Positions 1 to 64,000 of a stretch of DNA of 64,000 nucleotides are shown here, piece after piece. Positions within the stretch are counted from its first letter, which is position 1. Each line of letters opens with the position of its first letter. Both the position numbers and the translations under genes were made by a program. Location of the stretch: NCBI GenBank assembly GCA_032251515.1, contig JAVVDU010000005.1:16396-80395 (forward strand), in the 5' to 3' direction. The notes under the pieces are model-generated. The model did not search any database. It saw only the letters and a list, made by a program, of their open reading frames with translations, and was not told the DNA's origin. The DNA is from Gemmatimonadota bacterium. GTDB lineage: Bacteria; Gemmatimonadota; Gemmatimonadetes; Palauibacterales; Palauibacteraceae.

Positions 1-73
1 AGGCCGCCAGCGAGGCGGCCCAGGTCAGGAGCCACGTCGAAGCACGCACGGTCTCTCCTCCTCGTCCCGTTCT

Positions 74-1561
74 TCAGGCAGGAAACGGAAGCCAGGCCAG
101 CGGGCCGCGCACGGCCACGGAGCGGAGCGGCTCCGGGCGGACGCCGTACGGCCGCAGAAGCGCCCCGGCCGCCAGGAAGCCCGACGCGACGGCCCGCTCC
201 ATCAGGGCGCTGGGAAAGTCGAGCCGCACGAAGTCGCCGGCCAGGGCGAGGTCCGGCTCCGGGGTCTCGACGCCGGGACGCGAGGCGTGTCCCCCGGGCG
301 GGAACGCCGGACAGTCGCGCGCCACGAGGAACTCTTCGTGGATCACGGCCGCCTCCCGCGTCTCGGGATACAGCTCGTGCAGGCCGGACCGCATCGCCTG
401 CCGGACCTCCGCCTCGGACACCGCTTCCGGCATCCCGTAGGCGTGCAGCTCCACCACGGCGCCGCCCGTCCGCCCGGCCCACGCCCTGCTCTCCGCCTCG
501 AACAGGTGGTAGAGCGAGATATTGTCGAGCAGGGGAAATCCCGCGGTTCCCGCGAAGGAGGCCCGTCCCGGGACGGTCGGGCGGTCCAGCCACAGGCGCC
601 ACACGGCGAACGGCCGCGTGAGACGCAGGTCCGCCACGGACGCCCGCCAGGCCGGCGTGCCCAGGCCCGGAGAAGCGTCGACGAGGGCACGGAGGCCGGC
701 CACGTCGAGTGCCAGCACCGCCACGTCCGCCACGTCGCGCCGGGCGTCCTCGCCGCCGGCCGCCTCGTGGACCACCTCCCGGCGGCCGTCCGCCGCACGT
801 CCCAGCGCCGTGGCCCGCCGGCCCGTGAGAACCCGGGCTCCGCGCTCCTCCAGGTAGGCGCGCAGCGGAGCGAGAAGCGCCTTCTCGAACGTGTCGTCGA
901 GGACGTCGAACACGAGGCCCTCGGGGTTCGCGAGAAAGTAGTAGTGAAACATCATCAGCAGGTCGGCCGCCGACATCTCCTCCTCCGGGTTGAAGAAGGA
1001 GTGCGCGAAGACGTCGAACAGCATGCGGCGGGCGCGGGGCGGAAAGCGGAGGGAGTCGAGCCACTCGCCCGCCGTGACTCCGTCGAATCGGCGCCGCGTC
1101 CGCTCCGGGTCCCAGCGCAGCATCTCGAGGGCGGCGCGCCCGTTCACCCGTACAAGGTCGCGCCAGCGGAACGTCTCCGCGCGCCGGATGATCGCCAGGA
1201 AGTTCGCCGGCGGGCGCACGGGCAGACCCTCGAAGGACTGGACGAGGCCGTCGGGCCCGAGCACGGGGTAGTCGGCCAGCGGGACGAGGCGCTCCAGGCC
1301 GGGATCCACGCGGCGCAGCAGGGCGCGGAGGTTGTAGTACTGGCGGAAGAACGCGTGAAAGCCCCGCTCCATCCCCAGCACCGTCCCGTCGGGAAGCTCC
1401 ACCGGCCAGGTGCGGAGCCGTCCCCCGAGCGAGTCGCGGGCCTCGAGGAGGGTCACCCGCACGCCCCGCTCGGCGAGCACCGTCGCCGCCGCCAGGCCGG
1501 CGAGTCCCCCGCCGCACACCACTGCGTCCAGGGGCCGGTCCGGGCGCTCCCGGTCGCTCAT
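74..1561 (-). CDS. FAD-dependent oxidoreductase, amine-oxidase / phytoene-desaturase (CrtI/HpnE)-like
   Basis: The ORF track frame 74..2158 was trimmed to the internal Met (MSDRERPDRPLDAVVCGGGLAGLAAATVLAERG). This start sits directly before a GxGxxG dinucleotide-binding motif. The ATG overlaps the upstream methyltransferase stop (ATGA at 1558-1561). Length (495 aa) and family resemblance are judged from memory of CrtI/HpnE-type flavoproteins. Confidence 0.75.
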   Translation of the reverse strand: MSDRERPDRPLDAVVCGGGLAGLAAATVLAERGVRVTLLEARDSLGGRLRTWPVELPDGTVLGMERGFHAFFRQYYNLRALLRRVDPGLERLVPLADYPVLGPDGLVQSFEGLPVRPPANFLAIIRRAETFRWRDLVRVNGRAALEMLRWDPERTRRRFDGVTAGEWLDSLRFPPRARRMLFDVFAHSFFNPEEEMSAADLLMMFHYYFLANPEGLVFDVLDDTFEKALLAPLRAYLEERGARVLTGRRATALGRAADGRREVVHEAAGGEDARRDVADVAVLALDVAGLRALVDASPGLGTPAWRASVADLRLTRPFAVWRLWLDRPTVPGRASFAGTAGFPLLDNISLYHLFEAESRAWAGRTGGAVVELHAYGMPEAVSEAEVRQAMRSGLHELYPETREAAVIHEEFLVARDCPAFPPGGHASRPGVETPEPDLALAGDFVRLDFPSALMERAVASGFLAAGALLRPYGVRPEPLRSVAVRGPLAWLPFPA

Positions 1562-2271
1562 CCGGGACGCCGACCGAGAAACGAGTGCACGATCCCCCTC
1601 TGCCAGCCATCCATGGGCTCCGTCCGGACGTCCACGAAGCCGGCCCGCGCGAGGCGCCGCTCGAGGGCCCGCACCCCGTCGAACGCGTTCACGCTCCGCC
1701 GCAGGTACCGGTAGATGCGGGTCGATCCCGAGAACAGGAGCCCGCCCGGGATGATGACGCCGAGCGTAACGGCGTTCCACACGAGGCGGCTGCGCGACGA
1801 GTCGGCCACCGAGTACTCGTGCAGGCAGATCGTGCCGCCCGGCCGGAGGAGGCGATACAGGCGGGCCAGGCAGCGGTCGGGGTCGGGCACGTTCCGCAGG
1901 CCGTACGCCATGAGGATCCCGTCGAACGGCCCGGCGAGACCGGACACCTCCGGCTCCATGGCGTCGCCGAGCAGGAACTGGACGGTGGCGGCGAGCGGCT
2001 TGGACCGCGCCACGGCCAGCATGCCGGGCGAGGCGTCCACCGCCACGATCGACGCGCCGGGGCACTCCGCCGCGACCGCCTCGGTCGACAGGCCCGTTCC
2101 GCAGCAGAGGTCCAGCACGCGCGCGTCGGGGCCGAGCCCCAGGCGGCGGGCACTCCACCGCAGATGCTTGCGGTATCCCGGGTTCAGGCCGGTCAGAAGA
2201 TCGTAGCGGCCGGCGACCCGGTCGAAGGCGTCCGGGACGGCGGCCCGGTCACGGTCCAGCGCATCGGGCAT
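1558..2271 (-). CDS. class I SAM-dependent methyltransferase, UbiE/MenG/COQ5-like
   Basis: The ORF track frame 1558..2718 was trimmed to Met150 (MPDALDRDRAAVPDAFDRVAGRYD...). Motif I is VLDLCCGTG and post-I is VAVDASPGM. A motif-III-like LRPGGTICLHE is also present. The product is about 237 aa. The CAT for the start was verified at 2269-2271. Confidence 0.8.
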   Translation of the reverse strand: MPDALDRDRAAVPDAFDRVAGRYDLLTGLNPGYRKHLRWSARRLGLGPDARVLDLCCGTGLSTEAVAAECPGASIVAVDASPGMLAVARSKPLAATVQFLLGDAMEPEVSGLAGPFDGILMAYGLRNVPDPDRCLARLYRLLRPGGTICLHEYSVADSSRSRLVWNAVTLGVIIPGGLLFSGSTRIYRYLRRSVNAFDGVRALERRLARAGFVDVRTEPMDGWQRGIVHSFLGRRPG

Positions 2272-2272
2272 C

Positions 2273-4084
2273 TCAGTGTTCCAGGCCCACCACCCCGTAT
2301 CCCGCATCCGCACCCTGCCAGCGGAGCCACATCGTGGCGGGCGGATACCTGCGCCCGTCCTCTCCAACGACCCGGACCCGCAGCTCGGCGAGCGCCTCAC
2401 GGCCGGCCAGGCCCCCGCCTGGAACGCGGCCCGGGGACCCCCCGGTCGCGGCGATGCGCAGCGAGCGACGCGCGGCAGCCGATCCCTCCGTCCCGGCCGG
2501 GTCCGCCTCGCCGGCGCCCCGCCAGTGGCGGTCCGCCGCATCGTGCTCGAGCTCCCACTCGTAGCGGACCCGGTCGGCCGCCCAAAGCCCCTCGGCGATC
2601 CCGAGATCGTCGAACTCGAGGACGTAGGACTCGGCGGCACCGGCCGCCGGGCCCGTAGCGCCCGCCACCCCGTCGCCGGCCGCACGACGCAGGACCGGGT
2701 TCTCGAGGGGCGAGACATGGCGATACCAGTGGTCCACGATGCGGTCGCGCCGCAGGATCAGGATGTCGGCGAGCGTATCGGCGGCGGTGGAGGTCGGCAG
2801 CTCTCCGGCGGCCACGGCGGCCCGGATCTGTTCGTCGGTGAACGACCCCACCAGCTTGGCGCCCCAGTAGGCGTCGCGCGCCGTCATGTTCCGGAAGGCG
2901 TTGTTCGGCCAGTTCGCCTTCCACGCGCCGGGGTCGAACTCGTCCACTTCCATCCAGCCGATCGAGGGCTCGATGACCTCCCACTCGCGGCCCTCCCAGC
3001 CGACCCTGTAGAAACCGGCCGTCAGGATGCGGGCCGTGGAAGCCCAGAAGTCCACGTTGTGCTCGCGCCCCTCGCGTGGCTCGTGCGGGCGGATCGTTCC
3101 GCTGCCGAGGCTGGCGGCGAAGTCGATCAGGTAGTGGCGCAGGTACCCTGGCTGCACGTACGCGTCCATCGTGTTCATGAACCGGATGTCGATGTGGTTC
3201 ACCCACGAGGCGACCACCTTGAGCCCCCGCAGCTCCCGCCGGTGCTCGTGCGCAAAGTGGTCGTTCGGGTCGTCCCCGCGCCGCCCCTCGAACAGGAAGG
3301 GGCCCTTGGGCGGGCCCGCCACGAACTTGCTCGCCACGGCCAGGAAGCGCCCGTCCGCCAGCCGGTCGGTGCCCTCGAACACGTCCTCCAGCCGCTCCAG
3401 CGTGAGCGGGTGCTCCTCGAACTCCTCGTCCACGAACACGGCGCCCTCGGCCACGGAGAGCTGGTCGCGATCGAACACGAAGATGTAGTCCTCCGGCACG
3501 TGGTAGCCGGCGGCGTGGAACAGCCGGTTGGCGATCACGCCCGCCGCGCTGCTCAGGTGGAGGTAGCCCTCCGGGTCGAACTTCACGACGTAGGTGTCCC
3601 CCCGCCCGTCGCGCAGGTTGAACCCCGGGGCGATCCCCTCGACCTTGGCGGAGACGATCTCCATCGCGCCCGTGGTGTCCGGTCCGGCGGCCGTGGTGGG
3701 ACCGCGCCGCACCTCGTCGGGCGTGAGCGGGCGCGCCGCGTTCCGGTGCTCGAACCACGCCGACGGTACCACGTCGTCGAAATGGGTGAGGTTCAGGGCC
3801 TCGTGGTCCTCGCCGAACGCCGTGCGCAGGCTGATTCCATCGGAGACCTCGCCCGCCAGGGCGTCGTTCACGAGGTGCGGGGCTTCCACCACCTCACGGT
3901 CCGGCGGCTCCGGGATGGGAAGCGTGTCGGCCCAGGCGATGGGCTCGGGGCGCAGCGGCAGCGGAGTGCGCGCGGCGCCCCCGCAGGCGGACAGGAACCC
4001 GGCGGCCAGGATCGCCACGGCGGGCGCCGCGGGACCGGGGACCTGCCCGTGCGCTTGGGGGCGCACTCGATTCAGAACGGCCAT
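2273..4084 (-). CDS. hypothetical lipoprotein (603 aa), function unknown
   Basis: The N-terminus AVAILAAGFLSACGG is a lipobox-type signal. No recognisable catalytic motif was found. The stop lies 2 bp upstream of the methyltransferase start. The start may be a later Met, because 4084 overlaps the upstream OMP gene by 13 bp. Confidence 0.55.
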   Translation of the reverse strand: MAVLNRVRPQAHGQVPGPAAPAVAILAAGFLSACGGAARTPLPLRPEPIAWADTLPIPEPPDREVVEAPHLVNDALAGEVSDGISLRTAFGEDHEALNLTHFDDVVPSAWFEHRNAARPLTPDEVRRGPTTAAGPDTTGAMEIVSAKVEGIAPGFNLRDGRGDTYVVKFDPEGYLHLSSAAGVIANRLFHAAGYHVPEDYIFVFDRDQLSVAEGAVFVDEEFEEHPLTLERLEDVFEGTDRLADGRFLAVASKFVAGPPKGPFLFEGRRGDDPNDHFAHEHRRELRGLKVVASWVNHIDIRFMNTMDAYVQPGYLRHYLIDFAASLGSGTIRPHEPREGREHNVDFWASTARILTAGFYRVGWEGREWEVIEPSIGWMEVDEFDPGAWKANWPNNAFRNMTARDAYWGAKLVGSFTDEQIRAAVAAGELPTSTAADTLADILILRRDRIVDHWYRHVSPLENPVLRRAAGDGVAGATGPAAGAAESYVLEFDDLGIAEGLWAADRVRYEWELEHDAADRHWRGAGEADPAGTEGSAAARRSLRIAATGGSPGRVPGGGLAGREALAELRVRVVGEDGRRYPPATMWLRWQGADAGYGVVGLEH

Positions 4085-5388
4085 TGTCCCCTCACTCCCG
4101 CGTGCACGCTCTCGTCGCTCCAGCCGAAGAAGGCGAGGCCGAGAAGGCGGTCCAGCGATGCGAGCCGCGCGCCGAAGCCGAACGAGGCCCGCCAGTCGTC
4201 AGTCGACAGGTCCTCGATGTCGCTCGTGACGGCCCCCTCTCCGAAGTAGAGGAAGAACTCCGAGCGCAGCGTGTTGTGGATGTCGCGCCAGACCTCGTAG
4301 CGCCACTCGGCCTGCAGGGCCACCATGTCGTTGTCGTGGAAGCGCGAGTTCGAGAAGCCCAGCGCGCTCGAGGTGCCCCCGAGGCGGCTGAGGTGGAAGA
4401 ACGGCACGCCCTGCCCTCCGTCCGAGCGGGCGAAGTTGCCCTCGGCGCTGAGGGCGAGGACCTGCCGGCCGTTCAGCGGCAGGTAGCCCGCCGCCTGTCC
4501 GTTGAGGACGTGGAAGTCGGAGTCCGTGTCGTCCACGCCTTCGTACAGCGAGCCGCCGCCACGCAGCCGGATGCCCCGCCGCTGGAACTCGCGCCGCTTC
4601 GTGAGGTCGAGCGTCACGCCGCCGTCCAGGCGAAGGTACTTGGTCTCCTCGAGCGCGCCGAACAGATCCTCGGGAACGAACCGCTCGAACAGGGACGTCT
4701 CGCCCGACGAGATCGGATCGTCGATCTCGTTGTGCTCGTACGCGCCGCCCACGTCCACCCGAAGCACGGGGAAAACCTGAAGCTCGCCGCTCGCCCCGAC
4801 TTCCCAGTAGTCGCGCGAATAGAAGGACTCGTCTTCCTCGTCCCGCGTCTGCGAGCCGATGCCGTGGAACCGCACCTCGGCATCGCGGTGCCAGCCCGCC
4901 TCCGCGCCGATCGACCCCGCGGCGCCCGACAGGCGGAAGCCCGCCCGGTGCCGCTGCGACTCGCGGAAGCTGATCGCCGAGCTCGCGTAGAACGGAGCAT
5001 AGCGGTCGAACTGGAGCTCCAGGCCGACGCCGCTGCGCGGCCCGATCTGCGTGACCACGCCCGGGCGCAGGCCCCAGGCACTCATGTCCCGGTATGCGCG
5101 CACGAGAAACGTGGGCGGCCGGGGCACGGTCAGCACTCCCGCGACGTAACCCGGCAGCCGGACGAACACGAGCGACAGCGGGAACGCCACGACCTTGAGC
5201 GGAAACTCGGCCACGTCCACCCAGTCCGTGCCGTGCTCGCCCGGCGGCTGCACGAGGTCGGTGCGGGCGGAATCGGCCGCCGCGAGCGCCGCCGCATCGG
5301 GCGCCTCCTGGGCGGCCAGCGGAACCGGCCCGACGGCGGCGCAGGCGACCGCGGCCGCGAGGCAGCCGGCGAGAAGCCGCCGTCTCAC
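4072..5388 (-). CDS. outer-membrane beta-barrel protein (hypothetical)
   Basis: The frame 4072..5856 was trimmed to a GTG start (M/V-RRRLLAGCLAAAVACAAVGPVPLAAQ signal peptide). The C-terminal residue is aromatic (...VRGQWPF), and the sequence shows alternating beta-strand character. The GTG overlaps the upstream gene stop (GTGA at 5385-5388). Confidence 0.55.
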   Translation of the reverse strand: MRRRLLAGCLAAAVACAAVGPVPLAAQEAPDAAALAAADSARTDLVQPPGEHGTDWVDVAEFPLKVVAFPLSLVFVRLPGYVAGVLTVPRPPTFLVRAYRDMSAWGLRPGVVTQIGPRSGVGLELQFDRYAPFYASSAISFRESQRHRAGFRLSGAAGSIGAEAGWHRDAEVRFHGIGSQTRDEEDESFYSRDYWEVGASGELQVFPVLRVDVGGAYEHNEIDDPISSGETSLFERFVPEDLFGALEETKYLRLDGGVTLDLTKRREFQRRGIRLRGGGSLYEGVDDTDSDFHVLNGQAAGYLPLNGRQVLALSAEGNFARSDGGQGVPFFHLSRLGGTSSALGFSNSRFHDNDMVALQAEWRYEVWRDIHNTLRSEFFLYFGEGAVTSDIEDLSTDDWRASFGFGARLASLDRLLGLAFFGWSDESVHAGVRGQWPF

Positions 5389-6692
5389 CCCGCGCACCGG
5401 GGGTCTTCCGTCCCCGCGAAGGGCACGAGCCGGAACTCGTCGATCACCGAGCCGTCGGCCGCGATCGTCCGGCCGAGCAGCCGGTCCGGCGTGATCCGCA
5501 GCTCCGTGAACGAGTACCGCCGGGCCCCCGCCGCGACGATCGGCGCGTCCCGGACGGCCCGGGCATGCATGGACGCGCCACCCGCGCCCTGGAGAACGTG
5601 TGAATAGCCGCATCCGGGCTGCACCCGCCTTCCGTTGCGCACGGGGTATGTGCGCTCGTAGTGATGGTCGTGACCCGCCGCCACCAGATCGACGCCGGTC
5701 CGTTCGAACAGCGGCCCCAGCGTGCGCAGGAGCCTGCCGTCGGGCCCGTGCCCGCTCAGCCCGACCGCGTGGCTGATCAGCGGGTGATGGAGGAATACGA
5801 CCGTCCACCGAATGGTTCCATCGTCGGCCGCTGCCGCGAGCGTCGCTTCGAGCCACTCGTACTGCCGGCCCCGGCCGCGGCGCAGACCCGCAACGTCATC
5901 GGTCGGGCTGCTCGTGTCCAGCGCGACGAACAGTATCGGCCCCCAGCGGAACGAGTACCAGCGGACCCCGGGGAGCGGCGCGGGCCACTCGAAGGCGAGG
6001 TCGTACGGCCGACCGTCTTCCACGTGCAGGTCGTGGTTGCCTACCGCCGGGAAGAACGGCACACCGGCCAGGAGATCGCCGTACACGAGGAAGTGCCGGA
6101 GCGTGAAGTCCCGCTCCGTGCCGTCCTCGTAGGCGACGTCGCCTACATGGATGGCCAGGTCCCATTCCCGGCGATTCATGAGCCGGGCGAGCGCGAGCTG
6201 CCCATCGGACCCCCAGCCGGAGTCCCCGAACAGGAGGACGCGGACGGTGTCCCCGCCCCCCGCCGTCCGACCGGGATCCAACGCCATGCCCGGGGCGGGC
6301 GCCGTCCGGAACCGCCACGGCCCGAGGTCGCCCCCCCCCGGCGACACACGGTACTCGTACGGTGCGGCGGGAGCGAGGGCCTCGAGCCGCGCCCGCCGGA
6401 TGCCGCGGGCCACGGAATCGGCCGGCACGGCGCGCCACGCCCGGGAGGCGCCGGCCGGGACCTCGCCGGACTCCGGATCCGGCGCCACGGACCGGACGTA
6501 TACGGTGTCCCCCCCGGCGGGGCCCGTCGCCTTCCAGAGAATCGTGGCCGCGGAATCCGAGACGTTCTGCACGTAGGGAAGGCGCTCGAACGGCGGCGGC
6601 GGCGTCACGACGACCGGATCGACGGGTCCGGGGTAGCAGCCGGCGAGGAGGAGCGCGGCGAGCGGTCCGGCGGCCCGGGTGACGTGCCGCAT
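5385..6692 (-). CDS. metallophosphoesterase (calcineurin-like / PhoD- or purple-acid-phosphatase-like) lipoprotein
   Basis: The frame 5385..7415 was trimmed to MRHVTRAAGPLAALLLAGC (lipobox). Phosphoesterase motifs are present (GDSGWGSD, HVGDVAYEDG, VGNHD, FLHHPL, AGHDHHYER). The CAT for the start was verified at 6690-6692. Confidence 0.8.
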   Translation of the reverse strand: MRHVTRAAGPLAALLLAGCYPGPVDPVVVTPPPPFERLPYVQNVSDSAATILWKATGPAGGDTVYVRSVAPDPESGEVPAGASRAWRAVPADSVARGIRRARLEALAPAAPYEYRVSPGGGDLGPWRFRTAPAPGMALDPGRTAGGGDTVRVLLFGDSGWGSDGQLALARLMNRREWDLAIHVGDVAYEDGTERDFTLRHFLVYGDLLAGVPFFPAVGNHDLHVEDGRPYDLAFEWPAPLPGVRWYSFRWGPILFVALDTSSPTDDVAGLRRGRGRQYEWLEATLAAAADDGTIRWTVVFLHHPLISHAVGLSGHGPDGRLLRTLGPLFERTGVDLVAAGHDHHYERTYPVRNGRRVQPGCGYSHVLQGAGGASMHARAVRDAPIVAAGARRYSFTELRITPDRLLGRTIAADGSVIDEFRLVPFAGTEDPRCAG

Positions 6693-6891
6693 GCCCGAAT
6701 GGCACGATCGCCGGCCCGCCGCAGGGAACGGAATGCCACTCCGGCGGGGTTTGCGCTCCCGGCGGGGCCGCGCCGCGGCGCGGATCCTGCTTCCACGTAT
6801 CGGGTCCGGCGCGGCCGCGCGGCGACAGGCTCGCTGCCGGGCACGCGCCGGACTCGCCGGGGGAAAGGCGCCCCCGCCCACGAACCGAACG

Positions 6892-9543
6892 ATGGATCCG
6901 AACATGATCGAGCGAAACGATAGCGTGACGTCGCCCCATCTCCAAGACGGGCTCCGCATACTCGCCGAACAGGGCGAGGTGAGGATCGCCTGGGACGACG
7001 GGGACGAAGAGCCGGGTGACGCGCCCGGGGCGAAGCACGCGCCGCAGCGCCTGCGCCTCCCCGTGCTGCCGCTCCGGGGCACGGTCGTGTTCCCCGCCGT
7101 GGCCGCCCCCATCGCGGCGGGACGCGAGAAGACCCTGGCGGCGATCGAGAAGGCCCTGAAGGGAGACCGCCTGCTCCTCGCGCTCTCCCAGCGGGACGCC
7201 GAGCTGGAGGACCCCGTCCCCGGTGCGCTGTACGAGGTCGGCACGATCGTGCGGATCGCCCAGATGCAGCGCGTGCCGGGCGGCATCCAGCTCGTGGTCC
7301 AGGGCGACTCACGGGGCGCCGTGCTCGAGCTGGAGGAGGCCGACGACCACCTCGTGGCCGTGGTGCGCCGGCTGGAGGACATGCCCCCTCTCGACCCGGA
7401 CGCGCCCTCGTTCACCGCCCTCTACAAGGAGGTGCACGAGCGGGCCGCCCAGCTCAGCCGGCTGCGCGGCGTTCCGAAGGAGATCGTGGACCACCTGCTG
7501 GGCAACGTGCGCGGCGGCGGCGAGATGGCCGATCTCATCACCTTCTACACCGAGCTCGAGGTGGAGGAGAAGCAGGAACTCCTGGAGACCCTGTCGGTGG
7601 AGGACCGCCTCCGGAAGCTCCTTCTCCACCTGCAGAAGCAGATCGGGGTCCTCGAAGCCCAGGCGCAGATCCGCAGCAAGGTCCAGGAGGAGCTCGGCGA
7701 GCGGCAGCGCGAGATCTTCCTGCGCGAGCAGATGAAGGCGATCCAGTCGGAGCTGGGCGACGACGCGGGCGCCCAGGACATCGAGGAGTTGCGCGAGCGC
7801 CTGGCCGGGCTCGAGCTGCCCGAGGAGGCGCGCAAGGAGGTCGATCGGGAGATCCGCCGCCTGGAACGAGTCCCGCGCGAGTCGGCGGAGGCCCAGGTGG
7901 TGCGCACGTTCCTGGAGACCGTGGCCGACCTCCCGTGGAACACGACCACGGAGGACCGCCTCGACCTGGCGCGCGCCGAGGAGATCCTGGAACGGGACCA
8001 CTACGGCCTGAAGGACGTGAAGGACCGGGTCCTGGACTTCCTCGCCGTGCGGAAGCTGCAGGGCGAGCGCTGCGACGACGCGGAGGAGGCGGAGCGGTCG
8101 GCGGGCGACACGGAAGGTGAAGGTCCGCCCGCCGGCGAGGACGAGGAGGGCGTGGCGACCGACGGGCCGCGGCCGGAGGACGACGGGGCCTGCGTCGGGC
8201 AGGCGGACGACCGCACGGGATCCACGATCCTGTTCGTGGGCCCGCCGGGCGTCGGCAAGACCTCGATCGCCAAGTCCATCGCCGACGCGATGGGCCGCAA
8301 GTACGTGCGCGTGTCGCTCGGCGGGGCGCGCGACGAGGCGGACATCCGGGGCCACCGCCGCACGTACGTCGGCGCGCTGCCCGGACGGATCATCGAGGGG
8401 CTGAAGCGCGCGGGGAGCAAGAATCCCGTCTTCCTGCTGGACGAGGTGGACAAGCTGGGGGTGTCGTTCCAGGGAGATCCGTCCGCGGCGCTGATGGAGG
8501 TGCTGGATCCGGCCCAGAACCAAGCCTTCGTCGACCACTACATGGGGATCCCGTTCGACCTGTCCGACGTCATGTTCATCGCCACGGCGAACTTCCCCCA
8601 CCAGATCCCCGGTCCGCTCAAGGACCGGATGGAGGCGATCGAGTTCGTCGGCTACACGGAGCAGGAAAAGCTGGAGATCGCCAAGCGGTACCTCCTGCCC
8701 CGGCAGCGGGAGCAGAACGGTCTGACGGCGGAGCAGTTGGGCGTGGACGACGCGGCGATCCGCGAAATCATCACCAGCTACACCCGCGAGGCGGGCGTCC
8801 GCAACCTGGAGCGTGAGATCGGCTCCATCGCCCGCAAGAGCGCGCGCCGGATCGCTTCGGACGCAGCGGAGTCCGTGCAGGTCGGCCCGGAGGACCTGCG
8901 GGAGCTCATCGGACGCCCCAAGGTCCACCCGGAAAAGCGCATGGAGGCGGACACGGTGGGCGTGGCCACGGGCATGTACTACACGCCGGTGGGCGGCGAC
9001 ATCATGCTCGTCGAGTGCAGCGTGGTGCCGGGACGCGACGGCCTGGTCCTCACCGGTCAGCTCGGCGACGTGATGAAGGAGAGCGCCCGCGCCGGCCTCA
9101 CCTTCGCGCGGACGCACGCCGGCGAGCTCGGCATCCCCGAGGAGACGCTGAAGGACCACGAGATCCACGTGCACGTCCCAGCCGGGGCCGTGCCGAAGGA
9201 AGGTCCGTCGGCCGGGATCGCGATGGCCCTGGCGATGATCTCATCGTTCAGCGGCCGGCCCGTGCGCGCCGACGTCGCGATGACCGGCGAAGTGACCCTG
9301 CGCGGAAGGGTCCTCCCCATCGGCGGCGTGAAGGAGAAGGTCCTCGGCGCCGAGCGGGCGGGCATCCGCCACATCATCCTCCCGAAGGACAACGAGGGAG
9401 ACGTGGACGACCTCCCGGAGGAGGCCCGGGAGAGGCTCGAGTTCCACTTCGCCGAGACGCTGGAGGAGGTGCTGGCCGTGGCGCTGGTCCCGGCTCCCGA
9501 GCCCGCGCCGGAGCCGGAGCCGGAGGCCGCGACGGTCAGCTGA
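6892..9543 (+). CDS. lon: ATP-dependent Lon protease
   Basis: The Lon N-domain, Walker A (GPPGVGKTS), the AAA+ region and the C-terminal S16 protease domain with the catalytic Ser context (PKEGPSAGIAM) are all present. The frame 6679..9543 was trimmed to MDPNMIERND (ATG at 6892; an alternative Met is at 6907). Confidence 0.93.
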   Translation: MDPNMIERNDSVTSPHLQDGLRILAEQGEVRIAWDDGDEEPGDAPGAKHAPQRLRLPVLPLRGTVVFPAVAAPIAAGREKTLAAIEKALKGDRLLLALSQRDAELEDPVPGALYEVGTIVRIAQMQRVPGGIQLVVQGDSRGAVLELEEADDHLVAVVRRLEDMPPLDPDAPSFTALYKEVHERAAQLSRLRGVPKEIVDHLLGNVRGGGEMADLITFYTELEVEEKQELLETLSVEDRLRKLLLHLQKQIGVLEAQAQIRSKVQEELGERQREIFLREQMKAIQSELGDDAGAQDIEELRERLAGLELPEEARKEVDREIRRLERVPRESAEAQVVRTFLETVADLPWNTTTEDRLDLARAEEILERDHYGLKDVKDRVLDFLAVRKLQGERCDDAEEAERSAGDTEGEGPPAGEDEEGVATDGPRPEDDGACVGQADDRTGSTILFVGPPGVGKTSIAKSIADAMGRKYVRVSLGGARDEADIRGHRRTYVGALPGRIIEGLKRAGSKNPVFLLDEVDKLGVSFQGDPSAALMEVLDPAQNQAFVDHYMGIPFDLSDVMFIATANFPHQIPGPLKDRMEAIEFVGYTEQEKLEIAKRYLLPRQREQNGLTAEQLGVDDAAIREIITSYTREAGVRNLEREIGSIARKSARRIASDAAESVQVGPEDLRELIGRPKVHPEKRMEADTVGVATGMYYTPVGGDIMLVECSVVPGRDGLVLTGQLGDVMKESARAGLTFARTHAGELGIPEETLKDHEIHVHVPAGAVPKEGPSAGIAMALAMISSFSGRPVRADVAMTGEVTLRGRVLPIGGVKEKVLGAERAGIRHIILPKDNEGDVDDLPEEARERLEFHFAETLEEVLAVALVPAPEPAPEPEPEAATVS

Positions 9544-10246
9544 GCGACAGGAGCTCGGCGGGAGACGAGAGGATCCGGTCGGGGCCCTCGGGCTCCAGCA
9601 CATCGCGGCCGTTCGGTCCCCAGGTCACGGCGACGGTCCGGACGCCGGCCGCCCGGCCCGCGCGCATGTCGTGCACGCTGTCCCCCACGTACACGGCCCG
9701 GCCGGGCTCGGTCTCCCCGGCCCGGGCCAGCGCCGCGAGCACCGGCTCCGGTTCGGGCTTGAACCGCGTCACATCGTCGGCGGTCACGACGGCGGCGAAC
9801 CACTCCTCCGGGATCCCGCAGACACTCAGGCCCATGCGGGTGGCCGGCGCGCGCTTGCTCGTGGCGATGGCCAGCCGGCGGCCCGCCGACCGGAGACCGG
9901 CGAGGGCCTCCCGGATGCCGGGGAACGGGCGCACGAAGCGGTCGTGCGCGGCCAGGTTGTGCTCCGTGTAGGTCCGCACCATGGCCTCCGACTCCGCGTC
10001 GGAGCGGGCGAACTCCCGCATCGCGAGGGCGAGCGGGCGGCCGATCGTGCGGCGCCACAGCTCGTCGGGCGGCGCCTCGCCGCGGTGGGTGCGCAGGGCG
10101 TGCCGATACGAGGCGAGGATCAGCGCCTCGCTGTCGATGAGCGTCCCGTCGAGGTCGAACACGACGGTCCGGAGGCCGCCGTCCGAGTTCGACTCCGGCG
10201 CGGTCTCCGGCGCCGACCTCGGCGCGGCGTCGGGCCCGGCGGTCAC
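9536..10246 (-). CDS. HAD-family hydrolase (phosphoglycolate phosphatase-like)
   Basis: HAD motif I (VVFDLDGTLIDS) is followed by motif II (IATSK) and motif IV (VGDSVHDMRAG). The GTG start was chosen because it overlaps the pfk stop (GTGA at 10243-10246). The 3' end overlaps the lon stop by 8 bp in convergent orientation. Confidence 0.75.
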   Translation of the reverse strand: MTAGPDAAPRSAPETAPESNSDGGLRTVVFDLDGTLIDSEALILASYRHALRTHRGEAPPDELWRRTIGRPLALAMREFARSDAESEAMVRTYTEHNLAAHDRFVRPFPGIREALAGLRSAGRRLAIATSKRAPATRMGLSVCGIPEEWFAAVVTADDVTRFKPEPEPVLAALARAGETEPGRAVYVGDSVHDMRAGRAAGVRTVAVTWGPNGRDVLEPEGPDRILSSPAELLSLS

Positions 10247-11526
10247 CCGGCGCGCCCGGGGCCGGTCAGGGCCTCCTCGAACCGGGCCCGGAAGGCTTCC
10301 GGGTCCATGCCCGCCGCCTCGGCGATCGTGGCGCGCATCACCGGGTCGTCGAGATCCCGCCGCTCCAGACGGATCATGTACTGCCTCGCCACCCGGAAGT
10401 GCTCCGAGTCCACGTCCACGAGGCGCACGCGCGTGCGCCCCGTCTCCGGGTCGCGGAACTCCTCGAACGGCCGCACGCTCAGGTGCCCGGCGCGGGTGAG
10501 CGTGACCATCCCGCCCAGGTGCAGGGGCTCGCTCACCGTGTCGGCGAGCAGGAAGCGGGCCGCCCCGAAGCCCAGCGTCCGCACGTAGTCGACGTCGAAC
10601 GGGATGGGCGGTGCGCAGCGCAGCTCGTATCCCACGCGCAGGTCGGTGATCGTCGCCTTCTCCCCTCGCTCGCGGAACCGACGCTGGACTTCGCGCTTGA
10701 GGATCGTCTCGATGGGGATCTCGGCGAGCCGCAGGTGTCCGTACTGGTCGTACTCGACCTCCACGCCGGGCAGCTTGGCGAGTTCGTCCGGGTCCATCCG
10801 CTCGCCGAGCCCCTCGGCGAGCACCGCGAGCCCGTCCCTCCGTCCCAGGGCCCGGCGCTTCAGGATCGCACCCTCGAGAATCGTGCAGACCTGGCCCACC
10901 GTGATCGTGCCCGGGGGGAACTCCTCCGGGATCACCGTCAGGGTCGCCCCGGCCGCCTTGCCGATGCCGAGCGCGAGGTGCCCCGCCTTGCGCCCCATGA
11001 CCGTCACGAAGAACCACCGGTTCGTCGTCCGCGAATCCTCCATCAGGTTCTGGGCGATCTCGGCCCCCAGGTCTCGCGCGGTCTCGTACCCGAACGTCGG
11101 CATGTCGCCGGGAAGCGGCAGATCGTTGTCGATCGTCTTGGGGACGTGCGCCACGCGCAGCGCTCCCCCGGCGGCGGCCGCCACCTCGCGCGCCCCGAAG
11201 GCCGTGTCATCCCCGCCGATCGTGACCAGCCGGTCGATGCCGAGGTCCTGGAGCGCCATGACCGTGCGGTGAAGCGCCTCGGGCGACCTGGTCGGGTTCG
11301 CCCGCGAGGTCCGCAGGATCGACCCTCCCGTCGCGTGGATGCGCGACACGTCGGCCACCGTCAGCGGTTGTACGACGTCGGTGCGCCCGGCCATCAGGTG
11401 CTCGAAGCCGTCGAATATCCCGATCACCTCACGCCCGTCATCGATCATCCGCAGGGCGGCCGAGCTGATCGCGCCGTTGATGCCGGGAGCCGGTCCGCCC
11501 CCGACGAGAATCCCGATTCTGGACAA
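10243..11526 (-). CDS. pfkA: 6-phosphofructokinase (long PfkA-type, possibly PPi-dependent)
   Basis: The N-terminus GILVGGGPAPGINGAIS, the TIGGDDT and MGRKAGHLAL motifs, and the protein length (427 aa) fit the long PFK clade. ATP versus PPi specificity cannot be told from sequence by eye. Confidence 0.88.
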   Translation of the reverse strand: MSRIGILVGGGPAPGINGAISSAALRMIDDGREVIGIFDGFEHLMAGRTDVVQPLTVADVSRIHATGGSILRTSRANPTRSPEALHRTVMALQDLGIDRLVTIGGDDTAFGAREVAAAAGGALRVAHVPKTIDNDLPLPGDMPTFGYETARDLGAEIAQNLMEDSRTTNRWFFVTVMGRKAGHLALGIGKAAGATLTVIPEEFPPGTITVGQVCTILEGAILKRRALGRRDGLAVLAEGLGERMDPDELAKLPGVEVEYDQYGHLRLAEIPIETILKREVQRRFRERGEKATITDLRVGYELRCAPPIPFDVDYVRTLGFGAARFLLADTVSEPLHLGGMVTLTRAGHLSVRPFEEFRDPETGRTRVRLVDVDSEHFRVARQYMIRLERRDLDDPVMRATIAEAAGMDPEAFRARFEEALTGPGRAG

Positions 11527-11822
11527 GTGTACTTCCCCCGTTCGCGTGGTTCGCAGGTGCCGGTCTCCAACCTCCCGGCGGGGGCCGGGGCCGTCAAGCG
11601 GCCGCCGGCATCCGGCAGGAGAACGCGGCAGTCTGCACGGAGTTCCGCCGCCGCGGCCGGCCCGGATGCCCCGGCATCATCATAACCATCTGCTGACAAA
11701 GGACATGGCTCGACCCACAGTGGGGGCACATCCCTTGCGGTCCGATGAACGGATTCACGACCGATCCCGCGGGCGAACGCGGACGGTCGCGAAAGCTCGA
11801 AGCTTTTCGACTGGGGGAGAAG

Positions 11823-12914
11823 ATGCGGTACGCAACGTTCGGTCGTCCTCTGCTGGCGGCCCTTCTCACGTTCGGACTGGGCGCCTGCAGTGACGACGAC
11901 GCCACGGGTCCTTCGACGCCGTTCGACCCGGATGCCGCGGCGCAGGCCGCGGTCGAGCTGGAAGATCGCCTGGATTCCGACAGCGACGTGATGCGGTCGC
12001 TCTCGCTCGTCGCGCCCGCACTCGAGGCGGAGGGCGGAGCGGTCCTGCGGGTCCTGCCCGGGGACGTCCAGCGGCCCGTCAGCTCGTTCTCGGCACAGCT
12101 CCTGATGGACCCGGCCCTCTCGATGTCGGCCTCGATGGAGCCGGTGTTTCCCAGCAACTTCCTCGGAAAGACGTTCGAGTGGGACGACACCCTCGGACGC
12201 TACGCGATGACGGACCGGGCCGGAGCGCCGGCCACGGGCGTGCGGTTCATTCTGTACTCTGTGGACCCGTTCACCGGCCAGCCGGTCCTGCCGCTCTCCG
12301 AGATCGGCTCTCTGGACCTGACCGACGAGAGCGATGCGTCGCAGACTCGCCTGCGGCTGCGGGCCGAGACGGGAGGCGTGGCGCGCCTGGACTACTTCGT
12401 GAGTCTCAGCTTCGCCGTCTTCGAGTCGTCCATCGAGGTGACGGCGACCGGGGCCGGCTTCATCTCCGACGGGACGCAGCGGCTGGACTTCGACCTCGCG
12501 CAGGACGTCGCGGTGAGCGACCAGGCCGTCTCCATCGACCTGCTCTACGACCTCGAGATGGCGGACCAGGACGTGCGGGTCGTCCTCGACGTGACGAGCG
12601 AGGCCAGCCTCGCCGACCCCGAGGCGGGATCGTTCGACCTCACCATGACCCTGACCGACGGCGGAAACGTCACGGTCGTCTCCGGCGCGCTCGACGCGGC
12701 GGAGAACCTCACCGGCACGATCGTGCACAACGGCCAGACGGTCGCCCTGATCGGCGGCACGGCTGACGCGCCGACGTTCACGGACGGGGCGGGCGAGCCG
12801 CTCACGTCCACCGAGGTCGCGGCGCTGGACGATCTGCTGGACGCGATCGACGACCTGTTCGACTTCGGCGAGGCGATCTTCGAGCCGTTCGGGGCGGACC
12901 CGGACAGCATCTGA
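11823..12914 (+). CDS. hypothetical lipoprotein
   Basis: The frame 11745.. was trimmed to MRYATFGRPLLAALLTFGLGACSDDD (lipobox). An SD-like gggggag lies 4-10 nt upstream of the ATG at 11823. The sequence is Asp/Thr-rich with no known motif. Confidence 0.55.
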   Translation: MRYATFGRPLLAALLTFGLGACSDDDATGPSTPFDPDAAAQAAVELEDRLDSDSDVMRSLSLVAPALEAEGGAVLRVLPGDVQRPVSSFSAQLLMDPALSMSASMEPVFPSNFLGKTFEWDDTLGRYAMTDRAGAPATGVRFILYSVDPFTGQPVLPLSEIGSLDLTDESDASQTRLRLRAETGGVARLDYFVSLSFAVFESSIEVTATGAGFISDGTQRLDFDLAQDVAVSDQAVSIDLLYDLEMADQDVRVVLDVTSEASLADPEAGSFDLTMTLTDGGNVTVVSGALDAAENLTGTIVHNGQTVALIGGTADAPTFTDGAGEPLTSTEVAALDDLLDAIDDLFDFGEAIFEPFGADPDSI

Positions 12915-13019
12915 CCGGCGGGCCCGCCCGGCCGGACCGACCTCCGGCCGGGCGGGACGCACGACGAAGCGCCGCATCGCCGCGCGGGCCCTCTCGGGGG
13001 GTCCGCGCGGCGACCGCTA

Positions 13020-13550
13020 TCACGCCCCTCTCTGCAGCTTCGCGAGCTTCGGCGCGATGACCACGGCACAGTAAGGCGCGGTCGGATTCCGCCGGTAGAA
13101 CCCGCGGTGTTCCTCCTCGGCCGGCCAGAACTCGTCGAGCCGGCGCACCTCGGTGACGATCGGGCCGGGGAACGCTCCGTCCGCCTCCAGGGCGGCGATC
13201 ACTTCGCGGGCCGTGCGCTCCTGCTCCTCGTCGTGGGCCAGGACGATCGACCGGTACTGCGATCCGACATCCGCGCCCTGGCGGTCCCGCGTCGTGGGAT
13301 CGTGCGTGGCGAAGAAGATCTCGAGCAGGCGGCGGAAAGCGACGCGTCCCGGATCGAACCGGACCTGCACGACCTCTGCGTGCCCGGTGCCGCCGCCGCA
13401 CACCTGCCGGTAGGACGGGTCCGGCTCGTGGCCCCCCGCGTAGCCCGGGATGACCTCCTCGACGCCGGGGACCCGCTCGAACACCGCCTCCGTGCACCAG
13501 AAGCAGCCGCCGCCAAAGGTGGCCGTCGCGATCGCCGTTCCGCCGGTCAT
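13020..13550 (-). CDS. msrA: peptide-methionine (S)-S-oxide reductase
   Basis: The MsrA active-site motif GGGCFWC and the overall fold signature are present. The frame was trimmed to the second Met (MTGGTAIATATFGGGCFWC), with CAT verified at 13548-13550. Confidence 0.9.
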   Translation of the reverse strand: MTGGTAIATATFGGGCFWCTEAVFERVPGVEEVIPGYAGGHEPDPSYRQVCGGGTGHAEVVQVRFDPGRVAFRRLLEIFFATHDPTTRDRQGADVGSQYRSIVLAHDEEQERTAREVIAALEADGAFPGPIVTEVRRLDEFWPAEEEHRGFYRRNPTAPYCAVVIAPKLAKLQRGA

Positions 13551-13587
13551 CTCACGCCTCCCCGCGTTGTCCGCCGCGCGGGGCCGC

Positions 13588-14409
13588 TCAGCCGAGCGCG
13601 ACATCCAGGACCATCATCACCGTGAATCCCGCGACGGTCGCGGCGGTGGCGAGATCCGTCCTGCCGCCCTGCTGCGACTCCGGAATCAGCTCTTCCACCA
13701 CCACGTACACCATGGCGCCCGCCGCGAAGGCCAGGGCGTAGGGCAGGATCGCCTGCATCTGGAGCACCGCGGCGGCCCCGGCCACGGCGGCCACCGGCTC
13801 CACGGCGGCCGAGAACGTGCCGGCCCAGAAGCTGCGCCCGCGAGTGGCGCCCGCCGCGCGCAGGGGCATCGCGACGGCTACCCCCTCCGGGAAGTTCTGC
13901 AGTCCGATACCGATCGCCAGGGCCAGCGCCGCCTCGAAGCTCGCGCCGGCCGCGCTTCCCATCCCGAGCGCCGCCGCCCCGAACGCGACCCCCACGGCGA
14001 GTCCCTCGGGCACGTTGTGCATCGTGATCGCGGTCACGAGGAGCGTGGACCGCTTCCACGGTGCCGGCGGCCCCTCCGCGGCGCTGATCGGCTGCAGCGG
14101 GTGAAGGTGCGGGAGGAGCCGGTCGGCGATGCCGAGCACGAGCGCACCGGCCACGAAGCCCGTGGAGGCCGGCAGCCAGTCGGGAACGCCGAGACCCGCG
14201 GACATGACGATGGCAGGCGCGAGGAGCGACCAGAACGAGGCGGCCAGCATCACGCCACTGGCGAATCCGAGCATGCCGTCGACGAGCCACTCGCGGATGC
14301 CGCGCGTGAACACGACGACGGCCGCCCCGGCCGCCGTGACGGCCCAGGTGAACCCGCCGGCCGCGAGCGCCTGCAGTACCGGGTCCAGCCCTCTCAACGC
14401 GTCGAGCAT
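13588..14409 (-). CDS. zupT: ZIP-family divalent metal transporter (ZupT-like)
   Basis: Multiple transmembrane segments with His-containing metal-binding motifs are present ([23 protein letters not shown]). The frame was trimmed to [15 protein letters not shown]. The product is about 273 aa. Confidence 0.8.
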
Positions 14410-14516
14410 GTCCCGCCTTTCCGGCTCCGGCGCTCGCGGCGCGGCGTCGGAGTCCGCAGTTTCGACCGGGCCGGGGCGCGTGTTCCCCGACCGGACCATC
14501 TCTTTCGAGGAGGAAC

Positions 14517-15233
14517 ATGTCACATCGCCGGCACGACGGTCGAGACCCCGCCGACCTCCGCCCCGTGGCGTTCGAGCTCGGCGCCGCCCCGCAGGCCGAG
14601 GGCTCCTGCCTCGTGTCGTTCGGGCGGACCCGCGTGCTCTGCGCCGCCTCGGTGCTGGAGGGCGTCCCCGCGCACCGGGAGGGAAAGGGGGGCTGGATCA
14701 CCGCGGAGTACGCGATGCTGCCGCGCTCCACGCACACCCGCACGGACCGCGAGCGGAGCGGACCGCGCGGCCGCACGCAGGAGATCCAGCGTCTCATAGG
14801 CCGCTCCCTGAGGGCCGCGGCGGACCTTTCCGCGCTCGGCCCGCACACCGTCGTGCTGGACTGCGACGTCCTGTCGGCCGACGGCGGCACGCGCACGGCC
14901 TCCATCACCGGGGCGTGGATCGCCCTGCACGAGGCAGAGCGGCGACTGCGCGAGGCCGGGCGGATCGAGCGGCCGGCCCTCCCGCACCGGGTCGCCGCGG
15001 TAAGCGTGGGCCTGGTGGACGGACGGGCCTGTCTGGACCTCGACTACCGGGAGGACTCGCGGGCCGGCGTGGACCTCAACGTAGTCGCCCTGGACGACGG
15101 CCGGTTCGTGGAGGTCCAGGGCACGGCCGAGGGGAGCCCGTTCGGGCGGGACGAGCTCGCGGCCCTGCTCGACCTGGCGGAGAGCGGGATCCGGCGGCTG
15201 ATCGCCGCGCAGGACGCAGCGGTCGACACGTGA
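14517..15233 (+). CDS. rph: ribonuclease PH
   Basis: The sequence is collinear with RNase PH throughout ([13 protein letters not shown]..., [39 protein letters not shown]). The length is 238 aa. Confidence 0.93.
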
Positions 15234-15318
15234 GCGCCGGTGGGAGCCGGGGGGCGCGCGGGCGCTTCGGCGCGCCGTGCCGTGCCCGGAAGGAAATTCT
15301 GTGACCAGGAAGGTTGCG

Positions 15319-15666
15319 ATGATGACGACCGACGATCGGGACACGGTCCTGGCGACGCCCGAGGAGCTGGCCGGGCTGGTCGCCGTGCAGGCCGGCGCCG
15401 TGGTGAGCCGCACGATCCTCAAGGGGCGCGGCGGCACGGTCACCCTGTTCGCGTTCGGCGCGGGAGAGGGACTCTCCGAGCACACGACGCCGCACGAGGC
15501 CCTGGTCGTGTGTCTCGACGGCGAGGCCGACATCACGGTGGGCGGAGAGACTCACCGCCTGGAGACGGGCCGGGCATTGCGCCTGCCGGCGGGCGTCCCC
15601 CACGCCGTGGCGGCGGTGGCGCCGTTCCGGATGATGCTCGTGATGCTGCGCGATCCCGCGGGCTGA
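15319..15666 (+). CDS. cupin-domain protein
   Basis: A conserved cupin barrel is present (GEGLSEHTTPHEALVVCLDGEADITVGGE...LPAGVPHAV). The frame was trimmed to MMTTDD, with an SD aggaagg 6 nt upstream of the ATG at 15319. Confidence 0.6.
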   Translation: MMTTDDRDTVLATPEELAGLVAVQAGAVVSRTILKGRGGTVTLFAFGAGEGLSEHTTPHEALVVCLDGEADITVGGETHRLETGRALRLPAGVPHAVAAVAPFRMMLVMLRDPAG

Positions 15667-15675
15667 GGCCGCCCC

Positions 15676-16131
15676 GTGCACGCGCTGGCCCGCCGCTACA
15701 TTCGCACGGCGATCGGCTTCCTGTTCCTCGGGCTGGCCTACGGGGGCTGGCTGCTGGCCCGGCGGGAGCTCTCCGGCATCTGGCCGTCGCCCTACCAGGT
15801 CTCGGCGCACGCGCACGCCGTCGGCATCGGCTTCGTGATGTTCCTCATCCTGGGCGTCGCGCTGTGGCTGTTTCCACGGCCCGCGCGGGGGGACACGCGC
15901 TACCGGCCGCGCCGCGCGGCGGCAGCGTGGTGGCTCCTGGCGCCCGCCACCCTCGTGCGATTCGCGGGCGAGGCCACCCGGCCTTCGCTGCCGGCCGGGT
16001 GGCTCGGCTGGGTGATCCTGGCGGCCGGCCTGGCCCAGATCCTCGGATTCGCTCTCTACTTCCACACGATGTGGACCCGGATCCGCCCGGTGGGGAGCCA
16101 CCTGCGGGAGAAGAAGGGCGAGCGGTTCTGA
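15676..16131 (+). CDS. small integral membrane protein (hypothetical)
   Basis: Four predicted hydrophobic helices are present. The gene lies immediately downstream of the cupin gene (10 bp gap). No motif was recognised. Confidence 0.45.
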   Translation: MHALARRYIRTAIGFLFLGLAYGGWLLARRELSGIWPSPYQVSAHAHAVGIGFVMFLILGVALWLFPRPARGDTRYRPRRAAAAWWLLAPATLVRFAGEATRPSLPAGWLGWVILAAGLAQILGFALYFHTMWTRIRPVGSHLREKKGERF

Positions 16132-16156
16132 CCCGCCGTCGGAGTGCCGGTCCCGC

Positions 16157-16828
16157 TCAGGGCGGCACGTCCCCCGCGGCGGCGGGGCCGGCGCCCGCCG
16201 CCAGAGCGGCATCCCGCACGGAGGAGAGCTCCGCGGCCGAGGTCACGGTCATCCCGAGGTCCCGCAGGAGGCCGTCCGACAGGCCGTAGACCCAGGCGTG
16301 CACGGAGAGCCGCTGGCCCCTCTCCCACGCGTCCCGCACGACCTGCGTGCGGCACACCCGGGCCGCCTGCTCGATCGCGTTCAGTTCGCACAAGCGGTCC
16401 AGGCGTTCCGCCTCGGCGAGGGATGCGAGGCGGTGGGCGTGCTCGTCGCGCACCTCCCGCACGTGCGCCAGCCACAGGTCCACCACCCCGTGACGTTCCT
16501 CCTCGAGGGCCGCCTTGACCCCGCCGCACCCGTAGTGCCCGCACACGATCACGTCCTCCACCCGCAGCACGTCGACCGCGAACTGGAGCACTGACAGCGC
16601 GTTGAGGTCGGTGGGGACCACCACGTTGGCCACGTTGCGATGGACGAACAGCTCGCCCGGGTCCAGCCCGACGATCTCGTTGGCGGGGACGCGGCTGTCG
16701 GCGCAGCCGATCCACAGGAAGGGCGGGGCCTGCTGGCGGGCGAGGCGCGCGAAGAACCCGGGATCCGCCTCGGCGCGCGAGGCCGCCCAGGCGCGATTGT
16801 TCTCGAACAGGCGGGCCAGCGTCCGCAT
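16157..16828 (-). CDS. can: beta-class carbonic anhydrase
   Basis: The Zn ligands and motifs of beta-carbonic anhydrase are present (CADSRVPANEI, HYGCGGV). Confidence 0.88.
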   Translation of the reverse strand: MRTLARLFENNRAWAASRAEADPGFFARLARQQAPPFLWIGCADSRVPANEIVGLDPGELFVHRNVANVVVPTDLNALSVLQFAVDVLRVEDVIVCGHYGCGGVKAALEEERHGVVDLWLAHVREVRDEHAHRLASLAEAERLDRLCELNAIEQAARVCRTQVVRDAWERGQRLSVHAWVYGLSDGLLRDLGMTVTSAAELSSVRDAALAAGAGPAAAGDVPP

Positions 16829-16962
16829 GACGGGTCTCCTCCCTGGTGCGCGCGGAGTGCCTGTCCGGGCCGCGGAGCCGTGGACCGGGTACAGGACGGT
16901 GGCGTAGGTTGCGCCGGAGGTTAGACTGGTCCTGTCTGCCCGGTCAAGAAACCCGGAGTCTC

Positions 16963-18453
16963 ATGTCCCGTAGCCCCGACAATCCGCATTCGTCGCACCT
17001 GCCCGGCCGGCGGAGCGCCGCGGCACGTCCTCCGCGGCGCCGCCCGGTCCGCCGGGCCCTGTGCCTCGTCACCGCGGCGACGCTGGCGGCCGGGCCGCGC
17101 CCCGGAGTCGCGCAACAGGTAGCCCCCGAGGCCGCGGACGAGCTGCCGCTCCGGCGCTGGCTCGTGTCCGACGTCCTCTCCATCCCGGCGGACGGCGGGG
17201 GGGACCCACTGACCGGCCCCGGCGCCACGGTCGTACTGCCCGATCGCGGCGTGGTGCGCGGCGGCACCGCGTGGCGGCTCCTGCGCCTCGAGCCCGGCGC
17301 GGCGGTGGAGCTCGACGCTCCTTCGCCGGTCGATTCCGCGGATTTGGCCGATTCCGCCGATTCCGCGGATTTGGCCGATTCCGCGCAGGCGCTCGCCTTC
17401 GCGCACGCCTACGCGCGCAGTCCCGAGGACCGGGTGGTGCGCCTCGCGTGGAGCGGCGGCGGCGAAACACGCGTGCGGGCGTGGCTGAACGGCCGTCCGC
17501 TGCTCGCGGCGGACGGCGAGCCGCTCGTGGCGGAGGGAGGCGCCGAGACCACGGCCCGCGTCGTGCTCGGCACGGGCTGGAACACGCTGCTGCTGCGGGC
17601 GGAAGCCGGGCCCCCCGGGCCGTTCGAGCTGGCGGCCACGCTCTACCCCGGCAGCGGCGGCGCACGGGCGGAGGAAGGAGGGCTCCCGTCGCGGCTCGAT
17701 GGCATCCGCGTGCAGGCCTCCCGCCCGCCGGGCGACGTGCGCACGGGCCCCGCCGAGCCGCGGGTCCTCGTCGCGGCGGCGGTCCGGACGCTCGACTCCC
17801 TGGCCTGGCGGGAGGACCGGCTCGTGGGCTACGTCGGCGTCGATCTCACGGGCTGGAGCCGCACTCCGATCGACCGGGTGCGGCTGAAGGCGAAGGTCGA
17901 AGGCGCGGACGCCGAGACGGTGGTCCCGTGGCTCACGCCCGGACGCACCGTGACCGCGGCCCTGCCCGTGCCCGTGGACCGCATCGCGCGCGCGGCGGCG
18001 GAGCGCCGGGGCGTGGAGGCGGAGCTGCGCTGGAACCGCCGGGACGAGAAGCGGTTGCTCGCGGCGCCCGCCACCTCTCCTCCGGGCCCGACGCCCGGCC
18101 GCGCCCTGGCCCTGCTCGGGTGGAAGGTGCGGGCCGCGGCGGAGGGAACGGACATCGAGGAACTGCAGGCGCCGGACCGCCTGCCCCGCGCGGCGGGGTG
18201 GGTGGCGGAAGGCGAGTGGCGCGTGCCCGAGACGCTGGCGGGCCGGCGGCTGACGCTCGACGCCGCCGCCGCGCCGGGGGAGTACCAGCTGGATGGCCGT
18301 CCGCTCCCGGCCGGGCAGGGCCCGCCGGTTCTGTGCGACCCTTGCAGGGAGGGGGACAAGTGGAAGCTCGCCGTCCGGACGACGGACCGCTGGGAGGCGT
18401 TGCCGCACGTGACCGTCGAACCGGCAGGCGGCGCGGAGAGGAACGCCCCGTGA
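16963..18453 (+). CDS. secreted hypothetical protein with (D-S/L-A)6 tripeptide repeat
   Basis: The frame 16846.. was trimmed to MSRSPDNP (ATG at 16963). There is an Arg-rich n-region and a hydrophobic signal (LCLVTAATLAAGPRPGVAQQ). A nine-base periodic repeat lies at 17332-17385. No catalytic motif was found. Confidence 0.5.
   Translation: MSRSPDNPHSSHLPGRRSAAARPPRRRPVRRALCLVTAATLAAGPRPGVAQQVAPEAADELPLRRWLVSDVLSIPADGGGDPLTGPGATVVLPDRGVVRGGTAWRLLRLEPGAAVELDAPSPVDSADLADSADSADLADSAQALAFAHAYARSPEDRVVRLAWSGGGETRVRAWLNGRPLLAADGEPLVAEGGAETTARVVLGTGWNTLLLRAEAGPPGPFELAATLYPGSGGARAEEGGLPSRLDGIRVQASRPPGDVRTGPAEPRVLVAAAVRTLDSLAWREDRLVGYVGVDLTGWSRTPIDRVRLKAKVEGADAETVVPWLTPGRTVTAALPVPVDRIARAAAERRGVEAELRWNRRDEKRLLAAPATSPPGPTPGRALALLGWKVRAAAEGTDIEELQAPDRLPRAAGWVAEGEWRVPETLAGRRLTLDAAAAPGEYQLDGRPLPAGQGPPVLCDPCREGDKWKLAVRTTDRWEALPHVTVEPAGGAERNAP
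17332..17385 (+). repeat. 9-bp periodic tandem repeat x6 (gattccgcg / gatttggcc units) encoding DSA-DLA-DSA-DSA-DLA-DSA
   Basis: Seen directly in the sequence. It is locally AT-richer than the surrounding gene. Confidence 0.85.
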
Positions 18454-19505
18454 GACGCGGCGGCGTCGCCGGGACCGGATCGCGCCGCCGGGCCGTCGGC
18501 GGACCCGTGGCGGCCGTGCTCGCCGCCGTCGCCGCCGTGGCCGGCTGCGCGCGGGGCAACGGGCAGACCGCCGACCAGGTCGTCCCGGGGTCCTGCGGCG
18601 CGGCGCTCCCCGTGGCCTTCCTTCCCCCGGAGCTCGGCGAGGCCTCGGGCATGACGCGCGACCCGCGACGGGACGACCTGTTCTGGATCCACAACGACAG
18701 CGGCAACGAGGCCCTCCTGTTCGGCGTCGATACGACGGGAGCCGTCGTTTCGCGGGTCCGGATCACGGGCGCCTCGGACCGGGACCTCGAGGACGTGGCC
18801 GTCGGCCGGTGCGGCCCGGACTGGTGCCTGTACCTCGGCGACATCGGCGACAACCTGGCGGCGCACCCGAGCATCCGGGTGTACGAGATCCCGCTCCCCG
18901 AGCTTCCGCGCGATGCATCCCAGTCCACCGCCGCGGGAGCGGGCGGACGGCCGGGCCCCTACGACCAGGTCGTGACGCCCCGCGCCGCCTGGGACCTGGT
19001 CTTCCCCGACGGGGCACGGGACGCCGAGGCGCTGCTCGTGGACGACGCGGCCGGCGAGCTCCTGCTCGTCACGAAGGGGCGCGAGGCACGGGTGGAGATG
19101 TACGCGGCCGGCCTGGCGGAGCTGGCGGATGCGGCGGGCGCGACCTTCACGCTGCGTCCCATGGGCGACCTGCGCGTCCCCGCCGGCGAGAACACGGCGC
19201 AGTTCATCACGGCGGGCGACATCTCCCCCGACGGGCGCTTCCTGGCGATCCGGAGCTACATCTCGCTGTACCTGCTCCCCTGGGGCGAGGACTCGGGGCG
19301 GGACCCGTCGGTGGCGCCGGTCGCCGCGTCGCTCATCTCCGCCTTCGAGCCGCAGGGAGAGGCGCTGACCTGGAGCCGGGACGGGACGACGGTGTGGCTG
19401 GCGAGCGAGGGACGCGACGGGCGACCGCCGCAGCTCAGCCGGATCCCCTGTCCCCCTCCCGAGCCGGCGGCGGACCCGGATCCTCCGGCTCGCCGGAATC
19501 CGTAG
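18450..19505 (+). CDS. hypothetical lipoprotein (possible beta-propeller, SdiA-regulated/phytase-like fold)
   Basis: The GTG start overlaps the upstream stop (GTGA at 18450-18453). The signal is VAAVLAAVAAVAGC. Motifs FWIHNDSGN and CLYLGDIGDN are reminiscent of beta-propeller lipoproteins. The fold assignment is from memory and weak. Confidence 0.5.
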   Translation: MRRGGVAGTGSRRRAVGGPVAAVLAAVAAVAGCARGNGQTADQVVPGSCGAALPVAFLPPELGEASGMTRDPRRDDLFWIHNDSGNEALLFGVDTTGAVVSRVRITGASDRDLEDVAVGRCGPDWCLYLGDIGDNLAAHPSIRVYEIPLPELPRDASQSTAAGAGGRPGPYDQVVTPRAAWDLVFPDGARDAEALLVDDAAGELLLVTKGREARVEMYAAGLAELADAAGATFTLRPMGDLRVPAGENTAQFITAGDISPDGRFLAIRSYISLYLLPWGEDSGRDPSVAPVAASLISAFEPQGEALTWSRDGTTVWLASEGRDGRPPQLSRIPCPPPEPAADPDPPARRNP

Positions 19506-19872
19506 GCGCCGCGTCGGGGCGGGCGGCGTCCGCGGGCGGCTCGGCCGGGTTCGCATCGGGGCCGGGCGGAGTAGCATCGGGGCCGGGCGGGGTCGCATCC
19601 GGGCCGGGCGACGGGGACGGCGGCCGGCCGGGCGGCTCGCGCGGCCGCACCGCGTCGGGCATGCGCTCCAGCACGGAGCGGTCGGCGCGGGGCGGCCGCG
19701 TCGGGTCCGCCTCCTCGAACTCCCGCTGGATCTGGTTCAGGCTGCGGCGGAACTCGCGCATGGCGCTGCCGAGGGAGCGCGCGATCTCCGGCATGCGCCG
19801 CGGCCCGAAGAACACGAGCACGATCACGAAGATCACGAGGAGCTCGGAGATCCCGAGGCTGCCGAATCCCAT
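19435..19872 (-). CDS. tatA: twin-arginine translocase subunit TatA/E with Pro-rich C-terminal repeat tail
   Basis: The N-terminus MGFGSLGISELLVIFVIVLVFFGPRRMPEIARSLGSAMREFRR matches the TatA TM helix and amphipathic helix. The C-terminal tail contains PGPDATP x3. Confidence 0.85.
   Translation of the reverse strand: MGFGSLGISELLVIFVIVLVFFGPRRMPEIARSLGSAMREFRRSLNQIQREFEEADPTRPPRADRSVLERMPDAVRPREPPGRPPSPSPGPDATPPGPDATPPGPDANPAEPPADAARPDAAPTDSGEPEDPGPPPAREGDRGSG
19550..19616. repeat. 21-bp tandem repeat x3 (gcatcggggccgggcgg-like) inside tatA 3' region
   Basis: The repeat is seen directly in the sequence, with units starting near 19553, 19574 and 19595. It encodes the PGPDATP repeats on the minus strand. 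Confidence 0.7.
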
Positions 19873-19885
19873 CGGGCCGGTCCGC

Positions 19886-20434
19886 TCAGGCCGAGAGGGC
19901 GCGCAGGACGTCCTCGCCGTAGAACATGCCGATGTAACGGGCCTGGATCGGCGTGACGCGGCGTACGGCCCAGATCAGCTCCACGCCGCCCGGCACGCCC
20001 GGCGACACCCGGAGCCGCAGCCCGCACTCCTCGGGCAGCAGGTCGGCCTTGCGGAGATTGCAGCGGCTGCAGGCGGTCACGACGTTCTCCCACCCGTTGT
20101 CGCCGCCCCGCGAGATGGGTACGACGTGGTCGCGGGTGAGGGACTCGCGGTAGCCGAGCTCCTCGCGGTGCCGCCCGCAGTACTGGCAGCGGTACCCGTC
20201 GCGCGCGAACAGGAACGTATTCGTCACGTGGCGCCGGAACCGCCGCGGCACGTGGATGTAGCGCACCAGCCGGATCACCACGGGCGCCGCCCAGCTCCCG
20301 GTCTCGGAGCGGTACGGACGCGTCTCGTCGACCTCGAGGGCCTCGGCCTTCCGGTCGATGACGAGGCGGAGCGCCCGCCGCACCGGCAGCAGGGTGAGCG
20401 GTTCGTATGAGGCGTTGAGTGCCAGGCAGCCCAT
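19886..20434 (-). CDS. HNH endonuclease (small stand-alone)
   Basis: The HNH/zinc-finger motifs are CQYCGRH...DHVVPISRGGDNGWENVVTACSRCNLRK. The frame was trimmed to MGCLALNASYEPL, which matches the conserved N-terminus of this small HNH family. The gene lies 13 bp upstream of tatA on the same strand. Confidence 0.8.
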   Translation of the reverse strand: MGCLALNASYEPLTLLPVRRALRLVIDRKAEALEVDETRPYRSETGSWAAPVVIRLVRYIHVPRRFRRHVTNTFLFARDGYRCQYCGRHREELGYRESLTRDHVVPISRGGDNGWENVVTACSRCNLRKADLLPEECGLRLRVSPGVPGGVELIWAVRRVTPIQARYIGMFYGEDVLRALSA

Positions 20435-20532
20435 TGGATCCCTCTGAAGTCTCCTCGCGCAGCGGGGAATCTGGAGACGTCCGCAACGGGTCGTCAAGCA
20501 CGCCCGCCGCGGGCGCCGGCGCGTACGCGCGA

Positions 20533-22833
20533 GTGGCGCTCGCCCGGCCCCTGCTGCGCTCGTTCCAGTACCGTGTCCCCCCCGGCCTCGCGGACCGCGC
20601 CCGCCCCGGCGTGCGCGTCCGGGTCCCGTTCGGCCGGCGGCGCGAGACGGGCATCCTGGAGGAGCTCGAGACCGCGCCGGACGCCGGTGGCGCCCGGATC
20701 CGCGACGTGCTGGACGTGCTCGACCCGGAGCCCGTCCTCCACCCGGCGCTGCTGGACCTGTGCCGGTGGGTGGCCCGCTACTACGTCGCGCCGCCCGGGC
20801 TCGTGTACCGGGCCGCGCTCCCGCCCGGCATGCTGGGAGGGCGCCGCGCCGGCGGCGGCCCGCTGCATCGGCAGGTGATTCGCCTGGTCCACGACCTCCC
20901 CACGCTGCGCGAGCGGGAGGAGGCGTTCGGCCGCGCCCGGCGGCAGCGGGAAGCCTTCGAGACGCTCGAAACCCTCGGCGGCCGGGCCGAGGTCGCCCAC
21001 CTGGAGCGCCGGCTCGGGTTCACCCGCAGCGTGCTCGCCGGCCTGGCGGAGAAGGGCCTGGCGACGATCGCCGACGAACCCGTGGAGCGCGACCCGTTCG
21101 CCGGCCCGGGGCTCCCGGTGGTCACGCCGGGGCCGATCGAACCGAACCCCGACCAGGTCGGCGTGCTGGAGCGGCTCACCGCCCGGATGGACGGCCCTCG
21201 GCCGGGCACCGTCGTGCTGCGTGGCATCACCGGCTCCGGCAAGACGGAGGTCTACCTGCGGCTCATGCGCCGGGCGCTCGACGCCGGGCGCTCGGCGATG
21301 CTGCTCGTCCCCGAGATCGCGCTCACCCCGCAGACGGTGCAGCGCGTGCGCGCGGCGTTCGGAGACCGCGTGGCCGTGCTGCACTCGGGCCTGTCGGACG
21401 GCGAGCGCCACGACGCCTGGGAAGCGCTGCGCGCCGGGCGGCGGCGCGTCGCGGTCGGCACGCGCTCCGCCGTCTTCGCGCCCCTGCGCGACCTCGGGGT
21501 GATCGTGGTGGACGAGGAGCACGACGGGAGCTACAAGCAGTCCGAGACGCCGCGCTATCACGCCCGCGCCGTCGCGGTGGTGCGGGCGCGGGCCGAGGGC
21601 GCCCTGTGCGTGCTCGGCTCCGCGACGCCTTCCCTCGAGAGCTGGGCCCTGGCCCGTGCCGGAAAGTGGGAGCTGGAGACGCTGCCGCGACGCGCCACCC
21701 CGCACGCCCTCCCCGGAGTCGAGCTCGTCGACCTGCGGGCCGAGGAGGGACCGGCCCCACGGATCTTCTCGGAACGCCTGCACGCGGCGCTCGCGGCGCG
21801 GCTGGAGCGGGGCGAGCAGGCGATCCTGTTGCTGAACCGCCGCGGCCACTCGACCTGGGTCGCCTGCCCGGACTGCGGCCGGGTGGAAACGTGCCGGAGC
21901 TGCAACGTGTCCCTGACCTGGCACCGGCGGCGCGGCCGCCTCGTCTGCCACCACTGCGGCTTCGAGGTGGAGCACCGCGAGACGTGCCGGAACTGCGGCT
22001 CGGAGGCCCTCCGGTTCCAGGGCTTCGGGACCGAGCAGGTGGAGCGTCGCCTCGGCGAACTGTTCCCCGCCGCGCGGATCGCCCGCATGGACGTCGACAC
22101 GACGAGCGGCAAGTGGTCGCACGGGCGGATCCTCGAGACCGTCCGGCGCGGCGAGGTCGACGTGCTGCTCGGCACGCAGATGATCGCGAAGGGTCTCGAC
22201 CTGCCGGGCATCACGCTGGTGGGCGTGATCGACGCGGACGTGGGGCTGAACCTCCCGGACTTCCGCTCCGCCGAACGGACGTTTCAGCTTCTGGCGCAGG
22301 TGGCCGGCCGGGCCGGCCGGGGCCCGGTTCCCGGCGAAGTCCTCGTGCAGACGTCCCGCCCCGACCACTTCGCCCTGCGCGCGGCGCGGGGACACGACTA
22401 CGTCGCGTTCGCCGACCGGGAGATGGAGGACCGGGCGGGGCCCGGCTATCCGCCGCACCTCCGGCTGGCCAACCTCGTGGTGAGCGGCGGGCCGGAGGAG
22501 GCGGTGGCCGACGCGGCGGAGGCGCTGGCCGATCGCATCGAGCGCTGGATCGCGGACGACGCGCCGGAGGGCGGAACCGGCGCAGCGGCCGGAGCGGATG
22601 CAGCGGCCGGAGCGGGCGGGACGAGCGGAGCCACCGCGGCGGCCGGACTCGAGCTGGTGGGCCCGGCGCCCTGCCCGATCGACCGCCTGCGCGGCCGCTG
22701 GCGCTGGCACGCGCTCCTCAAGTCGCCCGATCCCGCCCGGCTCGGCCGGCTGCTCCGCGCTCTCGCCGCCGACCCGCCCGTGCCCTCCGGCCTGCGTCTC
22801 GAGATCGACCGCGACCCGGAGCAGCTGCTCTGA
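20533..22833 (+). CDS. priA: primosomal protein N' (replication restart helicase PriA)
   Basis: PriA N-terminal 3'-DNA-binding region (VALARPLLRSFQYRVP), helicase Walker A (GITGSGKTEVY), DEEH box (VVDEEHDGSYKQ), Cys4 zinc-binding insert (CPDCG...CRSC...CHHCG...CRNCG). Start placed at GTG 20533 by alignment to the E. coli N-terminus and to avoid a divergent overlap with the HNH gene. The longest ORF begins at GTG 20419. Confidence 0.85.
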   Translation: MALARPLLRSFQYRVPPGLADRARPGVRVRVPFGRRRETGILEELETAPDAGGARIRDVLDVLDPEPVLHPALLDLCRWVARYYVAPPGLVYRAALPPGMLGGRRAGGGPLHRQVIRLVHDLPTLREREEAFGRARRQREAFETLETLGGRAEVAHLERRLGFTRSVLAGLAEKGLATIADEPVERDPFAGPGLPVVTPGPIEPNPDQVGVLERLTARMDGPRPGTVVLRGITGSGKTEVYLRLMRRALDAGRSAMLLVPEIALTPQTVQRVRAAFGDRVAVLHSGLSDGERHDAWEALRAGRRRVAVGTRSAVFAPLRDLGVIVVDEEHDGSYKQSETPRYHARAVAVVRARAEGALCVLGSATPSLESWALARAGKWELETLPRRATPHALPGVELVDLRAEEGPAPRIFSERLHAALAARLERGEQAILLLNRRGHSTWVACPDCGRVETCRSCNVSLTWHRRRGRLVCHHCGFEVEHRETCRNCGSEALRFQGFGTEQVERRLGELFPAARIARMDVDTTSGKWSHGRILETVRRGEVDVLLGTQMIAKGLDLPGITLVGVIDADVGLNLPDFRSAERTFQLLAQVAGRAGRGPVPGEVLVQTSRPDHFALRAARGHDYVAFADREMEDRAGPGYPPHLRLANLVVSGGPEEAVADAAEALADRIERWIADDAPEGGTGAAAGADAAAGAGGTSGATAAAGLELVGPAPCPIDRLRGRWRWHALLKSPDPARLGRLLRALAADPPVPSGLRLEIDRDPEQLL

Positions 22834-22885
22834 GGAGGTCCGGAGCCGCGCGGACCACCGTCCGGACGTGGCCGGCCGACCGGGT

Positions 22886-24085
22886 TCAGCCCTCGCCGCC
22901 CACCGGACCGAGATAGTCGAAGCGCGTCACCAGCCGGTCCGGGGGCAGGCGCACGTCCAGCGTGTCGGCGGCGACGGTTCCGGGGAGACGGGAGGTGCGC
23001 CACACGGCCACCACCTCCCCTCCTCCCTCATCGACCCAGGCGTACCGCGACAGGCGGCGACGGCGCTGGCGTTCCTCCGGGTCGAGCTCGCCCTCCGAAT
23101 CGGGCCACCCGAGGACGGGGGTGCGGATCCACCAGCGCCGGACGATCCACTCGCCGGCCGGCAGCCGCGTGAACTCGACCCGACCGCCGAGGCGCCTCCG
23201 GTCGCCCGAAATGTCGAGTCCCACGTAGCGGAACTCCACGCGTCGCAACTCGGCCGTCCGCTCGTCGAGCCACATCACGCCCTCGATGTCCGTCACGCGG
23301 CCGCCGGGGACAGGCTCGAACACGAGGCCGACCTGCCGCACGCCGGCGGAGGTGGCTCGATCGATCCGGAAGCAGTGCCGGTCCACGAACGAGTCGGAGA
23401 GGAGGACCTCGGCGTCGGGAGCGTGAAAGGCGATCCGTCCCGGGCGCCGCTGCACGAAGCCACCCAGCGCCAGGTCGCGCTTCGGGACGGCGCGGAAGGG
23501 GTGCCGCCCGTAGAAGCGGGCCTCCGTATAGGTCGGCTCCCCTTCCGGGTCGCCGTCGGGGCCGAGGAGGCGGGAGTGAAGGACGACGTCGAAGCGGAAG
23601 TGCGGCTGCAGGCCCGTCCAGACGGTGGCCGACAGGGCCTTCCGCGCCTCGTCCCACACGCGCTGGAGCTCCACGGCCTCCTGCACGCCGACCCGCCCGC
23701 AGCGGGGCCGGTCCTCGGCGGCGATGTCGTCGAGACGGACGGGACGCGTGGCCACGCGGAACCGGAACGTGCGGACCTCGCCCGCCGCGAGCTCCAGTTC
23801 GGGCGAGACGCCGGGCTCGAAGCCGATGCGCTCGGTGCGCAGGCGCCACCGGCCGGGGCCCGGCGCCCCGATGCGAAACGCGCCGTCGCGGCCGGTGAGG
23901 GCCCGGGCACGCACCTCTCCCCCGGGGTCCTCGAGGACGACGAACGTCGCGGCGAGCGGCGCGCCCGATCCCTCCTCGACGACCGTCCCCACCACGGTCT
24001 GGGCGGCGGCCGGCGCCGCGGCGAGGAAGACCAGCGCGGCGGCCGGCACGGCCGCGATCCGCCGCGCGGGGGCACCCCGGGTCAC
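22886..24085 (-). CDS. secreted carboxypeptidase-regulatory-like (CarbopepD_reg) domain protein, hypothetical
   Basis: After the signal peptide (AAALVFLAAAPAAAQ) comes a TVVGTVVEEGSGAPLAATFVVLEDPGG beta-sandwich-like N-domain, typical of CarbopepD_reg. The remainder is unknown. Confidence 0.55.
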   Translation of the reverse strand: MTRGAPARRIAAVPAAALVFLAAAPAAAQTVVGTVVEEGSGAPLAATFVVLEDPGGEVRARALTGRDGAFRIGAPGPGRWRLRTERIGFEPGVSPELELAAGEVRTFRFRVATRPVRLDDIAAEDRPRCGRVGVQEAVELQRVWDEARKALSATVWTGLQPHFRFDVVLHSRLLGPDGDPEGEPTYTEARFYGRHPFRAVPKRDLALGGFVQRRPGRIAFHAPDAEVLLSDSFVDRHCFRIDRATSAGVRQVGLVFEPVPGGRVTDIEGVMWLDERTAELRRVEFRYVGLDISGDRRRLGGRVEFTRLPAGEWIVRRWWIRTPVLGWPDSEGELDPEERQRRRRLSRYAWVDEGGGEVVAVWRTSRLPGTVAADTLDVRLPPDRLVTRFDYLGPVGGEG

Positions 24086-24086
24086 G

Positions 24087-25106
24087 TCACCTCCGGCGGA
24101 CGCCGAGTCCCGGCTCGGGGCCGAGCCGCAGCCGCGCCTCTTCCAGCCGCGGCCCGGCGAACGGATCCCTGGCGAGGAGGGCCGCGCCGTCCAGGTCGAG
24201 GCGGTCGGCGAGGGGCGCGAGGTGAGCGGCCGCCGCGATGCCCAGCGTCGTCTCGAGCATGCACCCGAACATCACCTCCAGGCCGCAGGCGCGGGCCGCG
24301 TGCACGGCACGGAGCGCCTCCCGCAGCCCGCCGCACTTGGCGAGCTTGATGTTAACCCCGTCCACCAGCCCCGCGAGCTTCGGCACGTCGGACGCCACGA
24401 GGCAGGACTCGTCCGCGTACACGGGAATCGGCGACGCCTCCCGCACCGCCCGCCACCCCTCGGGGTCGCCCGGCGGCAGCGGCTGCTCGACCATCTCCAC
24501 GCCGAGGTCGGCGAGCAGCCGGACGTGGCGCACGGCCGTCTCCGGGGTCCACGCGGCGTTCGCGTCCACGCGCAGGACCCGCGACGGGTCGGCGTCGCGC
24601 ACCGCCCGCAGGATCTCCTCGTCCCGCTCCGTGCCGAGCTTGATCTTGAGGATCGGCCAGCCGGCGGCGGCCCGCACCCGGTCCGCCATGGCGTCCGGCT
24701 CATCGAGACCGATCGTGAACGAGCTTCGCGGCGCGTCCGCGGGATCCAGCCCGAGCAGCCGCCACAGGGGCTGGCCCAGCCGCTTGCCGAACAGGTCGTG
24801 CAGCGCCGCGGAGACGGCCGTCCGCGCCGCGGCATCGCCGGGCACGGCCTCGCGGATCCGCCGCTCGATCGCCTCCAGACGGTCCGGGTCCGGCTCCGCC
24901 TCCAGCACCGGCCGCAGGCGGGCCAGCGCCGCCTCCACCGACCCGGCCGACTCGCCGTAATAGGGGGACGGATCGGCCTCCCCCCAGCCCTCCAGCCCGT
25001 CGCAGGTCACCCGTACCCACACCCTCTCCACCGTCTCCTGCACCGAGCGGGCGATCCGGAACGGCACCTCGGGACGGATCGCGAGGCGCTCCCAGGTCAG
25101 CTCCAC
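24087..25106 (-). CDS. enolase-superfamily enzyme, MR/MLE family (L-Ala-D/L-Glu dipeptide epimerase-like)
   Basis: This is the C-terminal 339 codons of the 24087..26171 frame, starting at GTG 25106 (verified). The KxK and metal-ligand pattern are present (ILKIKLG, RVDANAAW, VEQPL, PVYADES, IKLAKCGG). Substrate assignment is inference. Confidence 0.75.
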   Translation of the reverse strand: MELTWERLAIRPEVPFRIARSVQETVERVWVRVTCDGLEGWGEADPSPYYGESAGSVEAALARLRPVLEAEPDPDRLEAIERRIREAVPGDAAARTAVSAALHDLFGKRLGQPLWRLLGLDPADAPRSSFTIGLDEPDAMADRVRAAAGWPILKIKLGTERDEEILRAVRDADPSRVLRVDANAAWTPETAVRHVRLLADLGVEMVEQPLPPGDPEGWRAVREASPIPVYADESCLVASDVPKLAGLVDGVNIKLAKCGGLREALRAVHAARACGLEVMFGCMLETTLGIAAAAHLAPLADRLDLDGAALLARDPFAGPRLEEARLRLGPEPGLGVRRR

Positions 25107-26080
25107 GGGACCTCCCCGCTCGCCTCGGCGAGCGCCCGCAGGTGCGTGTCGACGTTCCGGCCGAGGGCCGCGGGATCGTAGCCACCCTCCAGGCACGACA
25201 CGATGCGACCCGCCGCCGTGCCCGCCGTGCGGCGCGCCAGTTCGAGCGTCAGGGTGCGGAAGTCGGCGGTCTCCAGCGTGAAGCCGCCCAGCGGATCGCC
25301 GCGCGCCGCGTCGAAGCCGGCGGAGACCAGCACCAGCTCGGGGCCGAACGCCGCCGCCTCGTCGATCGCCTCCAGCAGCGCATCCACGTAGCGGGCGGCC
25401 TCCAGGCCCGGCGGCATCGGCAGGTTGCGGGTCGTCCCCTCGCCCGGCCCGCGGCCGCGCTCTTCCGCGGCGCCCGTGCCGGGGTAGTGCGGGCTCTGGT
25501 GCAGCGACAGGTAGTAGACGTCGGGATCCTCGTAGAAGGCGTCCTGCGTGCCGTTTCCGTGGTGCACGTCCCAGTCCGCGATGAGGACCCGGCGCGCCAG
25601 GCCCCCGTCCACGGCCAGGCGGGCGGCCAGCGCCACCGAGTTGAACAGGCAGAAGCCCATCGCGACCCCCGGCGTCGCATGGTGGCCCGGCGGCCGCACG
25701 GCGCAGAAGGCCGACCGGAAGCGCCCGGCGGCCACGTCCCGGGTGGCGGCGAGGGCGCATCCCGCCGCGGCGAGCGCCGCATCCCAGGACGCGCCCGAGA
25801 CGGGCGTGTCGGGTTGCAGGAACACGAGCCGCTCCGCCGTCCGCGCCCGGTCGACCGCTTCGCGGACCCGGCGCACGTGCGCCGGGGAATGGACCATCTC
25901 GAGCGCCGCGGGATCCGCGGGGACGCCCTCCACCGACTCCACGAGCCCGTGCAGCTCGGGCAGGGAGCGTCCGATCGCCTGCACGACGGCCCGCAGCCGG
26001 CCCTGGTGCTCGGCGTGTCCCCAGCCGGTGTCGTGCCGGCTGCAGTCCCCGTGATGGTACAGGCCCACTCGCGCGCTCAC
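25097..26080 (-). CDS. histone deacetylase-family amidohydrolase (AcuC/acetylpolyamine amidohydrolase-like)
   Basis: The HDAC-fold Zn-binding and catalytic motifs are present (RPPGHHA, DWDVHHGNGTQ, SAGFDAARGDPLGG, GGY). The 3' end overlaps the downstream epimerase start by 10 bp. Confidence 0.85.
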   Translation of the reverse strand: MSARVGLYHHGDCSRHDTGWGHAEHQGRLRAVVQAIGRSLPELHGLVESVEGVPADPAALEMVHSPAHVRRVREAVDRARTAERLVFLQPDTPVSGASWDAALAAAGCALAATRDVAAGRFRSAFCAVRPPGHHATPGVAMGFCLFNSVALAARLAVDGGLARRVLIADWDVHHGNGTQDAFYEDPDVYYLSLHQSPHYPGTGAAEERGRGPGEGTTRNLPMPPGLEAARYVDALLEAIDEAAAFGPELVLVSAGFDAARGDPLGGFTLETADFRTLTLELARRTAGTAAGRIVSCLEGGYDPAALGRNVDTHLRALAEASGEVPWS

Positions 26081-26198
26081 GGCAACCTCTCCGCCGGTGT
26101 GTCCACCCTCCTGCCGCGCGATCGGCCCGGTTGATCCGGCTCGTGACCGGCTCTAGCTTCGATGCGTTCACGCGGCGCTTCCCCGTCCAGGTCCGACC

Positions 26199-27263
26199 AT
26201 GGCAACTTACGGTCCCGCAGTTTCCAGTTCACGCGTCGGCGGACGCCGGGCGTGGCGTGCGGCGGCGCTCGCCGCGCTCCTGGCCGCGGGCGGCTGCGAA
26301 GTCGACTGGGCGGGCGGGAGCTTCCGGCTGGAGAACCCCGCCCCCGAGCCGGAAGTCCCGGTTTCCCGGGCCTCCGGCACCGCCGACGCGCCCCCGCCCG
26401 CGCCCCTGCCCGACGGTCCGCTGCTGTTCTCCGTGGCCCTCGACCGGGCGGCGGGCTCGGGACGGGCGGTGGCCGTCGCCCGGCTGGGACCGGCGGGACC
26501 CGAGCCGCTGGGCATCCCGGACCATCCGGACGACGGCTGGGCGGCGCGCTTCGATTCGGCGTTCCACCCGGCCGGCCGCACGCTGGCGCTGCACGCGGCA
26601 GGGCGGCGGATCGGCAGCCTGGTGCTGGACGGGACCACCGCCTTCGTGCGTCCCGGCTGCCCGCCGGTCGCGGGCGGGCGCGTCCTGCTCACGCCGGGAG
26701 GCCGGATGCCGGCGCGCGCCTTCGCCTTCCCGGCCGAGACATCTCCGGACGCGCCGGACCCGCTGCCCCTGGCCGAGCCGGACGACCGGATGCGCACGTT
26801 CGGGCCGATCCTGGCCGAGCGCCTGCTGCGCGAAGGCGGCGAGGCGCGGCCGTACCTGGCGCAGCGCGCCGACCTGCGGGCGGTGGCGTGGCCCGGCGAT
26901 GAAGCGCCGGCCATGGCAGCCACCTACCTGGTCGGCGACTCGCTCGGGGGGCCGCCGCCCGCGCGCGCCGCCAGCTCGCTGTTCTTCCTCGCCCGCTTCG
27001 ACCCGAGCCGGGGCTATGTGCCGGAGTGGTCCGAGGTGCGCCGCTACGACGGGGATGCGGGACGGGAGATCTTCGTGTATCGGGGCGCCGCGGCGGGACC
27101 CGGAGGGCGGATCGACTTCGTGGAGCGGTGGGCGGCGGGGCCGCCGGTGCTCCTCGCCGCGTCCCGCGCTGGGCCCGAGGGGCGCGGGATCGAATGGACC
27201 GAGGCCGCCGCCTGCCCGTCCGGCGAGCTGCTGGCCGGCGCCCTCCCGCCGCCGGAAGGCTGA
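26199..27263 (+). CDS. hypothetical lipoprotein
   Basis: The signal and lipobox are AAALAALLAAGGCEVD. No known motif was found. Confidence 0.5.
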   Translation: MATYGPAVSSSRVGGRRAWRAAALAALLAAGGCEVDWAGGSFRLENPAPEPEVPVSRASGTADAPPPAPLPDGPLLFSVALDRAAGSGRAVAVARLGPAGPEPLGIPDHPDDGWAARFDSAFHPAGRTLALHAAGRRIGSLVLDGTTAFVRPGCPPVAGGRVLLTPGGRMPARAFAFPAETSPDAPDPLPLAEPDDRMRTFGPILAERLLREGGEARPYLAQRADLRAVAWPGDEAPAMAATYLVGDSLGGPPPARAASSLFFLARFDPSRGYVPEWSEVRRYDGDAGREIFVYRGAAAGPGGRIDFVERWAAGPPVLLAASRAGPEGRGIEWTEAAACPSGELLAGALPPPEG

Positions 27264-27289
27264 ACCGCCCGGCCTCGGTCCGCCCCGGC

Positions 27290-28159
27290 TCAGGCGGGGG
27301 CGAACGTCTCCAGGGCGCGGCCCTGGTCACCGCTGCGGATCTCCAGCAGCGCCCGGTCGCGAAGCTGGCGCACCCGCTCCCGCGTGACGCCCAGGATCTG
27401 GCCGATCTGCTCGAGCGTGTGCTCGGACTCGCCCTGCAGCCCGTAGTACAGCCGCAGCACGCGCGCATCGCGCGGCCGGATCCCCGACAGCGCGACCGCG
27501 ATCTGCTCCTTGAGGAGCTCGCGGTCCACCTCGTCGCCGATGTCCGCGTCGTCGACGAGGAAGCGCTCCATCAGACCGGCGTCGGGCGCCTCCCCGATCG
27601 GCGCGTCGAGCCGCACCTCGGTGACGTTCACCGCCTGGAGCATCTCGACGACCTTGGGGGTGAGCTCGGCCTTCTCGCCGATCTCGACGGGCGTGGGCTC
27701 GCGCCCGAGGCTCTGGCGGAGCGCCTCGGTCACGCGGAGCATGCGGGAGAGTTCCGTGGCGCGGTTCAGGGGCAACCGGACGGACCGTCCCTGGCGGGCG
27801 AGCGAGGCGAGGATCGCCTGCCGGATCCACCACACGGCATAGGAAATGAACTTCACGCCCTGGTCCGGATCGAACTTCCGCGCCGCCGTCACCAGGCCGA
27901 CGTTGCCCTCCTGGATCAGGTCGGCGAAGGAGAGCCCGCGGTTCTGGTAGCGCTTGGCCACGGACACCACGAAGCGGAGGTTCGAGCGGATCAGCCGCTC
28001 GAGCGCCTCGGTGTCGCCGGCCCGGGCGCGACGCGCCAGGGCGTCCTCCTCCTCCGGAGTCAGCAGGCGATGCCGGCTGACATCCTCGAGGTAGAGGTCG
28101 ACCATGCTCGCGCCGTCCGTCCTGGTGACCGGACCTTTGTAGCGACCGTTCCGGTTCAT
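27290..28159 (-). CDS. RNA polymerase sigma-70 family factor (RpoD/SigA-like, lacks long region 1.1)
   Basis: Region 2 (DLIQEGNVGLVTAARKFDPDQGVKFISYAVWWIRQAI), region 3 and region 4 HTH (TLEQIGQILGVTRERVRQLRDRAL) are present. The frame was trimmed to MNRNGRYKG. The start is uncertain, and an alternative Met is at 28105. Confidence 0.8.
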   Translation of the reverse strand: MNRNGRYKGPVTRTDGASMVDLYLEDVSRHRLLTPEEEDALARRARAGDTEALERLIRSNLRFVVSVAKRYQNRGLSFADLIQEGNVGLVTAARKFDPDQGVKFISYAVWWIRQAILASLARQGRSVRLPLNRATELSRMLRVTEALRQSLGREPTPVEIGEKAELTPKVVEMLQAVNVTEVRLDAPIGEAPDAGLMERFLVDDADIGDEVDRELLKEQIAVALSGIRPRDARVLRLYYGLQGESEHTLEQIGQILGVTRERVRQLRDRALLEIRSGDQGRALETFAPA

Positions 28160-28377
28160 GGCTCGTGTGGGCGAGTCGTCCTCCAGTCGTCCTGCGAGCC
28201 GGGAAGCTAGATCGCCGCGGGCATCCCCGTCAAACGGGACGCTGCGCGCAAGCCCCCCGGGAGAGGCGTCCGGGCTCGCTTGTCCGGGCGATTGCGACGG
28301 GGTAGATACAGGAACCGGAATCACTCGACCGCTTGCGGTGGGCCGCGGGAGCCGGCCTCCGGAAGTCAGGGGAACCG

Positions 28378-29136
28378 ATGGGACGCTTCGGCTGGAACTG
28401 TGCGGCCGTGACGGACGTGGGCCGCGTACGCGACGAGAACGAGGACTCCGTCTTCTGCTCGGCGGAGTCCGGCGTGTTCGTGGTGGCGGACGGGATGGGA
28501 GGGCACGCCGCGGGCGAGGTGGCGAGCGCCATCGCCTCGGAGATGATCGGGACGCGGCTCTGCGCCTTGCAGAGCGACGAGGGACTCGACGAGGTGCGCG
28601 CCTTCTTCCTCGGCGCGTTCCGGGACGCGAGCTCCGAGATCGTCCGCCAGGCCCACACCGACGCCGCCCGGATGGGCATGGGAACCACGGCCACCGTGCT
28701 CGTGCTGCGGCCCGACGACCACTACGTCGTGGGCCACATCGGCGACAGCCGGGCCTACCTGCTGCGCGAGGGAATCCTGTCGCGCATCACCACGGATCAC
28801 TCGTGGGTCCAGGAGCAGGTGTCGCGCGGCGTCATCTCGCCGGAGCAGGCGCACCGGCACCCGCAGTCGAACATCATCACGCGTGCGCTCGGCACCGACG
28901 AGGATCCCCGGCCCGACATCTTCGTGGGGCCCATGCGGGACGGCGACCGGTACCTCCTCAGCACGGACGGCCTCACGGACATGGTCGACGAGCCCCGCAT
29001 CCGGAAGATCCTGGGAGCCGTCGACGATCCCGGCGGGGCGGCGGCCCGCATGGTCAGCGAGGCGAACCTGGCGGGCGGCGCGGACAACGTCACGGCGCTG
29101 GTCGTCCACGTGGTGGTCCCCGCGGTCGACGACTGA
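28378..29136 (+). CDS. PP2C-family Ser/Thr protein phosphatase
   Basis: The PP2C metal-binding motifs are present (TDVGRVRDENEDS, VADGMGGH, GHIGDSRAYL, DGLTD). The frame was trimmed to MGRFGW (ATG 28378). It is divergent from the sigma factor gene. Confidence 0.85.
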   Translation: MGRFGWNCAAVTDVGRVRDENEDSVFCSAESGVFVVADGMGGHAAGEVASAIASEMIGTRLCALQSDEGLDEVRAFFLGAFRDASSEIVRQAHTDAARMGMGTTATVLVLRPDDHYVVGHIGDSRAYLLREGILSRITTDHSWVQEQVSRGVISPEQAHRHPQSNIITRALGTDEDPRPDIFVGPMRDGDRYLLSTDGLTDMVDEPRIRKILGAVDDPGGAAARMVSEANLAGGADNVTALVVHVVVPAVDD

Positions 29137-29157
29137 CGCGGCCCATCCGGCCCGCCG

Positions 29158-30498
29158 TCAGTCCAGCGGCGCCGGATCGTCCAGCCGTCCCGCGACCTCC
29201 GCGCCCGGGAGCCCGAGCAGCCGCAGCAGCGGCCCCGGGTCGGGCGCCTCGAAGTCGCGGTCGAGACCGAACACGCGCAGGGCGCGCGTCGCGTGGTGCA
29301 GGGAGCGGCCGAGCCGCGGCAGGTCGATCAGCCCTTCCTCGCCCGCCGAGCTGAGGCGCTGCACGCCGCCCCGCCGCCGCACGAGCAGGATTCCGAGCTC
29401 GAGCATGCGGGGGTTCTCGGGGTAGTCGAGCAGGATCGAGCCGGGTTCCCGTCCCCACTCGCGGGCCAGCCGGTCCTCCACGGACCGCACCAGGTCGCGA
29501 TTCCCGGGCATCCAGGTCCCGATCCCGGCGGGGAGCCCGTCTCCCTGCAGCTCGAGCAGGCGCCGTGGCAGGCGCCGGTCCATCAGCGCCGCGAGAAGCC
29601 GGGCGAGCACCGGCGGCGCTTCGCGCTCCCGCATGCGCGCCGCGAGCCGGCCCAGCAGCTCCTCGTCGGTGGGGCCGGCGAGCTCGTCCCGGGCCAGGAG
29701 CCCGGCGTCCAGCGCTCCCTCCACGAGCCGCCGGAACGTCACCGTCGCCGCGCGGACGCCGTGGTGCCAGTAGACGTTCCGGAACATCTGGTACTTCGAG
29801 AACAGGAGCGACTCGAGCGCGCTCAGGCCCTTCTCGGTGACCGCCACCTCGAGCGGCGCGTCCGACGACTCGCGCGCCAGGGCGAGCGAGTCGATCAGCC
29901 GCTCCACGTCCACCGCGCCGTACGGCACGCCGCAGAACATCGCGTCGCGCCGCAGGTAGTCGATCTTGTCCAGGTCGAGGGGGCCGCTCACCAGTCCCTG
30001 CAGCGGGTGCGGTGAGACGCCCCGGATGAGGGCGCTCACCCGCTCCGCCGCGTCCGCGCCGTCGGGCATCGCGGCGACGAGAGCGGCCCGGATCCCCGGG
30101 GCCCGCAGGAAGCGCTCGGCCACATCTTCGTGGTGCCCCGGGATCGCCCCCGGCTCCAGCTCCTCCATCGCGTGGGAGAAGGCGTAGTGGCCGATGTCGT
30201 GCAGGAGGGCGGCGAGCCGCACCGCCGGCAGGGCCGCGCGCTCCTCCTCGCTCAGTCCGTCCAGCTCGCCGCGCCGACGCAGCGCCTCGACCGCCAGGCC
30301 GCCCAGGTGGTGGACGCCCAGCGCGTGCAGGAACCGCGTGTGGACGGCGCCGGGGTAGACGAGGTGCGCGAAGCCCAGCTGCTTGACGCGGCGCAGCCGC
30401 TGGAACTCCGCCGCGTCGACGACGGCCGCGGCCGCCGCGTCGAGCGTGACGTTGCCCCACAGGGGGTCGCGGACGGTCCGCGCGGTGCCGGCGCCCAT
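29158..30498 (-). CDS. HD-domain phosphohydrolase, dGTP triphosphohydrolase (Dgt)-like
   Basis: The HD motif H...HD (LHALGVHH...LLHDIGHYAFSHAME) is followed by DKIDYLRRD, typical of the dGTPase family. The product is 446 aa. Confidence 0.75.
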   Translation of the reverse strand: MGAGTARTVRDPLWGNVTLDAAAAAVVDAAEFQRLRRVKQLGFAHLVYPGAVHTRFLHALGVHHLGGLAVEALRRRGELDGLSEEERAALPAVRLAALLHDIGHYAFSHAMEELEPGAIPGHHEDVAERFLRAPGIRAALVAAMPDGADAAERVSALIRGVSPHPLQGLVSGPLDLDKIDYLRRDAMFCGVPYGAVDVERLIDSLALARESSDAPLEVAVTEKGLSALESLLFSKYQMFRNVYWHHGVRAATVTFRRLVEGALDAGLLARDELAGPTDEELLGRLAARMREREAPPVLARLLAALMDRRLPRRLLELQGDGLPAGIGTWMPGNRDLVRSVEDRLAREWGREPGSILLDYPENPRMLELGILLVRRRGGVQRLSSAGEEGLIDLPRLGRSLHHATRALRVFGLDRDFEAPDPGPLLRLLGLPGAEVAGRLDDPAPLD

Positions 30499-30532
30499 GC
30501 CGTCCGCTACCCCCTCCGGCGGCCGGGCCCGC

Positions 30533-32809
30533 TCAGGCCCGGGCCTCCGCCGCCTGGTGGCGCCGCTGGTCCGCGTCCACCACGCTGATCGCGGCCAGGT
30601 TCAGGATCTCCGCCACCGAGGCGCCCCGCTGCGCCACGTGCACCGAGCGGTCGAGGCCCAGCAGCACCGGCCCGATCGCCTCCGCGCCGCCGATGCGCGC
30701 CAGCAGCTTGTAGGAGGCGTTCGCCGCCGCGAGGCTCGGGAAAATCAGGACGTTCGCCGCCCGCTTCAGGTCGGAGAACGGGTAGACGTCCTTGAGGATC
30801 CCCTCCACGACCGCGGTATCCGCCTGCATCTCGCCGTCCACCACGATGTCCGGCCGGCGCTCCTTGATGAGGCGCACGGCCTCCTGGACCTTCCGCGACT
30901 CCGGGTGCGGCGCCGACCCGAAGTTCGAGAAGGAAATCATCGCCACGTACGGATCGATCCCCAGCCGCCGGACGAAATCGGCCGTCATCGCCGCCGTCTC
31001 GGCGAGGATCTCCGCGTCGGGCTCGATGTTGACGGTCGTGTCGGCGAAGAAATACAGCCGGTCGCGGAACACCATCATGTAGAGGCCCGCCACCTTGTGG
31101 ATCCCCGGCTGCAGGTCGATGGTCTGCAGGGCCGGCCGCAGCGCCTCCGGATAGGCCATGTTCGCCCCGCTGACCAGCGTGTCGGCATCGCCCCTCTCCA
31201 CCATCATCGCCGCGAAGTAGCCGGGCTCCCGCATGCGGGCCCGCGCGTTCGCCCGTGTGACCCCCTTCCGCTTGCGCCGCTCGAACAGGACATCCGTGTA
31301 GGCGGCCAGGCGGTCGGAGGTCTCCGGGTCGACGATCTCCACGCCGGACAGGTCCACCTCCGCGGCCGCGGCGATCTCGCGGACTCGCTCCGGGTTTCCG
31401 AGCAGGACCGGCGTACCGAGCCGCTCCTCGACGATGGCGTGCGAGGCCCGCACGATCACCGGTTCCTCGCCCTCGGGCAGCACGATCCGCTTCGGGGTGC
31501 GCTTCGCCTTCTCCATGATCGAGCGCATGAGCTCGCGGGCGGGGCCGAGGCGGGCCTCCAGCTCCCGCTTGTACTCCTCGATGTCGACCTCGCGACGCGC
31601 CACGCCGGTGTCCATCGCCGCCTGCGCCACCGCCGAGGCCTCCCAGATGAGGACGCGGTGGTCGAACGGGGTCGGGATCAGGTAGTCGCGGCCGAAGTGC
31701 AGGCGCCGGCCCTCGTAGGCGGCCGACACGTACTCCGGCACGTCCTCCCGGGCCAGGTCGGCGAGCGCCTTCGTGGCCGCGATGAACATCGCGTCGTTGA
31801 TCGCGGACGCCCGCACGTCCAGGGCGCCGCGGAAGATGAACGGGAAGCCGAGGACGTTGTTCACCTGGTTCGGGTAGTCGGATCGGCCCGTCGCCATGAT
31901 CACGTCATCGCGGGCCGCCAGCGCGTCCTCCGGCAGGATCTCGGGGTCCGGGTTCGCCATCGCGAACACGATCGGGTCCCGGGCCATCGACTTGATCATC
32001 TCCGGCTTCACGAGCCCGCCGATCGACAGTCCCACGAGCACGTCGGCCCCCTTCAGCGCGTCGGCCAGGGTCTCGGCGTCCGTGTCCACCGCGTAGCGGG
32101 CCTTCTGGGGGGTCAGATTGTCCCGTTTCGTACTGATAACGCCCTTCGAGTCGACGAACCACAGGTTCTCCCGCTTCGCGCCCAGTCTCTCGTAGTGCCA
32201 GGCCGTGGCGATCGCGGCCGCGCCGGCGCCGGAAAACACGATCCGGACGTCCTCGATCTTCTTGTCGGCGAGCTCGAGCGCGTTCACCAGGCCGGCGCCC
32301 GAGATGATCGCCGTACCGTGCTGGTCGTCGTGGAACACCGGGATGTCGAGGCGCTCCTTCAGGGTCTGCTCGATCTCGAAGCAGTCCGGCGCGTGGATGT
32401 CCTCGAGGTTGATCCCGCCGACCGTGGGCGCGAGCATCTCGCAGAACCGGATCACGTCGGCCGGGGTCGGCGCGTCGATCTCCAGGTCGAACACGTCGAT
32501 GTCGGCGAAGGTCTTGAACAGGACGCCCTTGCCCTCCATCACGGGCTTGGAGGCCTCGGGCCCGAGGTCGCCGAGGCCCAGGATCGCCGTCCCGTTCGAC
32601 ACGACGGCCACGAGGTTCCCGCGGGCCGTGTACTTGTAGACGTTCTCGACGTCGGCGTGGATCTCGCGGCACGGCTCCGCCACGCCGGGCGTGTAGGCGA
32701 GCGACAGGTCTCTCTGGGTGGCGCAGGGCTTGGTCGGGACGACCTGCATCTTTCCCGGCCGGCCTTCCGAATGGTATTGGAGAGCCACTTCCTTGCGAAT
32801 CTTGGCCAC
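30533..32809 (-). CDS. maeB: NADP-dependent malic enzyme (malic enzyme fused to phosphotransacetylase-like domain)
   Basis: The malic-enzyme core ([44 protein letters not shown]) is joined to a C-terminal PTA-like domain, with a total length of about 758 aa. A GTG start at 32809 (verified) is preferred over ATG 32749, because upstream residues [20 protein letters not shown] align with the MaeB N-terminus. The 1014-aa ORF extension is rejected. Confidence 0.93.
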
Positions 32810-33025
32810 GGTGCCTCGCTCCGTCTGCGGGTGCGCTTTCCGGGTCCTCTGGAGGGAGGAAGGGATGAGGTGCAGCGCTGCAAGTAGCCTGCCTCCGCGC
32901 CGCCGTCCGCGCCACCCCCCGGGCCGACGGAACGGACGGCGCGGCGCGTCTCCAGCTTGCGACCCACCGGCGTGCCGGGCACTATTCCGGCGAGGCGCGT
33001 CAACCCGCTCTCCAGGGGAGGGACC

Positions 33026-33433
33026 GTGGAGATCCTGCCGGGACGGATGATCTACCTGGGCTACGGGAAGTTCTGGCGGTCGGACGAGATCGTCGGTCTC
33101 CTGCCGATCGAGGAGGGCCGGGGGCCCGGCCGGCGCACCGAGGTGTGGGTCGCCACCAGGGAGGAGCCGATCGTGGCCTCCCGCTCCGAGCAGACGATCC
33201 TGGGCGACATGGCCGCCCTGCCGGACGGTACGTCCCGTGCCGCGGAGCTCCGCAGTGCCATCGGGGGCCTCGTGGAGGAGCTGGGCGACCTGCCCCCCGT
33301 GCTGCGCCGGCTCCTGAAGCGCGAGGGCGGGCTGGACGCCGACTTCTGGATCCGCCGGCTCCGCGCCCTCTCCGATCCCGGCACGGGGGCGGGCGAGGAC
33401 GAGCCGCAGGAAGACCTGTTCGGGGAGGAGTGA
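33026..33433 (+). CDS. DUF370 / RemA-like small regulatory protein with C-terminal extension
   Basis: MIYLGYGKFWRSDEIVGLLPIEE...GRRTEVWVATREEPIVASRSEQTIL resembles B. subtilis RemA, judged from memory (I..G.G...IV...PE...GRRTR.V...D..IL.S....T). The GTG at 33026 has a gggagg SD 7-12 nt upstream. The Met at 33047 is an alternative. Confidence 0.5.
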   Translation: MEILPGRMIYLGYGKFWRSDEIVGLLPIEEGRGPGRRTEVWVATREEPIVASRSEQTILGDMAALPDGTSRAAELRSAIGGLVEELGDLPPVLRRLLKREGGLDADFWIRRLRALSDPGTGAGEDEPQEDLFGEE

Positions 33434-33482
33434 GCCGCGGGCGGGCGGAAACCCCCGTTCCGCTCGCCGGTATCTCCTCTCC

Positions 33483-35597
33483 GTGACCTCGCTCCCGCTT
33501 CCCGACCTCCGCACGCGGCGCGGCCGCCGCGCGAGCCGTGCGGCCTTCGCCGCCCTGGCCGTTCTCGCGGGGCTCACCGGGCCGCCTTCTCCCGCTGAGG
33601 CGCAGTCCCCGTCGGAGGCGCAGACTCACGGCCGCGACTGGAACGATCCCCGCACGCTCGCGCTCGTCCGGGCCGCGATCGACGCGCGGCGACACCCGTG
33701 GGGCGACAGCACGCTGGAGGCGTTCGACCTGTACGCCGAGGGCCGGGTCCACTACCTGGCCGACTTCGGCGGCGAGGCCGGCCAGCAGGCGCTGCGCGCC
33801 GACCGCATCGCGCTCGAGCTGCGCTGGCGGCGGGACGTCGGGTCGCTGCAGGAGATCGTCGGCCGGCGGTACTCCGAGTGGCTCCCGACCCGGATCCACT
33901 ACCACATCGACCACCTCGCCCTCGTGGTCGACAACTACGGTGACCGCATCCGGATCGGCGAAGGAGACGAGGTGCGCGACGCCCCGCACCCGCTGGCCCC
34001 GCGCGCCCCGGAGATCTACGACTACCGCTTCGTCGACTCGCTGGCGATGCAGATCTCCGGCGTGTGGCGGACGCTGGCGCGCCTCGAGGTGCGCCCGAAG
34101 CGCCCGGGCGAACCGGCCGTCCTCGGCACCCTCGACCTGGACCGCCGCTCGCACGGCCTCACGCGGCTCGCCGTCACCTTCACCCCCGCCTCGTACGTCG
34201 ATCCCCGGCTCGTCCACGTGTCCCTCGAGCTGGAGAACGCGCTCGTGGAGGGACGCACCTGGCTCCCGTCGGCGCAGCGGACGGAGATCCGCCGCCGCCT
34301 GGCGTGGATGGAGCTGCCGTTCGGGTCGTCGATCCGCACGAGCTTCCGCGTCCTGGAATACGACATGGCGCCCGCGCTGCGCGGCGGCGTGCCGCCCGGG
34401 CACCACGTGCGGGCCCGCCCGCGTCGGGACCTGGCGCGGTACGCCGGCTGGCGGACGCCCGCGCTGAAGGCGTGGCCGGAGGACGTACGCACCGATTCCG
34501 TGCGGCTCGAGGAGGTGCGGGATGCCGCCCTGTCGATCGCGGGACGCCGCATCATGGAGGGCGGCGCGGGGACGCGGCTGTACGTCCCCGGCGTCTCCTC
34601 CGCCCTGCGGGTCCGCCGCGCCGAGGGGGTGTTCGCGGGGGCGGGCGTCCGGCACCGGCTGGACGGCCGGCACGAGCTGACCGGGCTGGCCGGATGGGTG
34701 TTCGGGCGCGAGGAGGGGTTCGTGCGCCTCGCCGCCTCGCGCCGGGCGGGCGACGCGACGCTCACCGCTTCGGGATACGTGAACGACCTCGCCGACGCCG
34801 GGCCGTTCCCGGCCGCCGCCGGCCTGGTGGCCAGCCTCGGAGCCCTGGCCGACGGTGACGACTGGACGGACCCCTACTTCCGCACCGGCGCCTCGCTGTC
34901 CCTGGCCGGCCCGCTCGGCCGGCTCGGGACGGGCGAGGCGGCACTCGCGGTGGAGCGTCACGACGGGGCCGCGCTGGAGCTCGACCCGCTCGGCGGCGTG
35001 GACGCGCGGCCGGTCCGGCCGATCGACGAGGGGACGGACCTCCTCCTGTCCCTCCGGCTGGAGCGGTACGCGGGGACGCTGGCCGGCACGCGACTCACCG
35101 CGACGCTGGCGGCAGACCTCTCGGCGGGCAGCGACTTCGGTTACACCCGGTGGACGGGCGAGCTGCGGGCGCTGCCGCGCGAGCCGGACGCCGCGTGGGC
35201 GTGGGAGGCGCGGGCCGGGCTCGGCGCCGGGACGGGCACGCTCCCGGCCCAGAAGCTGATCCTGCTGGGGGGCCGGGGCACGCTGCCGGGCTACCGGGTG
35301 CGCGCGTTCGGGGGCGACGCGGGCGGGTTCCTGCACGTGGCCGTCTCCCGGTCGGTGTGGCACCCCTGGGTCCGCGTGCGGGCCCTCGGTGCGGCCGGCT
35401 GGGCGGACGCCGGCGGCCCGGGCCGCGACGCCGCCGCCCGGTTCGGCGTCGGGCGGACGGGCGACCTGCGGACGTCGCTCGGCGGCGGCGTAGCCCTGTT
35501 CTACGACGTGGTGCGGGTCGACGGGGCGCGCGGCCTGCGGGACGGCCGCTGGGAGTGGATGGTGTCCGTGTCGCCGGCGTTCCGGGCGCCGCTGTAG
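33483..35597 (+). CDS. secreted hypothetical protein (704 aa)
   Basis: The signal peptide has an RTRRGRR n-region and an AFAALAVLAGL h-region. It is a long uninterrupted frame with strong third-position GC bias. No motif was recognised. Confidence 0.5.
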   Translation: MTSLPLPDLRTRRGRRASRAAFAALAVLAGLTGPPSPAEAQSPSEAQTHGRDWNDPRTLALVRAAIDARRHPWGDSTLEAFDLYAEGRVHYLADFGGEAGQQALRADRIALELRWRRDVGSLQEIVGRRYSEWLPTRIHYHIDHLALVVDNYGDRIRIGEGDEVRDAPHPLAPRAPEIYDYRFVDSLAMQISGVWRTLARLEVRPKRPGEPAVLGTLDLDRRSHGLTRLAVTFTPASYVDPRLVHVSLELENALVEGRTWLPSAQRTEIRRRLAWMELPFGSSIRTSFRVLEYDMAPALRGGVPPGHHVRARPRRDLARYAGWRTPALKAWPEDVRTDSVRLEEVRDAALSIAGRRIMEGGAGTRLYVPGVSSALRVRRAEGVFAGAGVRHRLDGRHELTGLAGWVFGREEGFVRLAASRRAGDATLTASGYVNDLADAGPFPAAAGLVASLGALADGDDWTDPYFRTGASLSLAGPLGRLGTGEAALAVERHDGAALELDPLGGVDARPVRPIDEGTDLLLSLRLERYAGTLAGTRLTATLAADLSAGSDFGYTRWTGELRALPREPDAAWAWEARAGLGAGTGTLPAQKLILLGGRGTLPGYRVRAFGGDAGGFLHVAVSRSVWHPWVRVRALGAAGWADAGGPGRDAAARFGVGRTGDLRTSLGGGVALFYDVVRVDGARGLRDGRWEWMVSVSPAFRAPL

Positions 35598-35677
35598 GCG
35601 GGGGCGGGGCGGGCGGCGGCGTCCTCGCGTCAAGAATACTTGACTCGTCTTTTTACGAGTCGTAGTTTGTTGACCTG

Positions 35678-36838
35678 ATGAGCGAGAACCCGTTCCGCAT
35701 CGGCGTCCACGTGTCGGGCCGCTACTTCACCGACCGGGCGGACGAGGTGAAGCGGCTCCGGCGCGCGATGCGGGAGCCGACCCGACTCCTCGTGCTCGGC
35801 CCGCGCCGCATGGGCAAGAGCTCCGCCATCGCCGTGGCGGCGGAGGGGGCGCGCAGGGACGCCATCCTGGTGGTCCGCGCGGACCTGTCTACCGCGAGCA
35901 CGCTCGTGGACGTGGCGAACCGGCTGCTCGCCTCCCTGTCGGCCCAGCGGGAGCCGTCCTGGCTGGCGAGGCTGGCCGGCTCCCTCGCCCCGACCGTCTC
36001 GCTGACCATGGACCCCGTCACCGGCACGCCACGAATCGTCTTCGGCGCGGAGACGCGAAGCGCGCCCGCCGCCCGGCAGCGACGCTCCCTCGAGGAGGTC
36101 ATCGCGGCCCTGGCGGGCGAAGCGGCGGGTGGCGGGCGGGTCGCGGTCGTCCTCGATGAATTCCAGGCGATCGTGCGCCTCGGGGGCGAGGAGGCGGAGT
36201 GGCACCTCCGCGACCTGATGCAGCGCCACGCGGAGGTCAGCTTCATCTGCGCGGGTTCGGAGGTCTCCCTCGTCCACGAGATGCTGGGAGAGCACCGGGC
36301 GTTCTTCCGCACCTTCGAGCTGCTGCACGTCGGGCCGGTAGAGCCGGAGCACCTGGCCCGCTGGATCGACGCGCGCCTCGGCGGCGCCGGTGTCGAGTCG
36401 GACGGCGCGGGGGAAGAGCTCGTGGACTTGGCCGGACCGCGGACGCAGGACATACTCCAGGTCGCCCGGCACGTGTACGTCCGCGGGCTCGCGCGCGGCT
36501 CGGTGTCGGCCGCGGACGTGAGGCCCGCGCTGCTCGACGTGGTCCGCGAGGAAGACCATGTCATCCGCACCGTCTGGTCTGATCTCACCGTGAATCAGCA
36601 GAACGTGCTCCGCGCCGTCGCGTCCGGCGCAGAGCAGATCTTCTCGGCCGCCGTGCGGTCGAGGTTCGGTCTGCCGACCTCCTCGACCGTGGCGGCGGCC
36701 GTCGCCGCCCTGGAGAAGCGCGGGATCCTCGTGCGTGAGGCGGACGGAAGCGTCCGCTTCGACAACCCCTTCCTCAGGCGCTGGGTGGAGCGGGAAGCGG
36801 GAGGAGACGTGCTTCCCGTGGAGATGCCGCAGGACTGA
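35678..36838 (+). CDS. AAA-type ATPase of the Arch_ATPase/DUF234 family
   Basis: Walker A (VLGPRRMGKSS) and Walker B (VVLDEFQ) are present. The C-terminal region resembles the DUF234 winged-helix extension. The product is 386 aa. Confidence 0.7.
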   Translation: MSENPFRIGVHVSGRYFTDRADEVKRLRRAMREPTRLLVLGPRRMGKSSAIAVAAEGARRDAILVVRADLSTASTLVDVANRLLASLSAQREPSWLARLAGSLAPTVSLTMDPVTGTPRIVFGAETRSAPAARQRRSLEEVIAALAGEAAGGGRVAVVLDEFQAIVRLGGEEAEWHLRDLMQRHAEVSFICAGSEVSLVHEMLGEHRAFFRTFELLHVGPVEPEHLARWIDARLGGAGVESDGAGEELVDLAGPRTQDILQVARHVYVRGLARGSVSAADVRPALLDVVREEDHVIRTVWSDLTVNQQNVLRAVASGAEQIFSAAVRSRFGLPTSSTVAAAVAALEKRGILVREADGSVRFDNPFLRRWVEREAGGDVLPVEMPQD

Positions 36839-36928
36839 ACCGCGCCCCCGGTGGCGGACCGTATCCGCACTGCGGAACGAGATGGAGGCGCGCGGGGCGG
36901 CGGGGCGGCCGCCCCGCGCCCGCCGACC

Positions 36929-37924
36929 TCAGAGCGCGCGCAGCGGCGGCCCGATGAACGGGGCGTTCAGCACGCAGGAGATCTGCTGGCCGGCCACGAG
37001 GATCCCGCGGACGTCGCCGCCGCCCCCGCCTCCGCCACTCGCCGCACCGGCTGCCGCGCCGGCGCCAGCTCCGATCAGCGTGCCCTTCCGGCCGCCGAAG
37101 ATGCTTCCGAGGATCGCTCCCGTGATGGCGCCCTGCACCGCACGGCCCCCCGCGCTCGACCCGCCGCCCCCGGAGCCCACCCGCTGCAGGCGTGTCTCGG
37201 CGACGGCGGAGGCATCGATCGGGTAGGACTCGCCCTCGATCACGACCTGCGTGAAGCGGATCGACATGGAGCCGTTCCCGTCACGGTCCGGCTCCACGAC
37301 GTCCACGATCTCGCCCTGCATGCGCGCCCCCGCCGGGATCACCTCGCGCCCCTCGGAGTCGAGGACGGGACGCGACAGGGTGGCGGTGAAGCCGTCTCCC
37401 GGACGGTTCCATTCCGTGCTGAGCTGCTGCTGGAGCCGCACGTCGAAGTTCGTCCCGGCGGGCGCCGGCGTGGACGCGGGAACCGGTTCGGGCGTCGTCT
37501 CGACCGGCTCCGGCGCCGGGAGCTGGGCCAGCCGCTCGGGCACCGGCTCGGGCGCGGGATCCGGGTCAGGTTCGGGCTCGGGTTCCGGTTCGGGTTCCGG
37601 TTGCGGCTGCGGCGCCGCCTCCGGCTCGGGCTCGGGTTCCGGCTCGGGGGCCGGGGCCGGCGCGGCCGCGTCCTCTCCCGCCGCCGCCGGTTCCGGCGTC
37701 TCCGGGAGCGGCGCCTCGTCGGGACGGCCCTCGTCCCGCAGCTCCGGGAGGGTCTCCGGCTCCGCGAGCACCAGGTTCAGCTCCCGGTCCACCTCGCCGC
37801 GCCGCGCCTCCCACGCCTCGGCGGTCCCGTCCGGGCCCGCGTCCGCGCCGCACGCCGCCGCGAGAGCCGCGAGGAGCAGGACTCCTCCGGTGAGTGCGCC
37901 CTTCAGGCTTCCCGTGGCTCGCAT
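36929..37924 (-). CDS. lipoprotein with (PE)n linker and C-terminal glycine-zipper (SlyB/17-kDa-antigen-like)
   Basis: The frame was trimmed to MRATGSLKGALTGGVLLLAALAAACG (lipobox). A long PEPEPEPE/PQPQ low-complexity segment is present. The C-terminus GAITGAILGSIFGG...GAGAGAAAGAASGGGGGGG is a glycine-zipper. Confidence 0.6.
   Translation of the reverse strand: MRATGSLKGALTGGVLLLAALAAACGADAGPDGTAEAWEARRGEVDRELNLVLAEPETLPELRDEGRPDEAPLPETPEPAAAGEDAAAPAPAPEPEPEPEPEAAPQPQPEPEPEPEPEPDPDPAPEPVPERLAQLPAPEPVETTPEPVPASTPAPAGTNFDVRLQQQLSTEWNRPGDGFTATLSRPVLDSEGREVIPAGARMQGEIVDVVEPDRDGNGSMSIRFTQVVIEGESYPIDASAVAETRLQRVGSGGGGSSAGGRAVQGAITGAILGSIFGGRKGTLIGAGAGAAAGAASGGGGGGGDVRGILVAGQQISCVLNAPFIGPPLRAL
37530..37690. 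repeat. low-complexity hexanucleotide-like repeat (ccggag/cccgag; encodes PEPEPE on minus strand)
   Basis: Seen directly as reiterated cgggtt/ccggtt/cgggct units. Boundaries are approximate. Confidence 0.6.
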
Positions 37925-38424
37925 GTCGTCTCCTCCTGCCGTCGCTCCGTCTCGCCCATCTCTCTCACCCACGCAACCGGTCCAGGTTCCGGGATGTTTC
38001 GGAACGGGGGGTGAGGGGTGGCGTTCAGGGAGGAGTCCTGCCCGCTGCGCGCGGGTATCCGCGCGTACTCCTGACCGGCACTATCGATCGTTCTCTCCCC
38101 GGACCGGGCGGATCCAGATGAGCCTGGAGAAGGGGGACCCGCGAACGCCGGAGGACGGAGCGTCCCCGATCGGGCCGTTCCGTCCCATCCGCCTCTCCTG
38201 GCGCCGGGCGCGGCGCGGCAGCGGATCGCGCGACCGGACGGCCCTTCCATCCCCCGGGCAGGATCCCGCCTGCCACGGGCACGATTCCTGCTGACCTCCC
38301 CGGCTGCGGCCCCACATGGTGAACCCCCCGCGCGCCGGCTTCCGGTGCGGCGACGACCGCGATGGAGGCGGGATTTCCCCCGCCGTTCCGTAACGCGGCC
38401 GAGGTTTCTGTGTGGAGGTGCTTT

Positions 38425-39645
38425 ATGTCGCTTCGTCGCCCCCCCCCCAGACCTGTAGAGGCGGGCCGGATCACGCCCGGCCGGGGAACTGATCCCCGCG
38501 CCGGTTCTTTCCGCCGGAGGCTCCCGAGTCCACTCGCCCGAATCTTCATGACGCTCATGGTCATGCCAGCCGTGATCGCCTTCTCCGGTTGCAGGGACGA
38601 GCCGACGGGACCGACTCCTTCCGCGGACAGCCCGACCGCCGGTCGGGACGCCGTGGCGAGCGCGGTCCATCCAGATCAGCTCGAACCGGTGCAGCGCGTG
38701 GCCCGGACGATCGCCATGGCCCTCGCGGACTCGGACGTCCGTACCAACCTGATCCAGCAGATGCGCGGCTCCGCGTACAACGAGCACAAGCTCGTGCTCA
38801 ACCCCTCGGCCGCACGTGCTGCGGAGTCCTCTCTGACGCAGGCGGCGCGAAGCGCCTGCGGCGGGGCAACGTGCCTGGAGGAACTGCTGGTCAGCCTCGG
38901 ATTCGAGGTCGACTTCTACGTGCCGTCGGAAACGCAGCGCCGGACGTGGACGGGTTCCGGTCGGTATCTCGTCGCGGGCTTGTCGGACCCGGACGCGGAG
39001 ATCGCGCTTGCCTTCGACGCCTCCGGACAGTCGCGCTGGATCACGAGCCTGGACAACCCGGGGTTCGATGTGGTGCTGGTCTTGCATCCCGCGGAACCGA
39101 AATCGGAGACGGAGCGGACGCGGCAGCCCGAGGGCGCGACGATCGAGGATGCGACCGACCCACGCACGGAAGTGCTTTCCTCAGAGGCGCACTTCCAGGT
39201 CTGCCCTGATCCTGAAGTGTGTGGCGGTGTTGGTGGCGGCGGTCCGCCCCCTCCCGGGTCTGACCCTCCCCCGCCCCCGGTGACCGGTACCTTCGTCGAG
39301 AGGATCTTCGTGGAGTTCGGAGACGGAATCTTCGCCGGGGAACCAGAGATCTACTTCATCTCGGGATCGGAGTTCTCCGGGCCCCAAGGATTTGTGTCTG
39401 CCACTCGTGATGTCAAGAAGAAACAGTGGGTTACCCTCAATCTCCTGATCACCACAGAGGAACCAGCTCTGCACGGCCCGATTCTCGCGCTTCTGTTCGA
39501 GAGCGACGGCGACTTTCTGAACGACGGCGATGACCCGAAGGGTGAGTCCGTACCCCTGATAACGGGGAGTGGTTCGTATCTCTCCGTGGACCGTTTCAGG
39601 CAGAGAAACGAAGCAGTGTACGATGTGGCGATCACGTCATCGTGA
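38425..39645 (+). CDS. hypothetical lipoprotein (possible Tat-type signal), first gene of GC-poor island
   Basis: ATG 38425 has a GGAGG SD 6 nt upstream. The N-terminus is MSLRRPPPRPVEAG...SFRRRLPSPLARIFMTLMVMPAVIAFSGC, with an RR motif, a hydrophobic core and a lipobox Cys. The internal segment is CPDPEVCGGVGGGGPPPPGSDPPPPP. A C10 tract covers codons 5-8. The alternative start at Met 38548 lacks an SD. Confidence 0.55.
   Translation: MSLRRPPPRPVEAGRITPGRGTDPRAGSFRRRLPSPLARIFMTLMVMPAVIAFSGCRDEPTGPTPSADSPTAGRDAVASAVHPDQLEPVQRVARTIAMALADSDVRTNLIQQMRGSAYNEHKLVLNPSAARAAESSLTQAARSACGGATCLEELLVSLGFEVDFYVPSETQRRTWTGSGRYLVAGLSDPDAEIALAFDASGQSRWITSLDNPGFDVVLVLHPAEPKSETERTRQPEGATIEDATDPRTEVLSSEAHFQVCPDPEVCGGVGGGGPPPPGSDPPPPPVTGTFVERIFVEFGDGIFAGEPEIYFISGSEFSGPQGFVSATRDVKKKQWVTLNLLITTEEPALHGPILALLFESDGDFLNDGDDPKGESVPLITGSGSYLSVDRFRQRNEAVYDVAITSS
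38439..38448 (+). repeat. homopolymeric C10 tract
   Basis: Seen directly (gtcgcc ccccccccag). It lies within codons 5-8 of the 38425 start, or in the 5' leader if the start is 38548. Confidence 0.85.
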
Positions 39646-39703
39646 TGCCTCGGAACCCAGTTTCTGCACATCGCCGGCACGCGGCGTGGAAGGAGTACAA
39701 GAT

Positions 39704-40357
39704 ATGGAACTGCGAGGACTGCGACGGCGGAGTATGCGCGTCGCTGCACTCCTGGGCACTGCTTGGGTCATGATGTTCAGTACGAGTGTCGCCCAGGAAA
39801 TCGGTCGTACTTCCACGCGGACAACTCCCGAGATCGGGCTCGAACTCTGGGCGGGCAGGTCCCCTGAAGCTGGAAGTCCGAGTCGCTTCGCGGACGGAAC
39901 CGGAGGATCATCGGGGCTTGGCCTTTCAGTGGCCCTGACACCACGATGGAGAGGACGGGTGGACCTGACCTTTGCCGACCAGGATCCGGGGGCCACTCTG
40001 TATCACGTTCTTCTCGGCGCGGACTACGAGCTGCTCCCGCCCGGGGGTCGCTTCGGAGTGCGGACCTACGCGGGCCTCGGTGCGGCGATCGTGGACGGTC
40101 CCATAGTGCGCGCCCCCTTGCAACCCGGTTCACAGGAAACATTCCCGCTGGAAATCAGCGAGCGCTGGTTCGAACTCGCCACCGGCCTGGAGGCCCACTA
40201 CCGGGTGCACCGCTTCTTCGAACCGTTCGCGCGGGTTCGGGCGATGGTCGCCTTCCCGGGGGATGAAGTCGTGCAGTTCAGCTTCGAGGACCCCGACGCC
40301 GGCGACGGCCCCCTGTGGAGCTTCCCGCTGCAACTCGGCGTCCGTGCGAGCTTTTGA
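39704..40357 (+). CDS. small outer-membrane beta-barrel protein (OmpW/OmpA-barrel-like), hypothetical
   Basis: ATG 39704 has an AAGGAG SD 8 nt upstream. The signal is MELRGLRRRSMRVAALLGTAWVMMFSTSVAQ. The product has about 217 aa of alternating strands and a C-terminal Phe (GVRASF). Confidence 0.6.
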   Translation: MELRGLRRRSMRVAALLGTAWVMMFSTSVAQEIGRTSTRTTPEIGLELWAGRSPEAGSPSRFADGTGGSSGLGLSVALTPRWRGRVDLTFADQDPGATLYHVLLGADYELLPPGGRFGVRTYAGLGAAIVDGPIVRAPLQPGSQETFPLEISERWFELATGLEAHYRVHRFFEPFARVRAMVAFPGDEVVQFSFEDPDAGDGPLWSFPLQLGVRASF

Positions 40358-40400
40358 CGCACACTCCGCACTTCCCCTCCCCGGTCCGGCCTCTCCGGCC

Positions 40401-41987
40401 GTGACCGGGGGAGGGGGCGCGCGGAGCCGGCGGCACTGGCTATGGGCGCACCGGCCGTCTGCTCTGATCGTCCTTCTCGGGCTGCTGGGCGTCGCCGCGT
40501 GCGGGGACGACGGTCCGCCCACGGGTCCGGACCCGGACGCGAAGCCGGCGGGCTTCCAGATCGAGATCCGGTACGTTGAGGGGACCGACCCGACGCCGGA
40601 GCAGCGGGCGATGTTCGAGCAGGCGGCGGCCCGGTGGGAGGAGGTGATCGTGGGGGACGTGCCGGCCGTGCGGGTGCGACGGCGGGCACCGTTCACGTGC
40701 GTGAATCTCACGGCGCCAGCGCTGGACGAGGAGATCGATGACATCGTCGTGTTCGTTGAGATCGGACCGCTGGATGGGCCATGGCAGGGGACGGGCAACG
40801 GGGGAGAACTCGCGGGGCAAGCGGGCGTCTGCGTACTGCGCGGCAGTTCCCTGCCGGTCGTGTCGGGCATCACGCTCGATGAGGAGGACCAGGCCCTGTT
40901 CTCTGTTCCGCTTGTGCTCCACGAACTCGGCCATGCGCTGGGATTCTTACCGAGTGTATGGCTGCGGCTTGGGCTATTGAAGGACCCGTCGGACCCGGGG
41001 TACGGACGACCGGGTCCGCTGCAAGCGGTGGCGGACGCGACGGTGAGCGAGTGGGAGGCGGCCGGGCGGTTCGGGCTGCCGGGCGGGGCGATGCTGTCCG
41101 AGCACCTGGTGGTGGGCGAGGGGCTCGGGACCTGGACGGACGGCCCCGGCGACGACGAGCTCGTGAGCCTGATCCGGTTCGACGTCGAAGGGGTGCTGGC
41201 TGCGCCACCGCTGAATGCGACGCTCGAGCTTACCCCAGTGACGGCGCAGGGGGATGGGGGTGAAATCGTGTCCCCCCATGGTGCGGCGGGGGCATGGAGT
41301 GAAGAAACAGTGTCCTGGAACACGATGCCGACTATCGGAACTCAGTCAGGAAGCGCTCTTCCCGCAACTTGTGCTCCCACGTGTGACCTGGACGTAACGC
41401 GTCCGGTCGTCGACTGGGTGCTCGGGGGACCGAATCACGGCATCATCGTCAGGCCGGTATTCACCGACCAGTTCGACGCCAACGTGGCCTTCCACACGCG
41501 GCACGCGGCCGACCCGGCGGTGCGGCCGCGGCTGCGGATCTCGCCGGACACGCACTTCGCCGGTCCCGCCGCCCGGGCAGCGTTCGAGGCGCTGGGCGGG
41601 ACGGCCTACGACAGTGCCAAGGTGCCGGTCCAGGACGGGCTGCCGGTGCGTCCCGGTACGGTGGACGCCCACTGGCGGGCCTCCGTGATGCCCAGTGAGC
41701 TCATGGCGCAGCTCGGCCACATCCTGAGCGCCGTGACGATCGGGGCGATGGCGGATCTCGGCTACGAGGTGGATTTCGCTGCGGCGGATCCATGGTCGCT
41801 GCGGGTGAGTGACGTCCGTGTGCAGCCGGAGCTTGCCCTGCCACCCGTCGATGGGGTGGGAGGCGGCCCGCTGTACCGGGTGACACCGACCGGTCACCTC
41901 CAAGTGATCCGGCCCGCGGCAACCGGGGCGACCCTTCAGAACATCTTCGACGCACGTATCGAATCCCCGACAAGGAGGCTCCGATGA
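40401..41987 (+). CDS. zinc metalloprotease lipoprotein, leishmanolysin-like (peptidase M8-like, HExxHALGF)
   Basis: VPLVLHELGHALGFLPSVW matches the HExxHALGF zinc-binding signature of the M8 family. The M8 assignment is from memory. The signal and lipobox are LIVLLGLLGVAACGDD. GTG 40401 is the only in-frame start upstream of the signal peptide. Confidence 0.65.
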   Translation: MTGGGGARSRRHWLWAHRPSALIVLLGLLGVAACGDDGPPTGPDPDAKPAGFQIEIRYVEGTDPTPEQRAMFEQAAARWEEVIVGDVPAVRVRRRAPFTCVNLTAPALDEEIDDIVVFVEIGPLDGPWQGTGNGGELAGQAGVCVLRGSSLPVVSGITLDEEDQALFSVPLVLHELGHALGFLPSVWLRLGLLKDPSDPGYGRPGPLQAVADATVSEWEAAGRFGLPGGAMLSEHLVVGEGLGTWTDGPGDDELVSLIRFDVEGVLAAPPLNATLELTPVTAQGDGGEIVSPHGAAGAWSEETVSWNTMPTIGTQSGSALPATCAPTCDLDVTRPVVDWVLGGPNHGIIVRPVFTDQFDANVAFHTRHAADPAVRPRLRISPDTHFAGPAARAAFEALGGTAYDSAKVPVQDGLPVRPGTVDAHWRASVMPSELMAQLGHILSAVTIGAMADLGYEVDFAAADPWSLRVSDVRVQPELALPPVDGVGGGPLYRVTPTGHLQVIRPAATGATLQNIFDARIESPTRRLR

Positions 41988-42433
41988 TCGCATCCCGCTG
42001 GAACGCGCTGCGGACAGCACTGCTGGTCCTCGCCGTCCTCGTCGTGCCGGCCTGCGACGACGACGATCCGACCGAACCCGTGAGCCTCACGACGGCAGAC
42101 CTCGTGGGCAGCTACGCGGCGACGGTGTTCACGGTCACCGAGGATGGATCGGTGGCCGATGTGCTGACGGTGGGCGGCTCCCTCGAGATCGACCTCGCTG
42201 CCGACAACACGACCTCGGGCTCCCTCGTCATTCCGGCCTCCCTCTCAGAGAGCGGCACCGAGGAGATACTGAGCCTGGCGGGTACCTGGTCGCTGAGCGG
42301 GAGCACGGTGACGTTCGTCCAGGGGGCCGACACGTTCATTCGCGACTCGGACTGGGCCGCGTCCCCCGGCCGCCTGGAGGCGGAGGAGGATTTCGGGGGC
42401 ATCCTGATCCGGGTCGTGCTCGAACGTATCTGA
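41984..42433 (+). CDS. small hypothetical lipoprotein, translationally coupled to the metalloprotease
   Basis: ATG 41984 overlaps the protease stop (ATGA). A strong SD AAGGAGG lies 5 nt upstream. The lipobox is VLVVPACDDDD. The product is 149 aa. Confidence 0.65.
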   Translation: MIASRWNALRTALLVLAVLVVPACDDDDPTEPVSLTTADLVGSYAATVFTVTEDGSVADVLTVGGSLEIDLAADNTTSGSLVIPASLSESGTEEILSLAGTWSLSGSTVTFVQGADTFIRDSDWAASPGRLEAEEDFGGILIRVVLERI

Positions 42434-42549
42434 GCACGACGCCGGCCTTTCGAAAGGAGTGACATCGAACTGACCGGCGCCCCCTGCTGCTCCCTCTCCC
42501 GGCCCGGCTCTCGAGTCGTGCCGGGGAGGGGCCCGGGGAGCGTAGTGCC

Positions 42550-45360
42550 TCAACCCCCCTTGCTGGCGTACCAGGAGTCGCCCGTCCCGACGTCCACGCG
42601 CAGGGGGATCGACAGCTCCACGGCCCCCTCCATCTCCTCCCTCACGATCCCGACCAGGTCCTCCGCCGCCCCCGCGGGCACCTCGAACAGCAGCTCGTCG
42701 TGGACCTGGAGGAGCATGCGGCCGGGTCCCTCGCCCAGCCGCTCGTGCAGGCGGATCATGGCGAGCTTGATGATGTCGGCGGCGGTGCCCTGGATGGGGG
42801 AGTTCGTGGCGGTCCGCTCGCCGAACCCGCGCACGCCCGGGTTGCGGGAGCGGATCTCGGGGATGTAGCGGCGGCGGCCCAGCAGCGTCTCGACGTAGCC
42901 CTTCTCGCGCGCCGTCTCCTTCATCGTCTCCAGGTAGTCGCGCACGCCGGCGAAGCGCTCGAAGTAGCCGCGGATGAACTCCTCGGCCGCGGTCCGGGGA
43001 ATGCCGAGCTGGCGGGCGAGCGACACGGCTCCCTGCCCGTAGATCGTGCCGAAGTTGATCGTCTTGGCGCGGTCCCGCATCGCCGGCGTGACGTCGCCGG
43101 GCGCCACGCCGAAGATCCGCGCGGCCGTCTCGCGGTGGATGTCGCCGCCGGTCCGGAACGCCTCTACGAACGCCCGGTCCCCGGAGAGATGCGCCAGGAC
43201 GCGCAGCTCGATCTGCGAATAGTCGGCCGACACGAACACGTGGCCGGCCTCGGGCACGAAACCCTTGCGGATCTCGCGGCCGAGCGGCGAGCGGATGGGG
43301 ATGTTCTGGAGGTTCGGATCGGAGGAGGAGAGCCGGCCCGTCGCCGCCACCGTCTGGTTGAAGCTCGTGTGGATCCGGCCCGTCTCCGGGTTCACCATCG
43401 CCGGGAGCTTGCGCACGTAGGTGGAGTCCAGCTTGTCCAGCTCCCGGTGCTCGAGGATGAGCCGGGGCACCTGGTGGCCCTGCTCCGCGAGCTCCGACAG
43501 CACGGACTCGTCCGTGGAGGGGCCGGTCTTCGTCTTCCGCACCACCGGCAGCTCCAGGCGGTCGAACAGCAGCTCGCGGAGCTGGGGCACCGAGCGCAGG
43601 TTCACCTCCGAGCCCGCCAGCTTGTGGATCTCTTCCTCGACGAGCTGCAGCTCGCCGGCCAGCTTCTCTCCCAGCCGGGCGAAGAAGTGCCGGTCGATCC
43701 GCACGCCCCGCATCTCCATCGCCGCCAGCACCGGCACGAGCGGCATCTCGACGCGGTGCAGCAGGTCGAGCATCGCGTGCGCCTCGAGTTCGTCCTTCAG
43801 GATCCCGAACAGGCGGAGCGTGACGTCGGCGTCCTCCGCCGCGTACTCCGTGGCCCGGTCGAGGGGGACTTCGGAGAACGGGATCTGCGCGCGGCCGCTC
43901 CCGCACACGTCCGCGTAGGAGATCAGCTTCCGCTTCAGGCGCTCGAGGCCCAGCACGTCGAGCCCGTGCGTGCGCTTGCCGGGATCGAGGCAGTACGAGG
44001 CGAGCGACGTGTCGAAGGCGACGCCGCCGAGCGGCGCGCCCGCCCGCTCGAGCACGATCATGTCGTACTTGATGTTGTGGCCGACCTTGGGCACGGATGG
44101 GTCGGCCAGCAGGGCCCGGAGCCCGGCCAGCGGCTCCGAGCCGAGGGGTGGGAGGTTCGGCACCTCCGAGACGTCGAAGGCGAAGCTCGGGTTCCCTTCC
44201 GCGTCCGGCACGGCGGACGGGGGACGGTGGCCGAACGGGAGGTACCAGGCCCGTCCGGGCGCGGCGGCGAGGGAGATCCCGACCAGGCGGGCGCGCAGCG
44301 GATCGAGGGAGGTCGTCTCGGTGTCGACGGCGAGCATCTCCGCGCGCCGCAGCTCGGCCAGGACCGCCGGCAGGTCGGCGGGGTCGGTGATGGCCGCGTA
44401 GTCGTCCTCTCCCGGAGCGGGGCCCGGCACCTCGCTCCGCTCGTCCGCCGCGGGCGCGTCCGGCGCGAACTCCCGGGCCAGCGTGTGGAACTCGAGCGCC
44501 AGGAACAGCTCGCGCAGCCGGGCGCGGTCGGGCTCCTCCCGCTTCAGGGCCTCCAGATCCAACTCGACCGGCGCGTCCTTGCGGATCGTCACGAGCCGCT
44601 TGGAGAGCCGGGCGGCCTCGGCGTGCGCGAGCAGGGCGTTGCGGACCCGCGTGCCGTCGATCTCCTCCGCGTGCTCGAGCAGGACCTCGAGCGAGCCGTA
44701 CCGGGCCAAAAGGTCCGGCGCCGTCTTCGGCCCGATCCCCCGTACCCCGGGCACGTTGTCCGACGAGTCGCCGATCAGCGCCAGGTAGTCCACGACATGG
44801 GCAGGCGGCACGCCGAGCCGCTCGGAGGCGTTCTCCGGCCCCACCTCGGACTCCTCCACGGCGCCCGCCCCGCCCCGGCCCGGGTTCAGCAGGTGCACGT
44901 CGTCGTCGATGAGCTGGTAGAAGTCCTTGTCGCCGGACACGATCACGGTCCGCAGGCCGTGCTCCGAGGCCCGGGCGGCGAGCGTACCGATCACGTCGTC
45001 GGCCTCCCAGCCCTCCACCTCGATCACAGGAACCCGGAAGCCCTCCACGACCTCGCGGCAGCGCGGGAAGGATGCCGCCAGCTCGTCGGGCATCTTCTCG
45101 CGCGTCGCCTTGTAGTCCTCGAACAGCTCCGTCCGGTAGCTGTCGCCGGCGTCGAATACGACGCCGACGTAGTCCGGGCGCCGCTCCTCGAGGATGCGGA
45201 CCAGGAAGCGGGCCAGGCCGAACGGCGCGGAAGTGTTCTCCCCCTTCGACGTGGTCAGCGGGCGGCTGATCATCGCGAAGAAGGCCCGGTAGACGAGCGC
45301 GTGGCCGTCCAGCAGGAACAGGGTGGGCCGGGCGTCCGGGGACGCTGTCGCGGCGGCCAC
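42550..45360 (-). CDS. polA: DNA polymerase I
   Basis: The 5'-3' exonuclease region (LFLLDGHALVYRAFFA), the 3'-5' exo-like domain and polymerase motifs A/B/C (DYSQIELR, RDRAKTINFGTIYG, LLQVHDELLFE) are all present. A GTG start at 45360 was chosen because it sits 2 bp after the slt stop. The ORF track ATG at 45426 would overlap slt by 65 bp. Confidence 0.92.
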   Translation of the reverse strand: MAAATASPDARPTLFLLDGHALVYRAFFAMISRPLTTSKGENTSAPFGLARFLVRILEERRPDYVGVVFDAGDSYRTELFEDYKATREKMPDELAASFPRCREVVEGFRVPVIEVEGWEADDVIGTLAARASEHGLRTVIVSGDKDFYQLIDDDVHLLNPGRGGAGAVEESEVGPENASERLGVPPAHVVDYLALIGDSSDNVPGVRGIGPKTAPDLLARYGSLEVLLEHAEEIDGTRVRNALLAHAEAARLSKRLVTIRKDAPVELDLEALKREEPDRARLRELFLALEFHTLAREFAPDAPAADERSEVPGPAPGEDDYAAITDPADLPAVLAELRRAEMLAVDTETTSLDPLRARLVGISLAAAPGRAWYLPFGHRPPSAVPDAEGNPSFAFDVSEVPNLPPLGSEPLAGLRALLADPSVPKVGHNIKYDMIVLERAGAPLGGVAFDTSLASYCLDPGKRTHGLDVLGLERLKRKLISYADVCGSGRAQIPFSEVPLDRATEYAAEDADVTLRLFGILKDELEAHAMLDLLHRVEMPLVPVLAAMEMRGVRIDRHFFARLGEKLAGELQLVEEEIHKLAGSEVNLRSVPQLRELLFDRLELPVVRKTKTGPSTDESVLSELAEQGHQVPRLILEHRELDKLDSTYVRKLPAMVNPETGRIHTSFNQTVAATGRLSSSDPNLQNIPIRSPLGREIRKGFVPEAGHVFVSADYSQIELRVLAHLSGDRAFVEAFRTGGDIHRETAARIFGVAPGDVTPAMRDRAKTINFGTIYGQGAVSLARQLGIPRTAAEEFIRGYFERFAGVRDYLETMKETAREKGYVETLLGRRRYIPEIRSRNPGVRGFGERTATNSPIQGTAADIIKLAMIRLHERLGEGPGRMLLQVHDELLFEVPAGAAEDLVGIVREEMEGAVELSIPLRVDVGTGDSWYASKGG

Positions 45361-45361
45361 G

Positions 45362-47788
45362 TCAGGGCCCCGCAGCGGGGACTGCGTCCGCGGGGTCCGC
45401 CGAGGCCTTCGCGGGCGCGGCGCCAAGCCCCCACAGCCGGCGGTAGATGTGCCGGTACGCCTGGATCGTCTTCACGTACACGCGCGTCTCCGAGAAGGGG
45501 ATCCGCTCGACGAGGAGCTCCGCGTCGGCGGAGAACTCCGGGAAGCTGCGCCACCGGGCCCAGCGGTGCGGTCCGGCGTTGTAGGAGATGAGCGCGGCCG
45601 GGAGCGCGCCGCCGTTCCGGTCCAGCAGGTCGCGCAGGTAGAGCGTGCCGAGCTCGAGGTTCAGCTCCGCGACGCGGAGCCGGTCCGCGGAGAAGTCGCT
45701 CACCCCGGCGCGCCGGGCCAGCTCGGCGCCCGTGCGCGGCAGGATCTGCATCAGCCCGATCGCCTCGGCGGGCGACGTCACCTCGCGGTCGAACTGGGAC
45801 TCGCGCCGTACCAGGGCCGCCACGAGGGCCGGGTCGAGGCGGCGGCGGACCGCGACCTCGCGCAGCGGCTCGCCGTACACGAGGGGGTAGACGCCGCGCA
45901 GCAGGTCGTCCGTCCAGGCGCCCCCGCCCTGCCGCCGCACCGCGTCGGCGAGGGCCGTCCCCTGCCAGCTCCAGCCCCGCTCGTTCAGGAGGAGGGCCAG
46001 CGCCAGCCGGGCGGGCGCCGACTCCCCGGTCCGCTCGCGGGTCGAGAGCTCGCGCACCGCGCGCGCCCGCCAGCCGAGGACGCGAAGCAGGTCGAGCCGC
46101 TCCACGAGCGCCAGGTCGGTCGGACGGGGCGGCGGCGCGGGCGAGGCGGCGCGCCGCGGGACGTGGTCCCACGGATCGATCCCCAGGGCCCGGGCCGCGA
46201 GCAGCGCGTAGTACCCGAGCGGGTCGTAGTCGACGGCGGCGCGCCAGGCCGTCCGGGCCGCGACGCTGTCGCCCGCCGCGGCGCGGGCGCGCCCCGTCCA
46301 GTAGAGCGCCGCGTGATGCCAGTTCCCGCCCGGCCAGCGCCGCGGGACCAGCGCGAAGCGCCGCACGGCGTCGACCGGCCTCTCCTCCAGCATCGCCAGC
46401 ATCCCGAGCCGGAACGCGGCCGTGGAGGCGTAGCTGGAGGACGGGTGCAGGTCCAGGGTCCGCTGGTAGGCCGCGGCGGCGCCCGCGAGGTCGCCCCGGT
46501 CGTGCAGGATGTCGGCGACGAGGAACGCCGCGTACGGGCCGTCGGCGGCGGCCGCCAGCTCGGCGACCCGGCGCCACAGCGCGAGCGCCTCCTCGGTGCG
46601 CCCCTGCCGGTACCAGGATCGCCCGGCCAGGAACAGCGCCGCCGCCCGGCGGCGCTGGGCCCCGGGGGGCTCGGAAACGGATGGGGCCGCGGAGGCACCG
46701 GAGGCCGCGGGGTCCGCGGCGGCATCCGCCCCGGCGGGCGCGTCGAGCCACGGGGCGAGCGCGGTCCGCGTCTCGGCGTAGCGCCGGCGGGCGAACCAGG
46801 TCTCCGCGAGCTCCAAACGGATCGCCGGCCGCTCGGCCTCGGGCGCCTCCGCGAGCACCCGCTCCAGCAGCTCCACGGCCCGGCGAGCGCGGCCGGCGGC
46901 GAGGTCGGTGGCGGCCACGAGACGCAGCGACGCGAGGGTCGTGTCGAGGGCGAAAAGCGTCTCTCCGGCCGCCGCATCCGCCCGTCCCGTCTCGAGGGCA
47001 CGGCGGGCCGCCCGCGCCGCGGCGACGGTGTCGCCCCGCGCCAGCAGCACGGGGATCGTCCACTCCCCCGCGAGGGTGGCGGCCGTCCCGGCGCCCAGCG
47101 AATCGACGGTGGCCAGCGCCCGCGCCGTGTCCCCCGCCCGGAAGGCGGCGCGCGCCACCTCGAGGCGCACGGAGTCCCGCGACAGGGCCCGGTCGGCGAG
47201 CGCGGCCGCCGCCACGCGCGCCGCGGAATCGGCGAGCGCGGTGCGGCCGAGGGCCTGCAGGGCGGACAGGCGGAGCCAGCCCCCGATCTCCGGACGGGCC
47301 CGGGCCGCCTCCAGCCACGCCCCGGCCGCCTCGGCGTCGCGACCCAGGCGCTCCAGGGCGCGTGCGCGGCCGGCCAGGGTCGCGAGGGCGGCGTCGGGCG
47401 AGTCCGCCGCGTCGTCCAGGCGCGCGAGGGCGCCCTCAGCGTCGCCGAGCTCGAGCCGCGCGAGCCCCCGCAGCCGGCCCGCCTCGGCAGCCGACGCCTC
47501 GCCGCTCCACGCGCGCTCGGCCAGCAGGCGGTCCACGGTCCGCCAGGCCCGCGCCGCCGTCCAGGCCCGCGCCGCCGCCAGTACCAGTCCCTCGTCGGCA
47601 TCCCGGCCCGCCGCGGCGAGAGCGGGAGCCAGGAGACGGGCCGCCCTCAGCGGCCGGTCCGCCGCGACGAGGGAATCGGCCCGGAGGGCGAGACGGTCGG
47701 GCTCGGACGTCTGCGGGACCGCCGGGCCCGGCGTCCCGAGGAACAGCATGGCGGCCGCCAGGCGGGCCGCGACGCGGTGCACCCTCAT
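45362..47788 (-). CDS. slt: soluble lytic murein transglycosylase (Slt70-like: Ala/Arg-rich superhelical domain + SLT domain)
   Basis: The C-terminal SLT catalytic motif (ESQFD...GLMQI...YNAG) follows about 550 aa of TPR-like Ala-rich repeats. The frame was trimmed to MRVHRVAARLAAAMLFLG (CAT verified at 47786-47788). This start overlaps the upstream stop (ATGA). Confidence 0.82.
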   Translation of the reverse strand: MRVHRVAARLAAAMLFLGTPGPAVPQTSEPDRLALRADSLVAADRPLRAARLLAPALAAAGRDADEGLVLAAARAWTAARAWRTVDRLLAERAWSGEASAAEAGRLRGLARLELGDAEGALARLDDAADSPDAALATLAGRARALERLGRDAEAAGAWLEAARARPEIGGWLRLSALQALGRTALADSAARVAAAALADRALSRDSVRLEVARAAFRAGDTARALATVDSLGAGTAATLAGEWTIPVLLARGDTVAAARAARRALETGRADAAAGETLFALDTTLASLRLVAATDLAAGRARRAVELLERVLAEAPEAERPAIRLELAETWFARRRYAETRTALAPWLDAPAGADAAADPAASGASAAPSVSEPPGAQRRRAAALFLAGRSWYRQGRTEEALALWRRVAELAAAADGPYAAFLVADILHDRGDLAGAAAAYQRTLDLHPSSSYASTAAFRLGMLAMLEERPVDAVRRFALVPRRWPGGNWHHAALYWTGRARAAAGDSVAARTAWRAAVDYDPLGYYALLAARALGIDPWDHVPRRAASPAPPPRPTDLALVERLDLLRVLGWRARAVRELSTRERTGESAPARLALALLLNERGWSWQGTALADAVRRQGGGAWTDDLLRGVYPLVYGEPLREVAVRRRLDPALVAALVRRESQFDREVTSPAEAIGLMQILPRTGAELARRAGVSDFSADRLRVAELNLELGTLYLRDLLDRNGGALPAALISYNAGPHRWARWRSFPEFSADAELLVERIPFSETRVYVKTIQAYRHIYRRLWGLGAAPAKASADPADAVPAAGP

Positions 47789-49248
47789 CCCGCCTCCGGG
47801 CCGGAACGGCGGAGCGCCTCCAGCTCCCGCAGCACGCGTCCCAGGGCGAGCCGGGAGCGGGGCGTCAGCCGGAACACCCCGAACTCCCCCGTGTCCGCGA
47901 AGCGCAGCCGGACGGGCACCGGAAGGGACTCCTCGTACACCCACTCCAGCTCCGGGCGCTGCCCGGTCTGCTGCGGCGGGTGGGGCACCTCGCGATCGGG
48001 CGGGCCGAGCTGCACGTGGACCCGTCCCCGGTCGGTCTCCCAGCCGGCGGCGCCCGGCTCGGCGTAGCGGCGGTTCGCCTCCGTCATGCGGTCGAAGTAG
48101 ACCGCGAAGAACTCGTTGCGCGGCGTCGCGGGATCGGGGTCGGTCCGTTCCCACAGCCTTCCCCAGGCGGCGGCGCGCTCTTCCGGCCCCATCTCCATCC
48201 AGTGCTCCCGCTCGTCGGCCAGCGGCGCGTACGCGAGGTAGCGGGCCACCGGCTCCGGTCCGGCGGCGGCCCACTCGTCGTCCAGCGCCACGAGCAGCGG
48301 CGTCGCGCGGCCGCCGCTTCCGGGACGGCGGGCCCGCAGGTCATAGCGGCCCGGCGGCAGGCGGCGCAGCGGCAGGGAGACGAGCAGGGTGGCGGGCCCC
48401 GCGTTCCCCGCGGGCGGGGCCGGCGTCGCCGTGTCGGCCCAGAGGACCGCCGCGGTGCCGGACGCCTCGCGGCCCGGACCGCCCGGGTGGGACACGACCT
48501 CGAGAACCAGCGGCGCTCCGTCTCGCGATGCCGGGTCCTCGGCCAGGATCGTCAGCGGCGGCCCGGACGCGACGGCCGTGGACCGGGGCGCGGCGAGCAG
48601 CGGCGGCGACTGGGCGAACGAGACGCGCGGGGCGGCGCGGAACACGGGCTGCGGAGCGGAGGGGGCGCCGCCGGGCGGCGGCCAGGCCACGGAATCGGTG
48701 GCCGCGACCTCGCGGCGGGAGGTCAGCTCCCGCACCACCACGCCGACGGCGAACCGTCCCGGAGGCAGGGTCGCGAAGTGCTGGAAGAAGACGCGTTCCT
48801 CGCCGCTCGCCGTCTCCGGGAACGCGTCCACCCGCACGATCTCGCGCCGGTCCCAGTGGAGCACGGTGTCGCCGTCGGCCGCCGCGCCTGCGGCCAGGGC
48901 CGCGAGCCGGACCTGGTAGCGGGCGGCGTAGAGGGCGCCCTCGCGGGAGAAGCGCAGCGCGGAGGGAGGCAGGGACGCCGCGAATCCCAGCCACGCAGAG
49001 TCGCCGGGGCCCGTGAGGACCAGGAGGCGGCCCACGACGGGAAACTCCGCGGTCCCCACGAGGGCGAAGCCACCGGCCCGGTATTGCGCGAGCGCGTCGG
49101 CCACGTGAGCGCGGACGGGAGAGGTACGGGCGTCCGCGGGCCCGGCCGCCGAGGCACACCCGGCCGCCGCGGCGGCGAGACTCGCGGCCGCGGCAAGCGC
49201 TGCCGCCGACCGTCCCGGTCTAAGTCCCCATCCCGTCCATCTCGCCAT
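47785..49248 (-). CDS. GWxTD-domain protein (secreted/lipoprotein), hypothetical
   Basis: The C-terminal segment ...AEPGAAGWETDRGRVHVQLGPPD contains the GWxTD signature. The N-terminal signal is ALAAAASLAAAAAGC. The product is 487 aa. Confidence 0.7.
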   Translation of the reverse strand: MARWTGWGLRPGRSAAALAAAASLAAAAAGCASAAGPADARTSPVRAHVADALAQYRAGGFALVGTAEFPVVGRLLVLTGPGDSAWLGFAASLPPSALRFSREGALYAARYQVRLAALAAGAAADGDTVLHWDRREIVRVDAFPETASGEERVFFQHFATLPPGRFAVGVVVRELTSRREVAATDSVAWPPPGGAPSAPQPVFRAAPRVSFAQSPPLLAAPRSTAVASGPPLTILAEDPASRDGAPLVLEVVSHPGGPGREASGTAAVLWADTATPAPPAGNAGPATLLVSLPLRRLPPGRYDLRARRPGSGGRATPLLVALDDEWAAAGPEPVARYLAYAPLADEREHWMEMGPEERAAAWGRLWERTDPDPATPRNEFFAVYFDRMTEANRRYAEPGAAGWETDRGRVHVQLGPPDREVPHPPQQTGQRPELEWVYEESLPVPVRLRFADTGEFGVFRLTPRSRLALGRVLRELEALRRSGPEAG

Positions 49249-49474
49249 CCGCGTCTCTTCCCCCCGGGTCCCCCTGCGTCGCGCCCGCCGGGAGCGAAAC
49301 TGCGGGCGAGCGGCGATCCGCCGCCAGCGCCGGCGGCGGGTCCGGCGGCGGCGCCGCCGCCGGTGCCGCCGGAGCCGGGGGCCGGATGCGCCGCGGGGCG
49401 CCCGGAGGCGCCCCGCGAGGTCCCGCCCGTCTCCTCCCCCCGCCGCACCACGGCACGGGGGGAAAGCCCGCGAA

Positions 49475-52411
49475 TCAGAAGTCCGTCGCCCAGAGGACGC
49501 GCAGCAGCGAGAACCGGCCGAGGCTCGGCGTGCCGGGGAACGACTGGTACTCGTCGTCCAGCACGTTCGAGATGTCGAGCTGCACGCTGATCTCCCGGTT
49601 GCCGGGGATCCGGTAGCCGACGTTCACGTCGAACACGGCGTACTCCTCCACGTCACCCTCGAACACGCCCGATTCCACAGGAAATGCGTCCACGTAGCGG
49701 CCGCGCACGCCCGCGTTGAAGCCCGACTGCGGCTCCCGGTAGGTGAGCCCCAGCGAGCCCTTCCAGCGCGGGGCGTTCAGCGCCACCGTCTCCGACCCGG
49801 CATCGAAGCGGTCCTCCTCGACGTACGACACCGTGCCCGTCGCCTCCCAGCGGTCGTTGAGCACGTAGGTGAGCGAGGCGTCGCCGCCGAAGTAGTCGAA
49901 GTCGCCGAGGTTCCGGTAGGTGAGCAGGATCGGGGCGTCGGTCAACCCGCCCGCGGTCGTGGGCGCCACCGAGCCCAGCGGGATCTGGCTCATCTGCGTG
50001 GCGAGCTGCGTGGCGGTCGCCTCCGCCGTGGCGGCGTCCGGGAACGCCACGCCGACGAGCGCCGTGAACCGCTCGCGCAGGAAGGCCTCGGTCTGCTGGA
50101 AGGGAAGGAAGCTGTTCGGCGTGAACGGCCGCAGCGCCGAGATGAAGTCGCTCACGTCGGTGAAGTACAGGTTCGCGCCGAGCAGCAGGTTGCTGCCAAA
50201 CAGCAGGCCCTTGTAGCCGACCTCGAACGTCTGCCAGATCGTCGCGTCCAGGTTCGGCACGTCCGCGATCTCCCGCACGGACGCGGCCGTGGCGGGGTCG
50301 AAGCCGCCCGTCTCGGGGTCGAGCAGGAGCCCGATCACCGGGATCTGCTCGTTCGTCGGCGCTCCTCCCAGGGCGGGATTCTGGGCCGCATCGAGCAGGC
50401 CGCCCGCCTGCGGGTTCGACGCCCGCACGATTTCGGTGGCCAGCGAGAACACGTCGGGCGTCTGCGTGGAGAGCGGGGTCCTCGGCGACTGTCCGATGAG
50501 CGGCGCGAAGGGCGACAGGTGCGTCGGGAAGCCCGCCCCGTCACGCGCGAAGGTGAACCCGTCCTCCGTCGGGCCCTGGGCCCGAACGTCGTAGCGGAAC
50601 GGCGTCCCGGGAAGCGGAATCGGCTGCGCCGAGATGTCGAGGAACAGGTTCAGCGTGGTCGGCGTCGAAAAGGCCCGGTTGTAGCTCGCCCGGATGCTCC
50701 GCTCCGGGGTCGGCTTGAACACAATCGCGGCGCGCGGCGAGAACACGAGGTCATCGAGGCGCGAGTGGTCGTCCAGGCGGGCCGCGAGGACCAGGTTCCA
50801 CTGGTCGGTCAGGTGGCCGTCGTACTGGACGTAGCCGCCGAACTCGTCGACCTCGTCGTCGTCCTCGTGCCGTCCGTTGATCGTCCCCTCGGACTTCGGC
50901 ACCGTGCGCAGGTAGTCGAGGCCGTAGATCAGGTCGTGGCCGTCCGCCACCGAGTACTGGTGCTGGAGCTGTGCCACGAACAGGCTGGACTTGTCGACCA
51001 GGGGCCGGCCGGCCCGCAGCAGGAACGTCTCGTCGTTGTCGCTCTTGTTGAAGAACACCTGCCCGAACAGGTCCTTGTAGCTGGCGCGGGCCTGCCCGTA
51101 CCACAGGGCCCAGTCCTGGACCTGGCCGGCGCCGATTCCCGTGAGGTCGACGCTGTTCTCCGCCATGGTGCGGCCGCCCGACAAGACAATGTCCCAGTCC
51201 TCGGTCGGCCGCCAGTCGGCCCGCAGGTCCAGCGCCCAACGCTCGAGGTCGAGGTCCCGGCCGCCGGCCACGTTCGCGACGCGCGTCTCGAGCTGCTGCT
51301 GGCTCTCCGCCGTGAGCCCGCCGAGCGGGGTGCGCGGCAGGTCGCCCGTGAAGTTGAGGCAGGGTGCCTGCGTCGCGTCGAACCCGAGGGCGGTGCAGGC
51401 CGTCGCCAGGTCTCGCTGGATCGCCTCCTCGCGGTCGGTGAAGCGGTAGTCCTCGCCTGTGAAGTACTGGCCGGACAGCTTGACGCCGAACTCGTCGCTC
51501 ACCTTGTAGGCGATCCGGCCCTCCGTCTGCCAGACCTCCTCGTCGCTTCCGTCCGTAGGGATCGCCGTCGGGCCGGAGACGGGGAGGTTGACGGCGGTCT
51601 CGAATCCGTCCTGCTGGCGGATGCCGCCCGCCACGCTCAGCGAGATGCCCGGCCGGTCGATCGGCGAGTTCGTAATGTAGTGAATGACGCCGTTCGCCGC
51701 GTTCGGGCCGTACAGCGCCGAGCCCGGACCGAGCACGACCTCCACGCGGTCGATGTCGAGGTTCGTAGTGGGTTGCAGGTGCGTGACGTTGGCGCGCAGC
51801 GACGGCACCCGCGCGATGCGGTTGTCCGTCAGGGTGAGCGTCTGGCCGGAGAAGATGTTGTTGAAACCGCGCACGACCGTGTAGCTCTGCTGCAGTCCGG
51901 CCGTGATCACGTCCACGCCGGCCTTCTCCTTCACGTGGTCGGAGATCGTGATCGTGGGACGCTCGCGCACGTCCTCGGTGGTGACGACCTCGACCGCGGC
52001 GGGCGCGTCCAGCGCCTTCTCGACCCGCTTGGACGTGGTGACCGTGATCGGGTTCAGGTTGAAGCTGCGCTCGCTCAGCACGGCGTTCAGCGAGGTCGTC
52101 TCGCCGGACCGGATCGTCACTCCCGGCACCCGCTCGACACTCCAGCCCGCCAGCGTGAACCGCACCTCCCAGGTGCCGGCGGGAACGCCGGTGATGCGGT
52201 AGGCCCCACCACCTCCCGACAGCGCCGCCGCCACGACGCGCTCTCCGTCGAGCACTTCGACCTCGACGGTGGACAGCCCGATTCCCCGGCTCGCGTCGGT
52301 GACCGTTCCAGCCAGGGCCCCCTCCTGCGCCGCGCCGGCGCGCGGGAGAAGGAGCGACAGAAGGAGCGCGGGCAGGACGGCCCACGCGGTACGCACCGCG
52401 GATCCAGCCAT
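49475..52411 (-). CDS. TonB-dependent receptor with N-terminal carboxypeptidase-regulatory-like domain
   Basis: After the signal peptide comes a CarbopepD_reg-like domain (GTVTDASRGIGLSTVEVEV). The plug domain (TonB-box-like, DRVEVVLGPGSALYG) is followed by a roughly 22-strand barrel. The C-terminus is aromatic (LRVLWATDF). Confidence 0.9.
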   Translation of the reverse strand: MAGSAVRTAWAVLPALLLSLLLPRAGAAQEGALAGTVTDASRGIGLSTVEVEVLDGERVVAAALSGGGGAYRITGVPAGTWEVRFTLAGWSVERVPGVTIRSGETTSLNAVLSERSFNLNPITVTTSKRVEKALDAPAAVEVVTTEDVRERPTITISDHVKEKAGVDVITAGLQQSYTVVRGFNNIFSGQTLTLTDNRIARVPSLRANVTHLQPTTNLDIDRVEVVLGPGSALYGPNAANGVIHYITNSPIDRPGISLSVAGGIRQQDGFETAVNLPVSGPTAIPTDGSDEEVWQTEGRIAYKVSDEFGVKLSGQYFTGEDYRFTDREEAIQRDLATACTALGFDATQAPCLNFTGDLPRTPLGGLTAESQQQLETRVANVAGGRDLDLERWALDLRADWRPTEDWDIVLSGGRTMAENSVDLTGIGAGQVQDWALWYGQARASYKDLFGQVFFNKSDNDETFLLRAGRPLVDKSSLFVAQLQHQYSVADGHDLIYGLDYLRTVPKSEGTINGRHEDDDEVDEFGGYVQYDGHLTDQWNLVLAARLDDHSRLDDLVFSPRAAIVFKPTPERSIRASYNRAFSTPTTLNLFLDISAQPIPLPGTPFRYDVRAQGPTEDGFTFARDGAGFPTHLSPFAPLIGQSPRTPLSTQTPDVFSLATEIVRASNPQAGGLLDAAQNPALGGAPTNEQIPVIGLLLDPETGGFDPATAASVREIADVPNLDATIWQTFEVGYKGLLFGSNLLLGANLYFTDVSDFISALRPFTPNSFLPFQQTEAFLRERFTALVGVAFPDAATAEATATQLATQMSQIPLGSVAPTTAGGLTDAPILLTYRNLGDFDYFGGDASLTYVLNDRWEATGTVSYVEEDRFDAGSETVALNAPRWKGSLGLTYREPQSGFNAGVRGRYVDAFPVESGVFEGDVEEYAVFDVNVGYRIPGNREISVQLDISNVLDDEYQSFPGTPSLGRFSLLRVLWATDF

Positions 52412-52649
52412 GGTGTTGCCTCGCGTTGGAGGAAGGCGGGCCGGCCGTGCCTCCCGACGAGCTCGCCAGCGGTTCGAACGCGGAAAGTTGGGACGCGAGT
52501 GCCCGGTTCCGCAAGCAGGACGCAGGTTTCGGGATGCACGACGGGCCCGGAGATCCGTGCTCCGGGCCCGTCGAATCCTCGCGGCCGTCCTGCGCGCGCG
52601 GCGACCGCGCGGGGGATCGGAACGTCCCGTCGCGTGACGGGAGCGTGGT

Positions 52650-53354
52650 TCAGGCGCTGCCGCGCTCCACCGCGTGCACCGCGTCGATCATCTTCTGCGC
52701 GCTCTCCTCCATGTCGATCACGATGCGGTCGACGCGGGAGACGAAGTAGTTGTGCGCGATGTTGATCGGGATCGCGATCGCGAGGCCGGTGGCCGTCGTG
52801 ATGAGGGCCACCTTGATGCCGCCCGCGACCAGCGTCGCCTCGACCTCGCCGGCGATCTCGATCGCCTGGAAGGCCTGGATCATCCCGATCACCGTCCCCA
52901 GGAAGCCGAGCAGCGGGGCGACGTTCGAGAGGGTGGCCAGCCACACGAGGCCGCGCTCCAGCTTGGAGACCTCGATCGCGCCGGCGTTCTCGATCGCCTG
53001 CGTGACGCGCTCCGTGCCCTCGCGATACCGGCGCAGGCCGGCCTTGAGGATCTCGGCGGCGGGAGCGCTGGACTCCTCGCACAGCCCGAGCGCCTGGTCG
53101 AGCCGCTGCTGCGCGATCAGGCCGTCGACCTCACCGAGGAGCTTGCGGTTCGACGCAGCCTTGACCGTGAGGTCGAAGAACTTCCACAGGATGATCAGCA
53201 TCCCGATCGCGAGGCAGGCGCCGAGCGGCCACATCATGAAGCCGCCGGCCTCCCACAGGTCGCCGAGATTGAGCTCCTGCCCCTGTCCGAGTACCGGCGT
53301 CTCCTGCAGCAGCCAGAGCGCCACGCCAGTCAAGTGAGCCAAGGTCTCCTCCAC
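52650..53354 (-). CDS. exbB: MotA/TolQ/ExbB proton-channel family protein
   Basis: Three TM helices with the conserved C-terminal ExbB/TolQ motif are present (LATLSNVAPLLGFLGTVIGMIQAF...AGGIKVALITTATGLAIAIP). Confidence 0.8.
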   Translation of the reverse strand: MEETLAHLTGVALWLLQETPVLGQGQELNLGDLWEAGGFMMWPLGACLAIGMLIILWKFFDLTVKAASNRKLLGEVDGLIAQQRLDQALGLCEESSAPAAEILKAGLRRYREGTERVTQAIENAGAIEVSKLERGLVWLATLSNVAPLLGFLGTVIGMIQAFQAIEIAGEVEATLVAGGIKVALITTATGLAIAIPINIAHNYFVSRVDRIVIDMEESAQKMIDAVHAVERGSA

Positions 53355-53402
53355 CGTTGATCTGGGTTCCGATCCGTCCCGCGGGCACGCGGGGTCCGCA
53401 AG

Positions 53403-54287
53403 CTATTCGGCCCTCTCTGCCGGTGTCAAGGGAATCCGCGCCGCCAGCAGCTCGCGCGTGTACGAGTGCTGCGGACGTGCGAACACGTCCGCGGTGGGCC
53501 CGCGCTCGACGATCCGCCCGTGCCGCATCACGGCGGTGCGGGCCGCCACGTGCCGGACCACTCCGAGGTCGTGCGAAATGAACAGGAGTGCGAGCCCGAG
53601 GCGCTGCTGCAGGCCGGCCAGGAGGTTGAGCACCTGGGCCTGCACCGACACGTCGAGCGCCGAGATCGGCTCGTCGCACACCACGAGTTCCGGCTCCACG
53701 CTGAGGGCCCGGGCGATGCCGATCCGCTGCCGCTGGCCGCCGGAGAACTCGTGCGGCCAGCGCGCGGCCACGGCCGGGTCGAGGCCCACCAGGCCCAGCA
53801 ACTCCTCGACCCGCCGTCCGGCCTCCCGTCCCCGCGCCAGTCCGTGCACGGCCAGCACCTCGCGCAGCATCGCCCCCACGGTGAGCCGCGGGTTCAGGGC
53901 GCCGAACGGGTCCTGGAAGACCACCTGCACGCACCGCCGGAACTCCCGGCGCCCCGCCCGGTCGAGGGTCGCGATGTCCCGGCCGCGCCACAGCACCCGC
54001 CCCGCGGTCGGCTCCTCGAGGCCGAGCAGGAGGCGCGCCGTGGTGCTCTTTCCCGATCCGGACTCGCCGACCAGCGCCACGGTCTCGCGCGGCCGGACCT
54101 CGAGGTCGATCCCGTCGACGGCCCGCACCGCCGCGCCGCGACGGAAGCCGGGTCCGGAGCGCCCAGCCGCGTATTCCTTCACCAGGGACTCGGCCCGGAG
54201 CAGCGGCTCGCCCGCGACGCCGGTCCGGTTCGGGCCTCCAGGTCGGCCCGCGCCTCCGGTCCGCTCCCCGGATCCCGTGCCGCTCAC
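53403..54287 (-). CDS. ABC transporter ATP-binding protein (peptide/nickel family, DppF/OppF-like)
   Basis: Walker A (GESGSGKST), ABC signature (FSGGQRQR), Walker B (LVVCDEP) and H-loop are present. A GTG start at 54287 overlaps the upstream ATPase stop (GTGA, verified). Confidence 0.88.
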   Translation of the reverse strand: MSGTGSGERTGGAGRPGGPNRTGVAGEPLLRAESLVKEYAAGRSGPGFRRGAAVRAVDGIDLEVRPRETVALVGESGSGKSTTARLLLGLEEPTAGRVLWRGRDIATLDRAGRREFRRCVQVVFQDPFGALNPRLTVGAMLREVLAVHGLARGREAGRRVEELLGLVGLDPAVAARWPHEFSGGQRQRIGIARALSVEPELVVCDEPISALDVSVQAQVLNLLAGLQQRLGLALLFISHDLGVVRHVAARTAVMRHGRIVERGPTADVFARPQHSYTRELLAARIPLTPAERAE

Positions 54288-55321
54288 GGTCCCGCCTCGT
54301 GGCCGCCGCCCTCCACCCACCAGCAGGCGGCCCGCCGGTCCGATCCGGAGAGCGGCCGGAGCACGGGCGCTTCGGTCCGGCAGCGGTCGGCAACATGCGG
54401 GCAGCGCGGGTGGAACCGGCAGCCCGGCGGCCACGCCCGCGGCCCGGGCACCGACCCCGGGATCGGCTCCAGCGGCGCGCCGGGGCGGGCCGGATCGGGC
54501 CGGGCGCGCAGGAGGCCCCGGGTGTAGGGGTGGGCCGGGCGGGCGAACAGGTCCGCGGCCGGCGCCTCCTCGACGATCCGGCCCGCGTACATCACGGCGA
54601 CGCGGTTTGCCACGCGGGCCACCACGGCGAGGTCGTGGGTGATGAGGAGGAGCGCGAGGCCCCGCTCCCGCCGCAGGTCGGCCAGCAGGTCGAGGATGCG
54701 CGCCTGCACCGTGACGTCGAGCGCCGTGGTTGGCTCGTCGGCCACCAGCAGCGCCGGCTCGCCGCCCAGCGCCATGGCGATCATGGCCCGCTGCCGCTGC
54801 CCGCCCGAGAGCTGGTGGGGCCACGCGTCGGCCGCGCGCGCGGGATCGGGGATGCCGACCCGCCCGAGCAGCGACACGACGCGCTCGCGCGCCGCCCACC
54901 CGCGCAGCGGCGTGTGGCGCCGCACCGCCTCGCCCACCTGGTCTCCCACGCGCAGGACGGGGTTCAGACTGGTCATCGGCTCCTGGAAGACCATCCCGAT
55001 CCCGCCGCCCCGTACCTCCCGCAGGCGGCGGGGCGAAGCCTCCAGCAGCTCCTCGCCCCGCCAGCGGATGCTGGAGCCGGGCTGGATCCGTCCCGGCGGC
55101 TCGGGGACGAGGCGGAGGAGGGAGAGCGCGGTGACCGACTTGCCGCAGCCGGACTCGCCCACCAGGCCCAGCGCCTCCCCGGGCGCGAGGGAGAAGTCGA
55201 CCCCGTCCACCGCGGGGGCCTCCCCGCCCTCCGCCCGGAACGAGACGCGCAGGTCCCGCACGGCGAGAAGCGGCGCGTCCCGGGCCGGTGCATCCGGCGG
55301 GCCGGCCGGCCGGCCGTTCAT
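54284..55321 (-). CDS. ABC transporter ATP-binding protein (DppD/OppD-like) with C-terminal oligopeptide-transporter extension
   Basis: Walker A (GESGCGKSV), signature (LSGGQRQR) and Walker B (LLVADEPTTALD) are present. The frame was trimmed to MNGRPAGPPDAP...LLAVRDLRVSF. This start overlaps the dppC-like stop (ATGA). Confidence 0.88.
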   Translation of the reverse strand: MNGRPAGPPDAPARDAPLLAVRDLRVSFRAEGGEAPAVDGVDFSLAPGEALGLVGESGCGKSVTALSLLRLVPEPPGRIQPGSSIRWRGEELLEASPRRLREVRGGGIGMVFQEPMTSLNPVLRVGDQVGEAVRRHTPLRGWAARERVVSLLGRVGIPDPARAADAWPHQLSGGQRQRAMIAMALGGEPALLVADEPTTALDVTVQARILDLLADLRRERGLALLLITHDLAVVARVANRVAVMYAGRIVEEAPAADLFARPAHPYTRGLLRARPDPARPGAPLEPIPGSVPGPRAWPPGCRFHPRCPHVADRCRTEAPVLRPLSGSDRRAACWWVEGGGHEAGP

Positions 55322-56184
55322 GCGGCGCGCCTCGGGTCGAGGGCGTCGCGCAGGCCGTCCCCCACCAGGTTGAAGCTCACCACGGTGAGCACGATCGCCA
55401 GGCCGGGAAAGGTGGAGATCCACCACGCGTCGACGAGCCGGTCGCTGCCCGACTGGATGATGTTCCCCCACGACGCGGTGGGCGGCGGCACGCCGAGGCC
55501 GAGGTAGCTGAGGGCCGCCTCCGCGAGGATCGCGTTCCCGATCCCCAGCGTCGCCGCTACGATCACCGGCGTGAGCACGTTGGGAAGGACGTGCCGCAGC
55601 AGCACGCGCGCCGGCCCGAAGCCGAGGGCGCGCGCCGCCTGCACGTACTCCCGCTCCCGCACGCTCAGCACCTGCCCGCGCACCAGGCGCGACACGCCCA
55701 TCCAGCCGGTGAGGCCGAGCACCGCGACGATCAGGCCGATCGAGGGCTCGAACAGCGCGACCACGGTGATGAGCAGCACGAGGCGCGGGAAGGCGAGGAA
55801 CAGGTCCACGATCCGCATGAGGATCGTGTCCGCCGCGCCGCCCGCGTACCCGGCCACCGCCCCCACCGCCGTCCCCAGCGTGACCGCGATCGCCACGGCC
55901 AGGAAGCCGATGGCGAGCGAGATGCGCGCCCCGTACAGCACACGGCTCAGGATGTCCCGGCCGAGCTCGTCGGTGCCCATCCAGTGGGCGGACGAGGGCG
56001 GGAGGAGGCGGCCGGTCGCCAGGTTCACCGCGTCCGGGTCGTACGGGGTGAGGACGGGCACGAGCAGCGCCGCGGCGGCGAGCGCGGCGAGCAGGGCGAG
56101 GCCCGCCATCGCCTGCCGATGGCGGCGGAAGCGGAGCCCGGCGAGCGTCCAGGGCGACCGGCCGGGCACGCGCGGCTCAGACAT
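55318..56184 (-). CDS. ABC transporter permease (DppC/OppC-like)
   Basis: Six TM helices and the EAA-like loop (EAALSYLGLGVPPP) are present. The N-terminal motif has the periplasmic start typical of DppC. Confidence 0.85.
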   Translation of the reverse strand: MSEPRVPGRSPWTLAGLRFRRHRQAMAGLALLAALAAAALLVPVLTPYDPDAVNLATGRLLPPSSAHWMGTDELGRDILSRVLYGARISLAIGFLAVAIAVTLGTAVGAVAGYAGGAADTILMRIVDLFLAFPRLVLLITVVALFEPSIGLIVAVLGLTGWMGVSRLVRGQVLSVREREYVQAARALGFGPARVLLRHVLPNVLTPVIVAATLGIGNAILAEAALSYLGLGVPPPTASWGNIIQSGSDRLVDAWWISTFPGLAIVLTVVSFNLVGDGLRDALDPRRAA

Positions 56185-57199
56185 GCCGGATGCGCGGGTC
56201 TGCGACGGCGTACAGCAGGTCGGCCAGCAGGCTGCCGGCCAGGACGAGCACGCCGAACAGGAAGCTCGCCGCCATGACGAGCGGGTAGTCGCGGGCGAGG
56301 ATCCCGTCGTACATCAACCGCCCCATGCCGGGCCACGAGAACACCACTTCGATCACCACGGCGCCGCCGAACAGGACGGGCAGGTAGAGCCCCAGGAGAC
56401 TGATGAGCGGCAGGAGGGCGTTGCGCAGCGCGTGGCGCAGGATCACCACGCGCTCGGGAAGCCCCTTGGCGCGGGCCGTCCGCACGTAATCCTGGCGGAT
56501 CACCTCGAGCATCTCGCCGCGGGCGTAGCGCGCCACCCCCGCCGCCGAGGCGAGGCCGAGGGCGATGGTCGGAAGCACGAGGTGCGCCGCCACGTCGGCC
56601 ACCTTGCCGAGCGGGCCGAGCAGGTCGTGGTCCACCGAGGTCATCCCCGAGACCGGCAGGTCGAGTCCGGGAACCGCGCCGGAGGCGACGAGCAGCACCA
56701 GCATCAGCCCGAGCCAGAAGCCGGGCATGGAGTAGAGGAACAGCATCGCCAGGGTGAGCACAGCGTCGGAGCGGCGGTACTGCCGGACGGCCTGGAAGGC
56801 GCCCAGCGCGCCGCCCGCCACGAACGTCACGACCAGCGAGGCGCCGCCGAGCAGGAGGGTGTTCGGAAGCGCGTCGGCGAGCACATCCCGCACCGGCCGG
56901 TACTGCGAGAAGCTGTAGCCGAAGTCGCCCGTGAGAAACGCCCGCAGCCAGCTCAGGTACTGGACGTGCAGCGGGCGGTCGAGGCCCATGCTCGCACGCA
57001 TCCTCTCGAGCACTTCGGGGGGAATGGACGGATCGAACCACAGGGCGGTCGGGTCGCCGGGGGCGAGGTGGAGGACGATGAAGATGAGGGTCGCGATCCC
57101 CAGCAGCAGGGGGACCGCCTGCAGGGCGCGCCGCAGCAGGTAGCGGATCAGCGCCGGGACTCCGCGCGGTCCCCGCGGGCGCGGGGCTCCAGCCACCAC
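56177..57199 (-). CDS. ABC transporter permease (DppB/OppB-like)
   Basis: The sequence aligns from ALIRYLLRRALQAVPLLLGIATLIFIVLHLAPGDP, the canonical DppB N-terminus. The nearest in-frame starts are GTG-GTG 13-14 codons upstream (57196 or 57199), so the start is uncertain by about 40 bp. This would overlap the binding-protein gene end. Confidence 0.8.
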   Translation of the reverse strand: MVAGAPRPRGPRGVPALIRYLLRRALQAVPLLLGIATLIFIVLHLAPGDPTALWFDPSIPPEVLERMRASMGLDRPLHVQYLSWLRAFLTGDFGYSFSQYRPVRDVLADALPNTLLLGGASLVVTFVAGGALGAFQAVRQYRRSDAVLTLAMLFLYSMPGFWLGLMLVLLVASGAVPGLDLPVSGMTSVDHDLLGPLGKVADVAAHLVLPTIALGLASAAGVARYARGEMLEVIRQDYVRTARAKGLPERVVILRHALRNALLPLISLLGLYLPVLFGGAVVIEVVFSWPGMGRLMYDGILARDYPLVMAASFLFGVLVLAGSLLADLLYAVADPRIRHV

Positions 57200-58923
57200 T
57201 CCGCCGCGCCGAGGATCGCGGCACGCGCGTCGGGGCGCACGCCGCGCAGCTCCCGGCGGCGCGCGAGGACCGACTCCACGTCGTACAGGAACGTGTACGG
57301 CTGCGCCTCGGCCACCATGCGGCCGTAGCGGGCCACGAGCCGGGCCTGGACGTCGGGCCCCACCACGAGCTGCAGCGAGTCGAGTAAGGCGTCGAGCTCG
57401 GGCCGGCACCAGCCGGTGAACTGGAACGGCGAGGTCGGGCGGTCGCAGGCGAACATGTCCCGGTCGTCCAGCATCACGTCCCGCACCCAGCCGACGAGGA
57501 AGGCGTCGAAGCGGCGGTCGGGGCCGGTGACGAGCGGGACCAGGGCGGCCTGCTCCCGCACGCGCGTACTGACCTCCACGCCGACATCCCGGAGGTTCGC
57601 CTGCGCGATCGCCGCCACCTGCGCCCAGTCATCGCGCGGCGTGTGCAGGAGGTCGAACTGGAAGGACCGCCCGTCGCGGTCGCGGATCCCGTCCCCGTCC
57701 GAGTCGGTCCAGCCGGCGGCGGCGAGCAGGGTCCGGGCCGAGTCCGGCGCGAAGGGGAGCGGGGCGAGCGTGGAGTCGAACGCGGGGTGCCAGCGGCCGA
57801 CCGGCCCGGCCAGCACCCGCCCGTACGGCCCGCGCACCACCTCGCGGATCCCCTCCCGGTCGATCGCGAGGGTCAGGGCCCGACGCACGGCCGGATCGGT
57901 CAGCGGCGGGCGGCGCGTGTTCCAAGCGATGAACGCGTACTCGGGCGCCGCGAAGCCGGCGACCGCGACGGCCGTGTCCGCGGCGAGCCGGGCCGCGGCA
58001 TCGGGGGTCACGTCGAGCAGCAGGTGGACCCTCCCGCGCTTCAGCTCCGCCTCCGCCACCGCGCCGTCGGGGATCTGCCGATACACGTAGCGGTCCACGT
58101 ACGGCCGGCCGCCGAGCGCCTCGGGGAAGTCCGGGTTCGCCTCGAACACCCAGCGGTCGCCGGGCACGCGGCGGAGGAAGCGGAACGGGCCCGCTCCCAC
58201 GGGCTCGGTCGTGCCGAACGGGTGCCGCTCCAGCTCCTCCGGCGGCACGTCGCCCAGGATGTGCTCGGGCAGGATCGCGGTGCGCATCCACCCGTACAGG
58301 AGGTGGGCGCGGGGCCGCACCGTGAAGCGGATCGTGTGCTCGTCCAGGACCTCCGCCGCCTCCCAGGCGTCGAAGTAGGCCGGGTTCGCGAACGGGACGG
58401 CCGGATCGATGGCGCGCTCCCAGGTGAAGGCGACGTCCCGCGCCGTGACCGGGTGGCCGTCGTGCCAGCGCACGTCGTCGCGCAGGCGGAAGGTCACGCG
58501 GTCGCCGCGGGCATCGAAGCTCCAGCTCTCGGCGAGGCGCGGCAGGGGCTCGGCCCCGGGACCCTCGGCCACCAGCGTGATGTGCAGGAGGTGAATCTGG
58601 TGCTCGAGGCTGGGCCGGTCCGCCACGATGAGCGGGTTCATGGTGAGCAGGTCGCCCGGTCCCGCCACCACCACCGTGCCCCCGTACCGCTCCTCCTCCG
58701 GAACGCGGGGCCGTGCTTCCGCCGCGGCGCCGTCTCCCCCGCGACCCCAGGAGGTCGGCGGCGGCGCCTCGTCGCCGGCATCCCGGCCGGCGTCGCAGCC
58801 GGCGGCCGCGAGCAGGAGCGCCGCGAGCAGCGCCGGCGGAGCGGCGGAGCGGCGAAGGGAACCCGGCCGCCGGCGGGCGGACGGGAGCGGGCGGCGCGGG
58901 GACGTCGAACTCGGAGCGTTCAC
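57148..58923 (-). CDS. ABC transporter substrate-binding lipoprotein, family 5 (DppA/OppA-like)
   Basis: The GTG start is at 58923 (verified). The signal and lipobox are ALLAALLLAAAGCDAG. The product is about 590 aa, with the SBP_bac_5 size and conserved Trp/aromatic pattern. Confidence 0.85.
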   Translation of the reverse strand: MNAPSSTSPRRPLPSARRRPGSLRRSAAPPALLAALLLAAAGCDAGRDAGDEAPPPTSWGRGGDGAAAEARPRVPEEERYGGTVVVAGPGDLLTMNPLIVADRPSLEHQIHLLHITLVAEGPGAEPLPRLAESWSFDARGDRVTFRLRDDVRWHDGHPVTARDVAFTWERAIDPAVPFANPAYFDAWEAAEVLDEHTIRFTVRPRAHLLYGWMRTAILPEHILGDVPPEELERHPFGTTEPVGAGPFRFLRRVPGDRWVFEANPDFPEALGGRPYVDRYVYRQIPDGAVAEAELKRGRVHLLLDVTPDAAARLAADTAVAVAGFAAPEYAFIAWNTRRPPLTDPAVRRALTLAIDREGIREVVRGPYGRVLAGPVGRWHPAFDSTLAPLPFAPDSARTLLAAAGWTDSDGDGIRDRDGRSFQFDLLHTPRDDWAQVAAIAQANLRDVGVEVSTRVREQAALVPLVTGPDRRFDAFLVGWVRDVMLDDRDMFACDRPTSPFQFTGWCRPELDALLDSLQLVVGPDVQARLVARYGRMVAEAQPYTFLYDVESVLARRRELRGVRPDARAAILGAAEWWLEPRARGDRAESRR

Positions 58924-59009
58924 GGCCGGAAACCTAGGCCGCGTCGTGCCGGCCTGAAAGGCGCGGCGCGGGCGGGCGGCGCGGACTCCGGCTCATGCCG
59001 CGCTCCGCC

Positions 59010-59792
59010 TCAGAGCCGCCAGGTCCAGGCGCGGTCCTCGTACCGGGGCTGCAGGGCGCACGCCCTCTCCTCCTCCTCGGGCGCCGGGGCCGCGGGCACG
59101 AGCTCCGCCTCGAGCACCTCGGCGAACCCCGCGGCCAGGGCCCGCTCCAGCTCCGTGGCGTCAGGCTCCCGGCCCAGAAGCTCGGCCAGTCCGGCGGCCG
59201 GCACGTCGGCGGGCGGCGGTCCGTCCACCCGCAGCCGCTCCACCACGTCCTGCTCGTTGCGCAGCAGGATGGACCCGTGCTGCAGCAGCGCGCCGGCGTC
59301 GCGCCACTGGGCGCTGCCGACCAGCTTGCGGCCCCCGGCCGTCACCTCGCCGGGCAGCGGATCGCGGAAGCAGGCGCGCACGGTGGGGCGGGGCGCCGGC
59401 CCGCCGTCGCCCTCGTGTACGGCGGCGGGGGCACCGAGCCGCCGGAGGCCCACCGCGAGGGCGCGGTTGATCCGGAGGTACGCCTCCCGCAGGGACCCCC
59501 AGTCGGCCGGGGCGGTGACGGAGTAGGTGAGTTCGCGGTGGTGCAGCACGGAGCGGCCGCCCGTCGGGCGGCGGACTACGTCGTAGCCGAGCGCGGCCGC
59601 CCGCTCCCCGTCGTAGCGCCCCCGGGCCTCCTGGTTACGGCCGAACGACAGGCAGCCGGGCTCCCAGCGGTACAGCCGCAGCGTCACGATGCCCGTCCGG
59701 CCGGCCGACTCCATCAGGGCGTGGTCCACCGCCATGTTGCGGGCGCCGCGCGCCGGCGGGTCCGCGAGCAGGCGCACCCGAAAGGCGGCCAC
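59010..59792 (-). CDS. lipoate-protein ligase family protein (LplA catalytic-domain-only / octanoyltransferase-like)
   Basis: The BPL/LPL catalytic fold motifs are present (RLYRWEPGCLSFGRNQ, RRPTGGRSVLHHRELTYSV, GRKLVGSAQ). The product is 260 aa. Confidence 0.72.
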   Translation of the reverse strand: MAAFRVRLLADPPARGARNMAVDHALMESAGRTGIVTLRLYRWEPGCLSFGRNQEARGRYDGERAAALGYDVVRRPTGGRSVLHHRELTYSVTAPADWGSLREAYLRINRALAVGLRRLGAPAAVHEGDGGPAPRPTVRACFRDPLPGEVTAGGRKLVGSAQWRDAGALLQHGSILLRNEQDVVERLRVDGPPPADVPAAGLAELLGREPDATELERALAAGFAEVLEAELVPAAPAPEEEERACALQPRYEDRAWTWRL

Positions 59793-59796
59793 CGCG

Positions 59797-61293
59797 TCAG
59801 TCCCCGGCGGCCGCCTCGAAGCTCCAGCGCAGGTCCAGCTGGCGCGCCGCCCGCCCCTCGTCCAGGCGCCGCAGGGGCGTGAGGTGCGGCGCCGAGGTCA
59901 CCGTCTCCGGCTCCGTCTCGGCCTCGCGGGCGATCGCGATGCAGGCGGCGGCGTAGCGCTCGATCTCCTCCTTCGTCTCCGTCTCGGTGGGCTCGGTCAT
60001 CAGCGCCTCCGGGACGTTGAGCGGGAAGTAGACGGTCGGCGCGTGGAAGCCGTAGTCGAGCAGCCGCTTGGCGATATCCATCGTCTTCACGCCGGTGCGT
60101 CGCTTGATCTCCGACCCGGAGAACACGGACTCGTGCATCCCCCGGCCGAACGGGAGCGCGTAGTGCGGTTCCAGCAGGGCGGTGAGATACGCGTTGTTCA
60201 GCACCGACGCCTCGGCCGTCGCCCGGATCCCCTCGCGGCCCAGCATCCGGATGTAAGTCCAGGCACGCACCATCACGCCGAAGTTCCCGTAGAACCCGTG
60301 CAGCTTCCCGAACGACTGCGGCCGGTCCCAGTCCAGCCCGTAACTACCGTCGTCGCGCAGCACGACGCGCGGCACGGGCAGGAACGGCTCCAGGGCAGCC
60401 GTGACCGCGACCGGCCCCGATCCGGGCCCGCCGCCGCCGTGCGGCGTGCTGAACGTCTTGTGCAGGTTGAAGTGGACGATGTCGTAGCCCATGTCGCCCG
60501 GCCTGGTCACCCCCATCAGGGCGTTCAGGTTCGCGCCGTCCATGTACATCAGGCCGCCCGCGCCGTGGACGAGGCTGCAGATCTCCTCGATCTCGGACTC
60601 GAACTTCCCGAGGGTGTTCGGGTTGGTCAGCATCATGCCCGCCACGGACTCGTCCAGCGCCTCCCGCAGGACGTCGAGGTCCACCCGGCCCTGCGCGTTG
60701 GAGGGCAGCTCCACGGCCTCGAAGCCCGCCATCGCGGCGGTGGCCGGGTTCGTCCCGTGTGCCGATTCCGGGAACAGGACCTTGCGTCGCGTCTCCCCCT
60801 CGCCGCGCGACTCGTGCCAGGCCCGCATCAGCAGGACGCCCGTCATCTCGCCCTGCGCGCCGGCCGCCGGCTGCAGGGTGACGGCCTCCATGCCCGCGAT
60901 CTCCTTGAGCCACTCCGCCAGCTCGTGCATCAGGCGCAGCGCCCCCTGGGCGCCCGCCTGGGGCATGAAGGGGTGGAGCCCCGCGAAGCCCTCCGTGCGC
61001 ACCGCCGCCTCGTTCACCTTCGGGTTGTACTTCATCGTGCACGACCCGAGGGGATACAGGGCCCGGTCCACGTGGTGGTTCTTGAGCGACAGCTCCGTGT
61101 AGTGCCGGACCACCTCGTGCTCCGGGACCTCCGGCAGGCGCGGGGGCTCGGTCCGCAGGTGGCGGGCCGGGATCAGCTCCTCGACCGGGGGCGTCTCGAC
61201 GTCCGCCTTCCGGATCGAGGCGCCGCGGCGCCCCGGCCGGGACTTCTCGAAGATCGTCGGTGTCTCGTCGGCCTTGAAGGGAAAGTGGGCCAT
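59797..61293 (-). CDS. gcvPB: glycine dehydrogenase (decarboxylating) subunit 2
   Basis: The PLP-lysine region (NLHKTFSTPHGGGGPG) is present. The sequence is collinear with GcvPB over 498 aa. Confidence 0.95.
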   Translation of the reverse strand: MAHFPFKADETPTIFEKSRPGRRGASIRKADVETPPVEELIPARHLRTEPPRLPEVPEHEVVRHYTELSLKNHHVDRALYPLGSCTMKYNPKVNEAAVRTEGFAGLHPFMPQAGAQGALRLMHELAEWLKEIAGMEAVTLQPAAGAQGEMTGVLLMRAWHESRGEGETRRKVLFPESAHGTNPATAAMAGFEAVELPSNAQGRVDLDVLREALDESVAGMMLTNPNTLGKFESEIEEICSLVHGAGGLMYMDGANLNALMGVTRPGDMGYDIVHFNLHKTFSTPHGGGGPGSGPVAVTAALEPFLPVPRVVLRDDGSYGLDWDRPQSFGKLHGFYGNFGVMVRAWTYIRMLGREGIRATAEASVLNNAYLTALLEPHYALPFGRGMHESVFSGSEIKRRTGVKTMDIAKRLLDYGFHAPTVYFPLNVPEALMTEPTETETKEEIERYAAACIAIAREAETEPETVTSAPHLTPLRRLDEGRAARQLDLRWSFEAAAGD

Positions 61294-61314
61294 CGCCCGT
61301 GTCTCCTCGGGTGG

Positions 61315-62010
61315 CTAGAAGTCCCAGGACTCGCCGGGACGCAGGACGACGACATCGGCCCGGGGCTCGACGAGCGCCCGGAACGCGCCGGTATCCTGCG
61401 CGATGAGCGGCCAGGTGTCGTAGTGGATCGGGATCACGGTGCGTGGCTCGATCATCTCCACGGCGCGCGCCGCGTCCTCAGGTCCCATGGTGAAGTTGTC
61501 GCCGATCGGCAGCAGGGCGACGTCCACCCGGCCGCGCAGCAGCTCGAGATCGCGGGTGAGCGCCGTGTCACCGGCGTGGTAGATCCGCGTCCCGTCGGTC
61601 TCCAGCAGGAAGCCGTGCGGCGTGCTCGTGTACGCCTCGCCGCCCTCGGCGTTCAGCGTGCCCGTGTGGATGGCCGGGGTCAGCTTGACCCGGCCGAACG
61701 GGAAGTCGTGGGCCCCGCCCACGTTCATCCCGTGCCCGTTCTCGTGCCCGAGCTTCTCGGCCGCGTAGCTCACGATCTCGAACGTGGCGATGAGCCGTGC
61801 GCCCGTCCTGGCGAGCAGGTCCCACGCGTCGGCCACGTGGTCGAAGTGGCCGTGCGTCAGCAGGACCGCGTCGAGACGGTCGTGGAAGTGATCCGGCCCC
61901 ACCGTGGCGGCCGGATTGTTGCCGGCGAGGAACGGGTCCACGAGGAGCCGCGTGCCATCGCCCGTCACGATCTCCGTGCACGAGTGCCCGTGAAAGATCA
62001 GCCTGTCCAT
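61315..62010 (-). CDS. metallo-beta-lactamase-fold metal-dependent hydrolase (UPF0173-like)
   Basis: The MBL motif is HxHxDH (LTHGHFDHV), followed by downstream His/Asp ligands. The product is 231 aa and is embedded between gcvPA and gcvPB. Confidence 0.8.
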   Translation of the reverse strand: MDRLIFHGHSCTEIVTGDGTRLLVDPFLAGNNPAATVGPDHFHDRLDAVLLTHGHFDHVADAWDLLARTGARLIATFEIVSYAAEKLGHENGHGMNVGGAHDFPFGRVKLTPAIHTGTLNAEGGEAYTSTPHGFLLETDGTRIYHAGDTALTRDLELLRGRVDVALLPIGDNFTMGPEDAARAVEMIEPRTVIPIHYDTWPLIAQDTGAFRALVEPRADVVVLRPGESWDF

Positions 62011-62041
62011 GTCCGTCCTCCCTTCCGACTTCAGCCTGGCT

Positions 62042-63382
62042 TCAGCCCGCGATCACGTCCACCAGGCGGTCGATCTCGGCCCGCGTCCGCCGCTCCGTGA
62101 AGGCGAGCAGGAGCCCGTCGGGCGTCGCGAGCAGCGGGAAGCGGGACAGGCTCACCCCGGCCAGGATTCCGGCCGAGAAGCCGCGCTCCAGGATCGCCCG
62201 CGAGTTCTCCTTCGTGCGGACCGCGAACTCCCGCACGAACGGGGCATCCGGGTACAGCGGTTCGACCCCGTCGACCGCGGCGAGGCGACGCCACGCGTAG
62301 TGGGCGTTGCGGGCCGACGCCTCCGCCATCTCCCGCAGTCCCTCGCGCCCCAGCAGCGCCAGGTGGATCGTGGCGGCGAGGGCGTTCAGGCCCTGGTTCG
62401 TGCAGATGTTGCTCGTCGCCTTGTCGCGCCGGATCTGCTGCTCGCGCGTCTGGAGGGTGAGCACGTAGCCGCGCCGGCCCTCCGCGTCCTCGGTCGCCCC
62501 CACGATGCGCCCCGGCATCTTGCGGACGAGCTTCTGCCGCGCCGCGAACAGTCCGACCACCGGGCCGCCGAAGGACAACGGGTTGCCGAACGGCTGCCCC
62601 TCGGCGACCACGATGTCCGCGCCGCACGCGCCGGGCGGGCGCAGCAGGGCGAGGGTCACCGGATCGGCGACCACCACGAGCAGGGCGCCCGCCGCATGCA
62701 CGGCCTCGGCCAGCGGCTCCAGCTCCTCGATCGCCCCGAGGAAGTTCGGGTACTGCACGAGGAAGCACGCCACGTCGTCGCCCAGCGCGGCGGACAGCGC
62801 CTCCCGGTCCACCAGGCCGTCGGGCCCGGCCGGGATCCCCTCGAGCGCCGAGCCCTGCCCGTACAGGTAGGTCTCCGTGACCTTGCGGTAGTGCGGGTGC
62901 AGCGTGTCGGCCGCGAGCACCCGGTCGCGGCGCGTCACGGCGCGGGCCATGACCGCCGCCTCGGCCGCCGCCGAGGGCCCGTCGTACATGGAGGCGTTCG
63001 CCACGTCCATCCCCGCGAGCTCACAGACCATCGTCTGGAACTCGTAGATCACCTGCAGCGTGCCCTGCGAGACCTCGGGCTGATAGGGCGTGTAGGCCGT
63101 GTAGAACTCGCTGCGCCGCACGAGGTGGTCCACCGCCGCGGGGACGTAATGGTCGTACTGCCCGGCGCCCGCGAAGCAGACGAGCTTCCGGTTGCGGGCC
63201 GCGAGATCGTGGATCGCCTGCAGGGCCTCGGCCTCGGAGGCAGCCGGCGGAAGGTCGGGCAGGCCGTCCCGGATCAGCCCGGCCGGCACGTCGGCGTACA
63301 GCTCCCGGATATCGGAAACGCCGGCCGCCGCGAGCATCTCGCGCCGGTCGGCGTCACTGTGCGGTACGAAGGACATGGTCAC
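62042..63382 (-). CDS. gcvPA: glycine dehydrogenase (decarboxylating) subunit 1
   Basis: The sequence is collinear with GcvPA over 446 aa (YTPYQPEVSQGTLQ, ASMYDG). Confidence 0.95.
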   Translation of the reverse strand: MTMSFVPHSDADRREMLAAAGVSDIRELYADVPAGLIRDGLPDLPPAASEAEALQAIHDLAARNRKLVCFAGAGQYDHYVPAAVDHLVRRSEFYTAYTPYQPEVSQGTLQVIYEFQTMVCELAGMDVANASMYDGPSAAAEAAVMARAVTRRDRVLAADTLHPHYRKVTETYLYGQGSALEGIPAGPDGLVDREALSAALGDDVACFLVQYPNFLGAIEELEPLAEAVHAAGALLVVVADPVTLALLRPPGACGADIVVAEGQPFGNPLSFGGPVVGLFAARQKLVRKMPGRIVGATEDAEGRRGYVLTLQTREQQIRRDKATSNICTNQGLNALAATIHLALLGREGLREMAEASARNAHYAWRRLAAVDGVEPLYPDAPFVREFAVRTKENSRAILERGFSAGILAGVSLSRFPLLATPDGLLLAFTERRTRAEIDRLVDVIAG

Positions 63383-63464
63383 CTGCCGTTCGGGAGGGGC
63401 GGAGCCGCGGCGGCAAGGCCCGACGCGGCTCCCCGGGCGCGCTCCCGGGCGCGACCCGGCGGCG

Positions 63465-63854
63465 TCAGCTCTCGACGTGCGACGCGTAGTCCGTGTCGGA
63501 GAGCAACGCGTCGAGCTCCGACGAGTCCTTGGCGCGGATGCGGATCATCCAGCCCTCGCCGTAGGGATCGGAGTTCACAAGGGCCGGATCCTCGTCCAGC
63601 GCCTCGTTGACCGCCACGATCTCCCCGCTCAGCGGACAGAACAGGTCGGACACCGCCTTCACGGCCTCGATCGTCCCGAACACTTCCATGCGATCGAACG
63701 TGTCGCCGGGAGCGGGCAGCTCGACGAACACGACGTCGCCCAGCTCGCCCTGCGCGTAATCGGTGACACCCACGAGGAACTCGTTCTCCACGTCCGTGTC
63801 GCGGACGTACTCGTGTTCCTCCGTGTACCTGAGCCCATTCGGGATCTCGGACAT
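63465..63854 (-). CDS. gcvH: glycine cleavage system H protein
   Basis: The lipoyl-lysine motif is present (ELPAPGDTFDRMEVFGTIEAVKAVSDLFCPLSGE). The product is 129 aa. A GGAGG SD lies 8 nt upstream of the ATG. Confidence 0.95.
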   Translation of the reverse strand: MSEIPNGLRYTEEHEYVRDTDVENEFLVGVTDYAQGELGDVVFVELPAPGDTFDRMEVFGTIEAVKAVSDLFCPLSGEIVAVNEALDEDPALVNSDPYGEGWMIRIRAKDSSELDALLSDTDYASHVES

Positions 63855-63918
63855 GACCGGGCCTCCAGAATCGTCGAGGGTCTGCCTGGAAACGGCGGCG
63901 CGCGCGCGCCGGGGCAGG

Positions 63919-63948
63919 AGGATACCCCGCGCCGGGATCAGGTGTCAA
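63919..63948 (-). promoter_or_regulatory. putative sigma-70-type promoter for gcvH operon (TTGACA-18nt-TATCCT)
   Basis: On the minus strand, TTGACA (plus strand tgtcaa 63943-63948) and GTATCCT (63919-63924) are separated by an 18-nt spacer. The element lies about 60 nt upstream of the gcvH ATG. It is a sequence match only. Confidence 0.3.
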
Positions 63949-64000
63949 GCGGCCGGCGCGGTCACCGGAAGGGGGCCTTCCGGGCGGCATTTCCGGCGTG

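Follow-up and report, generated by a model that had tools for sequence, protein, structure and literature searches.

A carotenoid crtT-crtU gene pair and an outer-membrane module with a predicted kinase-fold lipoprotein lie head to tail in a Gemmatimonadota genome

Five closely packed genes and a partial sixth

The analysed window is a 64-kb stretch of a Gemmatimonadota metagenome-assembled genome (MAG). Five closely packed minus-strand genes, here g1 to g5, span positions 6692 to 74. The first, g1 (6692-5385; 435 aa), starts with ATG and has the lipobox LLAGC. It is followed by g2 (5388-4072; 438 aa), whose GTG start lies within the GTGA at 5388-5385, and by g3 (4084-2273; 603 aa), with an ATG start and the lipobox LSAC. 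The last two genes, g4 (2271-1558; 237 aa) and g5 (1561-74; 495 aa), both start with ATG, that of g5 within the ATGA at 1561-1558. While g2 and g3 overlap by 13 nt (4084-4072), the stop codon of g3 (TGA, 2275-2273) and the start codon of g4 (ATG, 2271-2269) leave a gap of 1 nt, position 2272, rather than the 2 bp given in the initial annotation. Otherwise the five genes and the tight junctions that it described (GTGA, 13-nt overlap, small gap, ATGA) are all present in the sequence. This spacing is consistent with co-transcription and translational coupling of the five genes. In all five frames, GC3 (0.89-0.92) greatly exceeds GC2 (0.49-0.56), the pattern expected of real genes in a genome of 72-73% GC, and homologues of each gene were found in other phyla.

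The unit extends past g5 into a sixth minus-strand gene (positions 1-49), absent from the earlier five-gene list and truncated by the window edge, whose predicted product is a small membrane protein of DUF2177 type. Its GTG, at 49, follows the g5 stop after a 24-nt spacer that contains GGAGGAG. Its first 16 residues, VRASTWLLTWAASLAA, match the start of a DUF2177 protein (136 aa, 150 bits) encoded at the equivalent position, downstream of crtU, in a close relative (locus L005; g5 identity, 76%). At the other end, an intergenic region (6693-6891) separates g1 from the divergent gene lon (plus strand; probable ATG at 6892), an arrangement that is conserved in the clade, and is the presumed promoter region of the unit. 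A consensus scan of the unit for promoters and terminators returned nothing above chance, so the promoter role of this region is one that we infer.

A crtT-crtU pair of aromatic-carotenoid type

Profile searches place g4 and g5 in broad families. The g4 protein matches Pfam Ubie_methyltran (94 bits) and g5 matches Amino_oxidase (131 bits). Their best NCBIfam matches are MenG/UbiE for g4 (110-115 bits) and HpnE for g5 (157 bits), but the former lie far under every cutoff (158-327) and the latter far under its cutoff of 283; scores of g5 against the CrtI, CrtD, and protoporphyrinogen oxidase (PPO) models are also far below the cutoffs. This classification, which the initial annotation had proposed as a check, upholds its “UbiE-like methyltransferase” at the level of the Pfam family and not at that of the curated models.

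Close relatives are found in Streptomyces. The g4 protein is 51% identical (E 1e-59) to a methyltransferase of Streptomyces atratus encoded between a lycopene cyclase gene and crtU, and g5 shows 48% identity across 460 residues (E 2e-131) with a Streptomyces protein in the crtU position. Homologues of g5 carry JGI labels of isorenieratene synthase or phi/chi-ring synthase. Streptomyces crtY-crtT-crtU operons face crtE-crtI-crtB-DUF5914, and a layout of crtY/crtT/crtU plus crtE/I/B/V has been reported in the literature (PMC11998277, PMC13505331, PMC8539372). The pair, which the initial annotation had described as small-molecule enzymes of isoprenoid, quinone, or carotenoid type, corresponds to crtT-crtU in the isorenieratene-type cluster known from Streptomyces (crtE-I-B-V / crtY-T-U; S. 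griseus, and S. coelicolor SCO0185-0191). As in Streptomyces, the methyltransferase gene precedes that of the FAD enzyme with a 4-nt overlap, and relatives' loci carry Rieske/DUF5914, lycopene cyclase, crtI, and crtB genes, the Rieske/DUF5914 protein being 44% identical to its Streptomyces counterpart. Unlike in Streptomyces, the pair resides in a Gemmatimonadota MAG, is detached from crtY, lies behind an envelope module, and has a DUF2177 gene after crtU. No crtE was seen in the crt loci of relatives.

Homologues of g5 were compared across 80 genome loci from Gemmatimonadota, Myxococcota, Acidobacteriota, Latescibacterota, Planctomycetota, Spirochaetia, and Gammaproteobacteria. At least one crt gene (crtV, crtY, crtI, or crtB) accompanies the g5 homologue in 59 of the 80. 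Upstream flanks of 5 kb or more are available for 58 loci, and in 30 of these a g4 homologue immediately precedes that of crtU. The alternative that g4 and g5 are a UbiE/MenG methyltransferase and an HpnE-type hydroxysqualene dehydroxylase, of quinone or hopanoid metabolism, draws on the best NCBIfam matches and on one Archangium homologue labelled hydroxysqualene dehydroxylase in UniRef. The sub-cutoff scores, the Streptomyces identities, and the neighbours in relatives, which are lycopene cyclase, a CrtI-like desaturase, a single SQS_PSY, and Rieske/DUF5914 rather than hpnC/hpnD/shc or men genes, disfavour this alternative and make it barely credible.

From these sequence relationships, we assign g4 to the CrtT-type SAM-dependent methyltransferases of aromatic-carotenoid clusters, not to UbiE or MenG, and predict that g5 is a CrtU/CruE-type FAD enzyme with an amine-oxidase fold, a carotenoid phi/chi-ring (aromatic ring) synthase. 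Together with the partial DUF2177 gene, they appear to form the edge of an aromatic-carotenoid cluster. Since the rest of that cluster lies outside the window, its pathway is read from relatives, in which the remaining crt genes (Rieske/DUF5914 “crtV,” lycopene cyclase, crtI, and crtB) occur within a few kilobases. The g5 enzyme would aromatize the beta-rings of beta-carotene, giving phi or chi rings of the isorenieratene or renierapurpurin type, with g4 (CrtT) as its habitual partner. To our knowledge, no reaction is known for CrtT methyltransferases, and we know of no CrtT partner in cyanobacteria. In the cyanobacterial CruE/CruH synechoxanthin pathway, a CrtU-family ring aromatase and an oxygenase act on aromatic carotenoids (PMC7395447). 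In gene pairing, relatives of the window are comparable: their clusters combine the g5 homologue and a gene for a Rieske-type, oxygenase-like protein.

An envelope module with a predicted kinase-fold lipoprotein

The other three genes encode predicted envelope proteins, as initially annotated; they are two lipoproteins, by their lipoboxes, and an Omp85 barrel. The g1 protein matches Pfam Metallophos (52 bits) and, faintly, Pur_ac_phosph_N. Among solved structures, it comes closest to plant diphosphonucleotide phosphatase 1 (E 6e-9) and to purple acid phosphatases, and it is 25-26% identical (E ~1e-8) to the esterases encoded after Omp85-g3 in Zixibacteria and Latescibacteria. Of the proposed PhoD/calcineurin-like phosphoesterase lipoprotein, the Metallophos domain and the lipobox are retained, but the PhoD model is not reached (15.9, threshold 27) and purple acid phosphatases are closer. 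We therefore class g1 as a putative lipoprotein metallophosphoesterase resembling purple acid phosphatases, and as part of the envelope module. The g2 protein has a visible signal peptide and matches Pfam Omp85 (37.3 bits, cutoff 24). It scores 27 bits against the BamA model, whose cutoff is 297, and its sole PDB sequence match, a weak one, is also BamA. A domain-model search detected no POTRA or other extra domain at E ≤ 10. Thus, g2 is classed as an Omp85-superfamily beta-barrel outer-membrane protein.

No Pfam or NCBIfam family matches g3, which has homologues in 3001 representative clusters (E ≤ 1e-3) and which we treat as the founding member here of a large candidate family that lacks a Pfam model. 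In a Foldseek search of the PDB, the AF2 model of g3 (mean pLDDT, 92.3) has as its top matches the kinases Fam20C (E 3e-4), Fam20A, and Helicobacter pylori CtkA, a similarity that is significant but modest, with low TM-scores for this multi-domain model. On this model, the g3 lipoprotein combines a protein-kinase-like fold with a C-terminal beta-sandwich. Its conserved residues include K168, D299, N304, and D321-F322; in 148 sequences, conservation is at least 90% at the beta-3 Lys, at the HxD Asp and the Asn five positions after it, and at the DF(G/A) Asp. At least 90% of the family keep the lipobox Cys, and the family also has an invariant motif of its own, DDPNDxxxHxHRRELRG. Weak HipA_2 matches occur in 5 of 34 family members. 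The conserved Lys/Asp/Asn/Asp set argues for nucleotide-dependent catalysis.

The association of g3 with an Omp85 barrel reaches well beyond Gemmatimonadota. In 44 of 46 metagenome loci, the g3 homologue is immediately preceded by a same-strand gene for an Omp85-like protein, and the 13-nt g2/g3 overlap is retained even in loci that lack crtT-crtU. Where g3 has 3 kb or more of flank to each side, as in 23 metagenome loci, Omp85 is present in all 23, a TLC transporter in 11, an esterase in 11, and crtT-crtU in 7. Gene orders include PAP2-Omp85-g3-esterase-TLC-TLC/HEAT-cNMP in Zixibacteria, Omp85-g3-esterase-TLC/HEAT-cNMP in Latescibacteria, and MlaEFD-Omp85-g3 in Calditrichaceae. Natural fusions occur as well: g3-Omp85, TLC-g3, and GT4-g3, each seen in two independent sequences, and g3-PAP2, for which this does not hold. 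The recurrent NTT/TLC transporter and phosphatase neighbours fit nucleotide use and phosphate turnover.

The module shares features with several known systems. Like Fam20C/Fam20A, CtkA, and the HipA family, g3 has the kinase-like fold and the Lys/Asp/Asn/Asp set, with weak HipA_2 matches in its family, and its predicted site of action is outside the cytoplasm, as for Fam20C and CtkA. Unlike them, it is a lipoprotein with its own motif and an extra beta-sandwich, is encoded beside an Omp85 barrel, and has no significant sequence similarity to these kinases. Type Vb two-partner secretion and PlpD-like type Vd systems resemble the module in that an Omp85 barrel is encoded beside a protein that it may export or anchor, and the rare g3-Omp85 fusions have the N-terminal passenger and C-terminal barrel of PlpD. 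However, domain searches detected neither a POTRA in g2 nor a TPS domain in g3. Here, a lipoprotein would be the passenger, and its gene follows that of the barrel, with the stop and start codons overlapping. In the portions available to us of a paper on NTT-HEAT(-cNBD) nucleotide-transporter fusions in free-living bacteria, no function is assigned to them and no link to an Omp85/kinase-fold module is mentioned (Major et al. 2017, PMC5381601). A TLC + HEAT gene and then a cNMP-binding gene adjoin Omp85-g3-esterase in Zixibacteria and Latescibacteria, and the TLC + HEAT/cNMP architecture occurs in 11 of the 23 well-flanked loci. In contrast to such loci, the 64-kb window contains no TLC/NTT gene.

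For catalysis, substrate, topology, and ATP supply, we infer a scheme in which g3 would be exported via Sec/Lol as a lipoprotein with catalytic Lys/Asp/Asn/Asp positions, and the POTRA-less barrel g2 would anchor it in the outer membrane or carry it across. There, g3 would move phosphate from a nucleotide to some envelope protein, lipid, or glycan, and g1 would undo this modification or degrade the spent nucleotide, a role that the PAP2 phosphatase may fill in other lineages. In many other genomes, the co-encoded NTT/TLC-HEAT transporter and cNMP-binding protein would bring ATP to the periplasm. Kinase folds support several chemistries, including AMPylation (SelO) and glutamylation (SidJ). The module might be real and g3 not a phosphotransferase, but an enzyme of other kinase-fold chemistry, a binding pseudokinase, or a surface lipoprotein displayed by Omp85. 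The pseudokinase Fam20A is among the best fold matches, SidJ and pseudokinases are among the weaker ones, kinase Pfam models are all below threshold for g3 and family members, and the alpha-C Glu of the family consensus reads as Gly in the alignment of the window's clade. Set against the near-invariant catalytic positions and the recurring transporters and phosphatases, these features leave such a role for g3 somewhat unlikely.

Two probably independent units in one lineage

The initial annotation read the five genes as a single uncharacterised pathway that it could not match to a known cluster, in which a carotenoid or isoprenoid lipid made or modified by g4-g5 would be processed, exported, or inserted at the outer membrane by g1-g3. 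In favour of this reading, stops and starts overlap or abut at all four junctions, the g3/crtT spacing is conserved (-1 to +11 nt) in nine cleanly measurable clade loci (L010 is not scorable), and the crt clusters of other Gemmatimonadota are flanked by genes for a FadL/TodX-like outer-membrane protein and DUF4136 lipoproteins, a hint of a carotenoid-envelope link in this phylum. Yet crtT-crtU and the envelope module are each conserved without the other. Among the 58 well-flanked g5 loci, g2/g3 are present in 7, all Gemmatimonadota, and absent from 51; in every phylum outside the clade, crtT-crtU occurs without g1-g3, in many within crtY/crtI/crtB/Rieske-DUF5914 clusters. Conversely, the seven g3 loci with crtT-crtU all belong to the close clade, none of the 16 well-flanked loci whose g3 identity is under 54% has the pair, and the envelope module occurs without it in Gemmatimonadota, Zixibacteria, Latescibacteria, and Calditrichia. 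Elsewhere, g3 is accompanied by nucleotide transporters and phosphatases rather than by enzymes of isoprenoid metabolism, and 4 kb separate g3 from crtT in one locus (L016). A single pathway is thus very improbable. Conservation of the pair alone is the outcome that the initial annotation had tied to fortuitous juxtaposition, with the difference that the genes are of carotenoid rather than menaquinone type.

We consider it likely that the locus comprises two evolutionarily and functionally independent units, the edge of a carotenoid cluster and a kinase-fold envelope module, which in one Gemmatimonadota lineage are arranged head to tail and probably share a transcript. The five genes are indeed co-located in relatives, but in that lineage only; there, the envelope module borders on the whole crt cluster, and in several loci the complete set of crt genes comes directly after it. 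Offsets between g3 and crtT reach ~120 nt in metagenome loci placed by tblastn. Because the tight junction persists despite divergence to ~55-77% protein identity, some selective reason may keep g3 and crtT co-expressed.

The carotenoid half of the locus is an ordinary, already known gene pair. The envelope half is the new lead: g1-g3 appear to be a separate, older, and previously undescribed outer-membrane module, widespread in several phyla and possibly involved in phosphorylation outside the cytoplasm.

Layout and junctions of the five genes

Gene calls were made by reading the minus strand of positions 1–7000 together with the ORF list. They bear out the initial annotation of five co-directional minus-strand genes, in both coordinates and junctions, with one correction. 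The first gene, g1 (6692–5385; ATG start), encodes a lipoprotein metallophosphoesterase with the lipobox LLAGC. It is followed by g2 (5388–4072), which encodes an Omp85 barrel with a signal peptide and whose GTG start lies within the GTGA at 5388–5385. The third gene, g3 (4084–2273; ATG start; lipobox LSAC), encodes a predicted kinase-fold lipoprotein and overlaps g2 by 13 nt. The ATG of the methyltransferase gene g4 (2271–1558) is one base past the g3 stop codon (TGA, 2275–2273); the gap is thus 1 nt, and not the 2 bp first given. Finally, g5 (1561–74), for an FAD enzyme, has its ATG within the ATGA at 1561–1558. GC3 is 0.89–0.92 and GC2 0.49–0.56 in the five frames, which indicates that these are real genes and not spurious long ORFs of 72–73% GC DNA. 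The DNA is from a Gemmatimonadota MAG, and the g3 and g5 products have identical counterparts among NCBI proteins.

A sixth minus-strand gene, truncated at the window boundary, starts with GTG at position 49, 24 nt after the end of g5 and behind a spacer containing GGAGGAG. Its opening residues agree with those of a DUF2177 membrane protein (150 bits) whose gene is placed likewise in the closely related locus L005 (76% g5 identity). Upstream, 199 bp separate g1 from the divergent gene lon. A consensus promoter scan of positions 1–7200 returned no promoter-like site, and a terminator scan of the same region returned a single site, within g3, which is no more than in shuffled sequence.

The NCBI gene model of g3 (P0121, 581 aa) begins 22 codons downstream of ATG 4084 (window 4019–4084). 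We favour the longer form on sequence grounds, because its N-terminus (MA[VI]L..R) is kept in homologues and the 13-nt overlap with the barrel gene is recurrent. Elsewhere in the window, G+C reaches 0.80 at 46001–48000, against 0.72–0.76 over the remainder, and dips to 0.66 at 38001–40000.

A crtT-crtU pair at the predicted edge of a carotenoid cluster

By curated HMMs, g4 and g5 fall outside every family, which accounts for the lack of a match in the initial annotation. The protein encoded by g5 has an FAD-dependent amine-oxidase fold, as expected of CrtU/CruE (KEGG K09879), with Pfam matches to Amino_oxidase (130.7 bits) and NAD_binding_8 (55.6 bits) and an N-terminal dinucleotide-binding motif (GGGLAG, residues 17–22). 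It shares 48% identity over 460 residues (BLASTP, E 2e-131) with a Streptomyces atratus protein that occupies the crtU position of a crtYTU/crtEIBV cluster and served as the reference for CrtU. Many of its homologues carry JGI names such as isorenieratene synthase or carotenoid phi/chi-ring synthase. The product of g4 matches Ubie_methyltran (Pfam, 94 bits) and is 51% identical (BLASTP, E 1e-59) to a Streptomyces methyltransferase encoded between crtY and crtU. This homology, and a position immediately upstream of the crtU homologue with an ATGA overlap, identify g4 as a CrtT-type gene.

Other identities fit less well. HpnE, the hydroxysqualene dehydroxylase, is the best NCBIfam model for g5, ahead of the much lower-scoring CrtI, CrtD, zeta-carotene desaturase, and PPO models, but it is rejected on both score (TIGR03467, 156.6 bits against a cutoff of 283.05) and synteny. 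UbiE/MenG is likewise rejected for g4, which falls below the cutoff of every MenG/UbiE equivalog model (110–115 bits against 158–327 for the TIGR01934 and PRK00216 models) and has a different synteny. A third candidate was the BfaA/BfaB-type pair, a methyltransferase and an FAD oxidoreductase that act on fatty acids to give 10-methyl products. That pair employs a CFA-synthase-type methyltransferase, whereas g4 is UbiE-type and the neighbourhoods of its relatives are carotenoid clusters.

Streptomyces offers the closest described arrangement. Its g5 homologues, found by tblastn of plasmids, are 47–48% identical over 93% of g5. Annotated loci comprise two divergent units, one with lycopene cyclase, methyltransferase, and FAD oxidoreductase genes, the other with polyprenyl synthetase, crtI, phytoene synthase, and DUF5914 protein genes. 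The 4-nt overlap of methyltransferase and oxidoreductase genes is common to Streptomyces and g4-g5. In the first related contig (72% identity), genes for a Rieske/DUF5914 protein, lycopene cyclase, a CrtI-like desaturase, and phytoene synthase lie a few kilobases downstream, and the Rieske/DUF5914 protein of relatives is 44% identical to that of Streptomyces (BLASTP, E 5e-80).

A scan of one genome per species placed g5 homologues in 80 loci; these belong to Gemmatimonadota, Myxococcota, Acidobacteriota, Latescibacterota, Planctomycetota, Spirochaetia, and Gammaproteobacteria. Annotated by tblastn with the window proteins and the crt proteins of the genome locus L001, 59 of the 80 carry at least one crt gene, commonly in the order crtY ... 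crtI-crtB-(crtT)-crtU-Rieske/DUF5914. Where at least 5 kb is present upstream of crtU, crtT is directly upstream of it in 30 of 58 loci. Several loci of the Gemmatimonadota clade that has all five genes read lon / g1-g2-g3-crtT-crtU, followed directly by crtV (the Rieske/DUF5914 gene), crtY and a 257-aa gene on the opposite strand, and then by crtI-crtB; a full beta-carotene gene set (crtB, crtI, and lycopene cyclase) is present in L008, L012, L087, and L120. None of these three genes is seen in the window, whose start cuts off the downstream region, so their presence beyond it is predicted from relatives. The g4-g5 genes are a crtT-crtU pair of an already known kind and not a new pathway, with a predicted ring-aromatising activity for CrtU. 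CrtU/CruE convert beta-rings to aromatic rings (PMC7395447). The carotenoid half is an ordinary case of a known cluster type, of which this is a newly found member. None of the papers found in our literature searches mentions DUF5914, and none of those consulted gives CrtT or CrtV a reaction.

Several further features of these clusters were observed. The 257-aa gene, with no Pfam family, separates the lycopene cyclase gene from crtI in L001 (18310–19083), and its homologues do so in the Gemmatimonadota crt clusters L003, L008, L011, L012, L016, and L087. Two natural fusions, P0071 (846 aa) and P0093 (853 aa), join a CrtU-like enzyme to a Rieske and a DUF5914 domain, which supports a putative functional partnership of crtU and the crtV oxygenase-like protein. 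The crtT homologue of one Latescibacterota genome (L024, 9184–9878) aligns as two overlapping pieces, suggesting a frameshift or a sequencing error. Next to the crt cluster of L001 lie DUF4136 lipoprotein genes and a gene whose 464-aa product weakly matches FadL/TodX (Toluene_X) (11525–15799); similar flanks occur downstream of the Rieske/DUF5914 gene in L023, L037, L041, and L057, also from Gemmatimonadota. These flanks may connect carotenoids with the outer membrane in a different way. The DUF2177 gene for a small membrane protein follows crtU in the window (1–49, minus strand) and in L005 (11523–11930), and lies 2–3.5 kb from crtU in two Acidobacteriota loci (L063, 13570–13935; L070, 14751–15128). 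According to a preprint, heliorhodopsin genes characteristically have DUF2177 as a neighbour (bioRxiv 10.1101/2021.02.16.431466), so a connection of this family with light or carotenoids is possible.

The envelope module

The remaining three genes encode envelope proteins. We find that g2 belongs to the Omp85 superfamily (PF01103, 37.3 bits against a gathering threshold of 24). No POTRA family matches it at E ≤ 10, and neither POTRA nor an equivalog-level score assigns it to the BamA, TamA, or TpsB subfamilies; BamA itself is rejected on score (27.2 bits against 297) and synteny. The g1 product is a purple-acid-phosphatase-like metallophosphoesterase: it matches Metallophos in Pfam (52.2 bits against 21.5), and the PDB entries closest to it in sequence include plant diphosphonucleotide phosphatase 1 (E 6e-9) as well as purple acid phosphatases (E 1e-6), with a faint match to the N-terminal PAP domain (E 0.078). 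PhoD alkaline phosphatase is rejected (Pfam PhoD, 15.9 bits against a gathering threshold of 27, and synteny).

For g3, neither Pfam nor NCBIfam gives a match, and in a PDB profile search the sole matches, to designed armadillo repeats, were short and spurious. An initial model, based on 18 close sequences (pLDDT 59.9), had no significant fold matches and was replaced by an AF2 model from 148 diverse sequences, with a mean pLDDT of 92.3 and a pTM of 0.92. This model has a predicted bilobal kinase fold. Its best Foldseek matches in the PDB (probabilities 0.96–1.0) are mostly kinases: Fam20C (E 3e-4), Fam20A, DrFam20C1, alpha-kinase, PINK1, HipT, PI4KII-alpha, and Helicobacter pylori CtkA (probability 1.0, target TM-score 0.55). 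Weak HipA_2 matches were found in 5 of 34 family members. K168 (strand YVVKFDP) is invariant in the family, and no fewer than 90% of the 148 sequences keep H297/D299/N304 (NHxDxxxxN) and D321-F322 (DFA/DFG-like). K168, D299, N304, and D321 correspond to the beta-3 lysine, the catalytic-loop aspartate and asparagine, and the metal-binding aspartate, roles assigned by place in the predicted secondary structure rather than by residue-level superposition. The motif DDPNDxxxHxHRRELRG is invariant and specific to the family, the lipobox cysteine is conserved across it, and the C-terminal 140 residues are modelled as a beta-sandwich.

The family is large. A profile search of 1.84 billion representatives recovered 3001 clusters (50% identity) at E ≤ 1e-3 and 924 at E ≤ 1e-30. 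The named members belong to Latescibacteria, Zixibacteria, Calditrichia, Krumholzibacteria, Marinimicrobia, and Poribacteria; each bears the label "hypothetical" and lacks a Pfam domain. In rare fusions, g3 is combined with an Omp85 barrel, a TLC (NTT-type nucleotide) transporter, PAP2, or a GT4 glycosyltransferase, each in two independent sequences except for g3-PAP2.

The Omp85-g3 pair recurs in distant phyla. Zixibacteria have PAP2-Omp85-g3-Metallophos-TLC-TLC/HEAT-cNMP, Latescibacteria have Omp85-g3-Metallophos-TLC/HEAT-cNMP, and Calditrichaceae have MlaEFD-Omp85-g3. Genes for NTT/TLC-HEAT transporters, often with a cNMP-binding gene after them, adjoin the Omp85/kinase-fold/esterase module in L090 (8976–13719) and L091 (9015–12307). 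The g1 and g2 of the window are homologous to the Zixibacteria/Latescibacteria esterases and barrels at 25–27% identity (E 1e-8 and 2e-18). A metagenome scan, based on an alignment of 12 sequences since a 34-sequence one was too diverse, gave 80 loci. Of the 46 with enough flank, 44 have an Omp85-like gene directly upstream of the g3 homologue and in the same orientation. All 23 loci flanked by 3 kb or more on each side contain Omp85; 11 contain TLC, 11 an esterase, and 7 crtT-crtU. NTT-HEAT-cNBD proteins of free-living bacteria have been documented, with a function reported as unknown (PMC5381601).

The envelope half is made of known parts in a new combination. It appears to be undescribed, because Pfam and NCBIfam hold no model, its members are labelled "hypothetical", and limited literature searches found no paper on it.

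Linkage in one lineage and a possible phosphorylation system

The initial annotation suggested that all five genes form one pathway that makes or modifies a lipidic or isoprenoid molecule and handles it at the outer membrane. A single pathway would fit the tight g3/crtT junction, which stays between -1 and +11 nt over considerable divergence, and the FadL-like and DUF4136 outer-membrane genes that flank other Gemmatimonadota crt clusters. Yet of the 58 genome loci whose sequence extends 5 kb or more upstream of crtU, only 7 contain g2/g3, all from Gemmatimonadota with at least 59% g5 identity, and in one of these (L016) g3 and crtT are 4 kb apart and g1 is missing. Other Gemmatimonadota have a plain crt cluster. 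The crtT-crtU pair therefore occurs mostly without g2/g3, the outcome that the initial annotation had itself taken to favour fortuitous juxtaposition.

The view from g3 is the same. All 7 metagenome loci with crtT-crtU belong to the close clade, with lon and g1 upstream, and none of 16 well-flanked loci below 54% g3 identity has the pair. Homologues of g3 at 55–56% identity lie in TLC-Omp85-g3 or SDF-Omp85-g3 loci without crtT-crtU, where the barrel gene and g3 keep an overlap of 13 nt or 1 nt. In the window, lon (+), a HAD hydrolase gene (-), and a phosphofructokinase gene (-) adjoin g1 (6892–11526). Related clade loci keep this order, which accounts for the apparent conservation of the five-gene arrangement in close relatives. 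The joining of envelope and carotenoid-type genes thus stands as an observation, and its initial interpretation is supported in part, but the five genes are not a conserved module, their linkage is specific to one lineage, and we consider a single pathway very improbable. The window contains two units: the conserved envelope module g1-g3 and, in g4, g5, and probably the DUF2177 gene, what we take to be the edge of an aromatic-carotenoid cluster. On the simplest reading, this cluster came, as a whole, to adjoin the envelope module, and its two co-directional edge genes joined that module's transcription unit.

Aromatic-carotenoid clusters of the crtT-crtU type are found in many non-phototrophic phyla. 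CrtU outside Actinobacteria and phototrophs was known at the annotation level, with K09879 in Myxococcota (PMC10576062). This spread bears on the use of fossil aromatic carotenoids as markers of sulfidic, sunlit water (PMC7395447).

Of greater value is the envelope half: about 3000 clusters (50% identity) of confidently predicted kinase-fold lipoproteins with no Pfam model, nearly always with a POTRA-less Omp85 and often with phosphatases and NTT-type transporters. The core of this module is the Omp85 barrel with the kinase-fold lipoprotein. From fold, conserved residues, fusions, and neighbourhoods, we infer a mechanism in which the barrel would anchor or expose the lipoprotein, which would perform nucleotide-dependent phosphotransfer on an envelope substrate; the g1 phosphatase would undo this modification, and NTT/TLC transporters would provide ATP in many lineages. 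On secreted phosphoproteins, vertebrate Fam20C and the purple acid phosphatase TRAP have opposing actions, a parallel to g3 and g1 that we offer as analogy, not evidence.

Module members occur in Gemmatimonadota, Zixibacteria, Latescibacteria, Calditrichia, Marinimicrobia, Krumholzibacteria, and Poribacteria. It is possible, albeit doubtful, that the Omp85/kinase-fold lipoprotein/PAP-like module is a dedicated extracytoplasmic phosphorylation system of diderms, with a Fam20/CtkA-like kinase anchored at or displayed on the outer membrane by its own Omp85, ATP exported by NTT-HEAT(-cNMP), and a phosphatase for reversal. If so, the unexplained NTT-HEAT proteins of free-living bacteria would gain a function as well. 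The bacterial periplasm and cell surface are generally regarded as lacking ATP-dependent chemistry. The envelope module is a concrete, testable candidate for such chemistry outside the cytoplasm, and provides a testable role for NTT-HEAT proteins.

Follow-up and report, generated by a model that had tools for sequence, protein, structure and literature searches.

Peptidases of the M8 (leishmanolysin-like) family are widely predicted in bacteria, and to our knowledge all M8 enzymes carry an insertion of approximately 55-60 residues that separates the HExxHxxG helix from the third histidine. The literature that we searched yielded no specific bacterial M8 enzyme that has been characterised, and the described system with which comparison can be made is leishmanolysin (GP63; MEROPS M8, 1LML). 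Here we analyse a 64,000-nucleotide stretch of a Gemmatimonadota contig (the whole stretch being referred to as the window) containing a gene, A, whose predicted product has in common with leishmanolysin the HExxHxxGF motif, a downstream-displaced third histidine and an ELM Met-turn. Leishmanolysin is GPI-anchored and has a Cys-switch propeptide, whereas A is predicted to be a bacterial lipoprotein that lacks one. When the two are compared by sequence, overall similarity is low and the recognisable catalytic core of A amounts to about 235 aa. The spacer, which is about 55 aa long in 1LML, extends to about 240 aa in A and holds a complete DNRLRE/CBM96 domain.

The CBM96 module TM6-N4 (7VBO) binds alginate, with residues K10-R36 and Y159 implicated in binding, and a resemblance of CBM96 to the prodomains of the TGF-beta family has also been remarked upon (PMC9971899). 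A second structure, 8WAB, is described by its title as a chondroitin-sulfate-binding CBM. In Tannerella forsythia, genes for potempins lie upstream of those for peptidases; the potempins are OB-fold proteins or 8-stranded hairpin-repeat barrels, and both co-transcription and inhibition have been demonstrated experimentally (PMC9890683). The initial annotation of the present locus had proposed that A and the gene directly downstream, B, encode a protease and its partner. Our analysis leads us to think it likely that A is a lipid-anchored M8 metzincin with a nested CBM96 domain and that B is an unrelated neighbour, not a dedicated partner.

The putative protease gene and its predicted nested domain

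Gene A (40401..41987; coordinates are those of the window, and all genes and protein features lie on the + strand) encodes a 528-aa lipoprotein which the ORF, Pfam, NCBIfam and homologues together identify as a putative zinc metallopeptidase of family M8 (leishmanolysin) in which a DNRLRE/CBM96 domain is nested. Its start codon is the GTG at 40401, the sole in-frame start that lies downstream of the stop of the upstream gene (40357) and is compatible with a signal peptide. The signal peptide and lipobox (RSRRH..ALIVLLGLLGVAA-C34), read from the sequence, span 40401..40502; the lipobox is VAAC and its Cys34 (40500-40502) is conserved in at least 90% of the 16 family members. The first conserved catalytic block begins only about 17 aa past this cysteine, and the gene product would therefore have no propeptide. 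The C-terminal tail (aa 468-528; 41802..41984, delimited by alignment A1) has no Pfam match, and its motif PxDGxGGGPLYRV is partly conserved in the closer homologues and missing from P0012-P0015. The initial annotation had described a HELGHALGF-bearing lipoprotein ORF with no C-terminal sorting signal, and on both counts it holds, Pfam finding no such signal. A lipoprotein does not need one. Full-length homologues of A fall into 15 clusters at 90% identity and are 41-68% identical to A. Because homologues were found for A (down to E=7e-201) and for B (down to E=5e-23), both ORFs are real genes, and tblastn detected no paralogue of either within the 64-kb window.

The assignment of A to family M8, also made in the initial annotation, is borne out by several lines of evidence. 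Pfam PF01457 (Peptidase_M8) gives a marginal pass on A (24.7 bits against a gathering cut-off of 21, E=1.1e-5), with the best stretch at aa 418-463 (profile positions 285-333), and the same family is precomputed in 13 of the 15 close homologues. The A1 family profile matches leishmanolysin 1LML (E=1.7e-8) over both the HExxHxxG block and the block containing the third histidine and Met-turn, aligning HELGHALGF of A (aa 174-182; 40920-40946) with HEMAHALGF, and D422-A-H424-W-R...E433-L-M435 with 'GSHIKMRNAQDELMAP'. Ordinary bacterial M8 genes align to A in two adjacent blocks, aa ~50-200 and ~383-467. The N-terminal block of the catalytic domain (aa ~50-198; 40548..40994) is accordingly defined by its match to these genes and to 1LML residues 119-174, and the C-terminal block (aa 383-467; 41547..41801), which includes the third zinc ligand and Met-turn D422-x-H424-W-R...E433-x-M435 placed by alignment at 41664-41705, by Pfam, the 1LML alignment and family invariance. 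Residues H174, E175, H178 and G181 of the first motif, and D422, H424, W425, R426, E433 and M435 of the second, are invariant across the 16 family members. On this basis the zinc site of A would be formed by H174 and H178 together with H424; E175 would act as catalytic base, and M435 would belong to the Met-turn. Membership of NF038122 ('metallo_LGF') was rejected, as the match is limited to the 16-residue motif and scores 17.3 bits where 80 are required. An AF2 model of A, built on a 16-sequence alignment, has a mean pLDDT of 49, and the catalytic segments are mostly below 50; a Foldseek search with this model matched the insert alone.

That insert is a predicted DNRLRE/CBM96 beta-sandwich (aa ~205-382; 41013..41546) that follows the HExxHxxG helix and precedes the third zinc ligand, where it would occupy the M8 spacer. 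It is recognised by NCBIfam NF033679 (DNRLRE_dom; 61.5 bits against a cut-off of 34, aa 249-380) and by Pfam PF24517 (CBM96; 37 bits against 26, aa 243-380), and by profile matches to 8WAB (E=7.9e-8) and 7VBO (E=8.2e-5). In the AF2 model this segment has a pLDDT of 70-83, and Foldseek aligns it with 8WAB (E=1.1e-7, TM 0.71) and 7VBO (E=7e-5). The initial annotation had described this part of the protein as a Gly/Thr-rich region of about 330 aa that follows the catalytic domain. That was a misreading, for residues 199-528 comprise 11.2% G and 7.3% T (residues 1-198 comprise 12.6% G), values that are not out of the ordinary at a genomic GC content of 73%. Its position was also mistaken: H424, M435 and the rest of the M8 domain lie past the CBM96 domain, which is thus predicted to be nested inside the M8 catalytic domain.

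In the mechanism that we favour, A would be an endopeptidase tethered to the envelope or the cell surface, and the insert, situated beside the active-site cleft, would bind a polymer and so target or position the substrate. The idea of a polymer derives from the two characterised CBM96 modules, which bind anionic polysaccharides (alginate and chondroitin sulfate), and glycan binding by the insert of A would be an extrapolation from them. The binding residues of TM6-N4 fall partly outside the matches in A, since K10-R36 belong to the N-terminal part of CBM96 and the matches start at profile positions 36 (Pfam) and 26 (NCBIfam). This placement of the ligand-binding part of CBM96 could instead suit a domain that is no glycan binder at all, one that regulates the enzyme from within or keeps it latent in the manner of the structurally similar TGF-beta prodomains, or that serves as an exosite for protein substrates, with B again unrelated. 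Foldseek does pair the insert with the prodomains of pro-BMP9, pro-activin and pro-TGF-beta (E=2e-4 to 1e-3), and such a role would be in keeping with a protease that has no conventional propeptide. However, the best matches in both sequence and fold are the glycan-binding CBMs 8WAB and 7VBO, and a relative from a Bacteroidota genome (L016) carries its DNRLRE domain simply at the C-terminal side of the catalytic domain, an arrangement typical of a targeting module. We therefore regard a latency or exosite function as improbable, and retain substrate targeting as the working model for the insert.

Gene B and the question of partnership

Gene B (41984..42433) encodes a 149-aa lipoprotein that the ORF, an AF2 model and Foldseek together describe as a calycin-like beta-barrel (aa ~37-149). 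Its ATG overlaps the stop codon of A in the sequence ATGA (41984..41987), and a perfect Shine-Dalgarno sequence, AAGGAGG (41972..41978), lies within the 3' end of gene A, 5 nt from the ATG. The start/stop overlap, the Shine-Dalgarno sequence and the small lipoprotein ORF reported in the initial annotation are all present in the sequence as claimed. The lipobox of B is VPAC, which is slightly atypical, and its Cys24 (42053-42055) is at least 90% conserved within the B family. B is identical to MDT8435622.1, annotated as 'hypothetical protein'. Its AF2 model has a pLDDT of 87.7, and Foldseek matches the model weakly (E 1e-3 to 1e-2, TM 0.33-0.54) to lipocalins, FABPs and bacterial lipocalin-like lipoproteins, among them Bla g 4, CRBP1, the 3LHN lipoprotein, the 4GZV lipocalin-family protein and YedD. 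No family in Pfam or NCBIfam, lipocalin included, recognises B, the only Pfam entry at E<=1 being DUF6287 at E=0.2. In a representative library clustered at 50% identity, the B family amounts to at least 1,397 clusters, and nearly all members are stand-alone proteins of 109-194 aa. Of the top 150 representatives, the 10 longest contained no peptidase domain and had no Pfam match; the five of these that were inspected showed a mis-called start, or an Ig-like extension, or a lipocalin-like unit duplicated in tandem. Taken together, B is predicted to be a calycin-like barrel belonging to a large, uncharacterised family of stand-alone lipoproteins.

The proposal of a protease/partner pair is not supported by the distribution of the two genes, the small gene being absent beside protease homologues elsewhere. 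Across 33 loci containing relatives of the protease there is no B-like ORF, and across eight other B contexts there is no M8 gene. More specifically, tblastn and a B-family HMM revealed no B-like ORF in nine loci with protease homologues 44-68% identical to A, which represent six independent lineages, nor in a further 24 loci whose M8 genes are distant. The reciprocal survey of the eight B contexts (seven loci by tblastn and an A-family HMM, two by gene tables) covered, with the present window, nine of more than 1,000 contexts. What does recur beside the protease gene, in five of the six lineages, is a lipoprotein of ~680-760 aa, and this is missing from the 64-kb window. The possibilities that B, or the upstream gene product U1, is a diverged form of this recurrent lipoprotein of ~700 aa were each rejected, since hhalign aligned only the signal/lipobox region (probabilities of 27% for B and 0.7% for U1).

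It might nonetheless be argued that in this lineage B is a lipoprotein dedicated to A as its inhibitor or escort, comparable with the potempins or AprI, and that it is co-translated with the membrane-tethered protease so as to keep it, in the absence of a prodomain, silent or correctly placed on the way to its destination. The ATGA overlap, the strong Shine-Dalgarno sequence and the lipoboxes on both proteins are features that such a pair could be expected to have, as are the missing propeptide of A and the small beta-barrel of B, and the Tannerella potempins provide a precedent for small beta-barrel lipoprotein inhibitors whose genes overlap or abut those of peptidases (PMC9890683). However, the gene order is the reverse of that of the potempins, no fusions to peptidases were found among the longest of the top B-family representatives, B is not similar in Pfam to the Inh family to which AprI belongs (PF02974), and neither a potempin nor AprI appears among its top 50 Foldseek matches. 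The overlap itself is not unusual: of 38 pairs of adjacent same-strand genes tabulated for related contigs, 11 share 4 nt. It would reflect the close packing of genes that is typical of such genomes rather than a 1:1 partnership.

Genomic context bears on the inhibitor proposal in both directions. Two of the nine sampled B contexts adjoin a gene for a zinc metallopeptidase, one being A and the other the locus L036, yet the pairing is missing from all nine close and all 24 distant protease loci and from seven of the eight other B contexts. Elsewhere the B family is found in unrelated neighbourhoods, with cupin/PALP, acid phosphatase/Mur-ligase-like or ABC transporter genes. Its size (1,397 or more clusters when grouped at 50% identity, against 15 at 90% identity for the nested-domain proteases) also exceeds that of the A family by roughly two orders of magnitude. 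We consider it unlikely, therefore, that B is a dedicated inhibitor or escort of A, and any interaction between them may be specific to the lineage of this one genome.

The locus L036 deserves separate mention. It holds the closest homologue of B (P0072, 57%), whose gene lies 15 nt upstream of one for a different small metzincin lipoprotein, of 239 aa, bearing HELGHSLSLPH...NLM. This B homologue is truncated, lacking the conserved motif ADTFIRD and the last strands, which argues against a role as inhibitor. It is conceivable, though we would give it rather little credence, that B, or the subclade marked by 'LVIPASLSESG', supplies calycin-fold inhibitors or escorts of prodomain-less metzincin lipoproteins in the manner of the potempins but with an unrelated fold, recruited independently beside the M8 enzyme here and beside a small HExxHxxxxxH metzincin in L036, in which case the CBM96-like domain of A could add an exosite or latency role. 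On present evidence we prefer to view B as an unrelated neighbour of A.

The surrounding genes

Upstream of A on the same strand lie two ORFs, U1 (about 38548-39645), which has the lipobox AFSGC, and U2 (39704-40357), which has a signal peptide and a C-terminal Phe and is possibly an outer-membrane barrel. The gaps between U1 and U2 and between U2 and A are 58 and 43 nt. Neither U1 nor U2 matches Pfam or NCBIfam, and no homologue of either was present in any A or B locus examined. The GC3 of the block U1-U2-A-B is 0.72-0.77, compared with 0.91-0.96 in the flanks, and the four genes could constitute a lineage-specific block of envelope-protein genes. It is very improbable that A is decaying or inactive and the apparent pair functionally meaningless, despite the lower GC3 and the fact that the exact A protein (from starts 40401, 40344 or 40263) was not found in a 15-billion-protein collection that does contain B of the same NCBI record, because its 528 codons are uninterrupted, homologues align end to end without frameshifts, and none of the catalytic and structural residues that are invariant in the family has been lost.

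The gap between B and the convergent polA gene (42434..42549, no strand assigned) contains a GC-rich hairpin, identified by its folding energy relative to shuffles (MFE -62.3 kcal/mol, z = -2.79), which probably marks the end of the transcription unit. It has no T-run, and for this reason the terminator scan made no call there. A promoter consensus scan returned no promoters, terminator-like matches were not above shuffles, and Rfam and tRNA scans of the 64-kb window found nothing.

Comparison with known systems

Relatives of the catalytic domain of A include bacterial leishmanolysin-related zinc metalloendopeptidases (for example Candidatus Palauibacter P0046/P0041; L009-L032), to which the catalytic blocks of A are 30-50% identical. 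Many of these relatives come from Gemmatimonadota. Their catalytic domain is contiguous, with Ig-like, PKD or cadherin-like domains placed C-terminally, whereas the accessory domain of A is nested. Among the matches listed from a profile search of genome contigs there were only distant M8 genes, all without the insert; metagenome contigs yielded three loci, and the A1 profile had no match in viral contigs. From its sequence, A appears to belong to a known protease family and to vary from it by the nested domain, and its clade indicates that the M8 spacer ahead of the third zinc ligand can accommodate an entire CBM96/DNRLRE domain of ~180 residues.

A parallel in module content is the 542-aa protein of Bacteroidetes bacterium SW_9_63_38 (L016), which like A combines M8 and DNRLRE modules; its DNRLRE domain is 32% identical to the insert and covers aa 201-377 of A in BLASTP. 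The L016 protein has the modules in tandem, catalytic at 76-303 followed by DNRLRE at 301-490, whereas in A they are nested, and the two would thus provide a natural example of domain nesting beside an active site. The insert also resembles CBM96/DNRLRE domains of described structure (7VBO, TM6-N4; 8WAB) by sequence profile and fold, although the characterised CBM96 domains are discrete modules of polysaccharide lyases and that of A sits inside a peptidase domain. The clade of A also suggests that marine or soil Gemmatimonadota possess proteases directed at substrates rich in glycans.

For B the comparison is with the potempin/KLIKK-peptidase pairs of Tannerella forsythia (PMC9890683), in which, as here, the gene for a small beta-barrel lipoprotein overlaps or adjoins that for a secreted or anchored peptidase; these pairs are the best precedent for the proposal in the initial annotation. 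For the B family, a lipobox together with a gene abutting that of the peptidase is seen in this window only, and pairing that is kept wherever both families occur, the other mark of a potempin-type system, was not found for A and B. As a 4-nt start/stop overlap and a strong Shine-Dalgarno sequence are common in these genomes, they do not by themselves allow two proteins to be predicted to function as a pair. Sizeable, uncharacterised and with no model in Pfam or NCBIfam, the B family would lend itself to definition as a domain family in its own right. It differs from the potempins in that B lies downstream of the peptidase gene, is predicted to have a calycin-like fold, and belongs to a huge family that occurs in unrelated contexts and is absent beside the homologues of A.

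Reading frame and catalytic domain of gene A

Gene A runs from GTG 40401 to TGA 41987 on the + strand and encodes a protein of 528 residues. The longest mechanical open reading frame begins at ATG 40263, but a start there or at GTG 40344 would run into the upstream gene (stop at 40357); of the three possible starts, only GTG 40401 yields a normal signal peptide, composed of RSRRH, ALIVLLGLLGVAA and the lipobox Cys34, which is kept in at least 90% of the sequences of a 16-sequence family alignment. The exact protein was not found in a collection of 15 billion proteins with any of the three starts, and the adjacent B, from the same NCBI record, is present there; the A coding sequence may be absent from the public record or marked as a pseudogene, though its frame is intact.

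The initial annotation had read an M8-type peptidase from the motif HELGHALGF (residues 174-182, 40920-40946, +), and this assignment held in profile searches. Pfam Peptidase_M8 (PF01457) matches A with 24.7 bits against a gathering score of 21, in two stretches, the better of which covers residues 418-463 (profile positions 285-333). The residues invariant across the 16-sequence alignment include H174, E175, H178, G181, D422, H424, W425, R426, E433 and M435, and the profile built from it matches leishmanolysin (1LML; E=1.7e-8) in exactly two blocks. In the first, HExxHxxGF lies opposite HEMAHALGF; in the second, D-G-H-W-R...E-L-M lies opposite GSHIKMRNAQDELMAP, which provides the third zinc ligand and the Met-turn. 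Taken together, the Pfam match, the invariant residues and the two-block match therefore lead us to accept, at sequence level, that A belongs to M8. Sequence and profile evidence shows a zinc site made up of H174, H178 and H424, together with E175 and the M435 Met-turn. A has no propeptide, its first conserved catalytic block starting about 17 residues past the lipidated cysteine. Fifteen full-length homologues (P0001-P0015, 41-68% identity) have the same domain composition, and NCBI lists one of them as 'DNRLRE domain-containing protein [Gemmatimonadota bacterium]'. The NCBIfam family 'metallo_LGF' was also considered for A and was rejected at 17 bits against a cut-off of 80.

Gene B and its relation to A

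Gene B (41984-42433, +) encodes 149 residues with the lipobox cysteine at residue 24. Its product matches, at 100% identity, MDT8435622.1, which is annotated as a hypothetical protein and encoded under locus tag RRA92_02595 on an 86.6-kb contig of a Gemmatimonadota MAG. It has no family match in Pfam or NCBIfam. The AF2 model is an all-beta barrel (mean pLDDT 87.7, above 95 over residues 31-149), for which Foldseek consistently returned calycins, namely lipocalins, FABPs and the bacterial lipocalin-like lipoproteins 3LHN, 4GZV and YedD, as weak matches (E~1e-3, TM 0.33-0.54). By its predicted fold, B is an uncharacterised, putatively calycin-like lipoprotein. An exhaustive profile search placed at least 1,397 clusters in its family (50% identity, E<=1e-3), 156 of them at E<=1e-30; nearly all of the best 150 are stand-alone proteins of 109-194 residues, and the longer members checked among these contain no peptidase domain. 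These lipoproteins of about 140 residues, with the conserved motifs GTW.LSGS.VTF and ADTFIRD and a confident calycin-like model, constitute a candidate new domain family for which Pfam and NCBIfam have no model (representatives P0089-P0236).

The ATG of B sits in an ATGA that contains the stop codon of A, and AAGGAGG (41972-41978, +) lies 5 nt before it; these elements and both reading frames are present as originally described. The proposal built on them, that A and B form a 1:1 protease/partner pair, is not supported by the co-occurrence check set for it beforehand. Nine loci with A homologues of 44-68% identity represent six lineages (L001/L002/L033, L003, L004, L005/L006, L034 and L035), and neither in these nor in 24 distant M8 loci among the matches listed did tblastn and a B-family HMM on six-frame translations detect a B-like reading frame; the genes downstream of A homologues encode an SBP_bac_5 protein, a sigma-54 response regulator or a 738-residue protein. 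Conversely, no M8 gene was found in eight further contexts of B homologues by tblastn and an A-family HMM, or from gene tables alone for P0079 and P0088. The neighbours there are an acid phosphatase and a Mur-ligase-like gene (P0079), cupin and PALP (L007), unknowns of 492 and 120 residues (L008), an unknown of 136 residues and a metzincin lipoprotein of 239 residues (L036), unknowns of 150 and 161 residues with an integrase further downstream (L037/L038), partial reading frames only (P0088), an unknown of 241 residues and a partial reading frame (L039), and an unknown of 149 residues and a PALP-like gene (L040). Start/stop overlaps of 4 nt are frequent in related contigs (11 of 38 same-strand neighbour pairs, functionally unrelated pairs included). 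Comparison of loci does not support a protease/partner reading of A and B.

It is unlikely that B is a dedicated interactor of A. There is a precedent in the potempins, small beta-barrel lipoprotein inhibitors whose genes abut peptidase genes (PMC9890683), and the homologue closest to B (P0072, 57% identity, L036 1188-1541) lies 15 nt upstream of the 239-residue lipoprotein (L036 1557-2276), which carries the complete metzincin signature HELGHSLSLPH...NLM and matches Reprolysin_3, M7 and M10 in Pfam, each under the cut-off. A zinc metallopeptidase lipoprotein abuts a B-family gene in two of nine sampled contexts, a small sample and a post hoc comparison; the two enzymes come from different families and the gene orders are opposite. 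However, P0072 is truncated C-terminally, without the ADTFIRD motif and the last strands.

Gene neighbourhoods

A lipoprotein of about 680-760 residues, with no Pfam match, is encoded directly upstream of the protease gene in four of the six lineages (L001 2746-5004, L033 1506-3716, L003 2838-4877, L034 4-453, L035 8-1039), with a 4-nt overlap in L001, and directly downstream in L005/L006 (L005 6403-8619). It is missing from the L004 lineage and from the window, where neither B nor U1, the first gene of the block containing A, is related to it. The L005 version has the metzincin motif HELSHVLGFGH, missing from the L001 and L003 versions, so this lipoprotein may serve as a protease/pseudoprotease partner.

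In the window, U1 (~38548-39645), U2 (39704-40357), A and B lie on the + strand, spaced 58, 43 and -4 nt apart. The block (38500-42450) has a GC content of 0.61-0.70, in a window of 73% GC, and a GC3 of 0.72-0.87 against 0.91-0.96 in the flanks, polA included; this may mark an accessory block that was acquired or whose codon adaptation is weak. Neither U1, U2 nor B was found beside A homologues in the loci examined, and the arrangement therefore looks lineage-specific. U2, immediately 5' of A, encodes 217 residues and has no family match; it carries a signal peptide that can be cleaved (SVA-QE) and ends in Phe, which suggests a small outer-membrane beta-barrel. Divergent from U1, the gene at 36929-37972 (-) probably specifies a lipoprotein (LLLAALAAAC) in which the acidic (PE)n/(PEPEPE) repeat linker is long and the C-terminus Gly-rich; read on the opposite strand, the repeat gives a spurious GSGSGS reading frame. 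Between the convergent B and polA lies a GC-rich hairpin of very high stability (42434-42549; -62 kcal/mol, z = -2.8). It has no T-run and probably acts as a terminator in both directions, of a kind missed by the consensus scan.

The domain nested in the catalytic domain of A

The region past HExxH had been taken for a Gly/Thr-rich stretch after the catalytic domain. Its composition (G 11.2%, T 7.3%, against G 12.6% before the motif) does not bear this out, and it holds a DNRLRE/CBM96 beta-sandwich followed by the remaining catalytic block (~383-467). Pfam CBM96 matches residues 243-380, the NCBIfam DNRLRE domain reaches 61.5 bits (cut-off 34), and the middle of the A-family profile matches 8WAB and 7VBO, two DNRLRE/CBM96 modules of solved structure. 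In the AF2 model of A (mean pLDDT 49), values of 70-83 are reached in this domain only, and it alone was recognised by Foldseek (best 8WAB, E=1e-7, TM 0.71), with further matches to 7VBO and TGF-beta-family prodomains. In 24 ordinary bacterial M8 proteins from many phyla, among the matches listed, the blocks aligning with A residues ~50-200 and ~383-467 are adjacent; residues ~205-382 hence form an insertion within the catalytic domain, placed in the spacer that measures about 55 residues in 1LML and about 60 in a bacterial relative. The nested arrangement was seen in P0001-P0015 only. A Bacteroidota protein (SW_9_63_38, 542 residues; L016 5776-7404) has the same modules, but in tandem, with catalytic blocks at 76-197 and 214-303 and a C-terminal DNRLRE domain (301-490) sharing 32% identity with the A insert, which suggests that the nested form arose through domain rearrangement. 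These sequence comparisons identify A as a genuine protease of the M8 family whose nested-domain architecture is undescribed, a variant within a known family.

The lipoprotein signal and the nested CBM96-type domain are backed by sequence and profile evidence. The mechanism proposed is an envelope- or surface-tethered endopeptidase in which the beta-sandwich, sitting next to the cleft where M8 enzymes have their insertion, would bind a polymer and so direct proteolysis. A rival reading makes the insert a regulatory or latency element of A. The modules that the insert resembles in both sequence profile and Foldseek are a chondroitin-sulfate-binding CBM (8WAB) and an alginate-binding CBM96 (7VBO); by analogy with these, an anionic glycan is a candidate for the polymer (PMC9971899).
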